DNA of 64,000 nt, from positions 30,412 to 94,411 of the IMG/VR virus record IMGVR_UViG_3300032038_000041; one strand, written 5' to 3'. Below are positions 1-64,000 of the stretch, piece after piece. The position numbers and the translations under genes are program-made. Position 1 is the first letter of the stretch; every line of letters begins with the position of its first letter. The notes under the pieces are model-generated. The model was not told where the DNA came from. It saw only the letters and a list, made by a program, of their open reading frames with translations, and made no database searches. Origin of the DNA: a virus (lineage: Duplodnaviria > Caudoviricetes).

Positions 1-151
1 CAATAAGCGCTGTACTAATAAGTTCTTTAACTTTTTCCATAATTCTGCTGTTAAATTTAAAATAATAAAGACTCTAAAGTACACTTCACTTTAGGTAATC
101 TTTCTCTACATATATAAGGCTTTGAAACTAATTTGGAACGGTAGATATATT

Positions 152-592
152 TTACCATTCTACATCATGTTTTAATATTCCCTCTGGCACTATTCCAGTA
201 TAATATCTTGTTTGTAATACGTGCCTGTCTAGTTTAGGATTATATATAGCTTCAATCATTAAATTCTCCGGTATAATAAATTCAAATGCCGTTACTTCTT
301 CTAAAATATCTTTTGGACATTGAAAAATAGCTTCATCCACAGAAGGTCTTAAGAATGCATAATATCCTCCATACCTATGATATGTTTCTATAGTTCTTAA
401 AGGTACTAAGATACTCTTAACCTCTTTCAAATAGGTTGGATCGAATGTACAAGATTCTCCATGGATTTTCTTAGATTCTATCCACCAAAGTTTCCCATTT
501 CTCTTCATTACAGGTTTAATCCTTCCTGCATACCTAATTATATCTTCCCTAGACATTAAATTTTCTAATACTTGTAATTCTTCTCTTTCCAT
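152..592 (-). CDS. hypothetical protein
   Basis: 146-aa ORF, no recognised motif. Confidence 0.7.
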   Translation of the reverse strand: MEREELQVLENLMSREDIIRYAGRIKPVMKRNGKLWWIESKKIHGESCTFDPTYLKEVKSILVPLRTIETYHRYGGYYAFLRPSVDEAIFQCPKDILEEVTAFEFIIPENLMIEAIYNPKLDRHVLQTRYYTGIVPEGILKHDVEW

Positions 593-721
593 AACAAAAA
601 TAAGGGGCTCAGGTTATTCACCCTGTCTACTACTGTTATACTTTCTGAGAACCGTTTCAAAGGTCTCATTTATTAGATTATTCTCTCTTACATATTTCAA
701 GAGTCCCTCAAATCCTTACCT

Positions 722-1453
722 ATGATTATGAAAATATCAGAAATAGTAAAGAATATTAAGGAGACTGTAGAAAAGACTCCATTGAAGCTCGATGAGAATC
801 AGGGCTTCGGTAAGTTAAATGAGGACTTAGTTAATAATGCTCTTGTTAAATTATGTGAAATGTGGAACAAGGATGACAATTCAAGACGCTTCGTAAAGCA
901 TCTCATAAAAAGTTTTGTTCCCATTGTAGCAACCAATAAGATATTGGTATTTTCAGAAGAGGATATTAATAATGGTAAGAATCGGTGTTGTATCCTTGGT
1001 ATTAAGTTAGCAGGAGTAACTACAATAGCAGAAGCCGTTACTAAGTGGACCATGGAAAAAGCGTCTATTGATGCAAAGGCGTTGAAAGAGAATCGTAAGG
1101 AACTTCATCCCTGGGAAGTTCGTAAACTCGAGAAGATTAAGAGAAGCTTCCCAATTGAAGTACGTAATCATACTGTAGCCTACTTCTCACCTGATTCTAA
1201 TAAGCTTCTAGCAGGAGAGACAATTGGTGCACTAAACTATTTTGTAAGTAGATGTATCGAACAAGGTGAAAAAGAAGTATCGTATATCATTCGTCAAAAG
1301 ATGCATCCTGAAGTGAAGGAAAATAAACCTAAGAAAAAGAAAGGATTCGTTCAAAAAGGAACTTATGATATAAAAGATATGGTAGATGAGGGAACTCTCA
1401 GTAAACTAAGTGCTCTAAAAAAACAACTTGGTAAAGAACAGAAAGGGAAATGA
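722..1453 (+). CDS. hypothetical protein (start possibly ATG 728)
   Basis: 243-aa ORF; promoter motif CCTTACCTATG at 714-724 overlaps the first ATG; terminator-like hairpin at ~1443-1466. Confidence 0.75.
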   Translation: MIMKISEIVKNIKETVEKTPLKLDENQGFGKLNEDLVNNALVKLCEMWNKDDNSRRFVKHLIKSFVPIVATNKILVFSEEDINNGKNRCCILGIKLAGVTTIAEAVTKWTMEKASIDAKALKENRKELHPWEVRKLEKIKRSFPIEVRNHTVAYFSPDSNKLLAGETIGALNYFVSRCIEQGEKEVSYIIRQKMHPEVKENKPKKKKGFVQKGTYDIKDMVDEGTLSKLSALKKQLGKEQKGK

Positions 1454-1504
1454 TCCCTTTCTTTTTCCTTATATATGTGAAAATTATAAATAATAAAATA
1501 TATT

Positions 1505-4234
1505 ATGGAAGATATTAAACTTAGTAAAGATCTTGCTTCAAGGCTAAAAGAATCATATGAAGTTGCAAAAAAAGAAAACCTTAATATGGTTACATTAGAA
1601 AACGTACTCTATCAAGTATGCAACATCTATTGTTCTGGTAGTGGAGACGACGAATCATTAAAGAAATTCTTCTCTGATATGAGAGAACAGGATAGACAAA
1701 CTATATATAAAACAGCAGAACAAATCTTTGAAACTAATAAGGTTACTCTGCAAGTTCCTGATAAACTCAAACCAGATGAAGAAACTGGAATAACATTATC
1801 AAAACTTCTTAAAAAAGTTCTTACAAAAGCTAAAGACAGAAAACAAGCAATGTCTTTTGTAAGTGAAGATGAAACTCTCGAAGTTACAACTGATGTATTC
1901 TTTCTTGAGATTATTGATCATCCAGATTGTACTCTCCTCAACAGAACAAAAGTAAAAGTTAGTGATTTAGAAGATGCTATTAGATTTAATAGTTTTGCAG
2001 AGGCTCTTTCTAGTGGATTTGGAACTCTAAAAGAGAAAACTATTGAAACAAAAGATGAAAGCACAGGTTTGGATGAATTTTTAAAGAGTATCGGATTTAA
2101 ATCAGAAGCAAATAAAGTTGATATGAAAAAAGATGATGAAGAGTTTGATAAAGCAGGACAAAGCGAAGCAGTAAGCAGTAAAGCTGTAGACCCAAACTCC
2201 AAAACCCCATTCCTTGATCAATTTTCAGTTAATATGACTAAAGATGCCAAAGCAGGGAAGTTTGATCCTATGATTGGTCGACAGAATGAACTTGAACAGA
2301 TTATAAAGATTCTCTGTTGCCGTAAAAAGAATAATGTTCTTGCAATAGGACCTGGAGGTGTTGGTAAAAGTGCTATCGTTGAAGGTCTTTCACAGAGAAT
2401 TGTAACAAACCAAGTTCCACTTGAACTTCAAGGTAAGCGAATCTGTAGTCTTGATCTTAATGCTCTTGTCTCTGGTACTAAATATAGAGGCGAGTATGAA
2501 GAGAGATTGCAAGGAATTATCAAAGAAGTTTGTGATAATAAAGATATCATTGTTTATATTGACGAATTCCATAACTTAATAGGTAATGGTGGTGCTTCTG
2601 GATCTGGAGACGGTGCGAATATTCTTAAACCTTATCTAGCTCGTGGTGAGTTTCAATGTATTGGCTCAACCACCGATGATGAGTATAGAAAATATATTAA
2701 AGACGGAGCTTTAAAAAGACGTTTCCAGATTGTAAGAATTAATGAGCCTACGGAAGAAGAAACTGTTCAAATTCTTAAAGGATTAGCGCCTAAGTATGAA
2801 GAATATCATAAAGTTAAGTATCCCCTTGCCACACTTAAAGCATGTGCTGAGTGGTCTGGACGATATATAACTGAACGATTCTTCCCTGATAAAGCAATTG
2901 ATCTAATGGATACTGCAGGAGCTCAACTCAAACTCGAGAAAGTTCATGATACAACTGAAATCGATGAAGTAAAAACAGAGATTGAGAAAATAAAGAAAGA
3001 AAAACAAGATGCAGTTGAAGCACAAGACTTTGAACTAGCTGCACAGAAAAGAGATGAGCAGGTGAAACAACAAGAAAAACTGGAGTCTCTCTTAAAGGCT
3101 ATGGAAAAGTCAGAAAATAATAGAAAATTCTGGCCTGAAGTAACCGTAAATAATGTAGCTTATGTAATTTCTAATCTCAGCGGAGTACCTATTGATAGTA
3201 TCTACCATTCAGACTTTAATAAACTTAAGTCAATGAAGGACGAACTTAAGTCAATGGTAATTGGACAAGATGAGGCTATTAATGAGGTTTGTACTTCATT
3301 GCAGAGAAACTTCTTAGGATTTAGAGATGAAACTAAACCTATTGGAAGACTCTGCATGCTCGGTGTTAGTGGATGTGGTAAAACCTATCTGGCAGAACAA
3401 ATCGCTATTAAACTTTATGGATCTAAGGATGCTTTAATTAAAGTTAATATGGGTGAGTATGCAGGTGATAGTGACATTAACCTCAGTAAACTTATTGGTG
3501 CAGGACCAGGATTTATTGGATATGATGATAAACCAATCCTCGAAGAAGTAAGTGAGAAAAGACACTGTATCCTCTTGATTGATGAGGTTGAAAAATCTAG
3601 TAAAAAGGTATTTGATATTTTCTTGAACATCCTCGATAAGGGTGAATGTACACTTGGAAATGGAAAAGTAGTAGACTTTAGAGATACTATGATCCTCTTT
3701 ACAGGAAACCTTGGAACTAAGGAACTTGGAAAGGTAGGATCTGGTCTTGGATTTAATAAGGCTACTACAAAGGAAAGCCAACAAAAGCTAAATCAAGAGA
3801 CAGTAATGAAGGCAGTCAAGAAAACCTTTAGACCAGAATTCATTAATCGACTTGGAGGAATAATTATCTTCAATAACCTTGGAAAAGATGAACTGAAGAA
3901 AATATTCGTTCTTGAATTGGATAAACTAAAAACAAGAATGAAAAAACGTGGATATAATCTTAAAGTCACTAATGCAACTAGAGATATGATCATTGATAAG
4001 TGTGATCTTACTTATGGAGCTAGAGACCTTCAAAGAGAAATCCAGAAATATGTTGAAGAGGAAGTTTGTAATGCTATGCTCCTTGGAGATGAAGAATCTT
4101 TTAAAAGGATTACAGAAGCAAATGTAGACTACAAGGATGGAAAAGTGATTGTAAACTTCAAATATAAAAAACAATCCATACATACAACTCCTTCTCAACA
4201 GGAAACAAAAGAAGAGGAAGTTCAAAATGTTTAA
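1505..4234 (+). CDS. clpC: ClpC-type Clp/Hsp100 AAA+ ATPase
   Basis: Two AAA modules (GPGGVGKS/YIDEFH and GVSGCGKT/IDEVEK), KYRGEYEERL pore loop, UVR-like AVEAQDFELAAQKRD, FRPEFINRL, YGARDL. Confidence 0.92.
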   Translation: MEDIKLSKDLASRLKESYEVAKKENLNMVTLENVLYQVCNIYCSGSGDDESLKKFFSDMREQDRQTIYKTAEQIFETNKVTLQVPDKLKPDEETGITLSKLLKKVLTKAKDRKQAMSFVSEDETLEVTTDVFFLEIIDHPDCTLLNRTKVKVSDLEDAIRFNSFAEALSSGFGTLKEKTIETKDESTGLDEFLKSIGFKSEANKVDMKKDDEEFDKAGQSEAVSSKAVDPNSKTPFLDQFSVNMTKDAKAGKFDPMIGRQNELEQIIKILCCRKKNNVLAIGPGGVGKSAIVEGLSQRIVTNQVPLELQGKRICSLDLNALVSGTKYRGEYEERLQGIIKEVCDNKDIIVYIDEFHNLIGNGGASGSGDGANILKPYLARGEFQCIGSTTDDEYRKYIKDGALKRRFQIVRINEPTEEETVQILKGLAPKYEEYHKVKYPLATLKACAEWSGRYITERFFPDKAIDLMDTAGAQLKLEKVHDTTEIDEVKTEIEKIKKEKQDAVEAQDFELAAQKRDEQVKQQEKLESLLKAMEKSENNRKFWPEVTVNNVAYVISNLSGVPIDSIYHSDFNKLKSMKDELKSMVIGQDEAINEVCTSLQRNFLGFRDETKPIGRLCMLGVSGCGKTYLAEQIAIKLYGSKDALIKVNMGEYAGDSDINLSKLIGAGPGFIGYDDKPILEEVSEKRHCILLIDEVEKSSKKVFDIFLNILDKGECTLGNGKVVDFRDTMILFTGNLGTKELGKVGSGLGFNKATTKESQQKLNQETVMKAVKKTFRPEFINRLGGIIIFNNLGKDELKKIFVLELDKLKTRMKKRGYNLKVTNATRDMIIDKCDLTYGARDLQREIQKYVEEEVCNAMLLGDEESFKRITEANVDYKDGKVIVNFKYKKQSIHTTPSQQETKEEEVQNV

Positions 4235-4299
4235 TATTATAAAAGATTAGGCCTAAAAGCTTAGTCTTTTATTTTTTAACCTTGAAATTCTTATATGTG

Positions 4300-4465
4300 A
4301 GGAATTGATCTAATTGTTAGGTCGGTAAGGTGTTATGAAGACTAAGCATCTTACCTAGGAGAGATGTGTTCTGGAGGTAATTAAGGTGACTTTCCTTCGG
4401 GATTGAATTATCTCTGGAACTTCTCTCTGAAAATTCCTTAAAGAGGCATTATGCTTCTTTTTTAT
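4300..4465 (+). ncRNA. putative structured small RNA (four-way junction) with own promoter and terminator
   Basis: Promoter TCTTATATGTG at 4289-4299; closing stem AGGAATT/AATTCCT; three internal hairpins, one capped by C-UUCG-G; stem mismatches are G-U on the + strand; terminator AAGAGGCA..TGCTTCTTTTTT at 4441-4463. Confidence 0.6.
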
Positions 4466-4555
4466 TTCGTATAAGTAGTAATTGATATTACTACTACTTA
4501 TTATAGCCTATTTAGAAAAACGCACAAAAATCGAACAAAGAAAAAAGGGAGTCTT

Positions 4556-4906
4556 TTAACTCCCAAAGGCATGATTGCAAAATATATCTGCAAACGTAAG
4601 AATATTATTGATGGCTTCTCTATCAACCTCACGACGTGAATCTACCAACCTTTTATATGTTTGAATTCTAAGACCCAATTCAAAGGCTTTTAATTTTAAT
4701 TCCTTCTTTTTATACTTAGAGCCATCAGGTTTACAAAATTCACAAGGAAAACCATCTACCATAATCGTAGCCGTTCCACTATCAAATAATGCCTTTTGTT
4801 GCTCAAGCATAAAAATCTCTGCCTGACCAATCACAATATTCTTTTCTGTAAATGAATTGGCCGTTTCATATCTATACCTATAATACATTTCTCCAGTTTT
4901 CTTCAT
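4556..4906 (-). CDS. hypothetical protein
   Basis: ORF with likely ATG at 4906 (MKKTGEMYY) after an AT-rich leader. Confidence 0.6.
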   Translation of the reverse strand: MKKTGEMYYRYRYETANSFTEKNIVIGQAEIFMLEQQKALFDSGTATIMVDGFPCEFCKPDGSKYKKKELKLKAFELGLRIQTYKRLVDSRREVDREAINNILTFADIFCNHAFGS

Positions 4907-5039
4907 AATTCTACTTTTTATATTTTTTATTTTCATCTCTATTATTAAGGCTATCAAGCTTACGAAAGAGTTGAATAAAATTAATTATATTTGATACTAT
5001 AATATCATACATTCTATAATAAAGATAAGGAAATGTTTA

Positions 5040-5670
5040 ATTACGTATGGTTGATTGATGAATGACCGAAGGGAATGAAGATAAGCGACCATAACTATTC
5101 ATCATTAAAAACGTTTGGCCTACCCTAAATCTCTCACTTCGTTCAAGATTTGCCGCCCACACCGGCCAAACTAATAACATCTCCGCTTTCAGCGAATCTG
5201 TAGGTAATATATGACAATAAAAAATATAATATGAGTTAGGTGTAGTTTGTAATCGAGTTGAGGAGCGTAGCGACGAAAAATGATAACCAAGTGAAACGAG
5301 GGATGAAAACTACACCTATAATCTCTTTTTATCACATATGTTGTCCCCTATCCTTCGTCACTTCGTTCCTTGTCTAGCCGACCACTCGTTCCGCTTCGCT
5401 CCACTTCCACAACATATGTGTCTTTTTTAAATTGTCATATACTATATGGATTTCTTCAATTTAAAAACATAAATGAAGGGCTGGCGTGGTGGGCTAGGTT
5501 GGAATGGAGTGTAACGAAATGGAAAACTAGGGCAAGCCCTGAATACTTAACTTATACTTTGTTATAGGATGAGGGTTAGGTTTGGTTGGCGAAGGAACTG
5601 AATAACGAAGCCAGAATGAAATGATGGCGAAGTATTAAATGAAGTTACGGAGGGAAAACCCGAAGACTTT
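5040..5670. other. non-coding region of nested inverted repeats with GNA mini-hairpin motifs, upstream of helicase-like copy 1
   Basis: Stems GTTTGGCC/GGCCAAAC, AGGTGTAGTTT/AAACTACACCT, CACATATGTTGT/ACAACATATGTG, ATATGACAAT/ATTGTCATAT; loops contain GCGTAGC, GCGAAGC, ACGAAGT on alternating strands. Confidence 0.7.
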
Positions 5671-5686
5671 TTAATAAATACTAAAA

Positions 5687-5860
5687 TGCATTATTTTTTA
5701 AATTAACTATTCTTTTTAAAGGATAAACAATAAAATAACTAATAAAATAATGCAAATTTTATTAATACATCTTATAGTAAATTATAGTGTACTATTTTTT
5801 AAATTAACTATTCTTTTTAAAGGATAAACAATAAAATAACTAATAAAATAGTACAAATTT
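5687..5860. repeat. 101-bp-period direct repeat; each unit has a 58-bp identical core with compensatorily changed inverted-repeat ends
   Basis: Core 5692-5749 = 5793-5850; flanks TGCAT/ATGCA versus TGTAC/GTACA. Confidence 0.9.
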
Positions 5861-5978
5861 TGCGTCTAGGATAGTATTAAATCCTTAAAGATGTAGAACA
5901 ACTTAACAACAGAGAGAACAACTATTATATATTAAACAAAAACGACTCTTTTGTTAAGTTTTAATTTTAGAAATATTT

Positions 5979-8000
5979 ATGGAAAAACAAGTTATTGAAG
6001 TTCCTGCTGGTATTAGATATATATCAGATTGGAAAGAATTTAGAATGCTAGAATTTCCCCATATTATTGATAAGAAGATCCCAGGTTGTGGTTTTACTGA
6101 GTATTGTCTTAGAAATAATATGAACCTGATTCTTGTAAGCCCTCGCAAGATTCTTTTGGAGAACAAGGAAGAACAGCATAAGAAGGAGGGTAGGGAAATT
6201 CTTTATGTCAAGAGTGCTCTTAGTGTTGAAATGGCAATGGATAAAGATATTTCAAAGAGACCTAAAAGTGGAAAATCTAAGATAAAGTTAACTGATGAAG
6301 AGCTTAAAAAGAGGGCAAAATTAGCTAAAGAGGATTATGATAGAATAAGTGGTGAGATCCAAAATTATTGGGATACGTGTTTTAACAGGATTCCATGTAA
6401 GATTCTTGTAACATATGATTCTTATCGAAAAGTAAAAGATATTTTAATTAATAAGGGAATATTTCAAGAATTTTATACTGTAGTAGATGAATTTCAATCA
6501 ATTTTCGTAGACGCCAAATTCAAAAGTACTACCGAAATGGAATTTGTTACGGCATTACAAGGAGTAAGTAGACTTTGTTATGTTTCAGCTACACCGATGA
6601 TCGACTCTTACTTAGCTAAACTTGATGAATTTAAAGATCTACCTTATTTTGAACTAGATTGGGAGACTTTACAACCAGAACGTGTTAGTAAACCAGACTT
6701 AGAAGTAAAGATACTTAGATCTTTATCAAATTCAGCTAAAGCCATTATTAAAAGGTATAAAGACGGTAACTTTGACACTGCAACTATCATAGATCCACAA
6801 ACTATGCAACAGAAAATAATAGAATCAAGAGAAGCTATATTTTATGTTAATAGTGTTAATAACATTTGTAGTATTATTAGAAATTGTGGTCTTGATCCGG
6901 AAGAAGTAAATATTCTCTGTGCAAATACACCAGATAATACTAGAAGAATTAGAACAAAGCTTGGTAAAGGTTTTACAATTGGTAGAGTTCCGTTATATGA
7001 TGAGCCGAGAAAAATGTTTACCTTCTGTACAAGAACAGTATACTTAGGTGCAGACTTCTATAGTGATAATGCTAAAACTTATATCTTATCAGATGCTAAT
7101 ATTGATTCAATGGCAGTAGATATAACATTAGACCTTCCTCAAATTCTTGGAAGACAGAGACTTTCAATTAATCCTTGGAAGGATAAGGCTGATGTCTACG
7201 TAAAGGTCATAATGAAAAATAATCAGCAAGCTATTAATGAATTTAAAGAGATGATTGATAAGAAAATTGAAAAGACAACATCATTACTTGATTCTTGGAA
7301 GGATGTATCTACTGAGAAGAGAAGACAGGATCTTGCTGAAATTTATCAACAGATAGCTGAGATATTGAATTATAGGGATAACTATGTAGCTGTAAATAGT
7401 TACAATAGTGCATCTCTATTGCCAGTAATGAATGATCTTGCACTAATTTCAGAACAAAGAGCGTATGATGTGCAGCAATTAGATTACAAAGACCGTTTTA
7501 GTGTCTTTAATTCTATAGAAAATCAATTTAATATTGAATTAGAACGAGAAGTTAATAATTTCTTACTACAATTCAATGCATTAGAAGATGGATTTTTCTA
7601 TAAAATGAAATATGTATGTGAAACTTTACCTGGAAAGTCTATAGAAATTCAGACAAAAATCATCAATGAATTACCTAAGTCTTATCGAGAATTTTATATT
7701 ACACTTGGTCCTAATAGATTACAAGCATTAGGATATAATTTTCAATTAATAAAAAGTAGTATGGATCAAATCAATTTTGATATTAATACTTTGAATAATA
7801 CTATATACAATAACTTTCAGATTGGAGAAAAATGTAGTAAAGCTAGTATTAAAACAAAATTGCAAGATCTTTATAATCAAATTGGTTATAAAAAGACAGC
7901 TAAAGCATCGGACTTAGAGCAGTGGTTTGAATTAAAGTCTGTATTGTTGTCTGAAAATGGTAAAAGAATTCATGGTTTTGAGATAGTGAAGAAGAAATAA
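5979..8000 (+). CDS. SF2 (DExx-box) helicase-like protein, paralog 1
   Basis: IPGCGFT (Walker A without Lys), VVDEFQ (Walker B), VSATP (motif III), FCTRTVYLGADF (motif V), QILGRQR (motif VI). Confidence 0.8.
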   Translation: MEKQVIEVPAGIRYISDWKEFRMLEFPHIIDKKIPGCGFTEYCLRNNMNLILVSPRKILLENKEEQHKKEGREILYVKSALSVEMAMDKDISKRPKSGKSKIKLTDEELKKRAKLAKEDYDRISGEIQNYWDTCFNRIPCKILVTYDSYRKVKDILINKGIFQEFYTVVDEFQSIFVDAKFKSTTEMEFVTALQGVSRLCYVSATPMIDSYLAKLDEFKDLPYFELDWETLQPERVSKPDLEVKILRSLSNSAKAIIKRYKDGNFDTATIIDPQTMQQKIIESREAIFYVNSVNNICSIIRNCGLDPEEVNILCANTPDNTRRIRTKLGKGFTIGRVPLYDEPRKMFTFCTRTVYLGADFYSDNAKTYILSDANIDSMAVDITLDLPQILGRQRLSINPWKDKADVYVKVIMKNNQQAINEFKEMIDKKIEKTTSLLDSWKDVSTEKRRQDLAEIYQQIAEILNYRDNYVAVNSYNSASLLPVMNDLALISEQRAYDVQQLDYKDRFSVFNSIENQFNIELEREVNNFLLQFNALEDGFFYKMKYVCETLPGKSIEIQTKIINELPKSYREFYITLGPNRLQALGYNFQLIKSSMDQINFDINTLNNTIYNNFQIGEKCSKASIKTKLQDLYNQIGYKKTAKASDLEQWFELKSVLLSENGKRIHGFEIVKKK

Positions 8001-8120
8001 AAAGAGATGGAGAAGAACAAACCTTCTCTTTCTCTTATTTTGCTTTTAAGAGAGGTTTTTACCCTTATATATGGTGGGGATATAGTGTCCCCAAGGAATA
8101 ATAAAATATTAAATTATAAA

Positions 8121-10495
8121 ATGATAAAGAATAATATTAATAATCAAGAAATTAGTGATGATGAAATAAGATTTTTACCACCACGTGATGCATGTAGGCT
8201 TCGTCCATCGATGTATATTGGAAATACAGGTGGAGAGTATGGAGCATCAACGATTTTCCGTGAAATTCTAGATAATTCTATGGATGTTATTTCGGAAGGT
8301 TATGGTGATACTATCTTAGCCAGTGTAAATTTTAATGGTTTTTGTTTTGTGGCTGATAATGGAAAGGGTTTACCTATTACTATGTCAGTTGATAGACCAG
8401 ATATTACAGCGGCTGAACTTAGTATTTCAGAGTTTCACAGTGGTAGTAAATTTAAAGGTACGGAGAACTTAGCACGTATTGGTATTAATGGTGTTGGTTC
8501 TAGTGCAACTAATTTTGTTTCAAAAGAGTACTGGATTCTTAGTAGGATTACACAGGACAATTATGATAAGTCTATTCCAGCAGTAAAAGAATGTTGGGAG
8601 AAGGCTGGTCCGAGAAGTAAAAAAGATTTATTTTATGTCTTATCAATGAAAGAAGGACTAAAGGCAGATGAAGGTGCTGGAAAATTAAGAGATATTGAGA
8701 AGAAGATTTTTAAAGGTCTTAAACAGTATGTCTCAATTCCAGGAGGTCAAAGTACTATAGTTCTTTTTAAGCCTGATCCTGCTATTTTTGAAGATCCAAG
8801 AGCAGAAATGCCGGTAACCAACTTACAATACTTTCTTCTTATTCAAGAGAAGTTTTATAAGAGGCAGGTTAATGTTATAGTAGATGGAGTTTCGCTTAGG
8901 AGTACATTTAGTCCTTATAAGTTTGAAATTACAAAGACTATTATTCCAGCTAATACTTCTTATAACAAGCAGGTTGGTGTATATATAACTTTTGAAGCAG
9001 ACGATAAGTTACAGAATGCCGGATCTTTTGGTAGTGTTAACGGTCTTAGTTGTAATGAAGGTGCTCATATAAATTTATTTAAGAATTTATATAAATCGGC
9101 TCTTCGTGATCAGTATAAGATTAAACATGATTGTCTTTTGAATGGTCTTAGGTTTTGTATAATTATTCTGGCTAATGAGTGTCAGTTTAATTCTCAGACA
9201 AAGGAAAATCTAAAACAGATAACAAAAGTCAAACCAACAGATTTTGCACCTGTAGTAAAAGAGATTGAGAAAATCTTTAAGAAGAATCCTGAGTATTGGG
9301 ACCTTCATGTTCAGAAACTAGATCAATTAGCAGAGAGCATGAAGAGTATTGGTGCTGCTGATAAAGCACAAAAGATGATGGATTCTAGTAGTGGTGTTAA
9401 TCAATATAGAAACAAGGCTGATCTTCCAAAAGGATTTGCAGACGCCACAAGTAAAGATCGATGGAATTGTGAGCTCTTCCTATGTGAAGGATTATCAGCT
9501 GCGGGGTCTCTTGTTACAGGGAGAAAAGATACTAAGACTCATGCAGTAAGCGGTTTAAGAGGGAAAATATTAAACGTAACTGATAAGAGTGTTGATAGGG
9601 CTCTTGAATCAAAGGTAATTAATGATATTTTTAATATTATTGGATTAGGTCTTGATGTAAACTGGGTTGGAAAAGATGCAAAGACCTATGAAGAAGCACA
9701 AGCAATAATAGAGAAACGTAGTAGATACGGAAAGATTGTTATTGCGACGGATTAGAATTATCTGAGTCCGTGAGATTTAGAAATAATTCTCAAAGAATCG
9801 TATTACAGCGGGGAACTCCTGTTAGGTAAAAGGTACTAGGAATAGTAACAATCCTTTTAATAGGGACAATCCGCGATATTAAATAAAATACATAATTTAA
9901 TACCTCAACGACTATCCCGAAAGGGAGTAGGGTAAGCAAGTCTATAATGGCTACTCGAAAGATACGACATCTGAACAGGTTATGCTGAAGATGAAAATAT
10001 AGTCTGATCTGCATAGAGATATGTAGGAGTTCATAAGAGAACCAGGAATTAGTGACGCAATTCTTGAACAAAATGGCTGATCCTGATGGTGATGCAATTT
10101 TTAATGAGATTGTATACTTATTCAGTAAATTCGCACGCTTCTTATTAGATCATCATATGGTATATCGTGCTATGTCTCCTTTGTTTAGAGGCATTAGTAA
10201 AACAACGGGTCAACTTACATATTATTACCCAGATGATACGTTTGATTCCTTCGGTATGCCGATTGATCTAGACACTAAACATCATTTTGATCGCTGGAAA
10301 GGATTAGGTAGCCTAACGCCCGAAACAGGCGAGGTATATGATTCCTTTTACAATCCCCTTACTAGGCGGTTAGTTTTAGTTACACCGGATGGGATTGATT
10401 ATTCCAGAGGTCTTAATGAAAATATTGAAAATAGAAAGAAATTACTTTTTGATAAAGGAATTCTTAGCAATCCTTATAACTTTACAGATTTATAA
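8121..10495 (+). CDS. type II DNA topoisomerase, GyrB/ParE-like subunit (exons 8121-9752 and 10076-10495; 683 aa spliced)
   Basis: RLRPSMYIG, EILDNSMD, DNGKGLP, GINGVG, EGLSA, LRGKILNV; splicing restores TOPRIM motif IATD|ADPDG; promoter at 8063-8073 favours ATG 8121 over 8007. Confidence 0.9.
9753..10075 (+). mobile_element. group I intron, 323 nt, no ORF
   Basis: 5' exon CGGAU pairs with IGS GUCCG; R element CTCAACGACTA, S element AATATAGTC; terminal G; in-frame exon join. Confidence 0.9.
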
Positions 10496-10498
10496 AAA

Positions 10499-11842
10499 AT
10501 GGCAAGAAGAAAAAAAGAACAGCAGGTAGTAACGTCATCTACTCCTAGACAGTTAGAGATATTACCGATTGGAAAGGCGACTGAGGATGCTATCTTAAAT
10601 GCAGCATCTTACATAGATAATCAGCGTGTTTTAGCTAATGTAGTTGATGGATGTAAACCTTCTTATAGACGTCTCATTTGGTCTTCACTTCAATTTCCGA
10701 AAGGAGTGATGCAACCAAGTGTAGAGATAATTAACAAGATGGCTTCGTATCATCCTCATTCATTAGATAGTATGAAGTTTCTTCAAGCAGCTATGGTAAG
10801 GACTGGTATATTTCAGGGTAGTGGTTCTTTCGGTACAACTTCAATTCTTGGAGATGTAAAAGAGCCTGCTGCTCCTAGATACACTAAAACGCGCCTTAGT
10901 GATTTATATTATGAATTAATAAGTCCACTATTGCAATGTGTTGATAAAGTAGAAAGTCCAGTTGGTGCAGAGGAAATTAAGTATGTTCCAACAGTATTTC
11001 CAATGTGTTTAACATTTAGGAGTTTGGTATCAGGTATTGGTTATGGAATTAGTACTATTTATCCAAATTTCAGTTCAGAGTCTTTGTTCAAAGCATATAT
11101 AAACAATAATCCTTTATTACTAGAGCCCAATGTAAATCTTTTTATTGATAAGAAGAATTCAGAATTAAAACAGCTATGGGAAACTGGAAAAGGTCGTGTG
11201 ATTTATTCTTATAAGCTCAGTCCTTACACGAACGAGGATGGTAAGCAAGGATTTTTGTTTGAAGGAGATACTAGTATTTTCACGCCAAACTTTAGAAAAA
11301 TAAATAAGTATGTTGAGATGGGTCAGGTATTTATTGATGACTTAACAACAGCATCAGGTCCTGCAGCATTCGTTGGATTAGTAAATAATCGAGGAATCTC
11401 ATTAAAGGAATTAGAAAAACTTTGTAGGCAGTGTTGTTATGATGCAACTGTATATCAGCTTAATGTAACTGATGGTTCTACATGTTTTAGAATTCCTCTT
11501 AAGGATTGGTTAGATTATACTTATAAAAATTATATTCAGTTATTAATTAATGTAAATAAGAAACGACTTGAAAAAGTTCAATTTGATCTCTTAGTTCAAG
11601 AAGCATTACCATATATTGCTGATTATATCTTAATTAAAAATCCAAAAGCTACAGATGATCAGATTATGAAGGCATTAAATTTAAGTCGAGAGGTTGTAGA
11701 AGCTGTAATGTCTAAGCCAATTTCCTACTTAAGAAAAAATAAAGATACCTCTGATCGTGTAAAAGCATTAAAAGATAAGTTAAAAGAATTAAAGAAGTTT
11801 GATCCTGTTAAATATACAGAAGAAATTATTAAAAAATTATAA
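10499..11842 (+). CDS. type II DNA topoisomerase, GyrA/ParC-like subunit (T4 gp52-like length, no CTD)
   Basis: DGCKPSYRR, YHPHS, AAPRYT catalytic Tyr, SGIGYG. Confidence 0.88.
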   Translation: MARRKKEQQVVTSSTPRQLEILPIGKATEDAILNAASYIDNQRVLANVVDGCKPSYRRLIWSSLQFPKGVMQPSVEIINKMASYHPHSLDSMKFLQAAMVRTGIFQGSGSFGTTSILGDVKEPAAPRYTKTRLSDLYYELISPLLQCVDKVESPVGAEEIKYVPTVFPMCLTFRSLVSGIGYGISTIYPNFSSESLFKAYINNNPLLLEPNVNLFIDKKNSELKQLWETGKGRVIYSYKLSPYTNEDGKQGFLFEGDTSIFTPNFRKINKYVEMGQVFIDDLTTASGPAAFVGLVNNRGISLKELEKLCRQCCYDATVYQLNVTDGSTCFRIPLKDWLDYTYKNYIQLLINVNKKRLEKVQFDLLVQEALPYIADYILIKNPKATDDQIMKALNLSREVVEAVMSKPISYLRKNKDTSDRVKALKDKLKELKKFDPVKYTEEIIKKL

Positions 11843-11845
11843 ACA

Positions 11846-12091
11846 ATGAAGCAGAAATATATCGTAGTAGATGATGAGAGTAATGAATCATTTCCTATCG
11901 ATTGGACAAAATTACCAGAGGATATTATAGATGATATTCCTGGTAAATGTCTTTATAATGTATTGTCGTGTAAGTCAGATGGAAGTATTATAGAGAGAAC
12001 TGTTATATTCTTACGTCCTGTAGGAAAGTTTTCAAGAGGTACAAAAAAATATGACTTAGGAGATATTGTTATAGGTTATGATATACTATGA
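11846..12091 (+). CDS. hypothetical protein
   Basis: Tightly packed operonic ORF. Confidence 0.65.
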   Translation: MKQKYIVVDDESNESFPIDWTKLPEDIIDDIPGKCLYNVLSCKSDGSIIERTVIFLRPVGKFSRGTKKYDLGDIVIGYDIL

Positions 12092-12623
12092 ATCTGATTT
12101 AGCTCCAGTAATAGAGAGCATTTATCTAGAAGAGCCTTTAGATTCAAGGTTAGGGTCATGTAATATCTTAGTTAATCCAAGAAATATTAATTATATATTT
12201 GGAAAGACTATAATAATTAATGACCCTGACTATGAATTAGTATGGGCATTAAAATTAATAGAGCAAGGATGTAAAGTTATCTCTCGTATACAGGTTGGTG
12301 TTGAGGGTATTGATTTCCAGCCGTATATTATGAGGGTTAATTTTAATATCATGTGGAATGGTGAGATTATTGATTTGGAGAATGAGAAAGTTCACATGAA
12401 AGAAGTTCTTAGTTTACTTTCCTCCGACAATGATCAAAAATTCAAATATGACATAGAGAAAAGATGTTTATATTTTCCAAAGATCTCATTAAAAACTGGT
12501 TGTAAAGATCATTTTGGTAACTTAACTGCTTTAGGTTGGGCATTACATCAAGTTGGAGAGAATCAAGGAAATTTTGAAAAGTTTGAAAATCTTGACTTAA
12601 TTAAGACAAAAAAATGTTTTTAA
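12078..12623 (+). CDS. hypothetical protein
   Basis: Overlapping operonic ORF. Confidence 0.7.
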   Translation: MIYYESDLAPVIESIYLEEPLDSRLGSCNILVNPRNINYIFGKTIIINDPDYELVWALKLIEQGCKVISRIQVGVEGIDFQPYIMRVNFNIMWNGEIIDLENEKVHMKEVLSLLSSDNDQKFKYDIEKRCLYFPKISLKTGCKDHFGNLTALGWALHQVGENQGNFEKFENLDLIKTKKCF

Positions 12624-12629
12624 TTGTAT

Positions 12630-12666
12630 AAAATGCGTATTTGAAGCCTTGAGATTCTTATACATG
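12630..12666 (+). promoter_or_regulatory. phage bipartite promoter AAAATGCG-N18-TCTTATACATG
   Basis: Same two boxes with identical spacing recur at many operon starts. Confidence 0.7.
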
Positions 12667-12746
12667 TGAGGGAATAAATTTCCCTATCACAAATTGAAAA
12701 TAAATTTGAAATTAAAGAATAATAGTTATTTAAAGAAATTAATTTT

Positions 12747-14027
12747 ATGAGTTACGCAAATGTAAATGATTTTGTAGCACGCCTTGAACAGAATATTCCA
12801 GGTTCAAACAAGAATTTTGAAAAGCAAAGAAGATTAGAAAAAATTTATTTAAATGTACCGGCTAATTTTGGTCGTTATCAAGTATTGCCATTGCCTTCAC
12901 TCATTACAGGCTTTCCTTATGTAGAGCTCCCGAATACTCGAGAGATTAATCTACCACGAAAGAATGTGAAGCCTGATGGTACTGAAACAATATATAGTGC
13001 TTGGATTAAGATTCTTCCTATGAGTGCTTATACTGTACGTGATGAGAGTGGTCGTGAAGTTAGTAGTCTTACTGCTAATGATGAGAAGCTTCTTCAGCAG
13101 GCATATAGTATTCATGAAGAACTTTGGAAGGAACTTGATGCTAAGAATAATGCAATGGACCCTACGATTGGAAAGTTGATTCGTAAGAAGAATTATACAC
13201 TGTTCCATGCACATTGTGTTAATCGTTGGGCACTTGATAATATGAGAAGTCCTGAACGTCAGAATTTTGATGCATTGTTTGTCATTACTTCTAAGAAGTT
13301 TCAGGAGGCTCTTAAGAACGATATTAGTCAATTTGGAATGTTGAATGGACTAGGAGATGATTGGTTGAATCAAGTATATAATCGTGATCTTACAGGTCGT
13401 CAGGGATTCTTGATGTTTACTGTACAGCGCGATCCTACTCGTCCTGGTTTCTCATTCACTGCAAATCATGCTGTTGGTAAGGGAGATTATTTGAAGACTG
13501 TAGAGATTAAGCAAGAGGATATGGACCTTATGAGTGATCCTATTGAAACCTTCCTTGGTTGGCAGTGTGGTAAGAATGCAGAAGATGTTCCTGTTGGTCA
13601 GAAGAGACTGTTTAATGAAAATCTCATTACTCAGGCAATTAACTTCATGACTCAGCAACTTGCAAAGATTCGAATGGCTAAGCAGAGTGGTGGAGACATT
13701 GCTGCTGCTATTGCTGCGACAAATGAAGAGGCATTGAAAGCTCAGGCACCTACCAATACTATGGGTCAAACAACTAATGATCCTATGCTAGCTGAAATGG
13801 CTAATAAAGCAGCAGAAGCTAGTATGAATCAGAATGTAGCAGTTAATCCACAGACGATTGCTGAAAGGAATACTGATCCTTTTGCAACTCCGCCAGCTGC
13901 ACATATTGACCCTATTACTGGATCTCCTGTAGGTAGTGGTTTTGGTAGTCAGCAGAGTGCACCATTCTCAACCCCAAGTTTTGCTAATCCTGGGTTTGGT
14001 AGTGGAAACAACGATCTTCCGTTTTAA
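12747..14027 (+). CDS. putative single-stranded DNA-binding protein
   Basis: Low-complexity tail ending NDLPF (SSB-type C-terminus); lies in a recombination/replication operon. Confidence 0.55.
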   Translation: MSYANVNDFVARLEQNIPGSNKNFEKQRRLEKIYLNVPANFGRYQVLPLPSLITGFPYVELPNTREINLPRKNVKPDGTETIYSAWIKILPMSAYTVRDESGREVSSLTANDEKLLQQAYSIHEELWKELDAKNNAMDPTIGKLIRKKNYTLFHAHCVNRWALDNMRSPERQNFDALFVITSKKFQEALKNDISQFGMLNGLGDDWLNQVYNRDLTGRQGFLMFTVQRDPTRPGFSFTANHAVGKGDYLKTVEIKQEDMDLMSDPIETFLGWQCGKNAEDVPVGQKRLFNENLITQAINFMTQQLAKIRMAKQSGGDIAAAIAATNEEALKAQAPTNTMGQTTNDPMLAEMANKAAEASMNQNVAVNPQTIAERNTDPFATPPAAHIDPITGSPVGSGFGSQQSAPFSTPSFANPGFGSGNNDLPF

Positions 14028-14104
14028 GGGATAACTATAAAAAGGTAGGGGAGTAATATCTTCTACCTTAAATTTTACTTTTAAATATATTAATAAATTA
14101 AAAC

Positions 14105-15130
14105 ATGTTAGCAAATAAATATGGTATGGCATTTGTAGATCATTCTTTTCTATTGACAAGAAATCTATGGATGGCAACTAAAGATAAAGAGATAAGTGAA
14201 ATGAATCCTGGAGATGTAGTGCGAATTACACTGCAGACTCTTAGAAAACTAGGTCGTGACTGGGGAATTACTTGTGATAAGATAATTCTAATTGCTGATC
14301 AATGGAGTAGGGAGTATGGTGGTTATTACACAAATTACTTAACCAGTGCTTTTGGTGGTGCCTATAAAGGAAGTAGAAAATGGATTACTGAGCAAGTTCT
14401 AGAGGATATGAAGTCAGATCCTAATGTAACTGAAGAGGAAGTAAAAGCAGCTGAAAGAGAGTTGGCAATAAATAAAGTCAAATTCGAAGCTAAAAGAATC
14501 ATGAAGGAGGAATTTTCAAAAATTGGAGTTTACTACTATGGTTTTGATGGTTATGAATTTGATCAAATTGCAACGCTAGCTGCATTTCAGAGATATAGTG
14601 TAGTTAATAAGCCTGATATTATAGTTACAAAGGATACAGACCTTACATTCTCAGTGACACCTGCATGTCCATTTTTCTCATTACCTACTAAAGGTCAAGA
14701 ACCAAAAGTAATTACATATGATGAAATGTATGCAACAATTCCAGATTCTTTAAAGGCTAAAGGTTTATCATTATATCAATATAATGCATACCTTAATTCT
14801 CTTGGTAAATCCCATAACGATATGTCAAGAAGTCTTAAGCCTGGTATTGATACTACAACAGCAATACTTCATATAATGGATGGAGATTACTCTGATTTGG
14901 ATAATGTGGATCTATTCTTAGCCCAGATGAAGAGTTATGATTTATCTTGTTACCCTCATCTAAGAGAAGTTCAACAAGCAATAGCTATGGATTTTGGAAC
15001 TAAGGGAAAATTGGCAAATCTTGATGAGTTTCATGATTTTTGTATGAAGAATAAAGTTAGCGGAATTAGTGATAGATATTTTTCTGATTTTACTAATTCT
15101 TTTGATCCACGTTTATTTAGTAAAGGATGA
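14105..15130 (+). CDS. 5'-3' exonuclease / flap endonuclease (T4 RNase H-like)
   Basis: FVDHS, YKGSRK, YEFDQI, TKDTDL acidic motifs. Confidence 0.7.
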   Translation: MLANKYGMAFVDHSFLLTRNLWMATKDKEISEMNPGDVVRITLQTLRKLGRDWGITCDKIILIADQWSREYGGYYTNYLTSAFGGAYKGSRKWITEQVLEDMKSDPNVTEEEVKAAERELAINKVKFEAKRIMKEEFSKIGVYYYGFDGYEFDQIATLAAFQRYSVVNKPDIIVTKDTDLTFSVTPACPFFSLPTKGQEPKVITYDEMYATIPDSLKAKGLSLYQYNAYLNSLGKSHNDMSRSLKPGIDTTTAILHIMDGDYSDLDNVDLFLAQMKSYDLSCYPHLREVQQAIAMDFGTKGKLANLDEFHDFCMKNKVSGISDRYFSDFTNSFDPRLFSKG

Positions 15131-15357
15131 TTGAGATTATTACAATAAAAGGGGAAAAGTGGTCTTTTGATGAGGATACAAAGAGGTTATATAGAGAAAA
15201 TACTCTAGTACCTGAAGGAGAAGCAGAACCAGTATATTCATACTTGGATAAAAGTCTTCCACCTGAATTTTGTGGTATTTATGTAAAGAGTATTAATTCT
15301 ATAATTTCTATGTCTGGAAATATCAATAAGATTACTAATGCAGATTCTATTGATTAA
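15127..15357 (+). CDS. hypothetical protein
   Basis: ATGA-coupled ORF. Confidence 0.65.
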   Translation: MIEIITIKGEKWSFDEDTKRLYRENTLVPEGEAEPVYSYLDKSLPPEFCGIYVKSINSIISMSGNINKITNADSID

Positions 15358-15363
15358 AAGAAT

Positions 15364-15882
15364 ATGGCAGGAAGTATTTTAAAAGGTATCTTCAATAAGC
15401 AATATACTATTGGAGAACTTATGAATATTGATTCGGCTAGACAAGGTAGGGCATCTGTATGTCAGGTTAAACTTATAAAAACATATCATGAAGTTAAAAG
15501 AGAAAATTTATTAGATAAATTTAAGTCTCTTTTTACTGGAAAGTCTTCAGTTATAACTTACTTTATTATTTTTAAGTTTCAAGTTACTTCTGGATCTGGA
15601 CATAGTTATAATGTCTTTATAAGAACAAATCCTGATTTTTCATTAAAAAATTGGGCCTCTAATACAGTGAAAATTTATTGTGAGTGTGCAGATTTTAAAT
15701 ATAGGTCTGCATATACTCTCGATAAAAGAAATTCATTGTTTAAGACCCCAAAAATACAGAGTGCACTAGGTTCAGCACTTTCTGATGCACCAACACGAGG
15801 TACTACATTACTTTGTAAACATTCCTATGCGGCGCTTCAGTGGTTGATGAATAACTGGTCAAGTATAATGAAAACTATTTAA
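15364..15882 (+). CDS. SWIM-type zinc finger protein
   Basis: CECADF...LCKH pattern. Confidence 0.65.
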   Translation: MAGSILKGIFNKQYTIGELMNIDSARQGRASVCQVKLIKTYHEVKRENLLDKFKSLFTGKSSVITYFIIFKFQVTSGSGHSYNVFIRTNPDFSLKNWASNTVKIYCECADFKYRSAYTLDKRNSLFKTPKIQSALGSALSDAPTRGTTLLCKHSYAALQWLMNNWSSIMKTI

Positions 15883-15884
15883 TA

Positions 15885-18647
15885 ATGAGTAAAATTTTAG
15901 CGGTAGCAGATATACATATACATGATTATCCTCAACGAAATCCTAGTGAGAAATTTAGACTATATCAAACGAGGACTGTAGCTCAGAATATTATTGAGGC
16001 TGGACAAAGAGAAGGTTGTAATATTATTGTTATAGCTGGTGATATTATTGAAAAAAGTATTATCAGACCATATGTTCAGGCTGAGGTAAAATTATTCTTA
16101 GACACAATAATGCAATATTTTCAATATGGTTACATTATATGGGGAAACCATGATATTGACACTAAGGGAAGTGATCAAGTTTTTAATGATTGCTGTCTTT
16201 CTGTAATGTTGCCTAGTAATTTATATTATGCTGATAAACAGGAAGTCGTAATTGATGGAACTAGGATTGCATTTTCTAATTGGCGACCAGAATTTGATTT
16301 ATCTTGGATTAATGGGAAAGCAGATGTATTATTTACTCATGCTACAATTTCATATTCACAAGATGATCTTTGTGCAAGTCAAAAGTTAGATGAAAGCAAG
16401 TTTGATCTCGCCATTTGTGGTGATATTCATAAAGCAGCTGCAACCGGAAAATATGTAAGTATAGGTATTCCACAACGTTGTAAGATGGGGGATTCTGAAA
16501 ATCAGACTGGTATAGTTTTTGATTGTCAGACAAAAGCTTACAAGTGGACTAATCTTAATCCTAAGAATAATCTTATGCAGTTTCAATATACTGTAGAAAG
16601 AGAGAAAGAGGGGTGGGATAGTAACACTGGAATATGGAGTGTCTATAAACCGGCAACTCTTGGTCTTGGATTAGATCAAAAAGATGTAAAAGTACCTGCT
16701 TGGGAAGAAATTGATAATTTAATTAATGGAATTATTGTAGCAAATAATCTTCAGAGGGTACATGGTGAGGTATTACAGAATCTTAAAGATGTTGATGCAA
16801 AAGAAGTAGATTTTAACTTTACTCTTACTAGATTCTATTGCAAGAATTGGAGAAGTATTGATGAAGTTGAATTATTCTTTAATGCAGGGGATAGAATTCT
16901 AATAACTGGTCAGAATGGATCAGGTAAAAGTAGTCTTCTTAGTGCAATAAAATATGCATTCTTAGATAATCGAAGTATAAAAGATTTTATTCAGTTCGGA
17001 TCTAAAGAATGTTTGGCAGAGGTAGAATTTATCTACCAAGGAATCGGATATAAGATTCAACGAGGTTCTAAGAAGTATGGATTCTGGATTGCAGGAGAGT
17101 TGCAAAAATATAACAATAAATCAGAATTTGAAAAAGATATGCATATCAGATTCCCGTTTATTGATTATATGGATGTATATTTCTTTGATTCTGATCATCA
17201 TAAACTCATTGGAGGTATTAGTCCTGAAAGAAAATCTGAAATTATCAGTAAGTTTTTTAAGATGGATAAAATTGATGCATTCAATGAACAAGCAGAAGTA
17301 TTACTTGAGCAAAGACGAGTTAAAGGACTTAAGTGGACAGAGGAACGAGATAGGGAATCTAAGTTAATTACATATATTGATTCAAAATTAGCTTTAATTC
17401 AAATTCCTCAAACTCCTCAAAATGTTCTCTTAGATCAAAAACGTCAAGGTTTAGAGATGCAACAAAAGTGGATTGCTTATAATAATTTTATGACCAAAAC
17501 TGCTAACCTTCAAGCTAGTAAAAAGACTCAAGAAGATAGGATAGTAGAATTAGAAACAAAAATAAAAGAATTTAGAGATCCTAAGCTGATTCAATCAGAG
17601 AAGCAGGAACGAGAGTCTTATATATCTCAAATATCACAAAAGTTTCAGGAACTTAGTGACATTAAAATGGAAGGAAAGCGATTATTCTATGACAGAGAAG
17701 ACTTAAATAAAAAGAAAATTTGTCCTAGCTGTGGACAGCCGATTAAGAACTCAGAGTCATTAGAACAACATAAAGCTGAATTAGATAAAAGAATTTCAGA
17801 ACTCCTTATTCAACAGGATAATATATATAAGTATTTTTCTAAACTTGGATTAGGAAGAGAGATTATTGATTCTAAGGGTGGCTTTGCTGGAATCGTCAGT
17901 GGATATAATCAAGAAATTGCTTCTAGAATAGCAGAATTGGATGGACAAAGAAGGACCTATCAAGAATTAGAACAGGCAAAGAAAAATTTATCATTCGTTA
18001 AGTCTCAAATTGATTCTATAGGTGAAGAACCTGAGAAAATAGAACTACCTGATAATTTTATGGAAGTTATGGGTAAAATTGAGGCAGATCTCAGTATATG
18101 GAATGAATATAATTCCCTATGTAAGGATAAATTAGATGCTGAGAGTAAAATGAAAAATTGTGAGAAAGAGTTGATATCACTTCAGAATGAAATAACTGAT
18201 ATTAGTGATTATATTAAGCTTACTGGAACAACAGGAAAGATTTATGAGGAAATTATGAATCGTCTTGCTAATCAGTTTACAGATAATCAAGTTAAATATG
18301 AAGTTATGGTATATAAGTTTAGAAATAAAGATCATCTTGACTTAGCATCATACTTTATAAATAATGGTAATCAGGTTGGATATCAAGCTTGCAGTTCTGG
18401 TCAACAAACAGTATTAGACATCAATTTCTTATCAAAGATTGTTACTGGTATGGGACTTCTAGTAATGGATGAATTCCTGAAACATCTAGATCCTCTTAAT
18501 CATGATATGTGCATTGATGCAGTTAGTCAGATGAATATTGGATGTGTAATGTTAAGTAGTCATATGGAGTCTATTGCAGCATTTAACAATAAATCAATAA
18601 AGATGGAACTAAATGAGTCTGGAATAACTAAATTAACTTGTGAATAA
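15885..18647 (+). CDS. fused Mre11/SbcD nuclease and Rad50/SbcC ABC ATPase
   Basis: N-terminal DIH, AGD, GNHD, GDIH; then GQNGSGKSS, coiled coil with CPSC hook, CSSGQQ signature, VMDE Walker B, SSH. Confidence 0.88.
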   Translation: MSKILAVADIHIHDYPQRNPSEKFRLYQTRTVAQNIIEAGQREGCNIIVIAGDIIEKSIIRPYVQAEVKLFLDTIMQYFQYGYIIWGNHDIDTKGSDQVFNDCCLSVMLPSNLYYADKQEVVIDGTRIAFSNWRPEFDLSWINGKADVLFTHATISYSQDDLCASQKLDESKFDLAICGDIHKAAATGKYVSIGIPQRCKMGDSENQTGIVFDCQTKAYKWTNLNPKNNLMQFQYTVEREKEGWDSNTGIWSVYKPATLGLGLDQKDVKVPAWEEIDNLINGIIVANNLQRVHGEVLQNLKDVDAKEVDFNFTLTRFYCKNWRSIDEVELFFNAGDRILITGQNGSGKSSLLSAIKYAFLDNRSIKDFIQFGSKECLAEVEFIYQGIGYKIQRGSKKYGFWIAGELQKYNNKSEFEKDMHIRFPFIDYMDVYFFDSDHHKLIGGISPERKSEIISKFFKMDKIDAFNEQAEVLLEQRRVKGLKWTEERDRESKLITYIDSKLALIQIPQTPQNVLLDQKRQGLEMQQKWIAYNNFMTKTANLQASKKTQEDRIVELETKIKEFRDPKLIQSEKQERESYISQISQKFQELSDIKMEGKRLFYDREDLNKKKICPSCGQPIKNSESLEQHKAELDKRISELLIQQDNIYKYFSKLGLGREIIDSKGGFAGIVSGYNQEIASRIAELDGQRRTYQELEQAKKNLSFVKSQIDSIGEEPEKIELPDNFMEVMGKIEADLSIWNEYNSLCKDKLDAESKMKNCEKELISLQNEITDISDYIKLTGTTGKIYEEIMNRLANQFTDNQVKYEVMVYKFRNKDHLDLASYFINNGNQVGYQACSSGQQTVLDINFLSKIVTGMGLLVMDEFLKHLDPLNHDMCIDAVSQMNIGCVMLSSHMESIAAFNNKSIKMELNESGITKLTCE

Positions 18648-18650
18648 ATT

Positions 18651-19298
18651 ATGGATAGTGTTAATGTTAGTACTATTGGGGATTTAACTAGTAGTACTCT
18701 ATATATGGATTCAAATAGTATTGATTGGAGTAAAGAAGCAGTAGCATCAGATTATTATAATACTATAAGTAGTCCTATTACGGCGTATTCGTATTTCACT
18801 CCGAGGAAGATTAATGAAGAGGCATTGAAAGAGGAATATTTTGAAAAGGATGATACTGATATAAAAGATACTACTGGTTGGAGAATTTTAAGTATAAGTG
18901 ATAATTTTATTCCTGGTGCCGAATTCTGTTTCTCCTTTAAAACTATTGAAGAGGCTTGGCCCATCAGTTTTAGAGTTATGCTAAAAGGATGTGGCAATGT
19001 GATATTAGTGATGGTTGATCAGGATTGCCCAGATTATTATATATCGGCTCCTGAAGACATAATGAGATTTGTAGATAAAGTTCTACAGAAAGAAGATGAT
19101 ATTAAAGTTGACGATTCTTTACTTGATCTAATTAATTCTATTCAAGGAATTTCTACAATAGATGATATTCCTAAGAATATAAATATAACACACACTGTTT
19201 CAAACAATGTTCTTTATGATGCTGATACAGCAATTACTGCAACTAATTGTGGAAACGCTTTAACAATAAAAGCAAATGCTACCTCTTGTATATGTTGA
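18651..19298 (+). CDS. hypothetical protein
   Basis: Operonic ORF. Confidence 0.7.
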   Translation: MDSVNVSTIGDLTSSTLYMDSNSIDWSKEAVASDYYNTISSPITAYSYFTPRKINEEALKEEYFEKDDTDIKDTTGWRILSISDNFIPGAEFCFSFKTIEEAWPISFRVMLKGCGNVILVMVDQDCPDYYISAPEDIMRFVDKVLQKEDDIKVDDSLLDLINSIQGISTIDDIPKNINITHTVSNNVLYDADTAITATNCGNALTIKANATSCIC

Positions 19299-19671
19299 TT
19301 GTCAATTTGCTAAAGTAGCAAGTAAGACAAGTTTCTTTAAAGAAAGCCTAAAGGAGTCTAGACAGGTTAAAGAATTATATCAAACTTCAAAGCTCCTATT
19401 AGGTCTTTCTTCGGACCGAGTTGAAATAAATGTTTGTAAAGATCAAAGATTTTATAGATTTGATTTTATGAGTCAAGATGCATCTAAGTCTATTATAGGA
19501 TGGATGTTTTATATTCCAGATCAGAGGCGTCTTGATATATATAATTCGACTGACCCTAATTTTCCATTAATACAGGCAGTTGGAAAAAAAGTTGTATTTA
19601 AAAACTATTCAATATTTTTAGATAGACTTGGATTTGATAATTTATTTAAAAGGTTATTTGGTATTTTATGA
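19276..19671 (+). CDS. hypothetical protein
   Basis: Overlapping operonic ORF. Confidence 0.65.
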   Translation: MLPLVYVDCQFAKVASKTSFFKESLKESRQVKELYQTSKLLLGLSSDRVEINVCKDQRFYRFDFMSQDASKSIIGWMFYIPDQRRLDIYNSTDPNFPLIQAVGKKVVFKNYSIFLDRLGFDNLFKRLFGIL

Positions 19672-19982
19672 TAGTAAATGATGATAGTTTTAAAAAAGCA
19701 TTAGAGGATTGTACAACTCCTATTTTAGCGGATTTTTCAGCTACCTGGTGTGGTCCTTGTCGTGCACTTTCACCAATTCTTGATGAAATTGAGGAAGAAT
19801 TTAAGGATAAAATTCTAGTTTTAAAATGTGATGTAGAAGATTGTCCGGAGGCAGCTTCAGATTACAATATTCGTAGTATTCCTTGTCTGATTTATATGGA
19901 TCAAAATGGAAATGAAATAAAAAGGACAATAGGTTTACAATCTAAAGCTCAAATTGAAGCAGCTATAAAAGAAATTATTTAA
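19668..19982 (+). CDS. trxA: thioredoxin
   Basis: DFSATWCGPCR, IRSIP. Confidence 0.95.
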   Translation: MIVNDDSFKKALEDCTTPILADFSATWCGPCRALSPILDEIEEEFKDKILVLKCDVEDCPEAASDYNIRSIPCLIYMDQNGNEIKRTIGLQSKAQIEAAIKEII

Positions 19983-20041
19983 AATAAAAGAGAAGGGATG
20001 ATTAGAAGTAGTCATCTCTTATTTTTATTCATGAAATAAAC

Positions 20042-20078
20042 AAAATGCGCTTATAAAGCCTTTTAGTTCTTATTCTTG
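20042..20078 (+). promoter_or_regulatory. phage bipartite promoter of the RNAP operon
   Basis: AAAATGCG-N18-TCTTATTCTTG followed by a 5' hairpin. Confidence 0.7.
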
Positions 20079-20150
20079 AAAATAGAAGAAATTGTTGTGT
20101 TTTCTTTTCTATTTTTAGGAAGAAATTAATGAAACAAATAATGAATAATT

Positions 20151-21278
20151 ATGGATGACGATTTTTTATTAGATGAAGACGACGATCTCGAATCTCAAGG
20201 TTATATTGCTCCAGACGATGAAGAAGACTCTGACAATGATGACCAAAATGATGAAGAGTTTGACGTAGATGAGAAAATTAACGAGAAATCAAGTCCTGGT
20301 GCTAATGCTGAAGACTATCATGGGAAGATGACTAAAGATGAGATTTGGTTATCTTCTACTTATAATGATATTGTAAATGCTTCAAGCAAAGATATAGGAA
20401 AGATTAGTGTAGGTGGTGGTCGTGCCTTTGATTCTGTTATTGTTGATGCAGTAAGAAGTATTGTAATGGCAAACCCCGTAAATACTTCAGCTACTACAGT
20501 TGAGAATATTACTAAAGAATTTTTCCAAGCACAGGGTCACTCTCGTATCGTCAGTACTTTGTATACTCCGGATCAACCTCTTCGTGGAAGTGACTTGGAT
20601 GATGGATTAGGAGGAACTGATGATGGTGGCTTTAACCAACAATATGCAAATGAGGCTAGAAATCAAATTTCACGCTTTATTAATTATTTAGCAACTAGAG
20701 ATCTTAGTAAGGATTCAATTATTTCTAGACGAAGAAAACAAAGACAAATACCAGCTTTTATTATATTCTTATTCTCTTCAGGTTTATATGACTTAATTAT
20801 AGATTGTCCTACAATGCCTGAAGAGTATGCTGAGCAAATCAAAAAGGCTTTTGAAAGAATTAGTAGAGCAAAGAATGATCTTGTAGAAGCTTTGGCACAG
20901 AGATATGAAGAAAATAAAAGACCGAAAGTAGCTGAGAGGGTAAGAAAGTTAGGACCCGCCTGGTTTAATAGAGAGCCTGCAGAAATTAGAACAACTTCTG
21001 AATATGCAGATCTTAATTTAACACAAGAGGATGTTGTAACTTACAGAGAATATAGAAGTAGGTTTACTAATATTTCAAGATCTCTTACTCAGGATGTAAT
21101 CTCTGATATGATTGAAGTAGTTCTTGATAAAGATGCTGGAATCTATGAGAGATTGAAGGATAAAACGAGGTCTGATGCAATTGCAGATGTAAAGCAAGTT
21201 TATAAAGATTGGGCTAAAGATAATCAAAGTGATTCAGATCTAGCAGAGCATATTATTTGGAATGATATTAAACAATAA
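20151..21278 (+). CDS. hypothetical protein with acidic N-terminus, first gene of the RNAP operon (candidate RNAP accessory subunit)
   Basis: 375 aa, D/E-rich first ~45 aa, 5 bp upstream of beta'. Confidence 0.75.
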   Translation: MDDDFLLDEDDDLESQGYIAPDDEEDSDNDDQNDEEFDVDEKINEKSSPGANAEDYHGKMTKDEIWLSSTYNDIVNASSKDIGKISVGGGRAFDSVIVDAVRSIVMANPVNTSATTVENITKEFFQAQGHSRIVSTLYTPDQPLRGSDLDDGLGGTDDGGFNQQYANEARNQISRFINYLATRDLSKDSIISRRRKQRQIPAFIIFLFSSGLYDLIIDCPTMPEEYAEQIKKAFERISRAKNDLVEALAQRYEENKRPKVAERVRKLGPAWFNREPAEIRTTSEYADLNLTQEDVVTYREYRSRFTNISRSLTQDVISDMIEVVLDKDAGIYERLKDKTRSDAIADVKQVYKDWAKDNQSDSDLAEHIIWNDIKQ

Positions 21279-21283
21279 AAACT

Positions 21284-24200
21284 ATGGCAGTAAGTCTTGA
21301 ATTATTAACAGACGATGATATTATTGATTACACCAGAAGTGATGGTAAGGATCGAATATTAATCAATCATCGTGACTTAGATTTAAAGCGAAATATTCCC
21401 TATCCAGTAGCTGGAGGTGTCTATGATACAGAGATCTTTGGCTCACCATTTGAGGATAGATGTATTTGCGGAAAAATCAGACGATCTTCTTCAGAGCCTT
21501 GCCCTAATTGTGGAGCTAGAGTTTTTACTAAAGAAGAAGGTCTTAGACGATTTGCTAGAATTGAACTCCCATTTTACTACCTGAATGACTTAAGATTTGA
21601 AATCTTTAAAGATCTTTTTGATCAGATTTTTGAAGGTGTAACTATTAAATTAGACTTCCAAGGAGATGATCTTAGGAATGATGGTTATACTGGTAGAGGT
21701 GCTAAGAAGTTGGGAATTAAAATTTTTGATACTTGTGAGTTTACTTATAGTAAAGCTAAAAATACACTTACTATTTCAGAATTTATAACTGATGAAAAAA
21801 AGTGTTCTTATGAAGGATTACTTGCAATTATTGAGAAATATTTTCCTGAGCATCTTACGGAGTTTAGAAAAATGATTAACCGGTATTATATTGTTTTACC
21901 GGCTATGATGCGACCTTTCTCTCTTGCTATGAGAGGAACAAGCAAAAAGATGAATTCTCACAAACTTAGTGTATGGTATTCAATTATCATTAGACTTTGT
22001 TGTGTAGATGATATAAAGAGTAATACCTCAAATTATAATGAGGTTATGGCACGATTCACTACTCCTGGGGAGCGAGTTAGATATACAGCCCTTTTACGAG
22101 CATTACTTAACGCTGGTAAGAAACAGGCTACAGATCTACTTAATACTTCCAGGAAAAATGAAGCCCGTGAACTTTACTCTGTTCGTGTTAAGAATTCAGC
22201 CCGTGCTCCTATTATTCCAGATACAGAATTACCAGTTGATGAAATTGGTGTACCTGTATATCTGGCCTATGAGATGTGTCGAGAAGGCTTTATTAAGTAT
22301 TTACAGGAACAACTTAATTTCTCGAAAGAGGAAGCTATGAAGACTACAAAACAAGAGGCTATGAATCCTGAAACACAAAAATTATTTAAAGAATATGCAG
22401 AAACGCAAGTTGTATTGGTAAACCGTCAACCGACACTTCATGAATATAGCATTTTTGCGATGAAGATGCGTGTCGTAGATGGAGATTGCATACATTACCC
22501 ACTAGAATTATGTGGGCCGTTGAATGCTGACTTTGATGGTGATACAGTTTCGCTTACTCTTGTTCCTGAAGAGGCGAAAGATGACACTATGAAAAAAATG
22601 AGCCCACGTTATTCAAAAGTTTATAAAAAGAACCTTGAACCTATATTTGTGTTTAATCATGAAACACTTAATGGAGGTAATGTGGCTACTACTTATGATT
22701 TCGAAGATCCTATTGAATTAACAGAACCTAGACATTATTATACTGACTATGCTCAGCTTTTACAAGATGTTGAAGTAGACAATAAAATAAAATATGGAAC
22801 TCCAATAGTATTTACCGGAAAAGTAGGTGAACTTGAATTTAAAAATAAAATTACAACGTATGGACGATTAAGGACTTCTAAGATAGTTGGTAAAGATATT
22901 GATGAGCTTGGAATCTTTAAAACTCCATATGAAGCATTAAAAGCAGGTAGTGCTGGAAAACTTGTTCACTATCTGTATAAGAGCGATGATTTTGTCGAGA
23001 AAATGAATGAACTACAAAAATTTTGGCTTAAAGTAGTTTCTAAAGCCGGAGTAGTTACATTTGATTTTAAGACATTGTATGTAGATACTAATTCCGAGAC
23101 ATACAATAAAATTAAAGATGTTGTAGACTCTGCAGATCTTACTGATAAACAAAAACTTCTTCTTGTTACCGATCTTTATGCAAAGTATGAGAAAGAGATT
23201 GAAGGTAGATTTAGCGATGACCTGAGAGAAGAACTTAGTCGAGCAAATCGAGTTAAGATTCACTCAATTCAGGATATTAATATGCCTCAAATGATCATAC
23301 AAGGTACTCAAGAAAAAGTAGTTGTAAATAAAGGATCTTTGTTAAGCGGTTTAACTGAAAAAGAGTATATTTCACATTCTATAGAAAATAGATCGCTCCA
23401 AAGTATCAAAAATAGTGGCGTCAATTACAATGGGGTGCGCCCTTTAAACTGTACGTAATTGCTGGAAGGAATTAAAATTTATATAAAATGTAAAAAGTAA
23501 ATTAGAATCAGCAACTTATTATGATGGAAAAAACAATTAAGTTTTTATCAGCGGTTGGCCTAGTTCTTGGAGCTATGGGAGAGATGTTAAAACAAGTTAA
23601 TCTTTACCAACAAGCCCAAAAGGTTGTGGAACAGGCTGAAAACGTGACTGAAGTAAAGTAATAAGATCAACGACTATACGTATGGCGCTTGTGAAAGTGA
23701 TGATATAGTCTGCCCTAGGATGAAAATCTTAGGAAACCACCAGGAGAGGTTAAAAGCTTCTCCATAGACCCCTTGGTGGATACTTAACCCGTCAGATTTC
23801 TTTCCTCTTAAATAATTATGTTTTTGATGAAAAAGCATCTGATCCAAAAAATCCAGGACTCTTAATCCCTAGATATATTGCAGCAGGTAGAACAGCTCCT
23901 AATGGAAAAATCTATTCTGAGGTAGTTAAGAAGAATGAAGATGACTTGGTACCAGTAAGAAGTATTGTTACAAAGAAAGATGGAAACCTTAGTGTAGTTT
24001 CACCTGATCATTTCAGTCAACGATTCCGTAGTATTGGAATTACTAATGGAAGTGCTATAGGTGCATCATTAGGTACTTCTCTTACTGAAAATATTACACA
24101 AAGTTTGCTTGCACTTAAGCATGGTGGTCATGAAAGAGTACTTGACCTATCAGGTAATCTATATGCCCCTAAAGATTGCACGTTTAGAATTGAAGGACGA

Positions 24201-24983
24201 TGGATTATTCTGAAAGTACGTGGTGGAGAACTTAAATATCCGCTTCCCGATAACTGGGTAGGTGTTAATAAGGATAAGTTTAGTGAGGGAGAACTCATTG
24301 GATCTGCTTATAATACGACATCTCCTGCTTATCGTCTAAATGCAATTATTAAGTGTATGCGAGCTAAAGGTACATCTGGTATAAGATACTTTGAGAAGGA
24401 TAATGTAATCTTAACCGACTGTTTCGCTTATGAAGATGGTCAAATTCACTATACTGAGACCAAAAGTGGTCATATTGAGGTGAGAATTGGTAATAGACAA
24501 TATGATTATAATCCAGAGTCACTTTATTACTTTCCTGACGGAGCACAGATTAAGAAATATCAGAAGTTCTGTTCAGGTGTCATCAATATGGCTCACGTAA
24601 CACAAGATACTCAGGATATTAATACTGCTTTTAATATATTTAGACGTCAATTCTATGTATTGAATAATGCTAAGTACGAAAAGACCGGTATCGTAGAACC
24701 TGATTGGATGCAAGAAGAAATTCTTGAGCTTGTGTTTGCTGGTCTTATGGATGTAGAGATAGATCCAAAAACTGATAAGATTAAAGAAATTGAATATCAA
24801 GGTACCCATAATAGTATCTTGGGAAGAGATTCGTTCTTTACAACATTGTCTTATGGATATAGCTCTAGAGTTATGTCAAAGGCTTTACGTGGAGAACTTA
24901 ATCTATCATCAGATATAATGACAGAAACGGTATTAGGATTGCTGTTAAATGATCAACTCGACAATAATAGTGGTATTAAATGA
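21284..24983 (+). CDS. rpoC: RNA polymerase beta'-like subunit (exons 21284-23421 and 23768-24983; 1117 aa spliced)
   Basis: N-terminal Zn ribbon CICG..CPNC, NRQPTLH, catalytic NADFDGD; splicing restores KNSGV|PLGGYLTRQ; trigger-loop-like ENITQSLL. Confidence 0.9.
23422..23767 (+). mobile_element. group I intron, 346 nt, containing a 46-aa micro-ORF
   Basis: IGS GGGGUGCGCC pairs with 5' exon GGCGU (P1) and 3' exon ACCCC (P10); P AATTGCTGGAA, Q AATCAGCA, R TCAACGACTA, S GATATAGTC; terminal G. Confidence 0.93.
23521..23661 (+). CDS. intron-encoded 46-aa peptide MMEKTIKFLSAVGLVLGAMGEMLKQVNLYQQAQKVVEQAENVTEVK
   Basis: ATG-to-TAA ORF filling the loop between CTTATTA and TAATAAG (P6 position); below the ORF-track size cutoff. 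Confidence 0.5.
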   Translation: MMEKTIKFLSAVGLVLGAMGEMLKQVNLYQQAQKVVEQAENVTEVK

Positions 24984-25204
24984 AAATTGAATTAGAAATT
25001 CCATATATTGAAGATGATGAGTTGAGTATTAAAATTACAATACGGAGAGATGGAGTAGTATCTGTAGAGGGTGCTACTTCTGCTCCTAATGTAATTGAAA
25101 AGAAGCCGAAGACTCAACCAAAAGAGAAAAAGAAAAGTTCGGCTACAGCTCCTCCTGCGATTCCAAATTCGTTTGGTGGAAATTTTATGAATGCTGAATT
25201 TTAA
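24980..25204 (+). CDS. hypothetical protein in the RNAP operon
   Basis: ATGA-coupled to beta'. Confidence 0.65.
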   Translation: MKIELEIPYIEDDELSIKITIRRDGVVSVEGATSAPNVIEKKPKTQPKEKKKSSATAPPAIPNSFGGNFMNAEF

Positions 25205-25574
25205 TTATATTGAGAAAATGAGTAATAGTACCTATTATAACATTATTCTATCGTATGAAATTCCGTATAATATCTTAGATGTATCAGATCAAAATGTCAT
25301 TGATGCTAAAGAACAGCTTTTTAGAAGACTTAAGGATGCTATTCCTACTGTTAAATATAATACATTCTCTGTTCGACTTACTGTTAATCAGCTCAATGAT
25401 ACTATGAATTACATTGTTACGTATGAGGCTTACTTCAGATCAAATGAAGGACTACCCATGGAAGAATACGTAGAAGCGCGAGATCTTAAAGATAACGCAA
25501 GAAAAGAGTTAGAGAGTTTCTTTAGCTCTGTAGACTGTGACTATAAGCAGTTAAATATTAAAACTCTATTATAA
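25191..25574 (+). CDS. hypothetical protein in the RNAP operon
   Basis: Abuts the beta start. Confidence 0.7.
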   Translation: MLNFNYIEKMSNSTYYNIILSYEIPYNILDVSDQNVIDAKEQLFRRLKDAIPTVKYNTFSVRLTVNQLNDTMNYIVTYEAYFRSNEGLPMEEYVEARDLKDNARKELESFFSSVDCDYKQLNIKTLL

Positions 25575-28500
25575 ATGTCAAATTTTAATCAGTATTTCAA
25601 GAACACGGGAGCAAAAATTATGGTAGAGCGATTCTTTAAAGGAATCGATATGTATAATCCAAAAAACAAACTGAAAAATCTAAAGTGGTATATTGAGCCC
25701 GAGCCAAGTCAGCCAGCATCTTATTATGTTGAGAATGAATTGACAGCTACTCACAAAGTACATATAGATTATACAGTTAATGATGGACCAGAAATTCTTA
25801 GCTCTGAATTTGAAGTTCCTAGAGAAATTGATGGTGTATTTATCATTGAAGGAGCTTATAGAATTGCTACGAATACGCTTGGTTCGGATTATGATTGTCG
25901 AATTCAAATGTCGGGAACTAATCCTTGGAAAATTAATTTCGACTATAATCGCCAATATGATATTGCTAAGAAAGTTCTAAGAATTAAGAAGATTAATCCA
26001 GATCTCGGTGTTCAAGAAAAAGTAAAAGAGTATAATCTTGATGAGATTGATAATATAAAAGGAGAAGACTTAGAAGCATTACGGCTTACTGAAAGACAGC
26101 AGAAAAAGTTTCAAATTAAGCTTGATATTGATTATAAGCCTGAATTTATTACTAGAAAACTCATCGAAGACTGCTTAGCCTACGGGGATGATAGACTTAA
26201 AGACTTGATCATTGATAAAAATATTGAGTCAGTTCCACAAGGGTTTATTAACTTCCTATTCAAAAGTGGTAAAGGAAGAAATTTCTTTGCAGCTAGACGA
26301 AAAATAACCTCTTACTGGACAAAATTTAGTAAGCTGCCTGATCCTGCTAACTCTATAACTCTTTTATGTCAAAAACATTGGAAAGGATCTTCAGAAAGTG
26401 CTAAAGGAGGTAGTGAAATTCAAGTTCCACCTGGTATTAATTCACAGAATTTAAGTTCACTTGGGGAAAAGATTATGATACCTGACTCGGTTGCATATAA
26501 TACATCATTTGCAGACTTAATTGATATTGCAGATACACCTATTAACCAATCGAGTAACCGTATTAATGCACTTACTGTTTCTACTCACTTAACAGATGAT
26601 AAAATTCTTTTTGATTGTTATTCCAAAGACTTCAAGAAGATTACAATTGATTATCTTGACTACCTTAACTCAAAAATAGTAACAAGTGAGTATGTAGACT
26701 ATGATGCTAGAGAGATTAAGCCAAATAAAGATGGACAAATCGAAATTAAGCATCGAATGAAAAGAAAGATGGTATCAGCAACAGATTATGATTTTGTTGA
26801 CTTACCACCTGATTATCGACTCTCTTCAACAACACGACGAATTCCATTTTTAAACTTTACAGATAGTGTAAGAATTGAGATGGGAAGCGGTATGTTAAAA
26901 CAAGCAATACCTTTGCCAAATGCAGAAAGACCACTTGTTGACACCGGAAATGTTGAAGAGTTAGAAAATAATATTCTAAATGAAAAATTTAGACTTCCTG
27001 AGGGAACTGTAAAAGAAATCAATGACGAAGAAGTTCTTATTCAACTCCCAGGAAATGATGAGATTAGTGTTCCTAGACGTACAGCAATACAAAGCGCTAA
27101 TGATGTTGATATCTTTACTGAGCCTAAAGTTAAGGTTGGACAGAAAGTTAAGGAAGGTGATATTATTACTGGTGCTGTAGGCGTAGAGAAAGATACATAT
27201 AAAACTGGAATTAATGCATTGGTCTTGTTCCATGCAATGTTTGGTTATGTAAATGAGGATGCTGTTGTAGTATCAGAATCATTTGCTAATAAAATGTGTC
27301 ACTATTCACTTATTGACTTAACTATGGATGTTAAAAATTCAGAAGCTATTAAGTGGATTGCACCAATAGGAACTCGTGTAAAATCAAAAGATAGAGTAAT
27401 GACTGTATATAAAGCAGTAAGACTTGATGAGATTAATAAGAAACTTCAAGAACAACTTGGAGGAATTCTTGGAAACCTTGATCAGTATACTGTAGAGACA
27501 GGATTATCTGTTCCGAATAATATAGATGAAGCAGTTGTTACTGATGTTATAATTCAGGAAAATAAGAAGCCAAGGATCCCTAAATCAATAAAAAAGCCGG
27601 ATTATTCGTTTGCTAAAACAAGTCAAACTGTAATTGATGACTATGAAAAAACAAAGGATCGTAAGCCAATATATGATAAATATCCTGAATATATAGCATC
27701 TGATACTCTGGATCCCGTAAATCTAAAGGATAAAAATTATAAAGTTGTCTATACCGTTAGAATCCGACTAATTAAGAGAACTACTTTAATGTTAGGTTCA
27801 AAAGTTACAAACCGCTATGGTGGTAAGGGTGTTATATCAAAAATCTTACCAGACAACTTAATGCCAATAATGGTAGATAAACAGGGGAATAAGAAGGTTA
27901 TAGATATTGTAATGAATCCATATTCAACAATCAATAGAAAGATACCATCGGTTCTCCTAGAAAACTCCCTAGGATTAATCATTCATCGTTTACGGGACAT
28001 GGTGGAGGAGTATAAGGGAACTAAGACAGGTCAAAAGAAAATTAAACCTCTCTTAATGAAGTACTATCCAGGCCGCTTTGATAATATGACAGTTGAGGAA
28101 ATCATACAAATGCATAATTCTAGCAGAATAGAAGAAATGTATTATATGAATGTTGGATGTTATTCGACAAAATTTACTCCTGATCTTGTTACAAAATGGA
28201 TGGAAGAACTTGGTGTAGAACCTCAATCCAAGATCCTAATGCCACAAACTGAAATTGCTGATCTTAAAGAACTTAAGGAAACCCTAAGTGAAGAAGAATA
28301 TCAAAAGGCAGTTTCAAAAATGACTGGAAAGTTTGTAGAAGTAGATAAACCATTGATGTGTGGTTATATAACATTCTTAGAGCTTTTCAAGATCCCATAT
28401 TATGATGAAAAAGCAACGTCTAGTATGTTTCTGCCAGATGGAGATATTAATCCATTTAAGGACTCGCCAATTATGTCCCATGGTAAATATAGAACAACTG

Positions 28501-28733
28501 GACAAAAGATCGGTGAGATGGAGTTAACTGCTTACTTAGCCCGTGGAGCAAAACAGTTTATTGAGTACTCTCGTAGTGATACATCTACACAAGATTCTAT
28601 TGAATTTATGAATAACCTTCTTGGACTTGGTGTAACAATCAAGAATGAAGAGGGATATAATATGGGAGCATCAAGTCTTAGAAATAGTCTTGGTGAAATG
28701 AAGGTTAAATTTAGACTCAAAAATAAAAAGTAA
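25575..28733 (+). CDS. rpoB: RNA polymerase beta-like subunit
   Basis: GVFIIEG, DTP, RIEMGSGMLKQAIPL, GYVNEDA, GSKVTNRYGGKGVIS, DIVMNP, GQKIGEME. Confidence 0.9.
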   Translation: MSNFNQYFKNTGAKIMVERFFKGIDMYNPKNKLKNLKWYIEPEPSQPASYYVENELTATHKVHIDYTVNDGPEILSSEFEVPREIDGVFIIEGAYRIATNTLGSDYDCRIQMSGTNPWKINFDYNRQYDIAKKVLRIKKINPDLGVQEKVKEYNLDEIDNIKGEDLEALRLTERQQKKFQIKLDIDYKPEFITRKLIEDCLAYGDDRLKDLIIDKNIESVPQGFINFLFKSGKGRNFFAARRKITSYWTKFSKLPDPANSITLLCQKHWKGSSESAKGGSEIQVPPGINSQNLSSLGEKIMIPDSVAYNTSFADLIDIADTPINQSSNRINALTVSTHLTDDKILFDCYSKDFKKITIDYLDYLNSKIVTSEYVDYDAREIKPNKDGQIEIKHRMKRKMVSATDYDFVDLPPDYRLSSTTRRIPFLNFTDSVRIEMGSGMLKQAIPLPNAERPLVDTGNVEELENNILNEKFRLPEGTVKEINDEEVLIQLPGNDEISVPRRTAIQSANDVDIFTEPKVKVGQKVKEGDIITGAVGVEKDTYKTGINALVLFHAMFGYVNEDAVVVSESFANKMCHYSLIDLTMDVKNSEAIKWIAPIGTRVKSKDRVMTVYKAVRLDEINKKLQEQLGGILGNLDQYTVETGLSVPNNIDEAVVTDVIIQENKKPRIPKSIKKPDYSFAKTSQTVIDDYEKTKDRKPIYDKYPEYIASDTLDPVNLKDKNYKVVYTVRIRLIKRTTLMLGSKVTNRYGGKGVISKILPDNLMPIMVDKQGNKKVIDIVMNPYSTINRKIPSVLLENSLGLIIHRLRDMVEEYKGTKTGQKKIKPLLMKYYPGRFDNMTVEEIIQMHNSSRIEEMYYMNVGCYSTKFTPDLVTKWMEELGVEPQSKILMPQTEIADLKELKETLSEEEYQKAVSKMTGKFVEVDKPLMCGYITFLELFKIPYYDEKATSSMFLPDGDINPFKDSPIMSHGKYRTTGQKIGEMELTAYLARGAKQFIEYSRSDTSTQDSIEFMNNLLGLGVTIKNEEGYNMGASSLRNSLGEMKVKFRLKNKK

Positions 28734-29410
28734 TGGACATGGAACTTAATAAAAATACGCCTTCATGTTTAATGTTGGCTGCTAATCTTATAACTCCAGT
28801 TTCATTGGCTAGTATTTTTGAAACTGAAGACCTAAAAGATTCTGGTATAGAGTTTGATAGTCATCTTACTATTCTATTCTCTCATAATTTATTAGAAAAG
28901 GATATTATTTTAAGAGACATCAATACTGTTATATCAGCCTCGCCTATATCAAAGAATATTATTGGTGGATTTAATATCTTAGAGTTTCTCAAAGGACAAA
29001 AAAAATTTGAAGCTAAACCAGTTTTAGATTTATTTGATTTAGGAAACTTTGAGAATGAATCCGGATATGTAGTACTTAAGCTAAAAAAGAATACTGGCCT
29101 TTTTGAAATTTTAAATACTTTAAATTCCGGCCTCTCTGAACTCTATGGAGTAACAAGTGATTTTGGAGAATATAAACCACACTTAACACTTGCTGAAGTA
29201 CAGGCAGGACTAAGCCAGAAATATGTGGAGAATGAAATTCTACAACTAATATTACAAAAAAGTAAAATTAAACTTGAGGATTTTATATTCTCATATGATC
29301 TGGGAGAAAAAGATTATAAAGTATATGATCTAACAAATTTTAATTCTGTTGATAGATTTTTTAGAATTGAAAATTTAAAGAAAGAAGCTGCAGAATTTAT
29401 TAAAGAATAA
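28733..29410 (+). CDS. 2H phosphoesterase (Acb1 / T4 57B-like candidate)
   Basis: Two HxT motifs, SHLTI and YKPHLTL. Confidence 0.75.
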   Translation: MDMELNKNTPSCLMLAANLITPVSLASIFETEDLKDSGIEFDSHLTILFSHNLLEKDIILRDINTVISASPISKNIIGGFNILEFLKGQKKFEAKPVLDLFDLGNFENESGYVVLKLKKNTGLFEILNTLNSGLSELYGVTSDFGEYKPHLTLAEVQAGLSQKYVENEILQLILQKSKIKLEDFIFSYDLGEKDYKVYDLTNFNSVDRFFRIENLKKEAAEFIKE

Positions 29411-29560
29411 AATAAAGAAAGGTGACTTAAGGATAAAACTTTAGGTCACTTCTCTTTTCTCCCTCATTGAAGCAAAGAAAATGCGAAAGAGAGAAGAGAT
29501 TATCCTTATTATTGGGAATGGAGATATCTCTGTTCCAAAATTACAAAATAAAAAAGAATA

Positions 29561-30175
29561 ATGAAGGATATAAAAGTTTATTATGGCCTTAGTGGAGCAT
29601 TAAAAGGGTCTACTATCGCCGCGTTGAAAAAGAAAAATTCAAATATTCAAATTATGGATTCAGCAATAAAGAGATGGAAATATTATCAATTCGGTATCTT
29701 CTCTGGACTTACTGAATACACTGACCTAACTTATGGAATCTTGCACCTAGTAAGACTTCGTGAGTTTATGGACAAAAATCACTCTGCTGAGAATGATCTC
29801 ATTATAGAAAGAGGAATAACAGATTCACTGTTTTATTATTACTATAATGATAAGTTTAATGTAGAAACTGGGATGGACGAGAACTTGACTCTGATTAATA
29901 ATGCTACGGCTCAGGAACAGATTCTCTTACTTCCAGATTTTTATAGAATTGAAAGAATTCTTCTAATTCAAGAGGATAAAGATTTCGTGAGAGACGTTGT
30001 TTTCCAAGACGAATTTAGAAGAAAAACTTTCAAAAATGATCCTGATTTTTACTTTAAAATGCAGGACTTGTATGTTAGTTTTACTAAGAGGCATAATGTA
30101 ATTGATAAAGTAATCAGAATCACAAGTGCAAAGGAGTATATTGAAAATACTCTGGGGGAACAACTTAAATATTAA
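29561..30175 (+). CDS. putative nucleoside/nucleotide kinase-like P-loop protein
   Basis: GLSGALKGS P-loop-like, IIERGITDS; directly upstream of nrdD. Confidence 0.5.
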   Translation: MKDIKVYYGLSGALKGSTIAALKKKNSNIQIMDSAIKRWKYYQFGIFSGLTEYTDLTYGILHLVRLREFMDKNHSAENDLIIERGITDSLFYYYYNDKFNVETGMDENLTLINNATAQEQILLLPDFYRIERILLIQEDKDFVRDVVFQDEFRRKTFKNDPDFYFKMQDLYVSFTKRHNVIDKVIRITSAKEYIENTLGEQLKY

Positions 30176-30186
30176 AGTTAGTATTT

Positions 30187-32340
30187 ATGGCATCAATTAA
30201 AAAAAGAAATGGCTTTATAGAAGATTTTGATCTTAAAAAGGTTCGAAAAGGTATTAGAAATGCAATGAAGACTGGTAGTGGTGAATATTTTCCACGCCTA
30301 GTAGATGCAATTACTAATGAACTTAAAGATCTACTAAAAGATAAAGAAAATGATGTAATCACTGGTTCTGATATTGATAAATTTATTATAAAACGCCTTC
30401 GGGACTACGGTCAAGCATCAACTGCAACAAATTATGAGAGATATAAAACTCTTAAGTATTATCAAAAGTCGAGGGGCATAGTTGATAATGAAATTGATGG
30501 ATTAATTTCTGGAACAAATGAGGCAGTTATTGATGAAAATTCAAACAAAAATTCACATCTAATCTCTACACAAAGAGACCTAATTGCCGGAATTGAATCT
30601 AGAAATTATGTAGAAAGAAAAATAATGCCGTTGAATCTACTCCAGGCACATCAAGAGGGATTAATTCATATTCATGATACAGATTATATGATTCACCCAG
30701 GAATCTTTAATTGCCAGTTAATTAATCTTAAAGATATGCTTCAAAATGGAACTGCAATTAATGGCAAAAAAATAGAAAAACCAAAGTCAATTCAAACCGC
30801 TGCAACTATTGCAACACAAATTAGTCTTCAAGTAGCTAATGGTCAATATGGAGGACAGACATTTAGTCTATCACATCTTGCTCCATTCGTACGAATATCT
30901 TATAATAAATATGTTGATAAGCTTACTGAGGAATATACTAAACTGGGAAAAGAACCTGACTTAGATATTATTAAAGCTCAAGCTGAAAAACTTACTAGAG
31001 ATGAGGTAAAAAGTGCCGTACAAACTATCCAATTTCAAGAGAATACATTTTCTTCTAGTAATGGCCAAACTCCATTTGTATCAATCTTTATGTATATAAG
31101 TGAAGAACCAGAATATGAGAAAGAGACTGCTATGCTCATAGAAGAAACTATTCGTCTAAGATATCTCGGAATGAAAAACAAGGATGGTGTGTATGTTACC
31201 CCTGCTTTCCCAAAGTTACTCTACGTTCTCGATGAAAACAATGTCCCAAAAGATTCAAAGTATAGATATCTTACGGACTTGGCTGTTAAAACTGCTGCAA
31301 AGAGAATGAATCCTGACTTTATCTCCGCTAAGATAATGAAGAAAAACTATGAAGGAAATGTATTTCCATGTATGGGATGTAGATCCTTCTTAGCACCTTG
31401 GAAAGATGAAGAGGGGAATTATAAATTCTATGGAAGGTTTAATCGTGGTGTCGTAACTATAAATCTTGTAGATGTAGGTTTGTCAGCAAGAAAAGATGAA
31501 AGTAAGTTTTGGGAAATCTTAGATGAACGTCTTAACTTGTGTAAAGAAGCACTAATCCTCAGAACTAAACTTATCAAAGGAGCAACATCTGATGTATCAC
31601 CTATTCATTGGCAAGATGGATCCGTTGCTCGACTAAAATCAGGTGAAAAGATTGATAAGTATCTTGAAAATGGATATAGTAGCATTTCTCTTGGCTTTAT
31701 AGGACTACATGAAATGTGTATGGCAATGTTTGATGAGAGTCTTACATCTGAAAAAGGAAGCGCATTTGCATTAAAAGTCCTGCAATACCTAGCAGATACC
31801 TGTACTAAGTGGAAGACTGAAGAATATCTTAATGGAGCTTCCTTATATGCAACACCATCAGAATCATTATGTTATAAGTTCGCATGTAAAACCGCTAAAA
31901 GGTTTGGTGTTATAAAAGGCATAACTGATAAAGATTGGTTCACAAATAGTTATCATGTAACTCCGACAGAAGAAATTGATGCATTCTCAAAACTAAAATT
32001 TGAAGCTCAATATCAAAATATCTCTAAGGGTGGTGCTGTTAGCTATGTTGAAGTTCCTAATATGGAAGATAACTTAGAAGCACTTGCACAGGTAATTGAT
32101 TTTATGTATGATAATATTCAATATGCTGAGATAAATACTAGATGTGGTGATGTTTGCTCTACTTGTGGATATCAGGGCGAAATTACTGCAGATAAAGATG
32201 GCGTATGGACTTGTCCTAATTGTGGCGAGACAAATAGAGATAAACTAACAGTTGTTCGTCGTACTTGTGGATATATAGGTTCAACGTTTTGGAATAAAGG
32301 AAAGACAGAAGAAATTAATGAACGAGTATATCATCTATAA
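30187..32340 (+). CDS. nrdD: anaerobic (class III) ribonucleoside-triphosphate reductase
   Basis: ATP cone, HIHD, QYGGQT, MGCRSFL, TNSYH, C-terminal Zn CxxC pairs, RRTCGY glycyl radical site. Confidence 0.97.
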   Translation: MASIKKRNGFIEDFDLKKVRKGIRNAMKTGSGEYFPRLVDAITNELKDLLKDKENDVITGSDIDKFIIKRLRDYGQASTATNYERYKTLKYYQKSRGIVDNEIDGLISGTNEAVIDENSNKNSHLISTQRDLIAGIESRNYVERKIMPLNLLQAHQEGLIHIHDTDYMIHPGIFNCQLINLKDMLQNGTAINGKKIEKPKSIQTAATIATQISLQVANGQYGGQTFSLSHLAPFVRISYNKYVDKLTEEYTKLGKEPDLDIIKAQAEKLTRDEVKSAVQTIQFQENTFSSSNGQTPFVSIFMYISEEPEYEKETAMLIEETIRLRYLGMKNKDGVYVTPAFPKLLYVLDENNVPKDSKYRYLTDLAVKTAAKRMNPDFISAKIMKKNYEGNVFPCMGCRSFLAPWKDEEGNYKFYGRFNRGVVTINLVDVGLSARKDESKFWEILDERLNLCKEALILRTKLIKGATSDVSPIHWQDGSVARLKSGEKIDKYLENGYSSISLGFIGLHEMCMAMFDESLTSEKGSAFALKVLQYLADTCTKWKTEEYLNGASLYATPSESLCYKFACKTAKRFGVIKGITDKDWFTNSYHVTPTEEIDAFSKLKFEAQYQNISKGGAVSYVEVPNMEDNLEALAQVIDFMYDNIQYAEINTRCGDVCSTCGYQGEITADKDGVWTCPNCGETNRDKLTVVRRTCGYIGSTFWNKGKTEEINERVYHL

Positions 32341-32831
32341 TGAACTATTTTAAAATAAAAAAATATGACATCGCTAATGGAAAGGGAATTAGAACCTCCC
32401 TTTTTGTTAGTGGATGTACGTTTCATTGTAAGGGCTGTTTTAATTCCGAAGCATGGGATTTTAAATCTGGAAAACCATTTGACGATAATGCTAAAAAAGA
32501 ATTATTTGAACTATTATCAGACCCTCACTGTGTAGGCTTAAGCGTATTGGGCGGAGAACCATTAATGCAAGGACAAGACCTATTAGATCTTCTAAGAGAG
32601 GTTAAAGAAGTATTTCCAGATAAAAATATATGGTTATGGACTGGATTCTATATCAATGAATTAAATGACTTACAAACACAAATTATATCTTTAGTAGATT
32701 ATGTAGTGGATGGAAGATTCGAAGAAAATAATGCACTAAAGAAGTATCTATTTCGAGGCTCATCTAATCAAACTATTTGGGAAAAAGATGAAAAAGGAAA
32801 TTTTGTAAGAAGTAAATATAATGATATATAA
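32340..32831 (+). CDS. nrdG: class III RNR activating protein (radical SAM)
   Basis: NGKGIRTSLFVSGCTFHCKGCFN, LGGEP, RGSSNQ. Confidence 0.96.
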   Translation: MNYFKIKKYDIANGKGIRTSLFVSGCTFHCKGCFNSEAWDFKSGKPFDDNAKKELFELLSDPHCVGLSVLGGEPLMQGQDLLDLLREVKEVFPDKNIWLWTGFYINELNDLQTQIISLVDYVVDGRFEENNALKKYLFRGSSNQTIWEKDEKGNFVRSKYNDI

Positions 32832-32861
32832 CATCCAACAAAGGTCGAAGAAATATGAAAT

Positions 32862-33203
32862 ATGATCGATAAAGATAAAATAGTGGATGAACTTTTAGAT
32901 ATGAGAGATGAGTGTACTGGAAAAGGTATTATGTATATCATGATTCCAAATGAAGACCCAAATGATATTAGAATTGCAACACCAAAAAATATATTTTCTC
33001 CTAGCGAATTAGATGACTTTATTAGATTCATGCTAGAACACTCTAATTTCTCAGGAAAAATAGAACAAGGATCACAAAATTCTGTATGGGACTTTCTCAT
33101 TAAAAAAGTTGATAAAAAACAATTCTTTTCTTTTGACTTAATAGATGCTAAAATAGAATTAGTTGGAGTTTCTTTAAAAGATATTATTCAACGAAAACCT
33201 TAA
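32862..33203 (+). CDS. hypothetical protein
   Basis: Operonic ORF. Confidence 0.65.
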   Translation: MIDKDKIVDELLDMRDECTGKGIMYIMIPNEDPNDIRIATPKNIFSPSELDDFIRFMLEHSNFSGKIEQGSQNSVWDFLIKKVDKKQFFSFDLIDAKIELVGVSLKDIIQRKP

Positions 33204-33212
33204 ATATGTATT

Positions 33213-33491
33213 ATGAAAAAGTCAAAAAGAACAAAAAGTAATGACCTGGCTAAAATCTTAAGAATGATTAGTCGGGATGAAGAACTTGAAAGAAATGACG
33301 GTAAATGGGTAGCTATGAACCGTGTATTCAAAGACAAGAAAAAGTACGATAGAAAAAAGATGAAAAAGGACTTAAGGGATGACCTTGGGTCCTTATCTTT
33401 TTTACAAAAATTAAAGGGAGAACTTAATCTCCCTTCTTTTTTATTATTTCGAAACCATGAATTCTTTTACCATTTTCTCTATACTGAATAG
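33213..33491 (+). CDS. small basic protein, candidate ArfA/BrfA-like ribosome rescue factor made from a non-stop mRNA
   Basis: SRDEE..G...RVFKDKKKYDRKK; intrinsic terminator at 33366-33403 lies inside the ORF before any stop codon. Confidence 0.55.
   Translation: MKKSKRTKSNDLAKILRMISRDEELERNDGKWVAMNRVFKDKKKYDRKKMKKDLRDDLGSLSFLQKLKGELNLPSFLLFRNHEFFYHFLYTE
33366..33403 (+). terminator. intrinsic terminator inside ORF 33213-33491
   Basis: AAGGACTTAAGG-GATGA-CCTTGGGTCCTT followed by ATCTTTTTT. Confidence 0.75.
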
Positions 33492-35463
33492 CTTTGACTT
33501 CAAACCACTGATTAATATCTTCGGCTTTGGCTGTTTTATTATTCCCTACCTGATTATAAATATTTTGAATACTAGCCTTTAAAGATATCTTACTAATCCT
33601 ATCACCTATATTAAATTTTGAATAAATTAGAGAATTAATATTATCCTTATTAGATTGTTCAATGATATTTTTCTGATATTCAGCCTCAATCTTGGCCTTA
33701 GTATAACTTCCAGCTTTTATTCTTTCTACTCCTAAGGTTATAATATAGTTCTTATATTCCATTGGGATAGAGTTAATTAATAATTCAAAGCCAGACTCTT
33801 CAAGTATATCCTTTTGATCGCAGATAAATTTCATCCTATCCCTAAATGTTTTATACTTATAATTAAAATCATTTAAGATCTTGTCAAATTTATCCTTATT
33901 TGTTGATACATTGAAATCTGATAAATTACTAAAGACAGCAAATCTATCCTTATAGTCATACTCTTGAATTTCAAAAGTTCGCATTTCAGATATCATCATA
34001 AGATCATTTTTAACCGGTACTGCCATAGATCCCGCGTGATGATTAACGGCTACAAAATCCGTCTTATAGTTTGCATTTTTAGCATCTCTTTCATACTTCT
34101 CTACTAAGGCATCTTTATCCTCATCGGGTAATAATGTATAAGCCTTTAGTAGACTCTCTGTTTTTCTAAGTTTAATCTCAAGATAGTTTTTAAACTCTTC
34201 TTTACTTTTATCACCTTTATATTTTAAAGTTACATATAAATCAGCACTATTCTTCCATGGGTTTTCTATTAATCTCTGTCTACCTAAAATCTGTGGTAGG
34301 TCTAAGGAAATATCTACTGATAAGCAGTCTATATTAGCGTTACTAAAGATATAAGATTTAGCACAGGTACTATAAAAATCAGCACCTAAATATACCGTCC
34401 TAGTGCAAAAGGTAAAGGTTTTATGTGGTTCTCCTTTCTTTGGAACTCTACCGATAAATGGTCCATCTGATTTCTTAAGACCAAAGGCTCTCTGAATAGT
34501 GGTTTCATTTGTCGGAGTCTTAGCTATAAGAATATTACACTGATCCGGTGTAAGCTTATTTAACTTTATGGCCTTTGCAATATCTTTAACGGAATTGACA
34601 TAAAACACAGCCTCTTTACTTTCAATCTCTTTAAAATTGCCGTGTTCATCTTTATAGCGATATGTATCATAATTTCCTGTTGTATATTTTAAGATTACTT
34701 TAGCAATTTCAGCTTGAATAGTATTTCTCTTACCACAATACTTCACATTAAGATTTGGCTTCATTATCCTTCCAGGCTGTTTAGAATTCCAGTCTAGTTC
34801 AAAGTAAGGTAAGTCTTTAAATTCATCTAACATCTCTAGATATTCTTTTATCATTGGAGTTGCACTAACATATACAACTCTATTTAATCCCTGAAGATGA
34901 CCTACAAATTCTAATTCAGAACTTGACTTGAATTTAGCGTCAGTGAAGATGCTCTGAAATTCATCAATAACTACATAAAACTTCTCTATATCTTCCCCTA
35001 ATGCTTCTTTAACATGACGAAAAGAATCATACGTTACTAGGATTTTACAAGGTTTTCTTTCCTGAAATGGACTAGGTTGACATGAGTTCCAATAATCTAC
35101 TACTCCTTGTTTTAATTTCATAATTCTAAGCTTTTTATCTTCCTCAGAAAGTTCTTTAAACCCTAAAGATTTCAAATCTGGCCTAGAACTTGAAAAATCC
35201 TTTTCAAAATTAATGCCTCTTTCAACTTCATTTCTCACATAATAAACGTTACCCTTATGTTGATCCTCTTTATTCTCTAAGAGTATCTTACGTGGTGAAC
35301 ATAGTATAATATTCATATTATTTCTAATACAATATTCAGTATACCCGCAACCAGTTAAAACTTTGTTTAGTATGTGAGGAAATTGATAATGTTCAAGAGA
35401 GTATTCTTTCCAATTACTGATATATCTTATACCAGTTGGTACTTTAATTGATTTAATTTCCAT
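33424..35463 (-). CDS. SF2 (DExx-box) helicase-like protein, paralog 2
   Basis: LTGCGYT, VIDEFQ, VSATP, FCTRTVYLGADF, QILGRQR; colinear with 5979-8000. Confidence 0.8.
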   Translation of the reverse strand: MEIKSIKVPTGIRYISNWKEYSLEHYQFPHILNKVLTGCGYTEYCIRNNMNIILCSPRKILLENKEDQHKGNVYYVRNEVERGINFEKDFSSSRPDLKSLGFKELSEEDKKLRIMKLKQGVVDYWNSCQPSPFQERKPCKILVTYDSFRHVKEALGEDIEKFYVVIDEFQSIFTDAKFKSSSELEFVGHLQGLNRVVYVSATPMIKEYLEMLDEFKDLPYFELDWNSKQPGRIMKPNLNVKYCGKRNTIQAEIAKVILKYTTGNYDTYRYKDEHGNFKEIESKEAVFYVNSVKDIAKAIKLNKLTPDQCNILIAKTPTNETTIQRAFGLKKSDGPFIGRVPKKGEPHKTFTFCTRTVYLGADFYSTCAKSYIFSNANIDCLSVDISLDLPQILGRQRLIENPWKNSADLYVTLKYKGDKSKEEFKNYLEIKLRKTESLLKAYTLLPDEDKDALVEKYERDAKNANYKTDFVAVNHHAGSMAVPVKNDLMMISEMRTFEIQEYDYKDRFAVFSNLSDFNVSTNKDKFDKILNDFNYKYKTFRDRMKFICDQKDILEESGFELLINSIPMEYKNYIITLGVERIKAGSYTKAKIEAEYQKNIIEQSNKDNINSLIYSKFNIGDRISKISLKASIQNIYNQVGNNKTAKAEDINQWFEVKAIQYRENGKRIHGFEIIKKKGD

Positions 35464-35569
35464 ATTTATTAATTGTTTAAAATTATAGAATAGAACTCTA
35501 CTATCTTCTTATATTATTTTCTAGTAATTGTTCTATTCCTTCCAAACATAAGGAATTGAGAGTTTCTAA

Positions 35570-35930
35570 AGAGCAAAATGTCACCATTTTTTGGAAATTA
35601 TTTTGTATCTACCTTATAAGTCTCATTTTGGTTAAAATTGAATAAAAAATAGTGACACCTATTCTCACAGATCTTACTTCTACCTTATTCCCTCACTCCA
35701 CTTCGTTCGGTCAATGATAAAGTTTCAGGAGTCTTATTCAATAGCGTAGCTGCCAAAGCGTTAAGCGAAGAGGGTTAAACGAGGGACGGACTTTGTCCCG
35801 AGTACCGATGAGTAGCTTTGGAATGCTTCTCTTACATAGAGCCGGGGTGGGAGCGTTAAGTGAAATGAGGAATGAAGTGACGAATGGAACAAGCGAGTGG
35901 CGGATGGAATCCGGGCAGGCCGGGATTTCT
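35570..35930. other. inverted repeat plus GNA mini-hairpin region upstream of helicase-like copy 2
   Basis: TGTCACCATTTTTT..AAAAAATAGTGACA inverted repeat (35579-35657); motifs CACTTCGTTC, AGCGTAGCT, GGAATGAAGTGACGAATGG, CGAGTGG shared with 5040-5670. Confidence 0.7.
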
Positions 35931-36100
35931 TTTCTATTATATGTCAGATCCTCTCAAGTCGAAGAAAAAAAAGAAAGAGGATTATGTTTTCCCCTTTCCT
36001 TTTTCTTTATTCTTTTTAAGTTGTTCTTTAAACCATGGAAGATATGCCTGTTTAAACACCACCTTACCTGCTACTACGCAGACTTGTCTAATAAACTCTT

Positions 36101-36412
36101 TCATGCTGTCCCTCCTTCTTTTTCAAGTTCATTTATTAGATTACGAGCAAAGTCATCATTAATCTTAGCCTCTTCTATTTTTTCGAGGGTCAGAATTAAC
36201 TTCTTTTTTCCTTCTTTACTCATGCCTTTAAACTCTTTAAGGATATCTTGCTTACTAGAGTAATATTTTGCTGACTCTAGTTCTGCATCTCTAAATTCAG
36301 GGAATAGGATTAGTTTAAAATTATAAGCAATTGTTTCTCCCAATGTTTCACCTAATGCTCCGGCTGCAAATGCTAAGCCTAAGCTAAATACTTTTACTAT
36401 AAATGTTCCCAT
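36101..36412 (-). CDS. hypothetical protein with hydrophobic N-terminus
   Basis: 103-aa ORF, AT-rich leader. Confidence 0.65.
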   Translation of the reverse strand: MGTFIVKVFSLGLAFAAGALGETLGETIAYNFKLILFPEFRDAELESAKYYSSKQDILKEFKGMSKEGKKKLILTLEKIEEAKINDDFARNLINELEKEGGTA

Positions 36413-36572
36413 ATTTTTTGTTATTTTATTTTCGTGTCCACCTGGGTATTTATCTAAGTATCTGTTTCAACCTTTTGGTATCTTCAGTCTAAGACACACA
36501 TCTTAGAGACAGATCTTAGAAGGAGAGGAACTAAGCTTTGACTCCTAATTCACTCTCCCAATAGTTTTTATG

Positions 36573-36782
36573 CTAGTCCTCCTCAAGATTATGTATATCT
36601 ATATAAAGAGGACTTTCTTTTCTACAGAACATGTACCATGCTCCGCCGATGGCTAATACTATATCGATTGCCATCCAAAATCCTTTCCAGAACTCACTCA
36701 AGAGTTCAAAGTAAGATCCGTATGCCGAACATAGGATAATTAATACTCCTACGACATAGCATAAAAATTCTTTTCTACCCAT
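36573..36782 (-). CDS. small membrane protein (2 TM)
   Basis: Two hydrophobic segments; leader AAAATAACAAAA shared with the gene starting at 36412. Confidence 0.65.
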   Translation of the reverse strand: MGRKEFLCYVVGVLIILCSAYGSYFELLSEFWKGFWMAIDIVLAIGGAWYMFCRKESPLYIDIHNLEED

Positions 36783-37512
36783 ATCTTTTGTTATTTTAAT
36801 TATTGTCTCTTATTAAAAATTGCCAAAGGTTTCTCTCCTTAGGACTTTTGATACTATAATTATATAAGTCAATTCATTTTTTCAACTCCTATATTCTATA
36901 TATAATAAGAGGCTGTATTCCAACTCGCTATAGTATCCACATCCCATTACTAGAGATATATGACGATACAGTCATCATGATATCTTGTTCATGGTTCACT
37001 TCCGTACGAAAGTTACATGCTTTAATATAACAGACTTAAACTATGTCTAAATCTTTATATTGCGTTGATTATACTCTTCGCATAATCTTTTTTTCTTAAA
37101 TTTCTGTTAATTTAGGCTATCCCATTTAATATTATTCGTTAAGGGATGCCTTTTTTATGTCAACCTTTAATACGCTGCCGGCCTATAAGTTTACAATAGG
37201 CATAACAACTCCTACTTTTCTCTTTCGATAGTAAACCCGACTAGCATTTTTAGATCGCCGGCACGATCCTAAGCTCATCATTCTTAGATTTCCTTATAAA
37301 ACTTCCCCTAGTCCACCTTCAGTATTGTTTTTATAAGTAAGTATCGTACGTTTCAGATACATGATAAAATAAACTAGAAATCACTCTAATTAGTAATCTC
37401 TAGGAATAATCTCGAAACTAACATTTAGGCTTTTATACCTTAGAACTCTACCTACAGAATTCTTATTAATTTCTATTCATATATAAGGGTTTGATACCCT
37501 TTTTAGACGGCG

Positions 37513-37956
37513 TTAACAAAACTCCATACAACAGCTAAATCTAAGTCCATCAGAGTAAAATTCAAGATTATTACTGTGAAATCCAAGAGAATTCCAATAA
37601 ACTTCTTCTTCTGATCTAAAAAATTTACTCTCTTCCGGATGATTTTTATAAAAAGATTGATAATCATATCCTCCAGGACACCAATTTACAGCCATATTAA
37701 AGAATTCTAATGGTGGTTCTACTTCTCCATATTCATCATGGATTACTACCAGTGGACTAGTTAAAAATTCTAGAATAGACTCTTTTGTAAGATCATAATA
37801 TTTAATAATAGGCTCATCCCCAAATTCAATAAACCTATTAATATTTTTATTTTCCCACCAATTAGGATTCCATAAAAATTTCCAACCTGCACTTCTTTTT
37901 CCCAAGTGAATCCTTTTTTTAGTTGGTATTATTGTTGCATAATAATTAGTTCCCAT
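37513..37956 (-). CDS. phage hypothetical protein
   Basis: MGTNYY...HLGKRSAGWKFLW; promoter CCTTACATATG two bases before the ATG. Confidence 0.75.
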   Translation of the reverse strand: MGTNYYATIIPTKKRIHLGKRSAGWKFLWNPNWWENKNINRFIEFGDEPIIKYYDLTKESILEFLTSPLVVIHDEYGEVEPPLEFFNMAVNWCPGGYDYQSFYKNHPEESKFFRSEEEVYWNSLGFHSNNLEFYSDGLRFSCCMEFC

Positions 37957-38225
37957 TACATATGTAAGGAACACAACCTTATAAAATAAAAATAGTTAAT
38001 TTTATCCGTCTAAGGGGATTCCTTATTTTCATTGTGAGGAAAGATAAAATTTTCGTGAAGAGTATAACAATTTATATAGTTTCGTCACTGCTATTGAATC
38101 AAGGCTACCTATTCCAGAAATGATGGAACAAAATTCTAGTTATACTAATAGGCAGATAAAATTTTCTCAGCGTATGAAGAAAAATAAATTAAAGGATTGG
38201 ATTTTATATCCTCTCCTTTTCTTTT

Positions 38226-38612
38226 TTAAAGTTGCTGCAACCAACTAAGAATTTGCCGAGCCTCAGGTTCATTAGAGTTATCTTCTATAATTTCATTAGT
38301 TAATTCATCTAAGAGTTGATCAAGGACTGTAAATCCGAATTGATTTCCAAATAACTTGTGTAGAGTTTTATATTCAGTCTCTGTTATTTCACAGGACTTT
38401 TTAATAATCATATAATCCTCAATATTATGTCCATCTTCATCATATTCGTTGGTTCCAAATCCCAGTCCTAGGTCTGATCCATAACCAAGATCTGAGGCTG
38501 CTTTAATAATTTTGTTTATAAGGTCTACTTGGTCTTCGTTGAATATTTCAAATCCATAAAAAGTAGCTTCATCAGACCAATTTTCGTCTACTTTTATCAA
38601 ATAATATTTCAT
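38226..38612 (-). CDS. hypothetical protein
   Basis: Last gene of a minus-strand operon of overlapping ORFs. Confidence 0.7.
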   Translation of the reverse strand: MKYYLIKVDENWSDEATFYGFEIFNEDQVDLINKIIKAASDLGYGSDLGLGFGTNEYDEDGHNIEDYMIIKKSCEITETEYKTLHKLFGNQFGFTVLDQLLDELTNEIIEDNSNEPEARQILSWLQQL

Positions 38613-38887
38613 ACTCCATCTGGATTTTGTTTAATAAGTTCTTCTAATTGTTCTTTATTTGAATTTTCCCAAGCAGTACCTAATTTAATACCACCTACAA
38701 AAGCTCTAGCAACTGCTTCAAATATTTGTGGATAATCTTTATCAATTCCACCAATTTCAAAATTAGAAGATGCTCCAATTTTAAAAGCTTGTTTTACTAG
38801 AGAAATAACATCTTCATTTGTTGTTCCAAGATTCTTTACATAAGACTTAGTCAACCAGTCTACATACTCTTCTTTTGTGATTCCCAT
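38609..38887 (-). CDS. hypothetical protein
   Basis: Overlapping operonic ORF. Confidence 0.65.
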   Translation of the reverse strand: MGITKEEYVDWLTKSYVKNLGTTNEDVISLVKQAFKIGASSNFEIGGIDKDYPQIFEAVARAFVGGIKLGTAWENSNKEQLEELIKQNPDGV

Positions 38888-39144
38888 AAAACTGTTACTT
38901 CTGGACTTTCAATAAATCCGCCTCCTTCTAGAACAGTATATCCTTTTAGTTCTAAAATAGCTTTAGCAGCTTTAGAAATAGTTCCTGTCCAATTTACTTT
39001 AAATTTACCAAGGAGAGCTTCTTCATTAATCCAATTTTTTATTTGTTGTAATTCTTTCTCTAATTCTTCTTTATTTGCTTGACTGACTTGTCGAGCCTCT
39101 TCTGCGCTTAATAATTCTACCATGGCTTTCCTTTTATTTTCCAC
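38860..39144 (-). CDS. hypothetical protein
   Basis: Overlapping operonic ORF. Confidence 0.65.
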   Translation of the reverse strand: MENKRKAMVELLSAEEARQVSQANKEELEKELQQIKNWINEEALLGKFKVNWTGTISKAAKAILELKGYTVLEGGGFIESPEVTVLWESQKKSM

Positions 39145-39323
39145 CTTATAATAAATATTACTATGTATAGAAGTATTAATAGAAATACTGCAAGTCCCAT
39201 CTCAAAGAAGAAGAGTGAAAAAACCCACCACCAAGACCAGGGAAATATACCAAATAATTTTAGAATTATAAATAGTATAGTAATTCCTGTTGCAAATAAT
39301 GAAAATCTAATTGTTATTCTCAT
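39117..39323 (-). CDS. small membrane protein (LKL...WSWWWV family)
   Basis: Two TM segments; paralog of 44965-45165. Confidence 0.7.
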   Translation of the reverse strand: MRITIRFSLFATGITILFIILKLFGIFPWSWWWVFSLFFFEMGLAVFLLILLYIVIFIIRWKIKGKPW

Positions 39324-39591
39324 TTTTAATATAAATTTTAATTTTATTATTTTCTATCATAAAATAATCTATATAGCCTAGACCTTCTATGAGATCATCT
39401 TTCATTAGTAATGGACCGCCATAAGGGTCTATTCCAGCTATTGTATTATCATTTTCATAAAGAATTCTTATATACTCCTCTTCCAGAGTATAATGATCCT
39501 CATCATAGATAAGGGTATGATCTACCCCTCTCCCATGTAGAAAAAATTCTGACTCTTGTTTTGAGCCAGAGCAATATTTATTTGTTTCCAT
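39307..39591 (-). CDS. hypothetical protein
   Basis: Operonic ORF, IDPYGGP motif. Confidence 0.65.
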   Translation of the reverse strand: METNKYCSGSKQESEFFLHGRGVDHTLIYDEDHYTLEEEYIRILYENDNTIAGIDPYGGPLLMKDDLIEGLGYIDYFMIENNKIKIYIKNENNN

Positions 39592-39596
39592 AACAA

Positions 39597-39794
39597 CTAT
39601 TTATGTGTTTTACTGCATTGTATGCTTCGGTGAATTCTTCTTTCTTGCCTTAATAGCTCTCTATCTATAAGTTCCGTAAGCTCAGGAGTTTCTTTTGTTT
39701 TCCTAATATAATTTAGTATTAATTTAAGGTCAAGAAGATCCTTTGTTCTTTTATTTCTTAGGTCTTTTCCTGTTATTTTGATTTCTTTTGTCAT
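39597..39794 (-). CDS. hypothetical protein
   Basis: Operonic ORF. Confidence 0.55.
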   Translation of the reverse strand: MTKEIKITGKDLRNKRTKDLLDLKLILNYIRKTKETPELTELIDRELLRQERRIHRSIQCSKTHK

Positions 39795-40470
39795 CTTTTA
39801 TACAAGCTTCTAAGTCTTTCTTACATTCTTCATAGTTTGGAATTGGAAATAAAGATATATCCATCTTAATTCCATTTCTCTGCCAAATCCATTTAAGAGT
39901 TGAATAGATTTCGCTTGGATCTGAATCTTTTGTAAGTTTATAGTCTTCTTTCAGCCTGAGCCCTTGTTTATCAAGATACTCTACATCTTTTGTTAGATCT
40001 TGGTAAATTTCAGAACCTTCGTCTATGTTTATATAATTTCCTGTATAAGGTAAGTAAGCCCTAAAGGAAGTTCCGTCCCAATAGAAATAGATAATTGTTC
40101 CTGGACCAAAATTATAGCAGATAGTATATTCAATTATTGGAATACCCTTTACTATAATAGTATTAAATATTTCATAATCCTTAGGACTAAAGCAGAAATC
40201 ACATAAATCTGTTTTTATTTTTTTATTAAAACTGTGCTCTTCCCCTTCATATAACAGGTTAATAAGAGTACCACAGATAAGACTAGAATTAACCTTGGTT
40301 TTATCCCAGATCTCTGCAGGTAATTTAGTCTTTTCGTCTTCTGTAAGCTCAGCTGCATAATCTAGGAATTTTTCATGAACCAAATTGTTAAATTCAGTCA
40401 TAGTTAGTCTAGGAGCTGTTATTTCTCTTCTTCCTAACTTTTGATTTTTGTTTATAACAAACTTTTTCAT
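39751..40470 (-). CDS. hypothetical protein
   Basis: 239 aa, YWDGTSFRAYLPYTGN; promoter motif upstream. Confidence 0.75.
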   Translation of the reverse strand: MKKFVINKNQKLGRREITAPRLTMTEFNNLVHEKFLDYAAELTEDEKTKLPAEIWDKTKVNSSLICGTLINLLYEGEEHSFNKKIKTDLCDFCFSPKDYEIFNTIIVKGIPIIEYTICYNFGPGTIIYFYWDGTSFRAYLPYTGNYINIDEGSEIYQDLTKDVEYLDKQGLRLKEDYKLTKDSDPSEIYSTLKWIWQRNGIKMDISLFPIPNYEECKKDLEACIKDDKRNQNNRKRPKK

Positions 40471-40511
40471 AATAGATTAAATTATTCACATTAGTAAGGA
40501 AAAAGAGGGAA

Positions 40512-40853
40512 TTACCCTAAATTAGGTATTCCCTTTGTTAGTTCTTTTAGATTTTTTACAGTTTTATATAATTTTTCAAAAGTAGAATTATCTACCTCAT
40601 CTAAAATCATATTAGTTGCAGTACTATAGATGTTTGAGTTAAAGATATATAATCTTCTATCCCAACCACTATGAAGATTAAACACCAAAGAACCATCATT
40701 TTTCTGTTTTTCGAGTGAAACAAGATCACAGAATACTTTTTGCTTACTCTTAATCTTTTTCACTTTTAAAAAACAGGTTTTGTCTTTTACTTTAAACTTA
40801 AAACTTTTACCTTCAATACTTGTCATCTTTTTCGTATCCATCACTTTTTTCAA
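40512..40853 (-). CDS. hypothetical protein
   Basis: Operonic ORF. Confidence 0.6.
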   Translation of the reverse strand: MKKVMDTKKMTSIEGKSFKFKVKDKTCFLKVKKIKSKQKVFCDLVSLEKQKNDGSLVFNLHSGWDRRLYIFNSNIYSTATNMILDEVDNSTFEKLYKTVKNLKELTKGIPNLG

Positions 40854-41124
40854 TAATACATACGTTGCTACCTTGTTGGTGAGTAGTGTAAAATTTACTA
40901 TCTATATCTTTTTGTTTAATTACTCTTCCCTCTTTAATATAGACCCTTGCCCCTTTTGGTGAAAAATCTATAACTCTTCCTATTTTTAGAGAAGTTTTTC
41001 CATTTGGATAAACTACAAGGTCTCCAATATCAAGTTTTTTGTTAAGAAGGTCTAAAACTTCATTTTTGCGATTAGTGTTTTTAAGCCGATGTGCAATAGG
41101 TTCTGGAAATTCTATAAAATCCAT
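40813..41124 (-). CDS. hypothetical protein
   Basis: Operonic ORF, LDIGDLVVY (SH3/KOW-like start). Confidence 0.65.
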   Translation of the reverse strand: MDFIEFPEPIAHRLKNTNRKNEVLDLLNKKLDIGDLVVYPNGKTSLKIGRVIDFSPKGARVYIKEGRVIKQKDIDSKFYTTHQQGSNVCIIEKSDGYEKDDKY

Positions 41125-41591
41125 ACCTTATATTTTTCAAATTCATCTTCTTCAATAGGTTGGCATTCAAATTCTTTGCCATTATATCCAGAACATGACA
41201 TTAATTTTTCATCATTATTAAAATGAACCAGCCCATCATGTTCTTTGTCAAAACGTATACTTCGCTCTTTATGAACGACTATGTTTTCACAACTAGCATT
41301 ATCAGGAGTTTCTATTTTAGTAGTTTTGATAAATATCATAACATCTCCGCTGACAGTATCAGCTTTAAAATACTTTCCGATATAATCTTTTGTCTTTTCT
41401 AAGAATAGTTTTATTAATTCTTGAAAAGCTAAGTTTACTTGATTCTGAAGTGTTTTAAGTTCAGTTATATTATCTTTCTCATAGTAAGAGAGATAATGTT
41501 TAATATTACTTAACTTATCTATTTCTAAGTTTTTAAGTGTCATCATATCTAAGGAAAATAAGGGGACTTTTAATCCCCAATATTTACCCAA
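41112..41591 (-). CDS. hypothetical protein
   Basis: Operonic ORF. Confidence 0.65.
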   Translation of the reverse strand: MGKYWGLKVPLFSLDMMTLKNLEIDKLSNIKHYLSYYEKDNITELKTLQNQVNLAFQELIKLFLEKTKDYIGKYFKADTVSGDVMIFIKTTKIETPDNASCENIVVHKERSIRFDKEHDGLVHFNNDEKLMSCSGYNGKEFECQPIEEDEFEKYKVWIL

Positions 41592-42100
41592 GTTACATAG
41601 TGAGGGAAGTATTTCTCATTACGTTCCTTTAAGTCTTTTTTATAATCTTCTTCATTCAAGTAACAAATAAGTTTCATCTCATCCTTTTTCCAAAATTGCC
41701 ACCACTTTCTCCTGCAAATTACAGTAAGAACTAATAATTTCTTTTGATTTTTTGGAATATCTTCATCTTTACTAATTCCATAAATCTCAAGTTTTTGACT
41801 TAAGATAACATCTCGTTCTTCTGCCCATTTAGCATATTTATGTCGATTAATGAAGATTATAGGTTTTTTATTACTTGGGACTGTACGATTATAACAAAGC
41901 TGCTGTGCTAGAATACAGTAATGTTCTTCCTCTTCTTTTATTCTAGCATCATCTTCCCAACCATCAAGATGCCCTTCTCTCTTAAACCGGTCTTTAATGT
42001 CCTGTACTAATGATTCTGCTTTCTGTTTTTCAGTAAATCCTGTACAATCTATCCATTCTCCATTAAAGAGAACCTCTATATTATAAAATTTTCTAATCAT
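41570..42100 (-). CDS. hypothetical protein
   Basis: Operonic ORF. Confidence 0.7.
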   Translation of the reverse strand: MIRKFYNIEVLFNGEWIDCTGFTEKQKAESLVQDIKDRFKREGHLDGWEDDARIKEEEEHYCILAQQLCYNRTVPSNKKPIIFINRHKYAKWAEERDVILSQKLEIYGISKDEDIPKNQKKLLVLTVICRRKWWQFWKKDEMKLICYLNEEDYKKDLKERNEKYFPHYVTWVNIGD

Positions 42101-42105
42101 AACAT

Positions 42106-42435
42106 TTATAAGGAATTCTCGATAAACCTATATCTTATCAAGTAATCAGGGATTTGTGGTCTTGTTTTATATTCCCACCATTCAGATCCATCATACTCCC
42201 CTCGTTCAGCCCAATCTCCATTTTTAAACCAGATTAGACCATATAACTCTTGACCTCCGTAACCGTTGTCATATTCAATCTCTCTTAATGTTTCTAAGAT
42301 TTTATCTAATTCTTCTTTTGAATAATTTTGTTGAAGTCTTATTTCTTTTTTCCCGCAAACATTAATTTCCAGACATTCAATATAACTAAAATCGTTCTTT
42401 AAAAACGCTGATAATTCATTATATGCATTTATCAT
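42106..42435 (-). CDS. phage hypothetical protein
   Basis: YDNGYGGQELYGLIWF...EYDGSEWWEY. Confidence 0.75.
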   Translation of the reverse strand: MINAYNELSAFLKNDFSYIECLEINVCGKKEIRLQQNYSKEELDKILETLREIEYDNGYGGQELYGLIWFKNGDWAERGEYDGSEWWEYKTRPQIPDYLIRYRFIENSL

Positions 42436-42480
42436 ATTATAAAAAATAACCTAGAGCCTTTACCCTGGGATTTTAATATC

Positions 42481-43683
42481 TTAATCAAAGTAAGCATTAT
42501 ATGCATTGTAATTTGTATACAATGAAGGTTTAGATGCAGGATTAAGTACCTGATAAAACCAAATTTCCTCATCATACTTGGTTACAATGATATTCTTTCG
42601 AGTATCAATCTGAACAATCTCTTCCTCATTAAATTCATCACCAACTTTAAGAGATTTAATCTTAGAGTCTGATTTAATATAAGAATATGACATGCTATTG
42701 AAATCTCTATGACGAATATTTTGCCATTCCTGAAGCTTTTTCTGCTCCTCTTCAGTAGGATTCTCACAATCCTTTACAATAGGACGAGGCGTAGGATTGT
42801 CATATTCTTTCGACTGCTTAGCAAATAGAGAGATAAGATTTCCTTTATTCTTTTTCATATTCTTCATATCACATTCTTCTAGATAGCCACGTATACAACG
42901 GTAATCATAGGAGTTAGTAGATACATTGAAGAAATTCTTTGCTTTTTTAAACTGGTCAATACCATGGATATTAACTTCACTAACGATAGCCTTTAGAATA
43001 TCAATTGTTGAAATCTTAAGAGTATCAATGTACTCTACTAAGTCGTTAGTACAAGACTTATCATTCAGGTTATCTTCCAAGTACTCTTTTACAGTAGAAA
43101 GCTCAAGATTTCCAAATTCTTTGATGTATCGAATGCGACTTGGACGATCAAGAAGATTTTCATTAACAGATAGGCTGTTCGTAGTGAGAAGGAATACCTT
43201 ACGATATCCAATATTATAAACACCATCCATAATCTGAAGGACAGTAGAATCCTTTTCACTAAAATTCTTCTCAAATTCATCAAAGAAGAGCGTACAATCA
43301 AAGTTAAAGCCAGATAAATACTCAATCATGCTTTGATTCATTTCACCCATATCTTTTACAATGATAATAGGTAATCCTAGGAGATTTGCTAGAACTTTAC
43401 TTGATACAGTTTTACCTGCACCACGTACTCCGTTCATCATAATACCAAGATTTCCAGTAGTTTCCTGGAAGGTCTTATATACATACTGCACAAATGAAGT
43501 TTGCAAACCATAAATCTTATAGTCAAATACAAACTTATCTGCATAGCGCTGTAAATACCATCCTCTACCCATTGCTTCAAAGCAAATATTGTAGATACCT
43601 ACAGGAAGTTTATCAACGTTACTAAAATCTCCTTCTACTCTCTGAAAATCATTACCACGCTTCAACCAAGATACTTTTGTCAT
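42481..43683 (-). CDS. AAA+ ATPase
   Basis: GVRGAGKT, FFDEFEK, LLTTN, DRPSRI. Confidence 0.85.
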   Translation of the reverse strand: MTKVSWLKRGNDFQRVEGDFSNVDKLPVGIYNICFEAMGRGWYLQRYADKFVFDYKIYGLQTSFVQYVYKTFQETTGNLGIMMNGVRGAGKTVSSKVLANLLGLPIIIVKDMGEMNQSMIEYLSGFNFDCTLFFDEFEKNFSEKDSTVLQIMDGVYNIGYRKVFLLTTNSLSVNENLLDRPSRIRYIKEFGNLELSTVKEYLEDNLNDKSCTNDLVEYIDTLKISTIDILKAIVSEVNIHGIDQFKKAKNFFNVSTNSYDYRCIRGYLEECDMKNMKKNKGNLISLFAKQSKEYDNPTPRPIVKDCENPTEEEQKKLQEWQNIRHRDFNSMSYSYIKSDSKIKSLKVGDEFNEEEIVQIDTRKNIIVTKYDEEIWFYQVLNPASKPSLYTNYNAYNAYFD

Positions 43684-43786
43684 AATTTTTCTACTTATTT
43701 TAATTTAAAAAATTGTTATCATGTTTAAGGAATTACCACCTTATAAATAGACGAAATTCCTTACTTATGAATTAAAATAAAAAGTT

Positions 43787-44962
43787 ATGATGTTTAGTAT
43801 TTTAGACACAGATTTGTATAAAGCAAGTACAAGTTTTGCATATTGGAAATTATATCCATTAGCAGAAGGTACATTTAAGTTTAATGATCGCAATGGTGAA
43901 GAGTATGATGAGGAATTTGTAGATCAACTCAAGCTAGAGTTTGCGAAGTTAAGTACTCTTAGACTGAGAGATGAAGAATTTAATTGGGCAGTAAAGACCA
44001 TTACGTACATAGATCAACCGTATTGGGAATGGTTGAAGACTTTTAAGTTTGAACCATCACTGATTAATGTCTGGTTAGATGAAAATAAACATCTTCAAAT
44101 TGAAGTTACAGACAAACTATATAAAGTGACTTGGTATGAAATTCCAATCCTAGCAACTGTTAGTGAATTAAGAAATAGATATCGAGGTTATACAGCATAT
44201 TATGAAACCATGATTGATATTTTAGATAAAAAGATAGATTTTTCTAATGCATTTAATCTTAAGTTTTCAGAATTCGGTACACGTCGCAGATATAGTGCTA
44301 TGTCTTTTGAAAGAATTGTAACTCATCTTAAAAAGCGATGTCCAGTTAATTGTGTAGGTACCTCTAACATGTATTTTGCAATGAAATTAAAAATGACTCC
44401 TGTGGGTACGCATCCTCATGAGTGGATACAATTTCATGCAGCAGTATTTGGATATAAGAGAGCTAATTACCTAATGTTAGAGGATTGGATAAAAATTTAT
44501 CAAGGAAATCTTGGAACTGCATTAGTAGATACATTTACTACTAAGTCTTTTCTAAGAACTCTTACTAGACAACAAGCACTACTGCTTCAAGGATATCGTA
44601 TCGATTCTGGTGATAATTTCGCTCTTGGAAATGCAATTATTGAAAGACTTCGTGAGTTTGGGATAGATCCAAAAACAAAACTTCTGGTATTTAGCAATGC
44701 CTTAGATTTCCCAAAGTATAAAGAAATTGTTGACTATTTTGGGAATCGGATACAAGTTAGTGCTGGTATTGGAACTAATATTACATGTGATCCAGGAATC
44801 GAAGGATATAAGCCGGCAAATATCGTAATGAAGTTGAGCCGATGTAGAATTAGTAATAAAGATCCTTGGGAAAAATGTATAAAGATATCTGATGATATTG
44901 GTAAACATATTGGAGATAAAAAAGAGTTTGATATAGCAAAATATGAATTACATTTAGATTAA
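43787..44962 (+). CDS. pncB: nicotinate phosphoribosyltransferase
   Basis: LDTDLYK, EFGTRRR, GTSN, PVGTHPHEW, RIDSGD, GIGTN, KISDD. Confidence 0.93.
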   Translation: MMFSILDTDLYKASTSFAYWKLYPLAEGTFKFNDRNGEEYDEEFVDQLKLEFAKLSTLRLRDEEFNWAVKTITYIDQPYWEWLKTFKFEPSLINVWLDENKHLQIEVTDKLYKVTWYEIPILATVSELRNRYRGYTAYYETMIDILDKKIDFSNAFNLKFSEFGTRRRYSAMSFERIVTHLKKRCPVNCVGTSNMYFAMKLKMTPVGTHPHEWIQFHAAVFGYKRANYLMLEDWIKIYQGNLGTALVDTFTTKSFLRTLTRQQALLLQGYRIDSGDNFALGNAIIERLREFGIDPKTKLLVFSNALDFPKYKEIVDYFGNRIQVSAGIGTNITCDPGIEGYKPANIVMKLSRCRISNKDPWEKCIKISDDIGKHIGDKKEFDIAKYELHLD

Positions 44963-44964
44963 TT

Positions 44965-45165
44965 ATGGATAATGAGAAACAAGCTAGTGGTGGCATTGGT
45001 TTTTGTGGACTTTTAACCATCGCATTTATAGTATTAAAACTATGTAATGTAATAACATGGTCTTGGTGGTGGGTTCTTAGTCCTTTATGGATTCCTATTG
45101 CCCTGGTAATATTAATATTGGCAATACTTTTAGCTATACTTTTGATTAAACAAGCATTTATCTAA
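44965..45165 (+). CDS. small membrane protein (LKL...WSWWWV family)
   Basis: LLTIAFIVLKL..WSWWWVLSPLW. Confidence 0.75.
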   Translation: MDNEKQASGGIGFCGLLTIAFIVLKLCNVITWSWWWVLSPLWIPIALVILILAILLAILLIKQAFI

Positions 45166-45245
45166 AGACTTTGAGGAGGTGAGTAAAATGCTCTTCTCCT
45201 CTTTTATTTTCCTTATTTTTGAATGAACTTAAAATATAACTTGAT

Positions 45246-45536
45246 ATGGATGAGAGTATAATTCAAAGAATTCGTTTTGCTAAGGCCAAAATTCGAAATA
45301 TCCCCTACTATTGGGCGTATGATGAATCCCTTGGTGAAGAAAGATCAAGAAAACAGTATATGCATGTCTTAAGAAGTTTTAGAAGACAACTTGAGTTATT
45401 AATACCAATGATTGATTCAAAAACGAATATAGGAGATATAAAATTATTCAAAGAAATAGTTAATTTAATATCTCCAAAGATAAAAACTAATGAGTGTGGA
45501 GACACAATAGCAAAATTTCCTAAAAATGTCCAGTAG
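45246..45536 (+). CDS. hypothetical protein
   Basis: First ORF after the promoter at 45185-45221. Confidence 0.65.
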   Translation: MDESIIQRIRFAKAKIRNIPYYWAYDESLGEERSRKQYMHVLRSFRRQLELLIPMIDSKTNIGDIKLFKEIVNLISPKIKTNECGDTIAKFPKNVQ

Positions 45537-45927
45537 TAAAAAAAAGAAAGAGCGTCAACGTCTGAGATATGAAAAGAATGTTCAAAAAGAGACAGAACAT
45601 AAAAAACATGCTTGGGATAATGGTAAGCTAATTGAGGAAAATCATAACCAAGGGCCATATAGTGAAAATTATACAATAGCTCTCAGTCAAAGATTAGTTC
45701 AATATATTAGTCAAGAAAGAGAACGAGCGCTACAAACAGAAACTCCAGCTCAGGAGTATGTTAGAGGATTTAGAAAATATAAAATAAAAATTCAAGATCT
45801 TATTTTACATTGGAATCCATTAATTCCAAGAGGGATTGAATATAATTTTCTAAAAACTCTTCTTGAAGTTTATTGGGATGAGGTTCTAGCAAATCAAAAT
45901 GATGCGGCATTGTTATCAGTTTTATAA
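45526..45927 (+). CDS. hypothetical protein
   Basis: Overlapping operonic ORF. Confidence 0.7.
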   Translation: MSSSKKKKERQRLRYEKNVQKETEHKKHAWDNGKLIEENHNQGPYSENYTIALSQRLVQYISQERERALQTETPAQEYVRGFRKYKIKIQDLILHWNPLIPRGIEYNFLKTLLEVYWDEVLANQNDAALLSVL

Positions 45928-46195
45928 AAATACTTGGAGACGAGATAGAAATATTAATAAAATTCAAGATGCAATAAAACATCCTGAAGTTATTACTAAT
46001 ACTAATCGAGCTATAATTTTATTCGATATTATTAATAACCAAGGACAAAAATGGGCAAATGAAATAAAAATTAATACTCCAATATCAGATAATGATCCAG
46101 AGATTATTTATAAAGAGATAGTAGGCAGACTTCGACTTTCTGGTTTTAAATCTACTTTTAATATAGTATGCGTAGTTGGAAACATGACAGGTTAG
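45899..46195 (+). CDS. hypothetical protein
   Basis: Overlapping operonic ORF. Confidence 0.6.
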   Translation: MMRHCYQFYKNTWRRDRNINKIQDAIKHPEVITNTNRAIILFDIINNQGQKWANEIKINTPISDNDPEIIYKEIVGRLRLSGFKSTFNIVCVVGNMTG

Positions 46196-46380
46196 TATAT
46201 TGTATTACAAAAAATAGATTTAATAAAATAGAAAAAAAGAGATGTATTTTGGGGACTGATGATGTTTCTATATCTGCAACTTATGTAGATACAATGGAAA
46301 CTAGTTCAGAAAAAATTCTAGAAACTCTTTTAAATCAATTACCACAAGGAATGTCTCTTAAAAAGATATTATATGATTAG
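46168..46380 (+). CDS. hypothetical protein
   Basis: Overlapping operonic ORF. Confidence 0.55.
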   Translation: MRSWKHDRLVYCITKNRFNKIEKKRCILGTDDVSISATYVDTMETSSEKILETLLNQLPQGMSLKKILYD

Positions 46381-46747
46381 ATCACTCATTAAACCAAGAA
46401 AAGAAAGAATCGATGAGAGATCAACTTATCTTAAGATTCTTCCAGAATTTCTATCTATAGTATTTTTATTTACAAAATTATTTGAATTACTAACAAATAA
46501 TAGAAGAGATACTAGTAGTGAAGATTATAAAATCATAAAACATTATAAATCTTTACTTGACGATAGAACAATTTGCTGGATTGAGGTTCCATATGTTTAT
46601 ATAGATATTAGAGGAAAAGAACATTATACGTCATGTACAATGCAAAAAAATAGTTTTACTACTATAAAAAAGTTTAGAGAAAATATTGTAGATTATTGTA
46701 AGAAAAATAAATACATATTCAAAGGATTTAGATATGATAAACGATAA
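46373..46747 (+). CDS. hypothetical protein
   Basis: Overlapping operonic ORF. Confidence 0.6.
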   Translation: MIRSLIKPRKERIDERSTYLKILPEFLSIVFLFTKLFELLTNNRRDTSSEDYKIIKHYKSLLDDRTICWIEVPYVYIDIRGKEHYTSCTMQKNSFTTIKKFRENIVDYCKKNKYIFKGFRYDKR

Positions 46748-47189
46748 TGTACTGATTAAGTATGAAAGAGCTAGGGGTCATAGAACTGACTGGCCAGATA
46801 TTGTAATTGCTATGAAGGATAGAATAAAAGAAATGAAACTTGGATTTCCCGGAATTGGCAATGATCATATGACATTAGTTCCATATAATACAATAGAACA
46901 GGGAGAAATATTTATCTATGATCTATATGTTGAATCAATGACTAGAGGAGATGAAGCACCTCTTATGTTAAAAGCACTTGGAAATAATCAATTTTATATC
47001 ATGGGAATTGGTTGTGGCGTAGATAGTATTAGAGATCCAGATCGAATTAAGTTTAGATATGGAAATACAATATGGCTTCCAGGAATAAATCCAGATTTCT
47101 TAGTATTTAGAGTAGATGTTAGACCAACACTCAATGGAGGACCAGGATATTACTACTTCTTCAAGTCCTATAGAGACTTTAGAATATGA
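46734..47189 (+). CDS. hypothetical protein
   Basis: Overlapping operonic ORF. Confidence 0.7.
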   Translation: MINDNVLIKYERARGHRTDWPDIVIAMKDRIKEMKLGFPGIGNDHMTLVPYNTIEQGEIFIYDLYVESMTRGDEAPLMLKALGNNQFYIMGIGCGVDSIRDPDRIKFRYGNTIWLPGINPDFLVFRVDVRPTLNGGPGYYYFFKSYRDFRI

Positions 47190-47451
47190 TCTTATTTCTG
47201 GGGAAGTATTTAAATTTTGTGTAGATACATGGAATCTTCCCAGTCATTTTATAGACAGAGATAATTTTCTTGAAATGACATTTAAACCAGAATTATACGT
47301 ATGGTATAGGATCACTGTATGGCTTGAAAATAATGACCAAAGATGTCATTTTAGATTTGAAAAGAGTTCTAGATGGGTAGAATTCACACCTGAGGTTGGA
47401 TCTAATCTAATGGAAATTTTTAAGAAATATTTTAAGTATTTTTATGGGTGA
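47116..47451 (+). CDS. hypothetical protein (start uncertain)
   Basis: Overlapping operonic ORF. Confidence 0.55.
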   Translation: MLDQHSMEDQDITTSSSPIETLEYDLISGEVFKFCVDTWNLPSHFIDRDNFLEMTFKPELYVWYRITVWLENNDQRCHFRFEKSSRWVEFTPEVGSNLMEIFKKYFKYFYG

Positions 47452-47767
47452 ATATGAATTTATAAAAAGATACTATGGTACTAAGCAAGAAACAAATAGC
47501 TCCATTGATGATATTATAGATATTCTAAATGAATCTTTCAAAGAGCTTCCTAAAAGAGTAATCACTCAAAGAGATAATCTAGTGGAAATAGTATATGGAC
47601 AGGATTTATTTTTATCAATTTCAGCAGTAAGAGATAGTATCCAGGTAAAATGGAATTATCTTAATGATGTTGCTAATCGAATTGATGTAATAATCGAACT
47701 TAATCCAAGTGCTAATTTCGATAAAAAGATGGGATTGATAATTCAATTATTATCAGATTGCTTATGA
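47444..47767 (+). CDS. hypothetical protein
   Basis: Overlapping operonic ORF. Confidence 0.65.
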   Translation: MGEYEFIKRYYGTKQETNSSIDDIIDILNESFKELPKRVITQRDNLVEIVYGQDLFLSISAVRDSIQVKWNYLNDVANRIDVIIELNPSANFDKKMGLIIQLLSDCL

Positions 47768-48087
47768 AAACTAGTTATAAGATCAAGATCACCTCAAAGA
47801 AAACGTTATTATTAATTTGGGCAATAGATGAAATTCTTTTAGAATGGGGCAAGCCAGATTACTATGACACTGGATTACTGGAAAATTTTGAATTTATTTA
47901 TAAATTACCTAACCTTAAGATAACCGGATATTTTGATTCAGGGGATGAAGGGATAACAGTAGAATTATTTGATTCTGTAACTTCATTATATATAGATCAT
48001 GTTTTGCTTAACTTAGGTAGTACTGAATCTCAGATTAGAGAAGAATTAAAAGAGTTTTTAATTAGGAATTTGGAAGAATTAGGCTAA
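47758..48087 (+). CDS. hypothetical protein
   Basis: Overlapping operonic ORF. Confidence 0.65.
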   Translation: MLMKTSYKIKITSKKTLLLIWAIDEILLEWGKPDYYDTGLLENFEFIYKLPNLKITGYFDSGDEGITVELFDSVTSLYIDHVLLNLGSTESQIREELKEFLIRNLEELG

Positions 48088-48176
48088 AAATAAGCCTTTT
48101 CTTTTACAAAATGCGCTAATTAAGAGCTCAATTCTTTATACATGGAAGTAACTAAATTTTAATTTAAATAAAATAT

Positions 48177-48440
48177 ATGATAATAGCAATTGGAAATAAA
48201 ATTTTGACTCAAGTTAAAAAGAACACTGAGCCTGTAGAGAAGGTCGGTGTATTTGTTGTACCTAATACTAATGATGTTTATGATACTGTAAATGTTATTA
48301 GTGTCGGTGAAGAAATCAAAGCTAATATTAAAGCTGGAGATACTTTATTGATTTATAAAAATTCAGGTACAGACTTTGAAATTGATGGAGAAAAATATAG
48401 AACTATTTCAATTACAGATATTTTAGCAAAGAAAGATTAA
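48177..48440 (+). CDS. groS: co-chaperonin GroES
   Basis: VISVG, IKAGD, GTDFEIDGEKY, DILA; 1 bp upstream of groEL. Confidence 0.85.
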   Translation: MIIAIGNKILTQVKKNTEPVEKVGVFVVPNTNDVYDTVNVISVGEEIKANIKAGDTLLIYKNSGTDFEIDGEKYRTISITDILAKKD

Positions 48441-48441
48441 A

Positions 48442-50061
48442 ATGGAAGGAAAAATTATTAAACAAGGAACTTCTGCACAAGAAGCTATTATAGAGGGTGT
48501 AGTTAAAACAGTTGATGCTATCAAGACGACAATTGGACCTGCTGGTAAGGGTGTTGCTTTGATTAATATGGGATTCCCTGAGATTACAAGAGATGGAGCA
48601 ACAGTTGCTAAGTCTATTCAATTCTCAGACCCTGCACAAAATATCGGTGCACAAATGGTAAAAAAAGCAGCAACACTTACAGAAGAGCAAGCAGGCGACG
48701 GAACCAGTTCAACAAGCCTTCTTATTAAAGAACTATGTTTGAAAGGCCGAAAAGCTGTTCAGACTGGATCTAATGTTAATGAGGTAAAATCTGGTATGTT
48801 AAAAGCAGGAAAGTGGATGGATGAATTTATTAAAAAGTCTTCTACTCCAATTAATGGTGACTTTGATCTAATTGGTAAAGTAGCTACTATTTCTGCTAAC
48901 AACGACCCAGAGGTAGGTGCCCTGGTTGTTCAGGGAATGAAGCAGGTTGGAATTGATGGACTTCTTACTGCAGATGCTGCATCTGGACTTGATACCGTAA
49001 TTGATATTACAACAGGTATGAAGCTAGACCGAGGTTGGAGTTCTCCTCAATATATTACTGATCCTACAACAGGTGAATGTGTAATGGAGAATCCTTATGT
49101 CCTCGTAGTAAGTGAAAAGATTTCATCAGTGAATCAAATAGCACCTCTTATGCAATCTCTTATGAATGAAGGAAATGGACGTCCAATGCTTATCCTTTGT
49201 GATAGTATTGATGATAATGTAAACACTGTACTCATTCTTAATGTATTGCGTGGAGCTTTACGCTGCTGTGTCGTACAAGGTGTTGATTTTGGTGATAATC
49301 GCAAAAATCTTATGAATGATGTAGCAGTTGCAACTGGAGCTACATATATTTGTGCTGAGAATGGTATTGCAATGGCAGACGCTACTCTTGCAAATCTAGG
49401 AGGTGCTAATAAGGTAGTTGTTTCTAGAGACTCTTGTATTATCTATGAAGGTCAGGGTGATCCTCAAGAGCTACAAAATCTAGCTTCTAATCTTAAAGCA
49501 CGAATGTCAGATCCTAAAAATAGTGATTATGATAAGTCTAAATTTGAAAAGCGACTTGCCAACCTAACTGGAGGTATTGCTATTATAAAAGCTGGTGGAG
49601 CAACTGAGGCTGAGAAGATGAATCGAAAGGCAACTATTGAGGATTCTATTTTAGCTGCAAAAAGTGCTATTGCCGAAGGATTTGTTCCTGGCGGTGGTTA
49701 TGTATACTTTAAAGGTGCTCAAACAGTAGAACGAGATAAAACCTTCTGGAAGAACTTAAAGGGTGATGAAATAGAAGGAGCACGTATCGTTTTCTCCAGT
49801 CTTCCTATCGTAATGAGGACGATTGCTGAAAATAGTGGTACTTCAGGTGATGTTATTCTTGAAAGCATTAGGCATAAAAAAGATAATGTGGGCTATAATG
49901 CAAAAAAGAAACATTTTGCCAACCTTCTAGATGATGGTATTCTAGATAGTGCTAAAGTTATTCGTGTTGCATTGGAAAATAGTATTTCTACTGCATCTAT
50001 GATCCTACTAACAGACTGCATTATTATGGATGAACCAGAAAACAAGATTAAAGAGGAATAA
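48442..50061 (+). CDS. groL: chaperonin GroEL
   Basis: TIGPAG, ITRDGATVAK, AGDGTS, VATISAN, GMKLDRG, KRLANL, VPGGG. Confidence 0.95.
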   Translation: MEGKIIKQGTSAQEAIIEGVVKTVDAIKTTIGPAGKGVALINMGFPEITRDGATVAKSIQFSDPAQNIGAQMVKKAATLTEEQAGDGTSSTSLLIKELCLKGRKAVQTGSNVNEVKSGMLKAGKWMDEFIKKSSTPINGDFDLIGKVATISANNDPEVGALVVQGMKQVGIDGLLTADAASGLDTVIDITTGMKLDRGWSSPQYITDPTTGECVMENPYVLVVSEKISSVNQIAPLMQSLMNEGNGRPMLILCDSIDDNVNTVLILNVLRGALRCCVVQGVDFGDNRKNLMNDVAVATGATYICAENGIAMADATLANLGGANKVVVSRDSCIIYEGQGDPQELQNLASNLKARMSDPKNSDYDKSKFEKRLANLTGGIAIIKAGGATEAEKMNRKATIEDSILAAKSAIAEGFVPGGGYVYFKGAQTVERDKTFWKNLKGDEIEGARIVFSSLPIVMRTIAENSGTSGDVILESIRHKKDNVGYNAKKKHFANLLDDGILDSAKVIRVALENSISTASMILLTDCIIMDEPENKIKEE

Positions 50062-50081
50062 TAAATATTACTCTACTAGAT

Positions 50082-50663
50082 GTGGGTGTTTTTGCTTGTG
50101 AAAGTAGAGGCACCTTTTTATTTTTAGTAAATATGGTAAAAGGATATATAGTATATACTAAAAACGGTTCATTATTGTCGTTCATTGAGTATATTGTAAT
50201 TTGGTTAGAAGGATCAACTCGATTTATAGATGACTATAATGATTTAGTCAAGTTAGAGAAAAAATTTATAGGAAACAATATAGATAACTTTATTTCTACT
50301 ATTCCTAATGAATTAAGTAAGTATTCATTGGGCGAGAAAAAAGATGGTTATATTTCAATTCAGGTTAATGCACCGGTTAAAAGGTTAACTAATGAGAAGA
50401 TGAATGAGATTCTTCATAACTTAGTTCCGAAAGGCAGATTTCCTATATCATATAAAGATAATTGTAGATACTATGAAATTACATGCGAAGGACTTATGCA
50501 TGATGTGAATGGATTGGGACCTGATGAAAAATATAGAGATATTTATTTTCCAGATTTAAATTTAGATTTAAAAGAAGTCATAGATATTATAAAATTTAAT
50601 AAAGAGGGATTTATAACACGTACTGATATTCTTCTATATATCTTATATCTCTTAAATGAATAA
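50082..50663 (+). CDS. hypothetical protein (true start likely ATG 50133)
   Basis: The GTG extension runs through a terminator-like hairpin. Confidence 0.6.
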   Translation: MGVFACESRGTFLFLVNMVKGYIVYTKNGSLLSFIEYIVIWLEGSTRFIDDYNDLVKLEKKFIGNNIDNFISTIPNELSKYSLGEKKDGYISIQVNAPVKRLTNEKMNEILHNLVPKGRFPISYKDNCRYYEITCEGLMHDVNGLGPDEKYRDIYFPDLNLDLKEVIDIIKFNKEGFITRTDILLYILYLLNE

Positions 50664-50695
50664 AACGCGTAATATGAACTTTTATAGCCTTATAC

Positions 50696-51121
50696 GTGAA
50701 TGAAAATAAAACTAATAAAAGAAAGCTTATGAAACATAACGATAACAATGATCCTGATCTCCCTGAAAATGAAGAGTTCGAATTTGAACCTGATGAGGAG
50801 GGTTGGGATATAGATGATGATAATTATGAAGAGGAAAAGAATAGATGTCCTTATTCTGATATCATGATGTCTGCTATCCTATGTCCTAAGCCATTTGGAA
50901 TGATTTGGCCTGAAGAAATGATGATCAAACTTCTAAAGAAAAAAGGATATAAGATTCTAACTAGACATGACGGAGAGTTAGAAAAAGATTATAAAGTAGC
51001 TGTTAAACCCGGTGATCCTGTTATTAGCGGGAATGGTTATAGTAATCTACAAAATAAATTTGGAGAAGAAGTACAGAATATTATTATGAACTGGCTTTTA
51101 AAGATTAGTGAAAATAAATAA
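50696..51121 (+). CDS. hypothetical protein, acidic N-terminus
   Basis: Follows the promoter at 50662-50698. Confidence 0.7.
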   Translation: MNENKTNKRKLMKHNDNNDPDLPENEEFEFEPDEEGWDIDDDNYEEEKNRCPYSDIMMSAILCPKPFGMIWPEEMMIKLLKKKGYKILTRHDGELEKDYKVAVKPGDPVISGNGYSNLQNKFGEEVQNIIMNWLLKISENK

Positions 51122-51127
51122 ATTACC

Positions 51128-52642
51128 ATGGAAGAAAAAGAACTCGTACAAAAGTGGAGTAAATTAATTGAAGCTTGTAAGAAATATTATGTAGACTCTC
51201 TTCCAACGGGAATGCTTGATTCAGAGTATGATGAACTAGAAAAACTTGCTCTGGAAGATGGCTTTTCTGCAAGAGACTATGTATTTAAGACTTATATTAC
51301 TGGAACTAGAGTAAAAAACTACTACATCACTAAATTTCCAAAGAAAAAAGCTGAGGGAAAAATGATTGATTCAATGGCAGAAGTTGAAAAATCAATTGGA
51401 AAGAAACTTTATTGGGTTCCTAAGTATGATGGATCTAGTATAGCAATATATTTTGATCCGATGACAGGAAAAGTAAAAAATATTAATACAGTAGGAAATC
51501 TTAATACTACTGATTATGGAATTAGTCAAATGGGAAAACTTATTGATTTTATTCCTAAGAATATTCCAACTGGTGTAGTTGCTATTCAATGTGAGGCTAT
51601 TATTGATCTTAGTAAGATGACAGAGAATCCAGAAAGAGCTAGACAAGCTGTAAATGGACTTATTAATAGCCGATACTTGGATGATAAAGTTAATCAATTG
51701 TTAACTCTAGTTTGTTATCGATATTATATTGATGACACTGTTAGTCCTGCTGCTAAAATAAATACTCTTGTTGACTATAGAGATATGGTTACTAAAGGTT
51801 TTAGTCAGGTTAGGTCACAGTTAGATGGACATTATATGTTTACCCCTGCTCAAGTTTGGACTTTAGACGAATTAAAAACATTGCCTGAAAATTTTACAGA
51901 GAGTGATAGAATTCAAACAAATTCAGTCCTTACTCTGATTGATGGTTGGGTAGCATATGATGAACATGGTGTCTGCCTCGGTGCAATTAAATTCCCTGGT
52001 GCTGGAAGTGGTGATGCGAAAATTACTACAACTGTTAAAAGTATTCAGTGGAATGATCAAGTATCGAAAGGAAAAGATTCATGGTCAGCAAATGTAATCA
52101 TAGATCCAGTAACAATTAAAGGCGTCAAAATTAAAAAACCTAGTGCGGGATCCGTTTCAAAACTAATAACAAAGAATATTACTCCCGGTGCTGAAGTTGG
52201 AATTATTCTAGCAAATAGTACTATCCCGATGGTAGGTGATGTATATAAGCCAGGTAACGGAGATTATCAATGGCCTAAATGTAGTTGCGGCTATCAATTA
52301 GGAAGTAGTGATGTATATGGATCTCTTCTTAAGTGTGGAAATCCTATGTGTACAGAGCGCATTGGACGAATGACAGCTTATATACAAAGCCTAAGTGATA
52401 TTCATAAAGACATTGATTTAAACAAACTATTAGTTATTGATCGATTTAAGTGGGAAAATACTACAATTAATACTGATCAATTGTTGACTTTTGTAGAATG
52501 TGGAAATGAACAGGGTTATCATGACCTTTTAGCATCTTACTTAACAACAGATCTTCAAAAAAGAAATCTAGAATTAGTATGGAAGGCTAGTTTCCTAGTA
52601 CTCAAAAGTTTCTATGAAAATGGAAAAACAGCATCTAATTAA
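51128..52642 (+). CDS. ligA: NAD-dependent DNA ligase (no BRCT)
   Basis: YY..DSEYDEL (domain Ia), KYDG adenylation motif, IDG, C4 zinc finger. Confidence 0.85.
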   Translation: MEEKELVQKWSKLIEACKKYYVDSLPTGMLDSEYDELEKLALEDGFSARDYVFKTYITGTRVKNYYITKFPKKKAEGKMIDSMAEVEKSIGKKLYWVPKYDGSSIAIYFDPMTGKVKNINTVGNLNTTDYGISQMGKLIDFIPKNIPTGVVAIQCEAIIDLSKMTENPERARQAVNGLINSRYLDDKVNQLLTLVCYRYYIDDTVSPAAKINTLVDYRDMVTKGFSQVRSQLDGHYMFTPAQVWTLDELKTLPENFTESDRIQTNSVLTLIDGWVAYDEHGVCLGAIKFPGAGSGDAKITTTVKSIQWNDQVSKGKDSWSANVIIDPVTIKGVKIKKPSAGSVSKLITKNITPGAEVGIILANSTIPMVGDVYKPGNGDYQWPKCSCGYQLGSSDVYGSLLKCGNPMCTERIGRMTAYIQSLSDIHKDIDLNKLLVIDRFKWENTTINTDQLLTFVECGNEQGYHDLLASYLTTDLQKRNLELVWKASFLVLKSFYENGKTASN

Positions 52643-53012
52643 AAATGAAAAAAGTACTGACTTTACTGATTTAACTAGAATGACTTATCATACCATTAAG
52701 GCTATTTTTAGTTATAGAGCTAGAATAACTCAAATAATAGAAATGCTAAGAGTATCTTTTGGTATTGATGAGTTTCAAATATATGATCCGCGTCTAATGA
52801 GAAATGGTGAATTTAATTCATACCTTCTCGATTTTCAACAGGACTTCATGGCAGGTAAGGATGTTGATTTTACAGAACTATACGAAGCAATCATCAAGGC
52901 AGGAGATTTCTTAAGTAGTGAAAGACGATTATTTGAACTAGGAAATGTAGAGGAAAGACTTTGGGGAATTCTGTTAGCTATAACAGATCAAGAAAATGTA
53001 CATAACATTTAA
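52614..53012 (+). CDS. hypothetical protein
   Basis: Operonic ORF. Confidence 0.7.
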   Translation: MKMEKQHLIKNEKSTDFTDLTRMTYHTIKAIFSYRARITQIIEMLRVSFGIDEFQIYDPRLMRNGEFNSYLLDFQQDFMAGKDVDFTELYEAIIKAGDFLSSERRLFELGNVEERLWGILLAITDQENVHNI

Positions 53013-53020
53013 TAAATAAA

Positions 53021-53641
53021 ATGATTGAAGTAAATTTATATCTTATTCCGACGACAGACGCAAATGCTACAGTAGGTCGTCTTGTTGCTCGTAGTCGTTA
53101 TGACAAAGAGGCTATGGGCGTAAGTATTATGAATTTTGTTAAAGGATTCTTGAAGAATAATGTTTCAGAGTTTGAGAGCTCACTTAAGAATCCTGAGTTA
53201 ATTAATCTTATTAACAATGATACTGAACTAACTGTTCGTGATTTAGCTTGTATCAATTATTATCTCCAACGCGCTGGTTTTACTGTTCAAATTCAGAATG
53301 TAACTGATGATGAGGAGAATGCAAATCAGATTGGTGATGATCAAGTAGAATGGAATGTAATTGATTACAACTTTATGCAGAATGATTATCCTACTGCAAT
53401 CAAGATTATTCCTGATGAGGGCATGGATATTCCATCAGTTCTTAAGAAAATTGTTGATCAGGCAGGTTTATTTGATGTAACTAAGTTTAATGGTGTTAAG
53501 AATCCTTTTACAGTACTCTTAGCTAACCTTGAACGAGTTAAACAAATTAACGGATCAGTTTCTAGTTCACTTACAACCCGAATTTATGCCCTCCTAGATC
53601 AAATGGGTATTAAAATCTTTTGTGCAACTAACGCAGATTAA
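53021..53641 (+). CDS. hypothetical protein
   Basis: Operonic ORF. Confidence 0.75.
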   Translation: MIEVNLYLIPTTDANATVGRLVARSRYDKEAMGVSIMNFVKGFLKNNVSEFESSLKNPELINLINNDTELTVRDLACINYYLQRAGFTVQIQNVTDDEENANQIGDDQVEWNVIDYNFMQNDYPTAIKIIPDEGMDIPSVLKKIVDQAGLFDVTKFNGVKNPFTVLLANLERVKQINGSVSSSLTTRIYALLDQMGIKIFCATNAD

Positions 53642-53643
53642 TA

Positions 53644-54096
53644 ATGACAACACTACAAAACGACTTATTAGAGATCTATAACTCCCTAGTAATATTTAGT
53701 GAAAAGACGTTAGATCCTAAATTTCCATGTCCTATTGTAGTATCTTTTATTGAAAATGATAATCAATTATCTTTTGAACAAGGATCAAATTCTATACGGT
53801 TAAGTCTTCCTTTATACTATTGTTTAGCATTGGAAGATCTAAAGAAACCAACATACCTCCTTCCAGAAGATTATGATTATTTAATGTCTACACTCCAATC
53901 TCTCATAGGTTCTGGTGAGTTAATAAAAGATAGAACTTGCTTAAGCCCTGAGAATTGGGGATTTGATATATATGGAGTTGATCTGAGACAGTTTAAGAAA
54001 GGACCAAATATCCTTGGAAGTATTAGATTTATCTCAGGAACTTCTTGGATTTTTAGGATAATGACAAAATTTAAATATAGAAAATGCTTGAACTAA
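53644..54096 (+). CDS. hypothetical protein
   Basis: Operonic ORF. Confidence 0.7.
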   Translation: MTTLQNDLLEIYNSLVIFSEKTLDPKFPCPIVVSFIENDNQLSFEQGSNSIRLSLPLYYCLALEDLKKPTYLLPEDYDYLMSTLQSLIGSGELIKDRTCLSPENWGFDIYGVDLRQFKKGPNILGSIRFISGTSWIFRIMTKFKYRKCLN

Positions 54097-54524
54097 ATTT
54101 TAAAAATGAATCACCAAATCCAGCTCCATCATATGCCGATCCTGGATCAAGTGGGATGGATATACGTGCTTGGTTAGGACAACCTAGTATCACTCTTATG
54201 CCTGGGGAAAGGGTATTAATTCATACAGGAATTTATGCCGATATACCACAGGACTACGAACTACAAGTTAGAAGTAGAAGTGGACTTACTTATAAGAGGG
54301 GATTAGTAGTTGCAAATGGAATTGGAACCATCGACTCATCATATAAAGACGAAATTGGAGTAATTCTTCACAATATCAGTCAAGAAGTACAGACCGTAGA
54401 GGAGGGTGAAAGAGTTGCTCAATTAGTATTGATTAAAGTTGAAAAAGCTCAAATTAATACAGTTGATGAAATTAACAGAGACGGTGATAGAGGTGGTGGA
54501 TTTGGTCATACAGGAACAAAATAA
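54084..54524 (+). CDS. dut: trimeric dUTPase
   Basis: SGMD, RSGL, GTIDSSYKDEI, RVAQL, RGGGFGHTG. Confidence 0.96.
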   Translation: MLELNFKNESPNPAPSYADPGSSGMDIRAWLGQPSITLMPGERVLIHTGIYADIPQDYELQVRSRSGLTYKRGLVVANGIGTIDSSYKDEIGVILHNISQEVQTVEEGERVAQLVLIKVEKAQINTVDEINRDGDRGGGFGHTGTK

Positions 54525-54536
54525 TAATAATAATAT

Positions 54537-55016
54537 ATGAAGGCTAAAAAGAAGAAAGAGAAAGTTGTTGAAGAGAAAGTAGAACAAGTGTTGGGTAATA
54601 ATAATAGTAATTATGATATTAGTCCGGCAGAAACAAGAAAATGGCAAATAGTTAATGGAGCATGGCAGAATGTAGATGAAGTTGCATCAGCCCTTTGGGG
54701 AAGTATTCATGGCTCTTTACTAGAGTATTCTGGACCATTCTTTGCGTATAAAAGTACAAAGAGTAATACAGAATTAGTACAACTAGTGGTAGTTATGAAT
54801 TTTGATAGAAATTCTGGTTTGGTTATTCCTGACAATTTTGGAGTTGGAATGATTACTTCTGGTTTTTCGATGCTACTGCCACACGTGCCAATGCGATATC
54901 TAGAAACTAGTTTGCATAATGACTTAGTTAAGTATAAAGTTGAAACGAATATTATAGATATTTACGAACAATTAATTTTGGAGTATAAAAAAATTTATGG
55001 CGAAAAAGAAAATTAA
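54537..55016 (+). CDS. hypothetical protein overlapping the actin-like gene
   Basis: Operonic ORF. Confidence 0.7.
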   Translation: MKAKKKKEKVVEEKVEQVLGNNNSNYDISPAETRKWQIVNGAWQNVDEVASALWGSIHGSLLEYSGPFFAYKSTKSNTELVQLVVVMNFDRNSGLVIPDNFGVGMITSGFSMLLPHVPMRYLETSLHNDLVKYKVETNIIDIYEQLILEYKKIYGEKEN

Positions 55017-56022
55017 TACAGAATTTATATTATCAGTAGATATTGGTTTTAGTAATGTAAAATATTGTTATTATTCAGAGGATGGAGTTCTTCAGTTTGA
55101 TAAATATATATCAGCAATTGCAAAAATTCCAGATCCTCTTACACTAGATAATGATAGTTTATTCCAACTTGGTTTGGATTATTACCTAATATCTACTCCT
55201 GCTCTTAAAGTAGATAGAAACCTACTTCTTCCTATGGAAACCTTTGAAAATCTAATGGAAGTTTATCCTATTCATGTCTCATACCTTCTTAACAAATTTA
55301 ATAAAGAAGGAAGAAATGTAAATAGAATGGTTTTGGGTCTAAGCCTTGCTTTTAAGGATAGAGCAGATGAATTATTGGATCACTTATATAATACTCTCTG
55401 TATTGAACCATCCACTAACTTCTTTTCTATACTTCCACAAGGATTGAGTGCTAAGATTGCATATTCAGAAGTCGGAAGTAATATAAAAGAAATTGCAAAA
55501 AGAAATGAAACTAAGATGGAATCATTTGGAATCGTCGATGGTGGATTTAATAGTGTTGATGTAGCTATTTGTATTGGTCAAAATGCTGCCGCTGCCGCTG
55601 TTGGTCTTGCTAATACTGGCGTAATTAATATTGCATTTAATCTCAAAGATTATTTGTATAAACAATATGGATTAGTTGTGTCAGTTAAAGAAGCTCAAAC
55701 TATTATTGATTCTGAAGATAAAGTCCTGGTTCGTCGTGGCAGAGTAATAGATCTATCAGAAGAGGTAGATAAGTTCTCTAAGAAATATCTAGTTGATGTA
55801 CTTAATCTTATTGAAGAAAGATTTGGTAATTACCTCGATAATCTAGATGGAATTTTATTCTGTGGTGGAATAGCATATTATATTAATCGATATAAAGAAA
55901 GTATTAGAACAGAGATTGAAAAACATTTTCCCATGAGTTTTATTCATACTCCGGAAATACTAAGTGAATACTATAATTGCTATTCGTATATGAAAATAGC
56001 TGAAAAAATGATTCAGCAATAA
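54997..56022 (+). CDS. ParM/StbA-family actin-like ATPase
   Basis: VDIGFSNVK (phosphate 1), LPQG, VDGGFNSVD (phosphate 2), FCGGIA (adenosine). Confidence 0.85.
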   Translation: MAKKKINTEFILSVDIGFSNVKYCYYSEDGVLQFDKYISAIAKIPDPLTLDNDSLFQLGLDYYLISTPALKVDRNLLLPMETFENLMEVYPIHVSYLLNKFNKEGRNVNRMVLGLSLAFKDRADELLDHLYNTLCIEPSTNFFSILPQGLSAKIAYSEVGSNIKEIAKRNETKMESFGIVDGGFNSVDVAICIGQNAAAAAVGLANTGVINIAFNLKDYLYKQYGLVVSVKEAQTIIDSEDKVLVRRGRVIDLSEEVDKFSKKYLVDVLNLIEERFGNYLDNLDGILFCGGIAYYINRYKESIRTEIEKHFPMSFIHTPEILSEYYNCYSYMKIAEKMIQQ

Positions 56023-56083
56023 AATAAACAAAAGTATAATTAGATGATTAAACTCTAGTTATACTTTCTTTTAATTATATTAC

Positions 56084-56590
56084 ATGGAATCAAAAACAAT
56101 AAAAGGCCAGGCTTGGATACAAGGAGATAGTCTGGTACAGCAGCAAATACTTTTACTTTCAAATGGTTCCGTATGTGAGAACGTAGTGTCTCTTATTGAT
56201 AATATATGGGATAATCTATTAGGAAATGATGATAGTTATCCTATAAAAACAAATGGAAAGGGGTATTTTTATTGGGAATATACAATGAATGATACTGTGG
56301 ATGATAGTATTGAAACTACTATTAATTTTGAATGTCCACGACCTAAAGAAGATCTATTTAAAGAGCCATATGATCCAACTACGGGAAAAACAGATTGGGC
56401 AAAGTATTGGTTAACTAAATTAAAAACTACAGTTGAGAATTCAAAAGCATATAATATTCAAAAAACTGAGTATACTCTCCCAGGAACACAAAGAATGAAC
56501 TTTACAACTGGATTACCTGAGGAGCTTGATGAAGTAAACATTAAGATAAATGATATTGGTGATATTACCAATCTTCTTTCAATGTTTTGA
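56084..56590 (+). CDS. hypothetical protein
   Basis: 168-aa ORF followed by a terminator at ~56600-56640. Confidence 0.7.
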   Translation: MESKTIKGQAWIQGDSLVQQQILLLSNGSVCENVVSLIDNIWDNLLGNDDSYPIKTNGKGYFYWEYTMNDTVDDSIETTINFECPRPKEDLFKEPYDPTTGKTDWAKYWLTKLKTTVENSKAYNIQKTEYTLPGTQRMNFTTGLPEELDEVNIKINDIGDITNLLSMF

Positions 56591-56659
56591 TAAATATTCA
56601 GAACCCTAGTACAACTATCGTATTGGGGTTCTACTTTTCTTCAAAGCCTTATTAATGTG

Positions 56660-56776
56660 ATGATGAGAAAAGAACAAAAAGAAAAATTAATGTATTGGTT
56701 AGCAAAAAAAGCATTGGAAAATAATATTCCATCTAAGGTACTTAACCAATTTAATAGTGCGATAATTAAAGTATGA
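56660..56776 (+). CDS. 38-aa leaderless ORF coupled to dnaJ
   Basis: ATG two bases after promoter CCTTATTAATG (56647-56657); stop overlaps the dnaJ start (ATGA). Confidence 0.4.
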
Positions 56777-57807
56777 AAGATTATTATAAAATACTTGGAG
56801 TTGAGAAAACAGCAACTGAGGATGAAATTAAAAAAGCCTACCGAAAAATAGCAATAAAATATCACCCAGATCGAAATCCAGGAAATAAAGAAGCTGAAGA
56901 AAAATTTAAAGAAGCCGCCGAAGCATATGATGTCTTACACGATCCTGAAAAAAGAAAGAAATACGACAATGGAGGAATGGATGAAAGTATGTTTTCAGGA
57001 GGTTCTAGCGGATATGGATTTAATATGGATGATATTTTCTCCAATTTTGGTGATATTTTTGGAGGTATGGGTGGATTTCATTTTAGAGGAAATGGAGGAC
57101 GTGTTAATAGAGGGTCAAACCTTAGAATACGTGTAAAAGTTACCCTAAATGAAATTTATTCCGGAATAACTAAAAAATTTAATATTAAACGATTAGTACA
57201 ATGTCATCAATGCAATGGAACCGGTGGTACTAATAGTATGACTTGCCCAAACTGTAAAGGAACTGGACAGAAAATTAGTATAAGTAATGGCCCACTGGGA
57301 ATAATGAAATCCTTTACTACCTGTGATAAATGTGGTGGTACTGGAACTATCTTTAAAAATCCTTGTTCATGCTGTAATGGATCTGGATTGGAAAGAAAAG
57401 AAGATACAGTTGATATCCAAATTCCTGCAGGCGTGGAGGATGGAACAGTTTTAGTAGTTCAAGGTAAAGGTAATTTTGGACAAAGAGGAGGAGCTCCTGG
57501 AGACCTTCAAATATTTGTTGAAGAGATTCCTGATACTAGATTTCAAAGAGTTGGACAAGACCTACTTAAGAGTATAACAGTGGATGTTCCTACTGCTATT
57601 TTAGGAGGAGAAAAAGAAATAGAAACACTTTCTGGAAAAGTAAATCTTAGTATTAAAGCAGGAACGCAGCCAGGAACAACACTAAGATTAAAAGGAAAAG
57701 GATTACCACCTTATGGAAATTTAATAATTAAAATTGATGTAAAAATACCAACTGACCTAAGTGAAGAACAAAAAGAGCATGTACGTGCCCTGAAAGAGAA
57801 GGATTAG
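56773..57807 (+). CDS. dnaJ: molecular chaperone DnaJ
   Basis: J domain with HPD, G/F region, four CxxCxGxG repeats. Confidence 0.96.
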
Positions 57808-57839
57808 CGTCCTTTTTCTTTTTATAACCTTATACTTGT

Positions 57840-58997
57840 ATGATAAAAGAAAATAAATGGATTAATGGAGCAATACCTGCTCTCTTCATTCACTCCTGTA
57901 TTGGAAGTGTTTATTGTTGGTCTCTATTAAAAGGGGACATATCACAGGCTATTGGATGTTCTGTTGGAAGTATAGAATTCGCTTTTTCATTAGCAATTTT
58001 CTTCCTTGGAATGTCAGCAGCTTTTGGTGGACGATTTGTAGAAAGGAATGTAAAGAAAGCTTCACTTCTAAGTACCTTCTGTTTTATTACAGGCCTACTT
58101 GGAACTATCTTAGCAATACAATTAGGAAGTATTCCTTTGTTATTCCTATTCTATGGTGCAATTATGGGTATAGGTCTTGGAATAGGATACCTCAGCCCTG
58201 TAAAAACCCTAATGCTCTGGTTTAAAGAACATAAAGGATTGGCTACCGGAATAGCAATTTCTGGCTTTGGCCTAAGTAAAGTCCTATTCTCACCACTAAT
58301 TGAATGGTGTAATCAGGCGCATGGAGTACAAATGACATTACTCTTAATGGCTGGAATTTCTGCTATTTTCATGAGTATAGCAACTTGGGTAATAAAGAAA
58401 CCTAATGGATGGGTAGAAAAACAAAGTCCATTCTCATTAAAAGAATCATGGCACATTATAACAAACTCTACCTACCTACGAATCTGGTTTATCTTTTACC
58501 TAAATATTACTTGTGGTCTAGCATTAATCAGCTTTGAGAAAACACTGGCACTTGGAGTTGGTATTACGTGGATTGCAATACTATCATCCCTTACAGCAGC
58601 ATTCAATACATTAGGACGATTCGGATATAGTACCTGTTCAGATTACTTACACAGGAAAATTTGGATATATGTAATTATATTCCTAACATCACTGCTAGTT
58701 TGTATTGGAGGAACATCATTATCAATAATAGGTACAGTATTGCTCTTGTGCATCGTAAACTTAGGCTATGGGGGAGGATTCAGTACATTGCCAACTCTCT
58801 TGCAATCTAGGTTTGGTATGGAAAAAATCAGTACTATTCATGGATTTGCATTATCTGCTTGGGCTTGGGCTGGACTTAGTGGAAATCAACTCTCATCATT
58901 CGTTCTAGAGAGATGGGATACTACAATATTACTGTGTATCTTAAGCGGATTGTATGGATTAGCCCTTATTACTAGTATGTCATTGTTAAAAAAGTAA
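57840..58997 (+). CDS. MFS transporter, OFA (oxalate/formate antiporter-like) family
   Basis: Multi-TM; GSVYCWS, GLGIGYLSPVKTLMLWF..KGLATGIAISGFG, YGGGF. Confidence 0.85.
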   Translation: MIKENKWINGAIPALFIHSCIGSVYCWSLLKGDISQAIGCSVGSIEFAFSLAIFFLGMSAAFGGRFVERNVKKASLLSTFCFITGLLGTILAIQLGSIPLLFLFYGAIMGIGLGIGYLSPVKTLMLWFKEHKGLATGIAISGFGLSKVLFSPLIEWCNQAHGVQMTLLLMAGISAIFMSIATWVIKKPNGWVEKQSPFSLKESWHIITNSTYLRIWFIFYLNITCGLALISFEKTLALGVGITWIAILSSLTAAFNTLGRFGYSTCSDYLHRKIWIYVIIFLTSLLVCIGGTSLSIIGTVLLLCIVNLGYGGGFSTLPTLLQSRFGMEKISTIHGFALSAWAWAGLSGNQLSSFVLERWDTTILLCILSGLYGLALITSMSLLKK

Positions 58998-59107
58998 AAT
59001 AAGAGAAAGAGAAGATTTATTCTTCTCCATCTCTTTTTATTTCTTCCTCACTATCTCAAAACCAGGAATTTGTTTGTCTAGTATGTGTGGAAAATAGCAC
59101 AAATTTT
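58996..59107 (-). pseudogene. internally deleted relic of the helicase-like cassette (copy 3)
   Basis: Minus strand reads FPHILDKQIPG-FEIVRKK*, the helicase N-terminal motif fused to its C-terminus; 58996-59064 matches 7973-8041 at 66/69 nt. Confidence 0.85.
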
Positions 59108-59416
59108 GGGTTTTTACTAATATAAGTGTTAGAAAATATTATATTTTTAAAACAAGTATCTGAGAAAATACTTTAAAATTTCCCACAATTTAATTTTCGC
59201 CGAAGCAAAAAAAATAGAGAAGAACATACTTCAATTTATCCGTACGTCTACTTTATCTCTGTAACCCTTTTTTCTTCTCTCTTAAGATATCCACAATAGT
59301 TTACATTAACATTAATTCTAGAAGCTATGCAATATCCTGTTAATATTCTTTTTGTGCAATATCTTTTGGTTAACCTATTTCACCACAAAGGTAGGATTTC
59401 TCCATATATAAGGATT

Positions 59417-60331
59417 TTAGTCTCTAACAAACGTAACTTTTTTCTCAAAAATAGTTTTATATAGAGTTTGTACTCCTTTTGATATATAATCCTCTTTCAT
59501 CAACTTCTTACTGCTAGTGCTTAGATTTCTAGGAGAGATATAACCATTTCTTATTATATCTTTTTCTATTAATTCTTCGAATACCATTAAGCTATTTTCT
59601 AAGTTTTCATGCTGTAAGTAGAATTCTAATCCAGTTTCAGCAAAATCAGGAATAAATTCAGTTCTTGAACTACACGATTCAAAATCTAGTTTTAATTTTG
59701 CTTTTGCTTTAGCCCTCTCTTTTCTATTTACAACTCTTGTTTTCCACATACCACCACCATAAGACTCATACCTAAAAGTTTTTATTCCATACTTAATTTC
59801 TAAGTATTTGTCTCTAGCTTTATCCAAAAGTTCTCTTTGTTCGTGATGTTTTCCATCTACTTCAAAATTGATACTTTTTTCTTTTACATAAGCATCTAGT
59901 GAAATGAAATTTTTATCCATTTCATCTATTGCACCCTTAAAGAAATTAGCTTTTAAAGTTTTAGATTCTTGTCTTAATTCTTTTTCTGATAGAATACCTT
60001 TATATGCTTTTATTATACAATTTTGCCATAGATTAATATCTTCAATTGGAAAGATTATTTCTCTACATATAGGAATTCCAAGGGAAGTAGCATCTTTTTC
60101 AAATTGTTCAAAATACCAAGATTCTCCCATTTTTAAAAGTGAATTTTCGAAGTATTCTCCCTTCTTATTCTTACCTTGTCTTTTAGAAGCAATATTAATT
60201 GTATAATTTCTATTTCGGTTACTGCATATCCAGGTTGGAAATAAGAATTCAGGACAACCATCACTAGCAGTCATATAATTTGATGATCTAATATATTTTA
60301 ATAATAACTCATGTAACTTTTCTTTTGTCAT
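59417..60331 (-). CDS. putative free-standing PD-(D/E)xK / DUF559-like endonuclease
   Basis: SLDAY...INFEVDGKHH...DKARDKYL...GIKTFR. Confidence 0.6.
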   Translation of the reverse strand: MTKEKLHELLLKYIRSSNYMTASDGCPEFLFPTWICSNRNRNYTINIASKRQGKNKKGEYFENSLLKMGESWYFEQFEKDATSLGIPICREIIFPIEDINLWQNCIIKAYKGILSEKELRQESKTLKANFFKGAIDEMDKNFISLDAYVKEKSINFEVDGKHHEQRELLDKARDKYLEIKYGIKTFRYESYGGGMWKTRVVNRKERAKAKAKLKLDFESCSSRTEFIPDFAETGLEFYLQHENLENSLMVFEELIEKDIIRNGYISPRNLSTSSKKLMKEDYISKGVQTLYKTIFEKKVTFVRD

Positions 60332-60400
60332 TTACACATTTACTTTAATTTTCCGAGAGCCACAACAACTCTCTCAAAAGTAAGGAAAAGAATAGGAGAA

Positions 60401-60580
60401 CTAGTCTCCTTTTGTCTTTTCATAATCATACTTTGAATAATGTATGTGTATTTTCCAAAGATGAATATCAAACCCATGAGGTTTCTTTTCAAATCCAAAC
60501 TCAGAATAGTTTCCCATGCTTGCGGATAATATAATATTTATATCACTATTCTTTGTTCCGATATACCAACTCTTATACAT
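60401..60580 (-). CDS. hypothetical 59-aa protein
   Basis: MYKSWYIG...TKGD; overlaps the end of the upstream gene; below the ORF-track cutoff. Confidence 0.45.
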   Translation of the reverse strand: MYKSWYIGTKNSDINIILSASMGNYSEFGFEKKPHGFDIHLWKIHIHYSKYDYEKTKGD

Positions 60581-60788
60581 TATCTTCTACTACTTTAAAC
60601 TTTTTTATAAAATCTTCTTTCTCTCTAACATAAACTTTTCCAGAATTGGAGTACATTACTGCTTTAATCCAATTCTTAGAAGAGTCTTTCATTTCACATT
60701 CCCCAAGATACATATACTTATTATCATGGCTTAAGCCAGTAGATCCTGGAGTTTTGTTCTTAAATTCTACAATATCAAACTGTTTCAT
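60573..60788 (-). CDS. small hypothetical protein (DUF1653-like)
   Basis: AVMY..GKVYVREKEDFIKKF. Confidence 0.6.
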   Translation of the reverse strand: MKQFDIVEFKNKTPGSTGLSHDNKYMYLGECEMKDSSKNWIKAVMYSNSGKVYVREKEDFIKKFKVVEDNV

Positions 60789-60835
60789 ATTTTATTAAAG
60801 GAGAAGTATTTCTCAACTCCTCCCTTTTATTATAT

Positions 60836-63018
60836 TTATACATTTCTATGGAATCTAACTTTAATACTTGAGAGATCCTTAACCATATTACATCCCTGTT
60901 CAAGGATAAATCTATAATATGGATCATCAACTAATTGAATACTCTGTTCAATTTGATCTCTTGTCATATCACAGCTAGCATTAAGCTCCTTACAATTCAT
61001 TATTTTGTCGTATATCTTTAAAATACTATATGCATCGCCAGAATATTCTATAGTATCTTTATCAATCTGTTTCATTTCTTTTGCAGTTTCATATGAATAA
61101 CCTGACAAAAGGTCGAACAATAGAAAGATTTTAGGACCTATTTTTGCGCAATATTCCGTATAATTCTTATCATAGAATTCTCTCATATCAAAAATTTTTG
61201 ATACAGGAACATAGTTAGTATTGGAATCCGCTTCATTCACATAAGTTCACTACGCTTATGCCGGGATAAACTCCCTGCTACCAGTCTCCTGATAGACTAG
61301 ACTATATCATCAAAGGTTATATACTTCCTTTGCCTACTGTTTCGAATATCAATCGTTTATATTCTACTCTCTTTCGAGATAGTCGTTGAGTAAATTGCAG
61401 ATTAGTAGTAGTCAACTATTAATCTTTTATTGATTTTTCTTTAATCTTCCTAGTCTGTAACTAGGATTATTTTGAAGAAATTTCTCTTTTTCTTTTTCAG
61501 GAATTCTAATTTCTTTAGTTCCGTTATTAACTAAAACTTTTTTAGGAGCTCTATATTTTCCTCGTTTTCTTCTTGGACCTTCAATTCTTCCTATAAATTT
61601 AAATTCAGAATATTCTTTAGTACCTAATAAGTTTCTATCTAATAATTTAGAAACTTTTCCATTATTTACCCAAATCTTTCCTTTATTCGGAGAAACCAAG
61701 GAACCTTTTGTGTAACCTAAAGTTTCATACTCTTTAAGATCTTTCGGAAGAATCATTTTACTAGATACTCCATTATTAATCCATATAGTCCCTTTTAAAA
61801 AATCATGTTTACAAGATCCTATATAAAATCCATTGTCTAGAAATCTATCTACGTCTTCAGGATATACGTATATATCATATACTCCATCATTTACACACAC
61901 GGTTCCTTCTTTCCAACCGGGTTTTCCATCAGGAGATACATTATACCCAAAGAGAACAGAATCAAACTTTTTTATAAAATTTGTTTCTTCTATTAGAATT
62001 CTTTCATAGTTCTCTGGTCTATCTTCGTCTTCGATAATTAGCTGAAACTCAGATAAGTAGAGATTCATGTTATGATACATACCGCGACATTTTAATGTAT
62101 TGTTATCTCTGAATAGCATTACATGTCCGTGATGTCTATCATAAAGTCTATTAGGTATTCCGTACTTTGCCGTACCTATATAATTCTTATTTAATCTGCA
62201 ATCATGAATTCTATATAGGATAGAGTTATAGTTTAGCAACTCTTTTGGCAATAGTTCTATACCATTCACTAAATCTTTAAAATTATATACTTCTTTCATT
62301 TTATTTATATTTATTTAAATTGCAATTTACTGCTGATTGACTCTATTTACTGAATTTTTACTATTGTGACTAAATCAATAGTATCAGTAACCTAACGAGT
62401 TGTTCCAGCATCAAGTAGGTTTATTGTACACCATTTTGTTAATGCACACAGATAATTGGTTGTAAAGGAGTTTTCCATCCTTCCTCAAGAGAGACTCGTA
62501 TATTGTTATTAAAACCTCGGGCCATAATCGATGCAGTTCCTCCTTGTATAGGAAGATTAACCCCCAGTCTTTTTATACGAGCTATTAAGTTTTGTCGTTC
62601 TCTTTGAGTTTTTGCTTTTGGAAGATAATCATAGAATTCTCTCACTCTTAGTTTATCACCAAGCATTGTATTTATATATCCATTGTGATTTAGTGGATAT
62701 TCTCCTTGAGTATCTACGTATTCTCGGAGTTTTGGGAAAGATTTATATAACGACTGAATAATATTTTCAGCCTCTTCAACAGATGCATCAAGTCTTTCAG
62801 CTAGACTATTCTTGCCTAAGCCATACAAGACGCCAAGGAAGACAGTTTTGAATTTTTTCCTCCATTTCTTCTGTTGTTTTTTAGTTAACTTCTCCCATCC
62901 TTCCTCACCAAGGTAAAGTTTTGCACTGTATATGTAAATATCTTCACCAGCATTAAACTTAGAAATTAGACCACTGTCCGTGGACGCGTATCCAGCTGCC
63001 TTTACTTCCGCGCTACTA
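60836..63018 (-). CDS. polA: family A DNA polymerase, 3' part (exons 63018-62442 and 61228-60836; upstream exons outside the window)
   Basis: Motif A remainder SSAEVK, motif B RKKFKTVFLGVLYG, NLPIQG, motif C VH|DS restored by splicing. Confidence 0.9.
61229..62441 (-). mobile_element. group I intron, 1213 nt, in PolA motif C, with GIY-YIG homing endonuclease
   Basis: 5' exon UGUGCAU pairs with IGS GUGUACA; P GATGCTGGAA, Q AATCAGCA, R CTCAACGACTA, S GATATAGTC; terminal G. Confidence 0.92.
61427..62299 (-). CDS. intron-encoded GIY-YIG homing endonuclease
   Basis: ILYRI..NYIG, E..FIKKF..GYN; repeated (W/C)(I/V)N(N/D)G DNA-binding modules. Confidence 0.85.
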   Translation of the reverse strand: MKEVYNFKDLVNGIELLPKELLNYNSILYRIHDCRLNKNYIGTAKYGIPNRLYDRHHGHVMLFRDNNTLKCRGMYHNMNLYLSEFQLIIEDEDRPENYERILIEETNFIKKFDSVLFGYNVSPDGKPGWKEGTVCVNDGVYDIYVYPEDVDRFLDNGFYIGSCKHDFLKGTIWINNGVSSKMILPKDLKEYETLGYTKGSLVSPNKGKIWVNNGKVSKLLDRNLLGTKEYSEFKFIGRIEGPRRKRGKYRAPKKVLVNNGTKEIRIPEKEKEKFLQNNPSYRLGRLKKNQ

Positions 63019-63177
63019 CATTGTGTTCGAGAGGTACGTTACTTCTCCCGGTTCTCTTATGAACTCCTGTATGTCTCCATACAGATCAGACTATATCTTA
63101 ATCTCATTTCTGAGATTCTTACCGTTTCCACTTAACGATTTCAAGTGTACTCCCATTATTGGGATAGTCGTTGAGGT

Positions 63178-64000
63178 TTAAGAATTCAATTGGTTAGTCA
63201 GACCAATCTCTTTTATCTTTTCTATAAGGATATCACTATCAGTTATGACTTCAGTAAAATATCCGTTTTCTTTATATACTTCTTTGCTATTAGTGAAGTA
63301 GATTATAGGAATATTATTATTAATAGCATATTCAAATTTCATTTTATCTCTTTCTATACCTTCTTCTGTATAAAGTTTTGAATTTGGATCGAAATGCTGG
63401 CTACCATGATACTCTATAAGTATATTATAATCAGGAAGATAAAAATCATATCTAAGTTTGTGTTTTTTCTTTCCTTTAAGATCTTTGAAAGTTTTTTCAG
63501 AGACATAGTTTATTAAGTTATCATCAAATAATTTTTGTAAACTAATTTCTCCAAAAGATTTTACAGCCGGGAGTAATTCTTCTTGTTCTTCTTTGGTAAA
63601 ACTTTTCAAGAATCTTTTATATCCTCCATAAAATCTTCTCCGAAAATCGTCTCTTGATACTATATTATTTTCTTGTATAAAATCTCTAAAATCATCTATG
63701 GTATTAAGATTAGAGTAGTTACGGACTATTGAAGGTAATAGTTCATTTTGCTCCTCCTCACTGAGAATTTTCAAGAATCTATCATGTCCTCTATAAAATC
63801 TTCTCCGAAAATCGTCTCTTGATACTATATTATTTTCTTGTATAAAATCTCTAAAATCATCTATGGTATTAAAATTAGAGTAGTCATTGATGTTTGAAGG
63901 TAATAGTTCATCTTGTTCCTCCTCACTGAGAATTTTCAAGAATCTTTTATATCCTCCATAAAATCTTCTCCGAAAATCGTCTCTTGATACTATATTATTT
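63178..64000 (-). CDS. intron-encoded endonuclease with 55-aa tandem repeats and C-terminal PD-(D/E)xK-like domain (5' partial)
   Basis: LRYDFYLPDYNILIEYHGSQH...RDKMK; the frame stays open to the window edge. Confidence 0.8.
   Translation of the reverse strand, partial: NNIVSRDDFRRRFYGGYKRFLKILSEEEQDELLPSNINDYSNFNTIDDFRDFIQENNIVSRDDFRRRFYRGHDRFLKILSEEEQNELLPSIVRNYSNLNTIDDFRDFIQENNIVSRDDFRRRFYGGYKRFLKSFTKEEQEELLPAVKSFGEISLQKLFDDNLINYVSEKTFKDLKGKKKHKLRYDFYLPDYNILIEYHGSQHFDPNSKLYTEEGIERDKMKFEYAINNNIPIIYFTNSKEVYKENGYFTEVITDSDILIEKIKEIGLTNQLNS
63570..64000 (-). repeat. 165-bp coding tandem repeat
   Basis: AAATCTTCTCCGAAAATCGTCTCTTGATACTATATTATTT starts at 63631, 63796 and 63961. Confidence 0.92.

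Follow-up and report, generated by a model that had tools for sequence, protein, structure and literature searches.

Introduction

Herpesvirus UL9 and the so-called replication origin-binding proteins of giant viruses combine an SF2 core of two RecA domains with a C-terminal DNA-binding part and act on palindromic, AT-rich origins. In initiators of the phage P4 alpha, NrS-1 primase-helicase, and SaPI Rep type, the specificity resides in a variable DNA-binding module; their motors are hexameric helicases of the SF3/SF4 type, not SF2, and are present once per replicon. Several chromosomal origins, each located beside its own initiator gene and thought to have been captured or duplicated, occur in Sulfolobus and haloarchaea, where the initiators are Orc1/Cdc6 or WhiP AAA+ proteins. 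To our knowledge, no paired multiple origins and initiators of this kind have been established for a phage, and how phages of several hundred kilobases start and organize their DNA replication is largely unknown. The T4-type Seg and Mob enzymes are free-standing nucleases of the GIY-YIG type that lie beside conserved phage genes and cause local gene conversion; mobile endonuclease ORFs of fungal mitochondria provide a precedent for insertion into the 3′ end of a gene; and in the PeSL shuffling cassettes, repeated regulatory stretches serve as recombination joints. The T5orf172 nuclease Odn of ICP1 carries a copied origin-binding domain of PLE RepA and cuts the origin (PMC8263062).

The DNA analyzed here is a 64,000 nt stretch of a rumen jumbo phage of the class Caudoviricetes (positions 30,412 to 94,411 of the IMG/VR record IMGVR_UViG_3300032038_000041), hereafter the window. 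An original prediction, made from its letters alone, described a repeated cassette of structured DNA and a helicase-like gene and proposed either a self-propagating element or several cognate origin-initiator pairs in one phage.

Structure of the Cassettes

The features of the two complete cassettes and of a third, degraded copy are listed in Table 1.

Table 1. Positions of the cassette features in the window (nt, unless residues are indicated).
Feature	Position	Strand	Remarks
ORF-free region before copy 1	4958–5978		1021 nt; largest clearly non-coding gap of the window
Hairpin-rich, GC-enriched part of the copy 1 upstream region	5040–5660
Tandem duplication	5663–5861	+	98-nt units, 101-nt spacing, 85% identical
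ATTTTGCG box, putative promoter element	5857–5864	+	~115 nt upstream of the copy 1 ATG
5′ leader hairpin of copy 1	5900–5960	+	15-nt arms, 93% complementary
Copy 1 gene (product P0001)	5979–8000	+	673 aa
Copy 1 protein, predicted layout	residues 1–410 (SF2-fold core)		core followed by helical domain, then C-terminal winged helix
Terminator hairpin and T-run after copy 1	8004–8047	+
Terminator hairpin GGGAGA...TCTCCC and T-run after copy 2	33385–33423 (approximate)	-
Copy 2 gene (product P0002)	33424–35463	-	679 aa
Copy 2 leader	35464–35723	-	ATTTTGCT box (35572–35579) and AT-rich inverted repeat (35579–35592/35644–35657)
E2, GC-rich element	35724–35928	+	205 nt
Third-copy relic	58990–59107	-	118 nt; codons about 27–36 joined to the last 8 codons and terminator

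The GNA mini-hairpins of the original prediction, counted where the stem consists of 2 bp of G/C, were enriched before both genes, with seven found in 5040–5660 (1.6 expected; p = 0.002) and four in 35660–35990 (1.1 expected; p = 0.026). The former region also comprises two GC-rich units, each between perfect 12-nt inverted repeats (5237–5248/5307–5318 and 5333–5344/5409–5420), and pyrimidine-rich motifs in its left half face purine-rich ones in the right half. Downstream of it, each 98-nt unit of the tandem duplication contains one AT-rich inverted repeat (5687–5705/5736–5754 and 5788–5806/5837–5855). In the alignment with a close relative, about half of 5629–5827 was gapped; this relative appears to be devoid of part of the duplication, which is compatible with a single unit. 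The copy 1 terminator hairpin encloses the nominal ATG (8007) of the following ORF. Metatranscriptome contigs from four ruminant-gut runs covered the copy 1 gene and a small gene at 4525–4920 but no part of 5022–5934, though contigs of this kind reveal neither absence nor the ends of transcripts, and the libraries may contain DNA.

The ORF-free stretch upstream of copy 2 is about 640 nt long. Its E2 element is present in two copies in the close relative (94–98% identical) and in phage G006, where one copy is 95.6% and the second 88% identical and the rest of the genome is unalignable. An nhmmer profile of E2 did not recover the copy 1 upstream region. As the element precedes some copies but follows another, the GC-rich parts do not necessarily have a functional tie to the gene.

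Both cassettes contain the predicted AT-rich inverted repeat, which abuts an ATTTTGC(G/T) box, and the predicted terminator. The box itself was upheld as to position, which is matched in copy 1, copy 2, and seven paralogs of the related phage G001, but not as an enriched word, since ATTTTGCK occurs 9 times in the window against 7.3 expected. Apart from the box and inverted-repeat layout, the two upstream regions have only one 16-nt motif in common and are otherwise unalignable; the 16-mer TTCGTCACTTCRTTCC gave mostly chance matches in viral contigs, the exceptions being G006 and an unrelated group of phages. The upstream regions yielded short repeats and inverted repeats but no clear iterons. 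As in an origin module, the non-coding DNA beside each gene includes an AT-rich stretch together with repeats or palindromes. A search of the whole window against Rfam at the gathering threshold gave nothing, a search of 35400–36200 at E ≤ 1 gave chance miRNA-like rows only, and no tRNA or tmRNA was found in the window.

The homology between the two window copies begins 7 nt before the ATG and stops at the stop codon. The perfect 26-nt block reported near the 3′ ends was verified (7953–7978 is the reverse complement of 33452–33477) and is the longest exact word common to both genes, followed by words of 16 and 14 nt. All three copies had been placed at strand switches; this is true of copy 2 and the relic, which are located at convergent points and at the ends of gene blocks, but copy 1 faces only a single small divergent ORF.

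The third, deleted copy expected at about 59000 corresponds to the internally deleted relic. Its positions 58990–59070 (minus strand) are 94% identical over 81 nt to 7967–8047, covering the last codons and terminator, and, upstream of this match, 21 nt agree with codons 28–34 of copy 2 in 19 of 21 positions. The relic translates as FPHILDKQIPG joined to FEIVRKK and a stop codon. It matches both the region of codons 28–34 and the 3′ end and thus represents a copy that lost its internal part, the deletion lying at the microhomology ATTCNTGGTT.

The Helicase-Like Protein

The two products share 47% identity along their entire length, which agrees with the paralogs of about 675 aa, roughly half identical and SF2-like, of the original prediction. 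The AF2 model (pLDDT 79.5) contains two RecA-like domains in tandem and was superimposed on eIF4A-type and DEAH helicases with Z 18.6 and rmsd 4.2 over 311–316 aligned residues; this predicted arrangement would place the protein in the SF2 superfamily. The Foldseek match was to a generic SF2 fold, with UL9-type origin-binding proteins among the viral-library matches. At the sequence level, neither paralog matched any Pfam model at E ≤ 0.1, Herpes_ori_bp (PF02399) included, the NCBIfam and PHROGs searches gave nothing meaningful, and the PDB sequence searches, with the single protein or a profile, gave zero matches.

In copy 1, motif I was recognized as K32-x3-GCGFT, motif II as DEFQ, motif III as SATP, and motif VI as QILGRQR. 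The absence of the Walker A lysine, noted earlier for GCGFT of copy 1 and GCGYT of copy 2, extends to all aligned members of the family: motif I reads G-C/V-G-x-T in every homolog, including those with 23% identity. Lys32, four residues ahead of motif I, is invariant among the aligned members, as are D170, E171, A204, T205, P206, Q388, G391, R392, and R394 of motifs II, III, and VI. The invariance of these residues despite the loss of the Walker lysine suggests a constrained active site, and NTPase activity may be retained; the same loss means that the protein could be no motor at all.

The C-terminal 66 residues of the model gave a modest match to a winged helix (Z about 6): they resemble the RFX DNA-binding domain (Z 6.1, rmsd 2.8) and, at Z 5.1, the C-terminal domain of the primase-helicase of phage NrS-1. 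An SF2 core with a C-terminal winged helix corresponds to the layout of helicase-type initiators. Among the paralogs, divergence is highest in the C-terminal module, roughly the last 160 residues (40–60% identity, compared with 56–73% in the core).

Homologs in Related Phages

The helicase-like family comprises 1723 clusters at 50% identity and has no Pfam model; literature searches did not find the family or its genomic spacing described. The repeated cassette of the original prediction turned out to be real and far more general: related gut and rumen jumbo phages of about 370 kb carry five to nine dispersed copies each (7 in 367 kb, 9 in 376 kb, and 5 in 371 kb). The copies are spaced far more evenly than by chance, with minimum-gap probabilities of 4e-4, 5e-4, and 3e-3 in the 7-, 9-, and 5-copy genomes, respectively. 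Nearly every copy (80 loci) is preceded by 400–1300 nt of ORF-free DNA with GC-rich patches. In Acinetobacter phage Phab24 and Psychrobacter phage D'Alembert, the single-copy homologs have leaders of 0.9–1.35 kb and lie at divergent switch points; an HNH endonuclease gene is located directly 3′ of the D'Alembert homolog. Split copies are also present among the related phages. Viral-contig scans with single proteins (P0001 and the 385-aa flank of the relic) retrieved zero relatives. Two of the related phage genomes sit in public bins labelled as Bacilli or Mycoplasmatota MAGs, and in both bins the family is confined to the ~370-kb contig.

With the effect of gene orientation removed, GC skew to the right of the copies was +0.016 in G001 (reached by 1% of circular shifts) and +0.018 in G004 (0.4%), in the direction expected of origins but a small signal from two related and hence not independent genomes; in G003, the same test gave a non-significant +0.003. 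DnaB_C gave no more than a weak sub-threshold match, in the G004 phage contig, so that a separate replicative helicase may exist, and one weak match to Helicase_C was found in G001.

Some homologs, about 940 aa long, include a fused AEP primase-like domain, BT4734-like_N (E 1e-15 to 1e-17). In one of them, PriCT_1 also matched weakly and below threshold (E 0.0012), and one is located after a ClpB-like gene, like copy 1. The primase-like domain PF08800 was absent from G000 and G001. In the relatives, eight T5orf172 genes, such as the G001 gene at 130986–132026, lie 5–140 nt downstream of copies; one short T5orf172 ORF was found in addition. The eight partners carry the C-terminal module of the helicase-like protein (hhalign E 3.5e-52), which in five to six of the eight cases is closest to that of the adjoining copy. 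No T5orf172 or other free-standing nuclease partner was found in the window or its phage genome fragment.

Recombination and Exchange of Cassettes

The copy 2 cassette (about 33.45–35.74 kb) is 50–70% identical to that of the close relative, whereas the flanks are 95–99% identical; the gene within it is 63% identical, and the swapped segment consists of 35464–35723 and the copy 2 CDS. Similarly, identity drops to 79–87% in the 3′-terminal 400 nt of copy 1, against 96–99% in their surroundings. The paralog tree contains lineage-specific expansions, and two seemingly position-equivalent copies of G001 and G004, for which the downstream flanks alone matched when 3-kb flanks were compared, group by genome and not by position. 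The cassettes evolve through recombination, being duplicated, decayed, and exchanged as units.

Proposed Function and Alternative Explanations

That the cassettes are paired origin/initiator modules shuffled by gene conversion is quite possible, and we tentatively prefer this account. Each cassette would combine three parts: a non-coding stretch rich in hairpins, a promoter of its own, and the gene of an NTPase-like protein with an SF2 fold. Through its variable C-terminal winged-helix module, this protein would recognize particular sites within or close to the non-coding DNA of its own cassette and would serve there as an initiator of replication or as a motor that opens the origin. The jumbo phage genome would be replicated from several evenly spaced origins with one paralogous initiator each, and homologous recombination and gene conversion would keep the copies alike, replace some, and sometimes destroy some. 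In the related phages, the downstream T5orf172 nuclease, of the GIY-YIG type, probably cuts at or near the same sites, which would drive conversion. DNA binding, origin function, and nuclease targeting are inferred; the cognate origin-initiator pairs of the original prediction gain circumstantial support from the spacing, the divergent winged helix, the primase fusion in some homologs, the Odn-like partner, and the skew in two of three genomes. A broader proposition, that the ~370 kb jumbo phages of this gut and rumen clade replicate from five to nine regular origins, each with its own lysine-less SF2-type initiator, and that module-copying nucleases drive exchange within and between phages, is more doubtful.

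Rather unlikely is a homing or gene-conversion cassette with no role in replication, whose multi-copy helicase-like family would serve recombination, repair, or anti-defence and be dispersed, homogenized, and exchanged by the adjoining free-standing T5orf172 homing nucleases. The common C-terminal module would then have arisen as a by-product when a nuclease gene inserted at the 3′ end of its helicase-like neighbour, and nuclease genes directly downstream, with a module closest to that of the adjoining copy, agree with this, as do the HNH gene right after the D'Alembert homolog, the swapping of whole cassettes between near-identical genomes, the grouping of paralogs by genome rather than apparent position, the relic and split copies, and the 26-nt 3′ block and raised 3′-end divergence, which resemble conversion tracts. 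However, homing leaves unaccounted for the even spacing, the primase fusions, and the long non-coding leader, conserved even in single-copy phages without a nuclease, and there is no nuclease partner at most copies, including both in the window.

It is improbable that the protein is a transcription factor for the phage's own multisubunit RNAP, with an SF2 motor and a promoter-binding winged helix that would open or activate the promoters of gene blocks, and with block- or time-specific paralogs. RNAP beta and beta′-like subunits are encoded close to copy 2, and four of the seven G001 copies open a same-strand block, the other three lying within the first quarter; copy 2 and the relic, however, are at block ends. 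An RNAP-linked SF2 helicase is known in phiKZ-like jumbo phages (PMC7824862), but it is of the Swi2/Snf2-Rad25 type, for which no Pfam match was obtained here. Moreover, trans-acting factors are not expected to be evenly spaced, and the primase fusion and Odn-like partner favor replication or DNA cutting.

The self-propagating element of the original prediction holds in a weak sense, in that copies duplicate, decay, and recombine. A classical helicase-based transposon with defined ends, inserting at new sites, is very improbable: the dispersed copies, lineage-specific expansions, relic, and variable copy number among relatives would suit it, but random insertion would leave the copies spaced far less regularly than they are. 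As stated originally, no transposase, integrase, or HUH domain was detected in the paralogs or the neighbouring ORFs scanned; the copies share no terminal repeats, their homology in the window being restricted to the gene and 7 nt before it. The sole site comparable with the close relative, that of copy 2, is a replacement rather than a presence/absence, and the downstream flanks of two copies match in G001 and G004.

Finally, VIPR-like arrays of small guide RNAs in the GC-rich regions, with the helicase-like protein as an accessory enzyme, are scarcely credible and were rejected, for although the plus strand of E2 ends in a hairpin plus U-run and helicase accessory genes accompany some VIPR types (bioRxiv 10.64898/2026.04.26.720920), vrRNAs have 9–16 GGYNN repeats and a single run of three occurs in the entire window, no RAMP-like match was found in the neighbouring ORFs scanned, and neither strand of E2 folds better than shuffles (z 0.08 and 1.05).

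Comparison with Known Systems

Under the preferred reading of paired origin/initiator modules, the helicase-like copies at regularly spaced points are concrete, testable candidates for phage origins and initiators. They resemble UL9 and the giant-virus proteins in the SF2 two-RecA core with a C-terminal, putatively DNA-binding part and in the AT-rich inverted repeats of the cassettes, and differ in that UL9 has a normal Walker A lysine, is encoded by a single-copy gene, and shows no sequence match to the family. With P4 alpha, NrS-1, and SaPI Rep, they share a motor combined with a winged helix, a gene beside the candidate origin, and the occurrence of primase fusions; the fold match of the winged helix to the NrS-1 C-terminal domain is weak. 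Like the origin/initiator pairs of Sulfolobus and haloarchaea, the proposed cassettes would be several and dispersed in one replicon. The T4 Seg and Mob nucleases differ in that the neighbouring gene neither belongs to a multi-copy family nor shares a domain with the nuclease. The partners in the relatives have a precedent in ICP1 Odn (gp88), in which a T5orf172 domain is likewise combined with a DNA-binding module that was taken over from a different protein and matches the cognate allele (PMC8263062). In Odn, the donor is the initiator of a satellite, the module is N-terminal, and a rival element is attacked (PMC8263062), whereas the partners described here are same-phage neighbours of the helicase-like gene, carry the module at the C-terminus, and are putative in their cleavage. 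They would represent a second natural case of a nuclease borrowing the DNA-reading module of another protein.

Cassette Organization and Genomic Neighbourhood

The helicase-like genes belong to a large, undescribed family, and the cassette that carries them is real and repeated, with a striking genome-wide layout. The two full paralogs of the original prediction were confirmed, with products of 673 (copy 1, P0001) and 679 aa (copy 2, P0002) that are 47% identical end to end. The 26-nt block common to both genes is a perfect match, and no other shared word is as long (16 and 14 nt for the next two). The non-coding stretch described before each gene is ORF-free over 1021 nt (copy 1) and ~640 nt (copy 2) and enriched in GNA mini-hairpins (7 versus 1.6 expected, p 0.002, and 4 versus 1.1, p 0.026, respectively). 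Both copies also have an AT-rich inverted repeat abutting the ATTTTGC(G/T) box, which lies ~115 nt upstream of the ATG, as well as a hairpin in the leader and a terminator. The position of the box is conserved among paralogs, but the word itself shows no enrichment in the window, so its weight derives from position. In copy 1, unlike copy 2, the inverted repeat and box are duplicated in tandem (101 nt); at this site the close relative appears to carry a single unit. VIPR guide arrays were rejected as an identity for the GC-rich parts, with one run of three GGYNN units found versus the 9-16 required.

The third, deleted copy proposed near 59,000 was recovered by BLASTN of the cassette against the window (81 nt, 94%); this match covers copy 1's last codons plus terminator. 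Just upstream, 21 nt resemble copy 2 codons 28-34 (19/21), and the reading frame joins FPHILDKQIPG to FEIVRKK*. By its sequence, this relic is an internal deletion at the near-repeat ATTCNTGGTT, which the full gene carries close to each end. Directly upstream of the relic lies a 304-aa ORF with a weak match to DUF559 (Vsr-like endonuclease; E 0.013).

The window (GC content ~32%) spans bases 30412-94411 of a 94.4-kb viral record; CheckV estimated this record to be 25% complete, which makes it part of a phage genome of about 370 kb. Public runs containing the window are gut metagenomes from bovine, sheep, and other animal hosts. The genes around the cassettes encode a ClpB-like ATPase, topoisomerase II subunits, SbcCD-like proteins, RNAP beta and beta'-like subunits, and NrdDG. 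For the topoisomerase II large subunit, the nominal ATG sits within the copy 1 terminator hairpin; since the family match begins at residue 38 and the gene call in the close relative is 38 residues shorter, the real start is probably downstream.

Coordinates of the cassettes and associated features (window positions unless a locus is named)
Feature	Location	Strand	Remark
Copy 1 gene	5979-8000	+	
Copy 1 divergent 3' part	7626-8022		~400 nt
Topoisomerase II large-subunit start region	8007-8121		
Copy 2 gene	33424-35463	-	
Copy 2 exchanged segment	33.5-35.74 kb		CDS, leader, promoter
Flank beyond copy 2 cassette	35745-35944		
E2, window	35724-35928		sharp borders
E2, other loci	L011:5294-5496; L133:4005-4203; L112:6593-6794 and 1-125		sharp borders
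24-nt stretch around the 16-nt motif	35857-35884		
Relic	58990-59107	-	81-nt match at 58990-59070
304-aa ORF	59417-60331	-	
Extra split copy and six genes, close relative	L112:513-2434 and 2483-6541		
Primase-fused homolog	L166:8001-10823		

Predicted Protein Structure

No match to the copy 1 and 2 proteins was found in Pfam, PHROGs, NCBIfam, or PDB sequence searches. The AF2 model (pLDDT 79.5) contains two RecA-like domains and matches SF2 proteins generically (Z 18.6, rmsd 4.2, ~315 residues aligned). A separate model of the C-terminal 254 residues (pLDDT 90) shows a helical region terminating in a winged helix, which matched the RFX DNA-binding domain (Z 6.1, rmsd 2.8, 66 aligned residues) and, from phage NrS-1, the primase-helicase C-terminal domain (Z 5.1), both with modest scores. 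The Walker lysine is absent as noted originally, motif I being K-x3-G-C/V-G-x-T family-wide, including phage homologs of 23% identity. Residues D170/E171, A204-T205-P206, and Q388/G391/R392/R394 are invariant across the family. The lysine-less site thus looks constrained rather than decayed, and its activity is putative.

Distribution, Copy Number, and Spacing

The family is large, with >4800 matches when clustered at 90% and 1723 clusters at 50% identity; a precomputed Pfam domain was absent throughout. Its core home is a jumbo phage clade with genomes of ~330-400 kb. Public bins labelled as Bacilli and Mycoplasmatota MAGs were found to contain two near-complete jumbo phage genomes (JAGAYY010000025.1, 376 kb, and CASEGV010000001.1, 371 kb; loci L097-L110), and all helicase-like matches in each bin were confined to a single ~370-kb contig. 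Copy numbers were obtained from whole-record searches, and spacing was evaluated as the probability of random points having so large a minimum gap.

Copy number and spacing of helicase-like genes in related phage genomes and contigs
Genome	Size	Copies	Gaps between copies	Probability
G001	367 kb, 93% complete	7 full	38-65 kb	4e-4
G003 (C18)	376 kb	9, one split	26-60 kb	5e-4
G004 (C1)	371 kb	5	57-85 kb	3e-3
G005	218 kb	4		
G006	119 kb	3		

Such regular spacing is hard to reconcile with random insertion, which makes a classical transposon unlikely, and points to a role linked to chromosome position. In G001, four of the seven copies begin a same-strand block, and the remaining three fall within the first quarter of theirs. 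Across 80 loci, nearly every copy is preceded by 400-1300 nt of ORF-free DNA, which is AT-rich beside the gene and contains GC-rich patches at a distance of 200-600 nt. Among G001 paralogs, the ~400 nt immediately upstream are homologous (70-90% nt identity). Acinetobacter phage Phab24 and Psychrobacter phage D'Alembert each have a distant, single-copy homolog, located at a divergent switch point and preceded by 0.9-1.35 kb of non-coding DNA.

Possible Links to Replication

Homologs of ~940 aa (L164, L165, L166, and L167) carry a C-terminal BT4734-like_N, AEP primase-like domain (PF08800), one with an additional weak, sub-threshold PriCT_1 match. The L166 gene directly follows a ClpB-like gene, an order echoing the copy 1 position, and lies near genes for thymidylate synthase, DHFR, and a Toprim protein. 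Per-gene GC skew was regressed on gene orientation and side of the nearest copy, with circular shifts as the control. The latter term was positive, the direction expected of leading strands, in G001 (+0.016, reached by 1% of shifts) and G004 (+0.018, 0.4%), and not significant in G003 (+0.003). Because G001 and G004 are related, this signal is suggestive only.

Recombination among Copies and the E2 Element

The closest relative, contig k119_964720, encodes a copy 1 ortholog with 94% protein identity, and the gene order on either side is unchanged. The 3' part of copy 1 is 79-87% identical to the relative within surroundings of 96-100%, a pattern resembling either a conversion tract or rapid evolution of the winged-helix region. 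Downstream of copy 2, the flank matches the relative at 95-100% identity (mostly 98-99%) until about 33411, identity then falls to 50-70% across the exchanged segment, and it returns to 95-98% beyond the cassette; the relative's protein here (P0284) is 63% identical to copy 2. Judged from this drop between near-identical flanks, the whole promoter-plus-gene cassette is swapped between otherwise near-identical genomes, with joints at the gene's conserved 3' end and at the GC-rich element E2. Two E2 copies in the relative enclose an additional, split copy of the helicase-like gene (129 + 530 aa) and six other genes; the window has only one E2 there, and its upstream genes differ.

E2 is 205 nt long, 88-98% identical across phages whose DNA does not otherwise align, and present in at least two copies per genome. 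In G006, one copy is 95.6% and the second 88% identical, while outside E2 only the helicase-like genes are alignable with the window (64-82%). The distance from E2 to a helicase-like gene never exceeds about 300 nt: the element is upstream and antisense of copy 2, one G006 copy, and two copies in the relative, and downstream of another G006 copy. It had no Rfam match and folded no better than shuffles; its plus-strand end carries a terminator-like hairpin plus U-run. E2 was not found in the copy 1 leader, the 16-nt motif alone being common to both. The 24-nt stretch GAAATGAGGAAYGAAGTGACGAA around this motif recurs in unrelated viral contigs (L117, L125, L129, L138, L140, and L149) ~45 nt before a gene start, beside a GC-rich hairpin and TAnnTTTG-type promoter words.

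A tree of 31 family members places G001 and G004 paralogs by genome inside two ancient clades, and tblastx of 3-kb flanks paired the downstream flanks of loci G1_L087 with C_L109 and G1_L091 with C_L106. Grouping by genome despite paired flanks suggests concerted evolution, on the basis of a FastTree phylogeny without displayed support values, short flanks, and only two matched downstream-flank pairs.

Nuclease Partners and Interpretation

Whole-genome searches revealed that some copies are followed, after 5-140 nt, by genes of ~320-370 aa whose similarity to the helicase-like protein is confined to its C-terminal part. They begin MIYLI...KIGYTE, and seven of nine matched Pfam T5orf172 (best E 3.7e-6), a domain of the GIY-YIG superfamily. 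Their final ~157 residues align with the helicase-like C-terminal module (hhalign probability 100%, E 3.5e-52). This module is closest to that of the adjacent copy in 5-6 of 8 cases, one a near-tie (65-80% identity versus 35-55% for most other same-genome copies). Another G001 copy is followed by a short T5orf172-only ORF, and the D'Alembert homolog by an HNH endonuclease gene; no T5orf172 partner was found in the window or the 94-kb record. As an alternative to the targeted cutting proposed below, a nuclease gene may have invaded the helicase gene's 3' end, retaining the displaced tail as the common module.

We tentatively favour the cassettes as origin/initiator-type modules, reshuffled by recombination that nuclease partners would drive in relatives. 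A pure homing cassette with another function is a less probable reading, and a transcription factor for the phage RNAP is improbable. For such nuclease partners, a precedent exists in ICP1 Odn, in which a T5orf172 nuclease domain is joined to a copied PLE RepA origin-binding domain and which cleaves the origin at iterons (PMC8263062). As Odn joins this nuclease to another protein's DNA-reading domain, so the partners join it to the helicase-like C-terminal module; by analogy, the module would be a sequence-reading domain, the partner would be aimed at sites bound by the helicase-like protein, and cutting there would drive the cassette-wide conversion.

Follow-up and report, generated by a model that had tools for sequence, protein, structure and literature searches.

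A small basic gene with a terminator inside its reading frame

We analyzed a window of 64,000 nucleotides, positions 30,412 to 94,411 of the IMG/VR virus record IMGVR_UViG_3300032038_000041 (94,411 bp, estimated to be 25% complete). Downstream of nrdD (30187-32340) and nrdG (32340-32831), which match Pfam NRDD and Fer4_12, and of a 113-aa ORF, the window carries a small ORF that runs through an intrinsic terminator and into a convergent 679-aa gene (Table 1). The window is a fragment of a jumbo phage, as seen from its hallmark genes and from relatives of the small gene on viral contigs of 218-412 kb, in agreement with the sequence-only reading made before this analysis, which had called the gene phage-encoded. 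The host of the phage is a gut or rumen member of the Bacteroidales.

The stem within the reading frame consists of 12 pairs, among them 5 G-C and 2 G-U, and is followed by the T-run that ends at 33403 in the pattern scan. On the + strand it folds at -18.1 kcal/mol (z -4.6), a value matched by 0 of 200 shuffles, whereas the - strand reaches only -11.5 kcal/mol because the two G-U pairs turn into C-A mismatches. There are no stop codons in the reading frame upstream of the T-run, so that termination there would leave about 62-63 sense codons on the transcript. The small basic ORF with an in-frame 12-bp-stem terminator at 33366-33403, described earlier from the letters alone, was thus present as described, and its predicted transcript end after about 63 codons without a stop agrees with our count. 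The same reading had placed the remainder of the ORF antisense to a helicase gene. The antisense overlap was recovered (33424-33491), but the helicase assignment found no backing, as the 679-aa gene had no match in Pfam or PHROGs. By eye, this gene contains DEFQ and SAT-like motifs that would suggest an SF2 helicase or a nuclease. A second terminator overlaps its stop codon (33424-33426) and, judged from its position and folding, is a back-up to the first terminator on the + strand and the predicted end of the convergent gene on the - strand. The part of the small ORF beyond the first terminator is probably not translated, or destabilizing if translated.

Table 1. Positions in the window of the small gene, its terminators and the convergent gene.
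Feature	Position	Strand	Basis or remark
Candidate rescue-factor gene, nominal ORF of 92 codons plus TAG stop	33213..33491	+	Conserved over the first ~55 codons only
Part predicted to be translated when the transcript is terminated and stop-less, ~62-63 aa	33213..33401	+	AF2 model; length of stop-codon homologues
Signature basic motif KDKKKYDRKK, codons 40-49, with invariant Tyr45 (33345-33347) and Arg47	33330..33359	+	Alignments
Stem-loop of the in-frame intrinsic terminator, 12 bp with 5-nt loop	33366..33394	+	Pattern scan, folding
T-run ATCTTTTTT, predicted transcript 3' end within the frame; Phe/Leu codons in the nominal ORF	33395..33403	+	
ORF tail, hydrophobic and non-conserved; antisense to the convergent gene from 33424	33404..33491	+	
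Second terminator, bidirectional	33413..33444	both	Pattern scan (33413-33436), folding
Convergent 679-aa gene	33424..35463	-	Context only

The protein of the window has a basic N-terminus, a helix, an extended segment and then a basic tail, and its residues 37-49 read RVFKDKKKYDRKK. The AF2 model (mean pLDDT 87.8) places a helix at residues 12-27, an extended stretch at 28-46 (containing KWVAMNRVF) and a further helix at 47-60.

Several other features of the record were noted. Two genes at 21284-23458 and 25575-28733 resemble split multisubunit RNA-polymerase beta genes, 1505-4234 encodes a Lon-like ATP-dependent protease (PHROG E 9e-189) and 48442-50061 encodes GroEL (E 1e-123); an SbcC-like gene and an NAD ligase are also present. 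Thirteen tRNA genes lie just upstream of the window (G000:C1:14993-26160; loci L105 and L106), and one of them, with anticodon CUA (tRNA-Pyl according to ARAGORN), would be an amber suppressor. Recoding of stop codons was considered and rejected: TAG ends 3 of the 44 window ORFs of at least 150 aa, reading through TAG does not lengthen the window ORFs, and recoding cannot create a missing stop. On the + strand at 35725-35935 there is an island of higher G+C (0.42-0.44 against ~0.29) that has no long ORF and ends in a hairpin, TCCGGGCAGGCCGGG, with a T-run at 35910-35934; it had no Rfam match, and its folding energy was no better than that of shuffles (z 0.22). The window as a whole had no Rfam match at the gathering score, and a blastn search of the region against 50,697 phage records returned no match.

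A protein family with two gene forms

A search of 5.8 billion protein clusters recovered 157 relatives of 59-107 aa, and 1.84 billion representatives, searched with a profile, yielded 149 clusters at 50% identity. None of the relatives carried a name. Comparison of the family with Pfam, NCBIfam, PHROGs and PDB sequences gave no meaningful match, and a Foldseek search of the AF2 model against the PDB returned nothing. DUF7230 was considered as a possible assignment, given weak Pfam matches in 6 of 73 members (best E 0.013) and a score of 0.89 in a language-model atlas, and was dropped as it did not exceed its cut-off in 201 Bacteroidota genomes.

With dN/dS of 0.05-0.06 over codons 1-48, the ORF is a real gene whose protein is under purifying selection. 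The family consensus is ..YIKA....RE.ELERNGG.WVA..R.HKNKKKYDRK, in which R21, Y45 and R47 are invariant, and the basic stretch at its end can be written as the motif K-[ND]-K-K-K-Y-[DN]-R-K. Past about residue 52 the homologues turn rich in Phe and Leu, also at the place of the T-run, and then diverge wholly in sequence and length.

Members of the family were found on viral contigs that range from 52 to 412 kb, with eight above 200 kb, on rumen and gut metagenome contigs, and on chromosomes of Prevotellaceae, Muribaculaceae and other Bacteroidales, which bears out the earlier mention of similar small proteins in Bacteroidota. The cultured isolate Segatella paludivivens DSM 17968 is one of the carriers and has the stop-less form (locus L019). 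In a six-frame profile search, 36 of 401 sampled Bacteroidales genomes (~9%) were positive, each with a single copy; a sample across the phylum gave 3 positives among 201 genomes, and all three were already matches in the Bacteroidales sample.

The sequence-only reading had named a homologue search with a check of terminator conservation as one way to examine its proposal. For this we anchored the loci on the invariant Tyr codon and took, within the 160 nt beyond it, the best hairpin with a T-run behind it. Of 91 non-redundant loci, drawn from phages and Bacteroidales chromosomes, 62 have an in-frame intrinsic terminator at the corresponding position, an outcome that favors the proposal. In these 62 loci the hairpins fold at -9 to -24 kcal/mol and start 3-23 nt past the first base of the Tyr codon, the terminators end at 43-61 nt, and the stop codon lies 54-729 nt from the Tyr codon (median 93), always after the terminator. 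Contexts and stems differ among the 62, and in none of them does a stop codon fall between motif and T-run. Two further loci with late stops fell outside the thresholds and probably belong to the terminator group as well.

The stems vary by clade, with at least nine clearly different cores, for example GGACTTAAGG, GAGTTAAGG, GAGCTGAG, GGGAATTTAG, GGGAGTTGGGC, AAGGCAGA, GAGGGTAAG, ACATCCGGAA and GGAGGCTGT. A single-linkage clustering of stems at 70% identity was discarded, as the A- and T-rich flanks merged unrelated stems. The pairing itself covaries: in 30 ungapped loci, 98.2% of the cells of an 11-pair stem were paired and two-sided changes occurred in 6 of the 11 pairs, giving a covariation score that was reached by 0 of 500 shuffles. 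When the 3' partner was moved by 1-3 columns as a control, pairing was only 27-62%. Several of the compensatory changes are synonymous on the 5' arm and change the amino acid on the 3' arm (TTA/AAC to CTG/AGC), which argues that RNA structure, and not peptide sequence, is kept there. The tails after the terminator are hydrophobic, unconserved and variable in length, and could not be aligned.

The surroundings of the gene are less constant. The order ORF204-nrdD-nrdG-ORF113-gene is common to the window and one other locus only (L026), which indicates that the terminator travels with the gene and not with its neighborhood. Three further loci (L140, L142 and L144) also have the ORF tail antisense to a convergent gene. 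None of 16 phage loci had a tRNA or tmRNA adjoining the gene, and the neighbors at bacterial loci are unrelated housekeeping or ordinary metabolic genes.

The remaining loci show that the design is not universal. About 27 of the 91 have no hairpin near the motif and an ordinary stop codon 11-17 codons past the Tyr, giving products of 56-62 aa; this form includes a clade of rumen Bacteroidales MAGs. Homologues with a stop before the hairpin had been named beforehand as an observation that would speak against a non-stop message. There were none among the terminator loci, and the ~30% of the family with stop codons lack the hairpin. For the stop-less form, about 62-65 aa would be translated from transcripts ending in the T-run, and both forms are thus predicted to yield a protein of ~60 aa. 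Loss of trans-translation was considered as the cause of the stop-codon form and set aside, smpB being present in all five such genomes tested. With ~30% of the family in the form of ordinary stop-codon genes, gating by tmRNA is not essential to the function of the family. Taken across the loci, we are highly confident that the stop-less architecture is a conserved and selected trait of a new protein family.

Likeness to known rescue factors

The gene of the window invites comparison with brfA (yqkK) of Bacillus subtilis, which has 71 codons and an internal rho-independent terminator and gives a product of ~62 aa; this product receives the SsrA tag and is degraded as long as trans-translation is not deficient (PMC6881298). 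BrfA has helices at its N-terminus, one short strand and a C-terminal tail of positive charge (PMC6881298). Both genes have an in-frame terminator, both specify a small basic protein (~62 aa for BrfA, a predicted ~62-63 aa here), and in both proteins a segment of helix and strand type is followed by a basic tail. They differ in range, which here is the Bacteroidales and their phages and not Bacillus, and in that some members of the present family have normal stops. A search of the family profile against all PDB chains, which should include the BrfA cryo-EM chain, returned none at E <= 10. The Lys-His motif of ArfA and BrfA, which in BrfA contacts U534 of 16S rRNA, is absent from the window protein, which has no His; most family members have H-K ahead of the basic motif and not K-H behind it.

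In arfA of beta- and gamma-proteobacteria, a stem-loop leads to termination or to RNase III cleavage and so to a non-stop mRNA, and the terminal residues are poorly conserved and hydrophobic (PMC8012679). The present family shares with it the internal stem-loop and the unconserved hydrophobic tail, and has a basic K-x-K-x-x-Y-x-R-K stretch that may correspond to the one in ArfA. It differs in an unrelated N-terminal half and in using a classic terminator where E. coli has an RNase III site. The Pfam model of ArfA (PF03889) did not match the window protein at E <= 10, nor did it match any of the 73 members or the phage record, and hhalign of the family against ArfA gave a probability of 0.2% (E 0.26) with an ArfA alignment of low diversity, made of enterobacterial sequences only. 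The best local match in that comparison pairs KNKKKYDRK with KGKGSYMRK of the ArfA segment that lies in the mRNA channel, and is short and not significant. The family is therefore like ArfA and BrfA in gene design, as read from the sequences, and is not a demonstrable member of either. Accordingly, the earlier description of the gene as ArfA/BrfA-like holds for its architecture and finds no support in homology, given the missing ArfA model match, the hhalign result and the empty PDB search.

Two other systems bear on the comparison. ArfT of Francisella tularensis is a very small release-factor-dependent factor without similarity to ArfA, which indicates that such rescue factors arise independently (PMC8012679). 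Compared by description, it is of ~40 aa and is not reported as the product of a non-stop mRNA. ArfB and SmpB's C-terminal tail each probe the empty mRNA channel with a basic tail, and by analogy the same may be proposed for the present family. ArfB differs in having its own GGQ hydrolase domain, a length of ~140 aa and an ordinary stop codon. No ArfA or BrfA is listed in a 2024 survey that covered 1,956 genomes of the FCB group, a superphylum to which the Bacteroidota belong (PMC11633108), and the rescue niche is therefore open in this group. No such factor, be it from Bacteroidota or from phages, turned up in our literature search.

Proposed role and competing explanations

The distribution of other rescue components was compared with that of the family. 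ArfB is the alternative rescue factor otherwise carried by Bacteroidales, and its model (NF006718) exceeded the cut-off in 131 of the 401 Bacteroidales genomes. The family and ArfB occurred together in a single genome, with a weak family match (Fisher P = 8e-6, not corrected for phylogeny), and 235 of the 270 genomes without ArfB also lack the family. On the phage side, five carriers of the gene were searched for tmRNA, and carriers only; all four jumbo-phage records among them with a completeness of 90% or more (295-410 kb) encode one. The tmRNAs in the records of loci L021, L024, L028 and L034 scored 47.9-78.8 bits against an Rfam gathering score of 47. These phage tmRNAs adjoin clusters of tRNA-like matches.

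Release factor genes were also inspected. In most of the Bacteroidales prfB (RF2) sequences sampled (L109-L138), the match to the model begins at position 12-14 and the open frame spans ~345 aa, a pattern consistent with the usual +1 frameshift site. The prfB of Segatella paludivivens (L107:1480-2607) is a single uninterrupted frame of 375 codons.

The best explanation of the gene, and one that we hold to be somewhat on the probable side of even, is a backup ribosome-rescue factor gated by trans-translation. The mRNA would end at the in-frame intrinsic terminator, giving a stop-less message for a basic protein of ~62 aa, and ribosomes on this message would stall at its 3' end. As long as tmRNA-SmpB of host or phage has spare capacity, the nascent protein would be tagged and degraded; were trans-translation saturated or blocked, untagged protein would build up. 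It could then bind stalled ribosomes with an empty mRNA channel, as ArfA and BrfA do, placing the basic K-x-K-K-K-Y-x-R-K tail in the channel; a class-I release factor, recruited by the helix and strand ahead of this tail, would free the peptide. For the phage, such a protein may maintain the recycling of ribosomes while truncated mRNAs flood the infected cell. We infer gating by tmRNA, ribosome binding and release-factor recruitment by analogy. On the other side stand the lack of detectable homology to ArfA or to any solved chain, the missing Lys-His motif and the stop-codon members, and the RNA polymerases that jumbo phages encode themselves may not obey the terminator.

The same architecture would also suit a sensor of trans-translation capacity with another job, such as ribosome silencing or hibernation, an RNA- or DNA-binding protein of stress or takeover, or a protein that modulates tmRNA or release factors during phage infection. 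In favor of this reading, which we consider possible if rather unlikely, the protein has no homology to any rescue factor, small Lys/Arg-rich proteins bind many kinds of nucleic acid, and the members with stop codons show that the protein is useful also when made constitutively. However, arfA and brfA, the only known conserved stop-less genes, both encode rescue factors, and rescue is the role that best suits the feedback logic. The order of helix and strand followed by a basic tail, the length of ~60 aa, the near-exclusion with ArfB and the co-occurrence with phage tmRNA likewise point to rescue. A protein that is itself a peptidyl-tRNA hydrolase of the ArfB kind is scarcely credible: some members do read ERNGGGQW or ERNGGGQF at residues 27-33, but the motif is not conserved (RNDGKW in the window, NGGRW, HGHP and NVGF in other clades) and there is no RF-1 domain.

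Other explanations would deny the hairpin its role in gating. It could be the mere terminator of a gene or operon in a compact genome, with read-through or processing giving a full-length functional protein and the overlap carrying no regulatory meaning. Phage and Bacteroidales genomes are indeed compact, the hairpin of the window also ends the nrdD-nrdG operon, and coupled translation can suppress a terminator within an ORF. Yet this explanation appears improbable: the tails are unconserved, end anywhere between 54 and 729 nt beyond the Tyr codon and in many cases lie antisense to the gene that follows, all 62 loci, of varied context and stem, lack a stop between motif and T-run, and the synteny of the window is shared with only one other locus. 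An ORF that passes through a terminator also resembles an attenuator, in which translation of the ORF as a leader peptide would govern termination at the hairpin for downstream genes. We judge this highly improbable, as a convergent gene lies downstream in the window and at L140, L142 and L144, the N-terminal 50 residues are strongly conserved as protein, and no alternative anti-terminator structure was seen in the window.

Returning to the rescue reading, its wider form is that an independently evolved stop-less rescue family stands beside ArfA and BrfA, that it is the missing release-factor-dependent backup of the Bacteroidales, and that it has been captured by jumbo phages, which operate it together with tmRNA of their own in a private rescue circuit during infection; to this combined proposal we give an even chance. 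Reviews have held that more small factors that recruit release factors probably exist and are not findable by sequence similarity (PMC8012679). The family described here offers a concrete candidate rescue factor in a dominant gut and rumen order, and a first indication that phages carry such a factor beside their tmRNAs, while Segatella paludivivens DSM 17968 gives a cultured carrier for experiments. A conserved terminator in a conserved small ORF is moreover a searchable signature for genes gated by trans-translation. If the family is indeed a new and independent group of rescue factors, it would have been found through a genomic signature and not through homology, and a search by that signature could be extended to other phyla. 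Since rescue pathways are targets of antibiotics, knowledge of the backups present in Bacteroidales has practical value.
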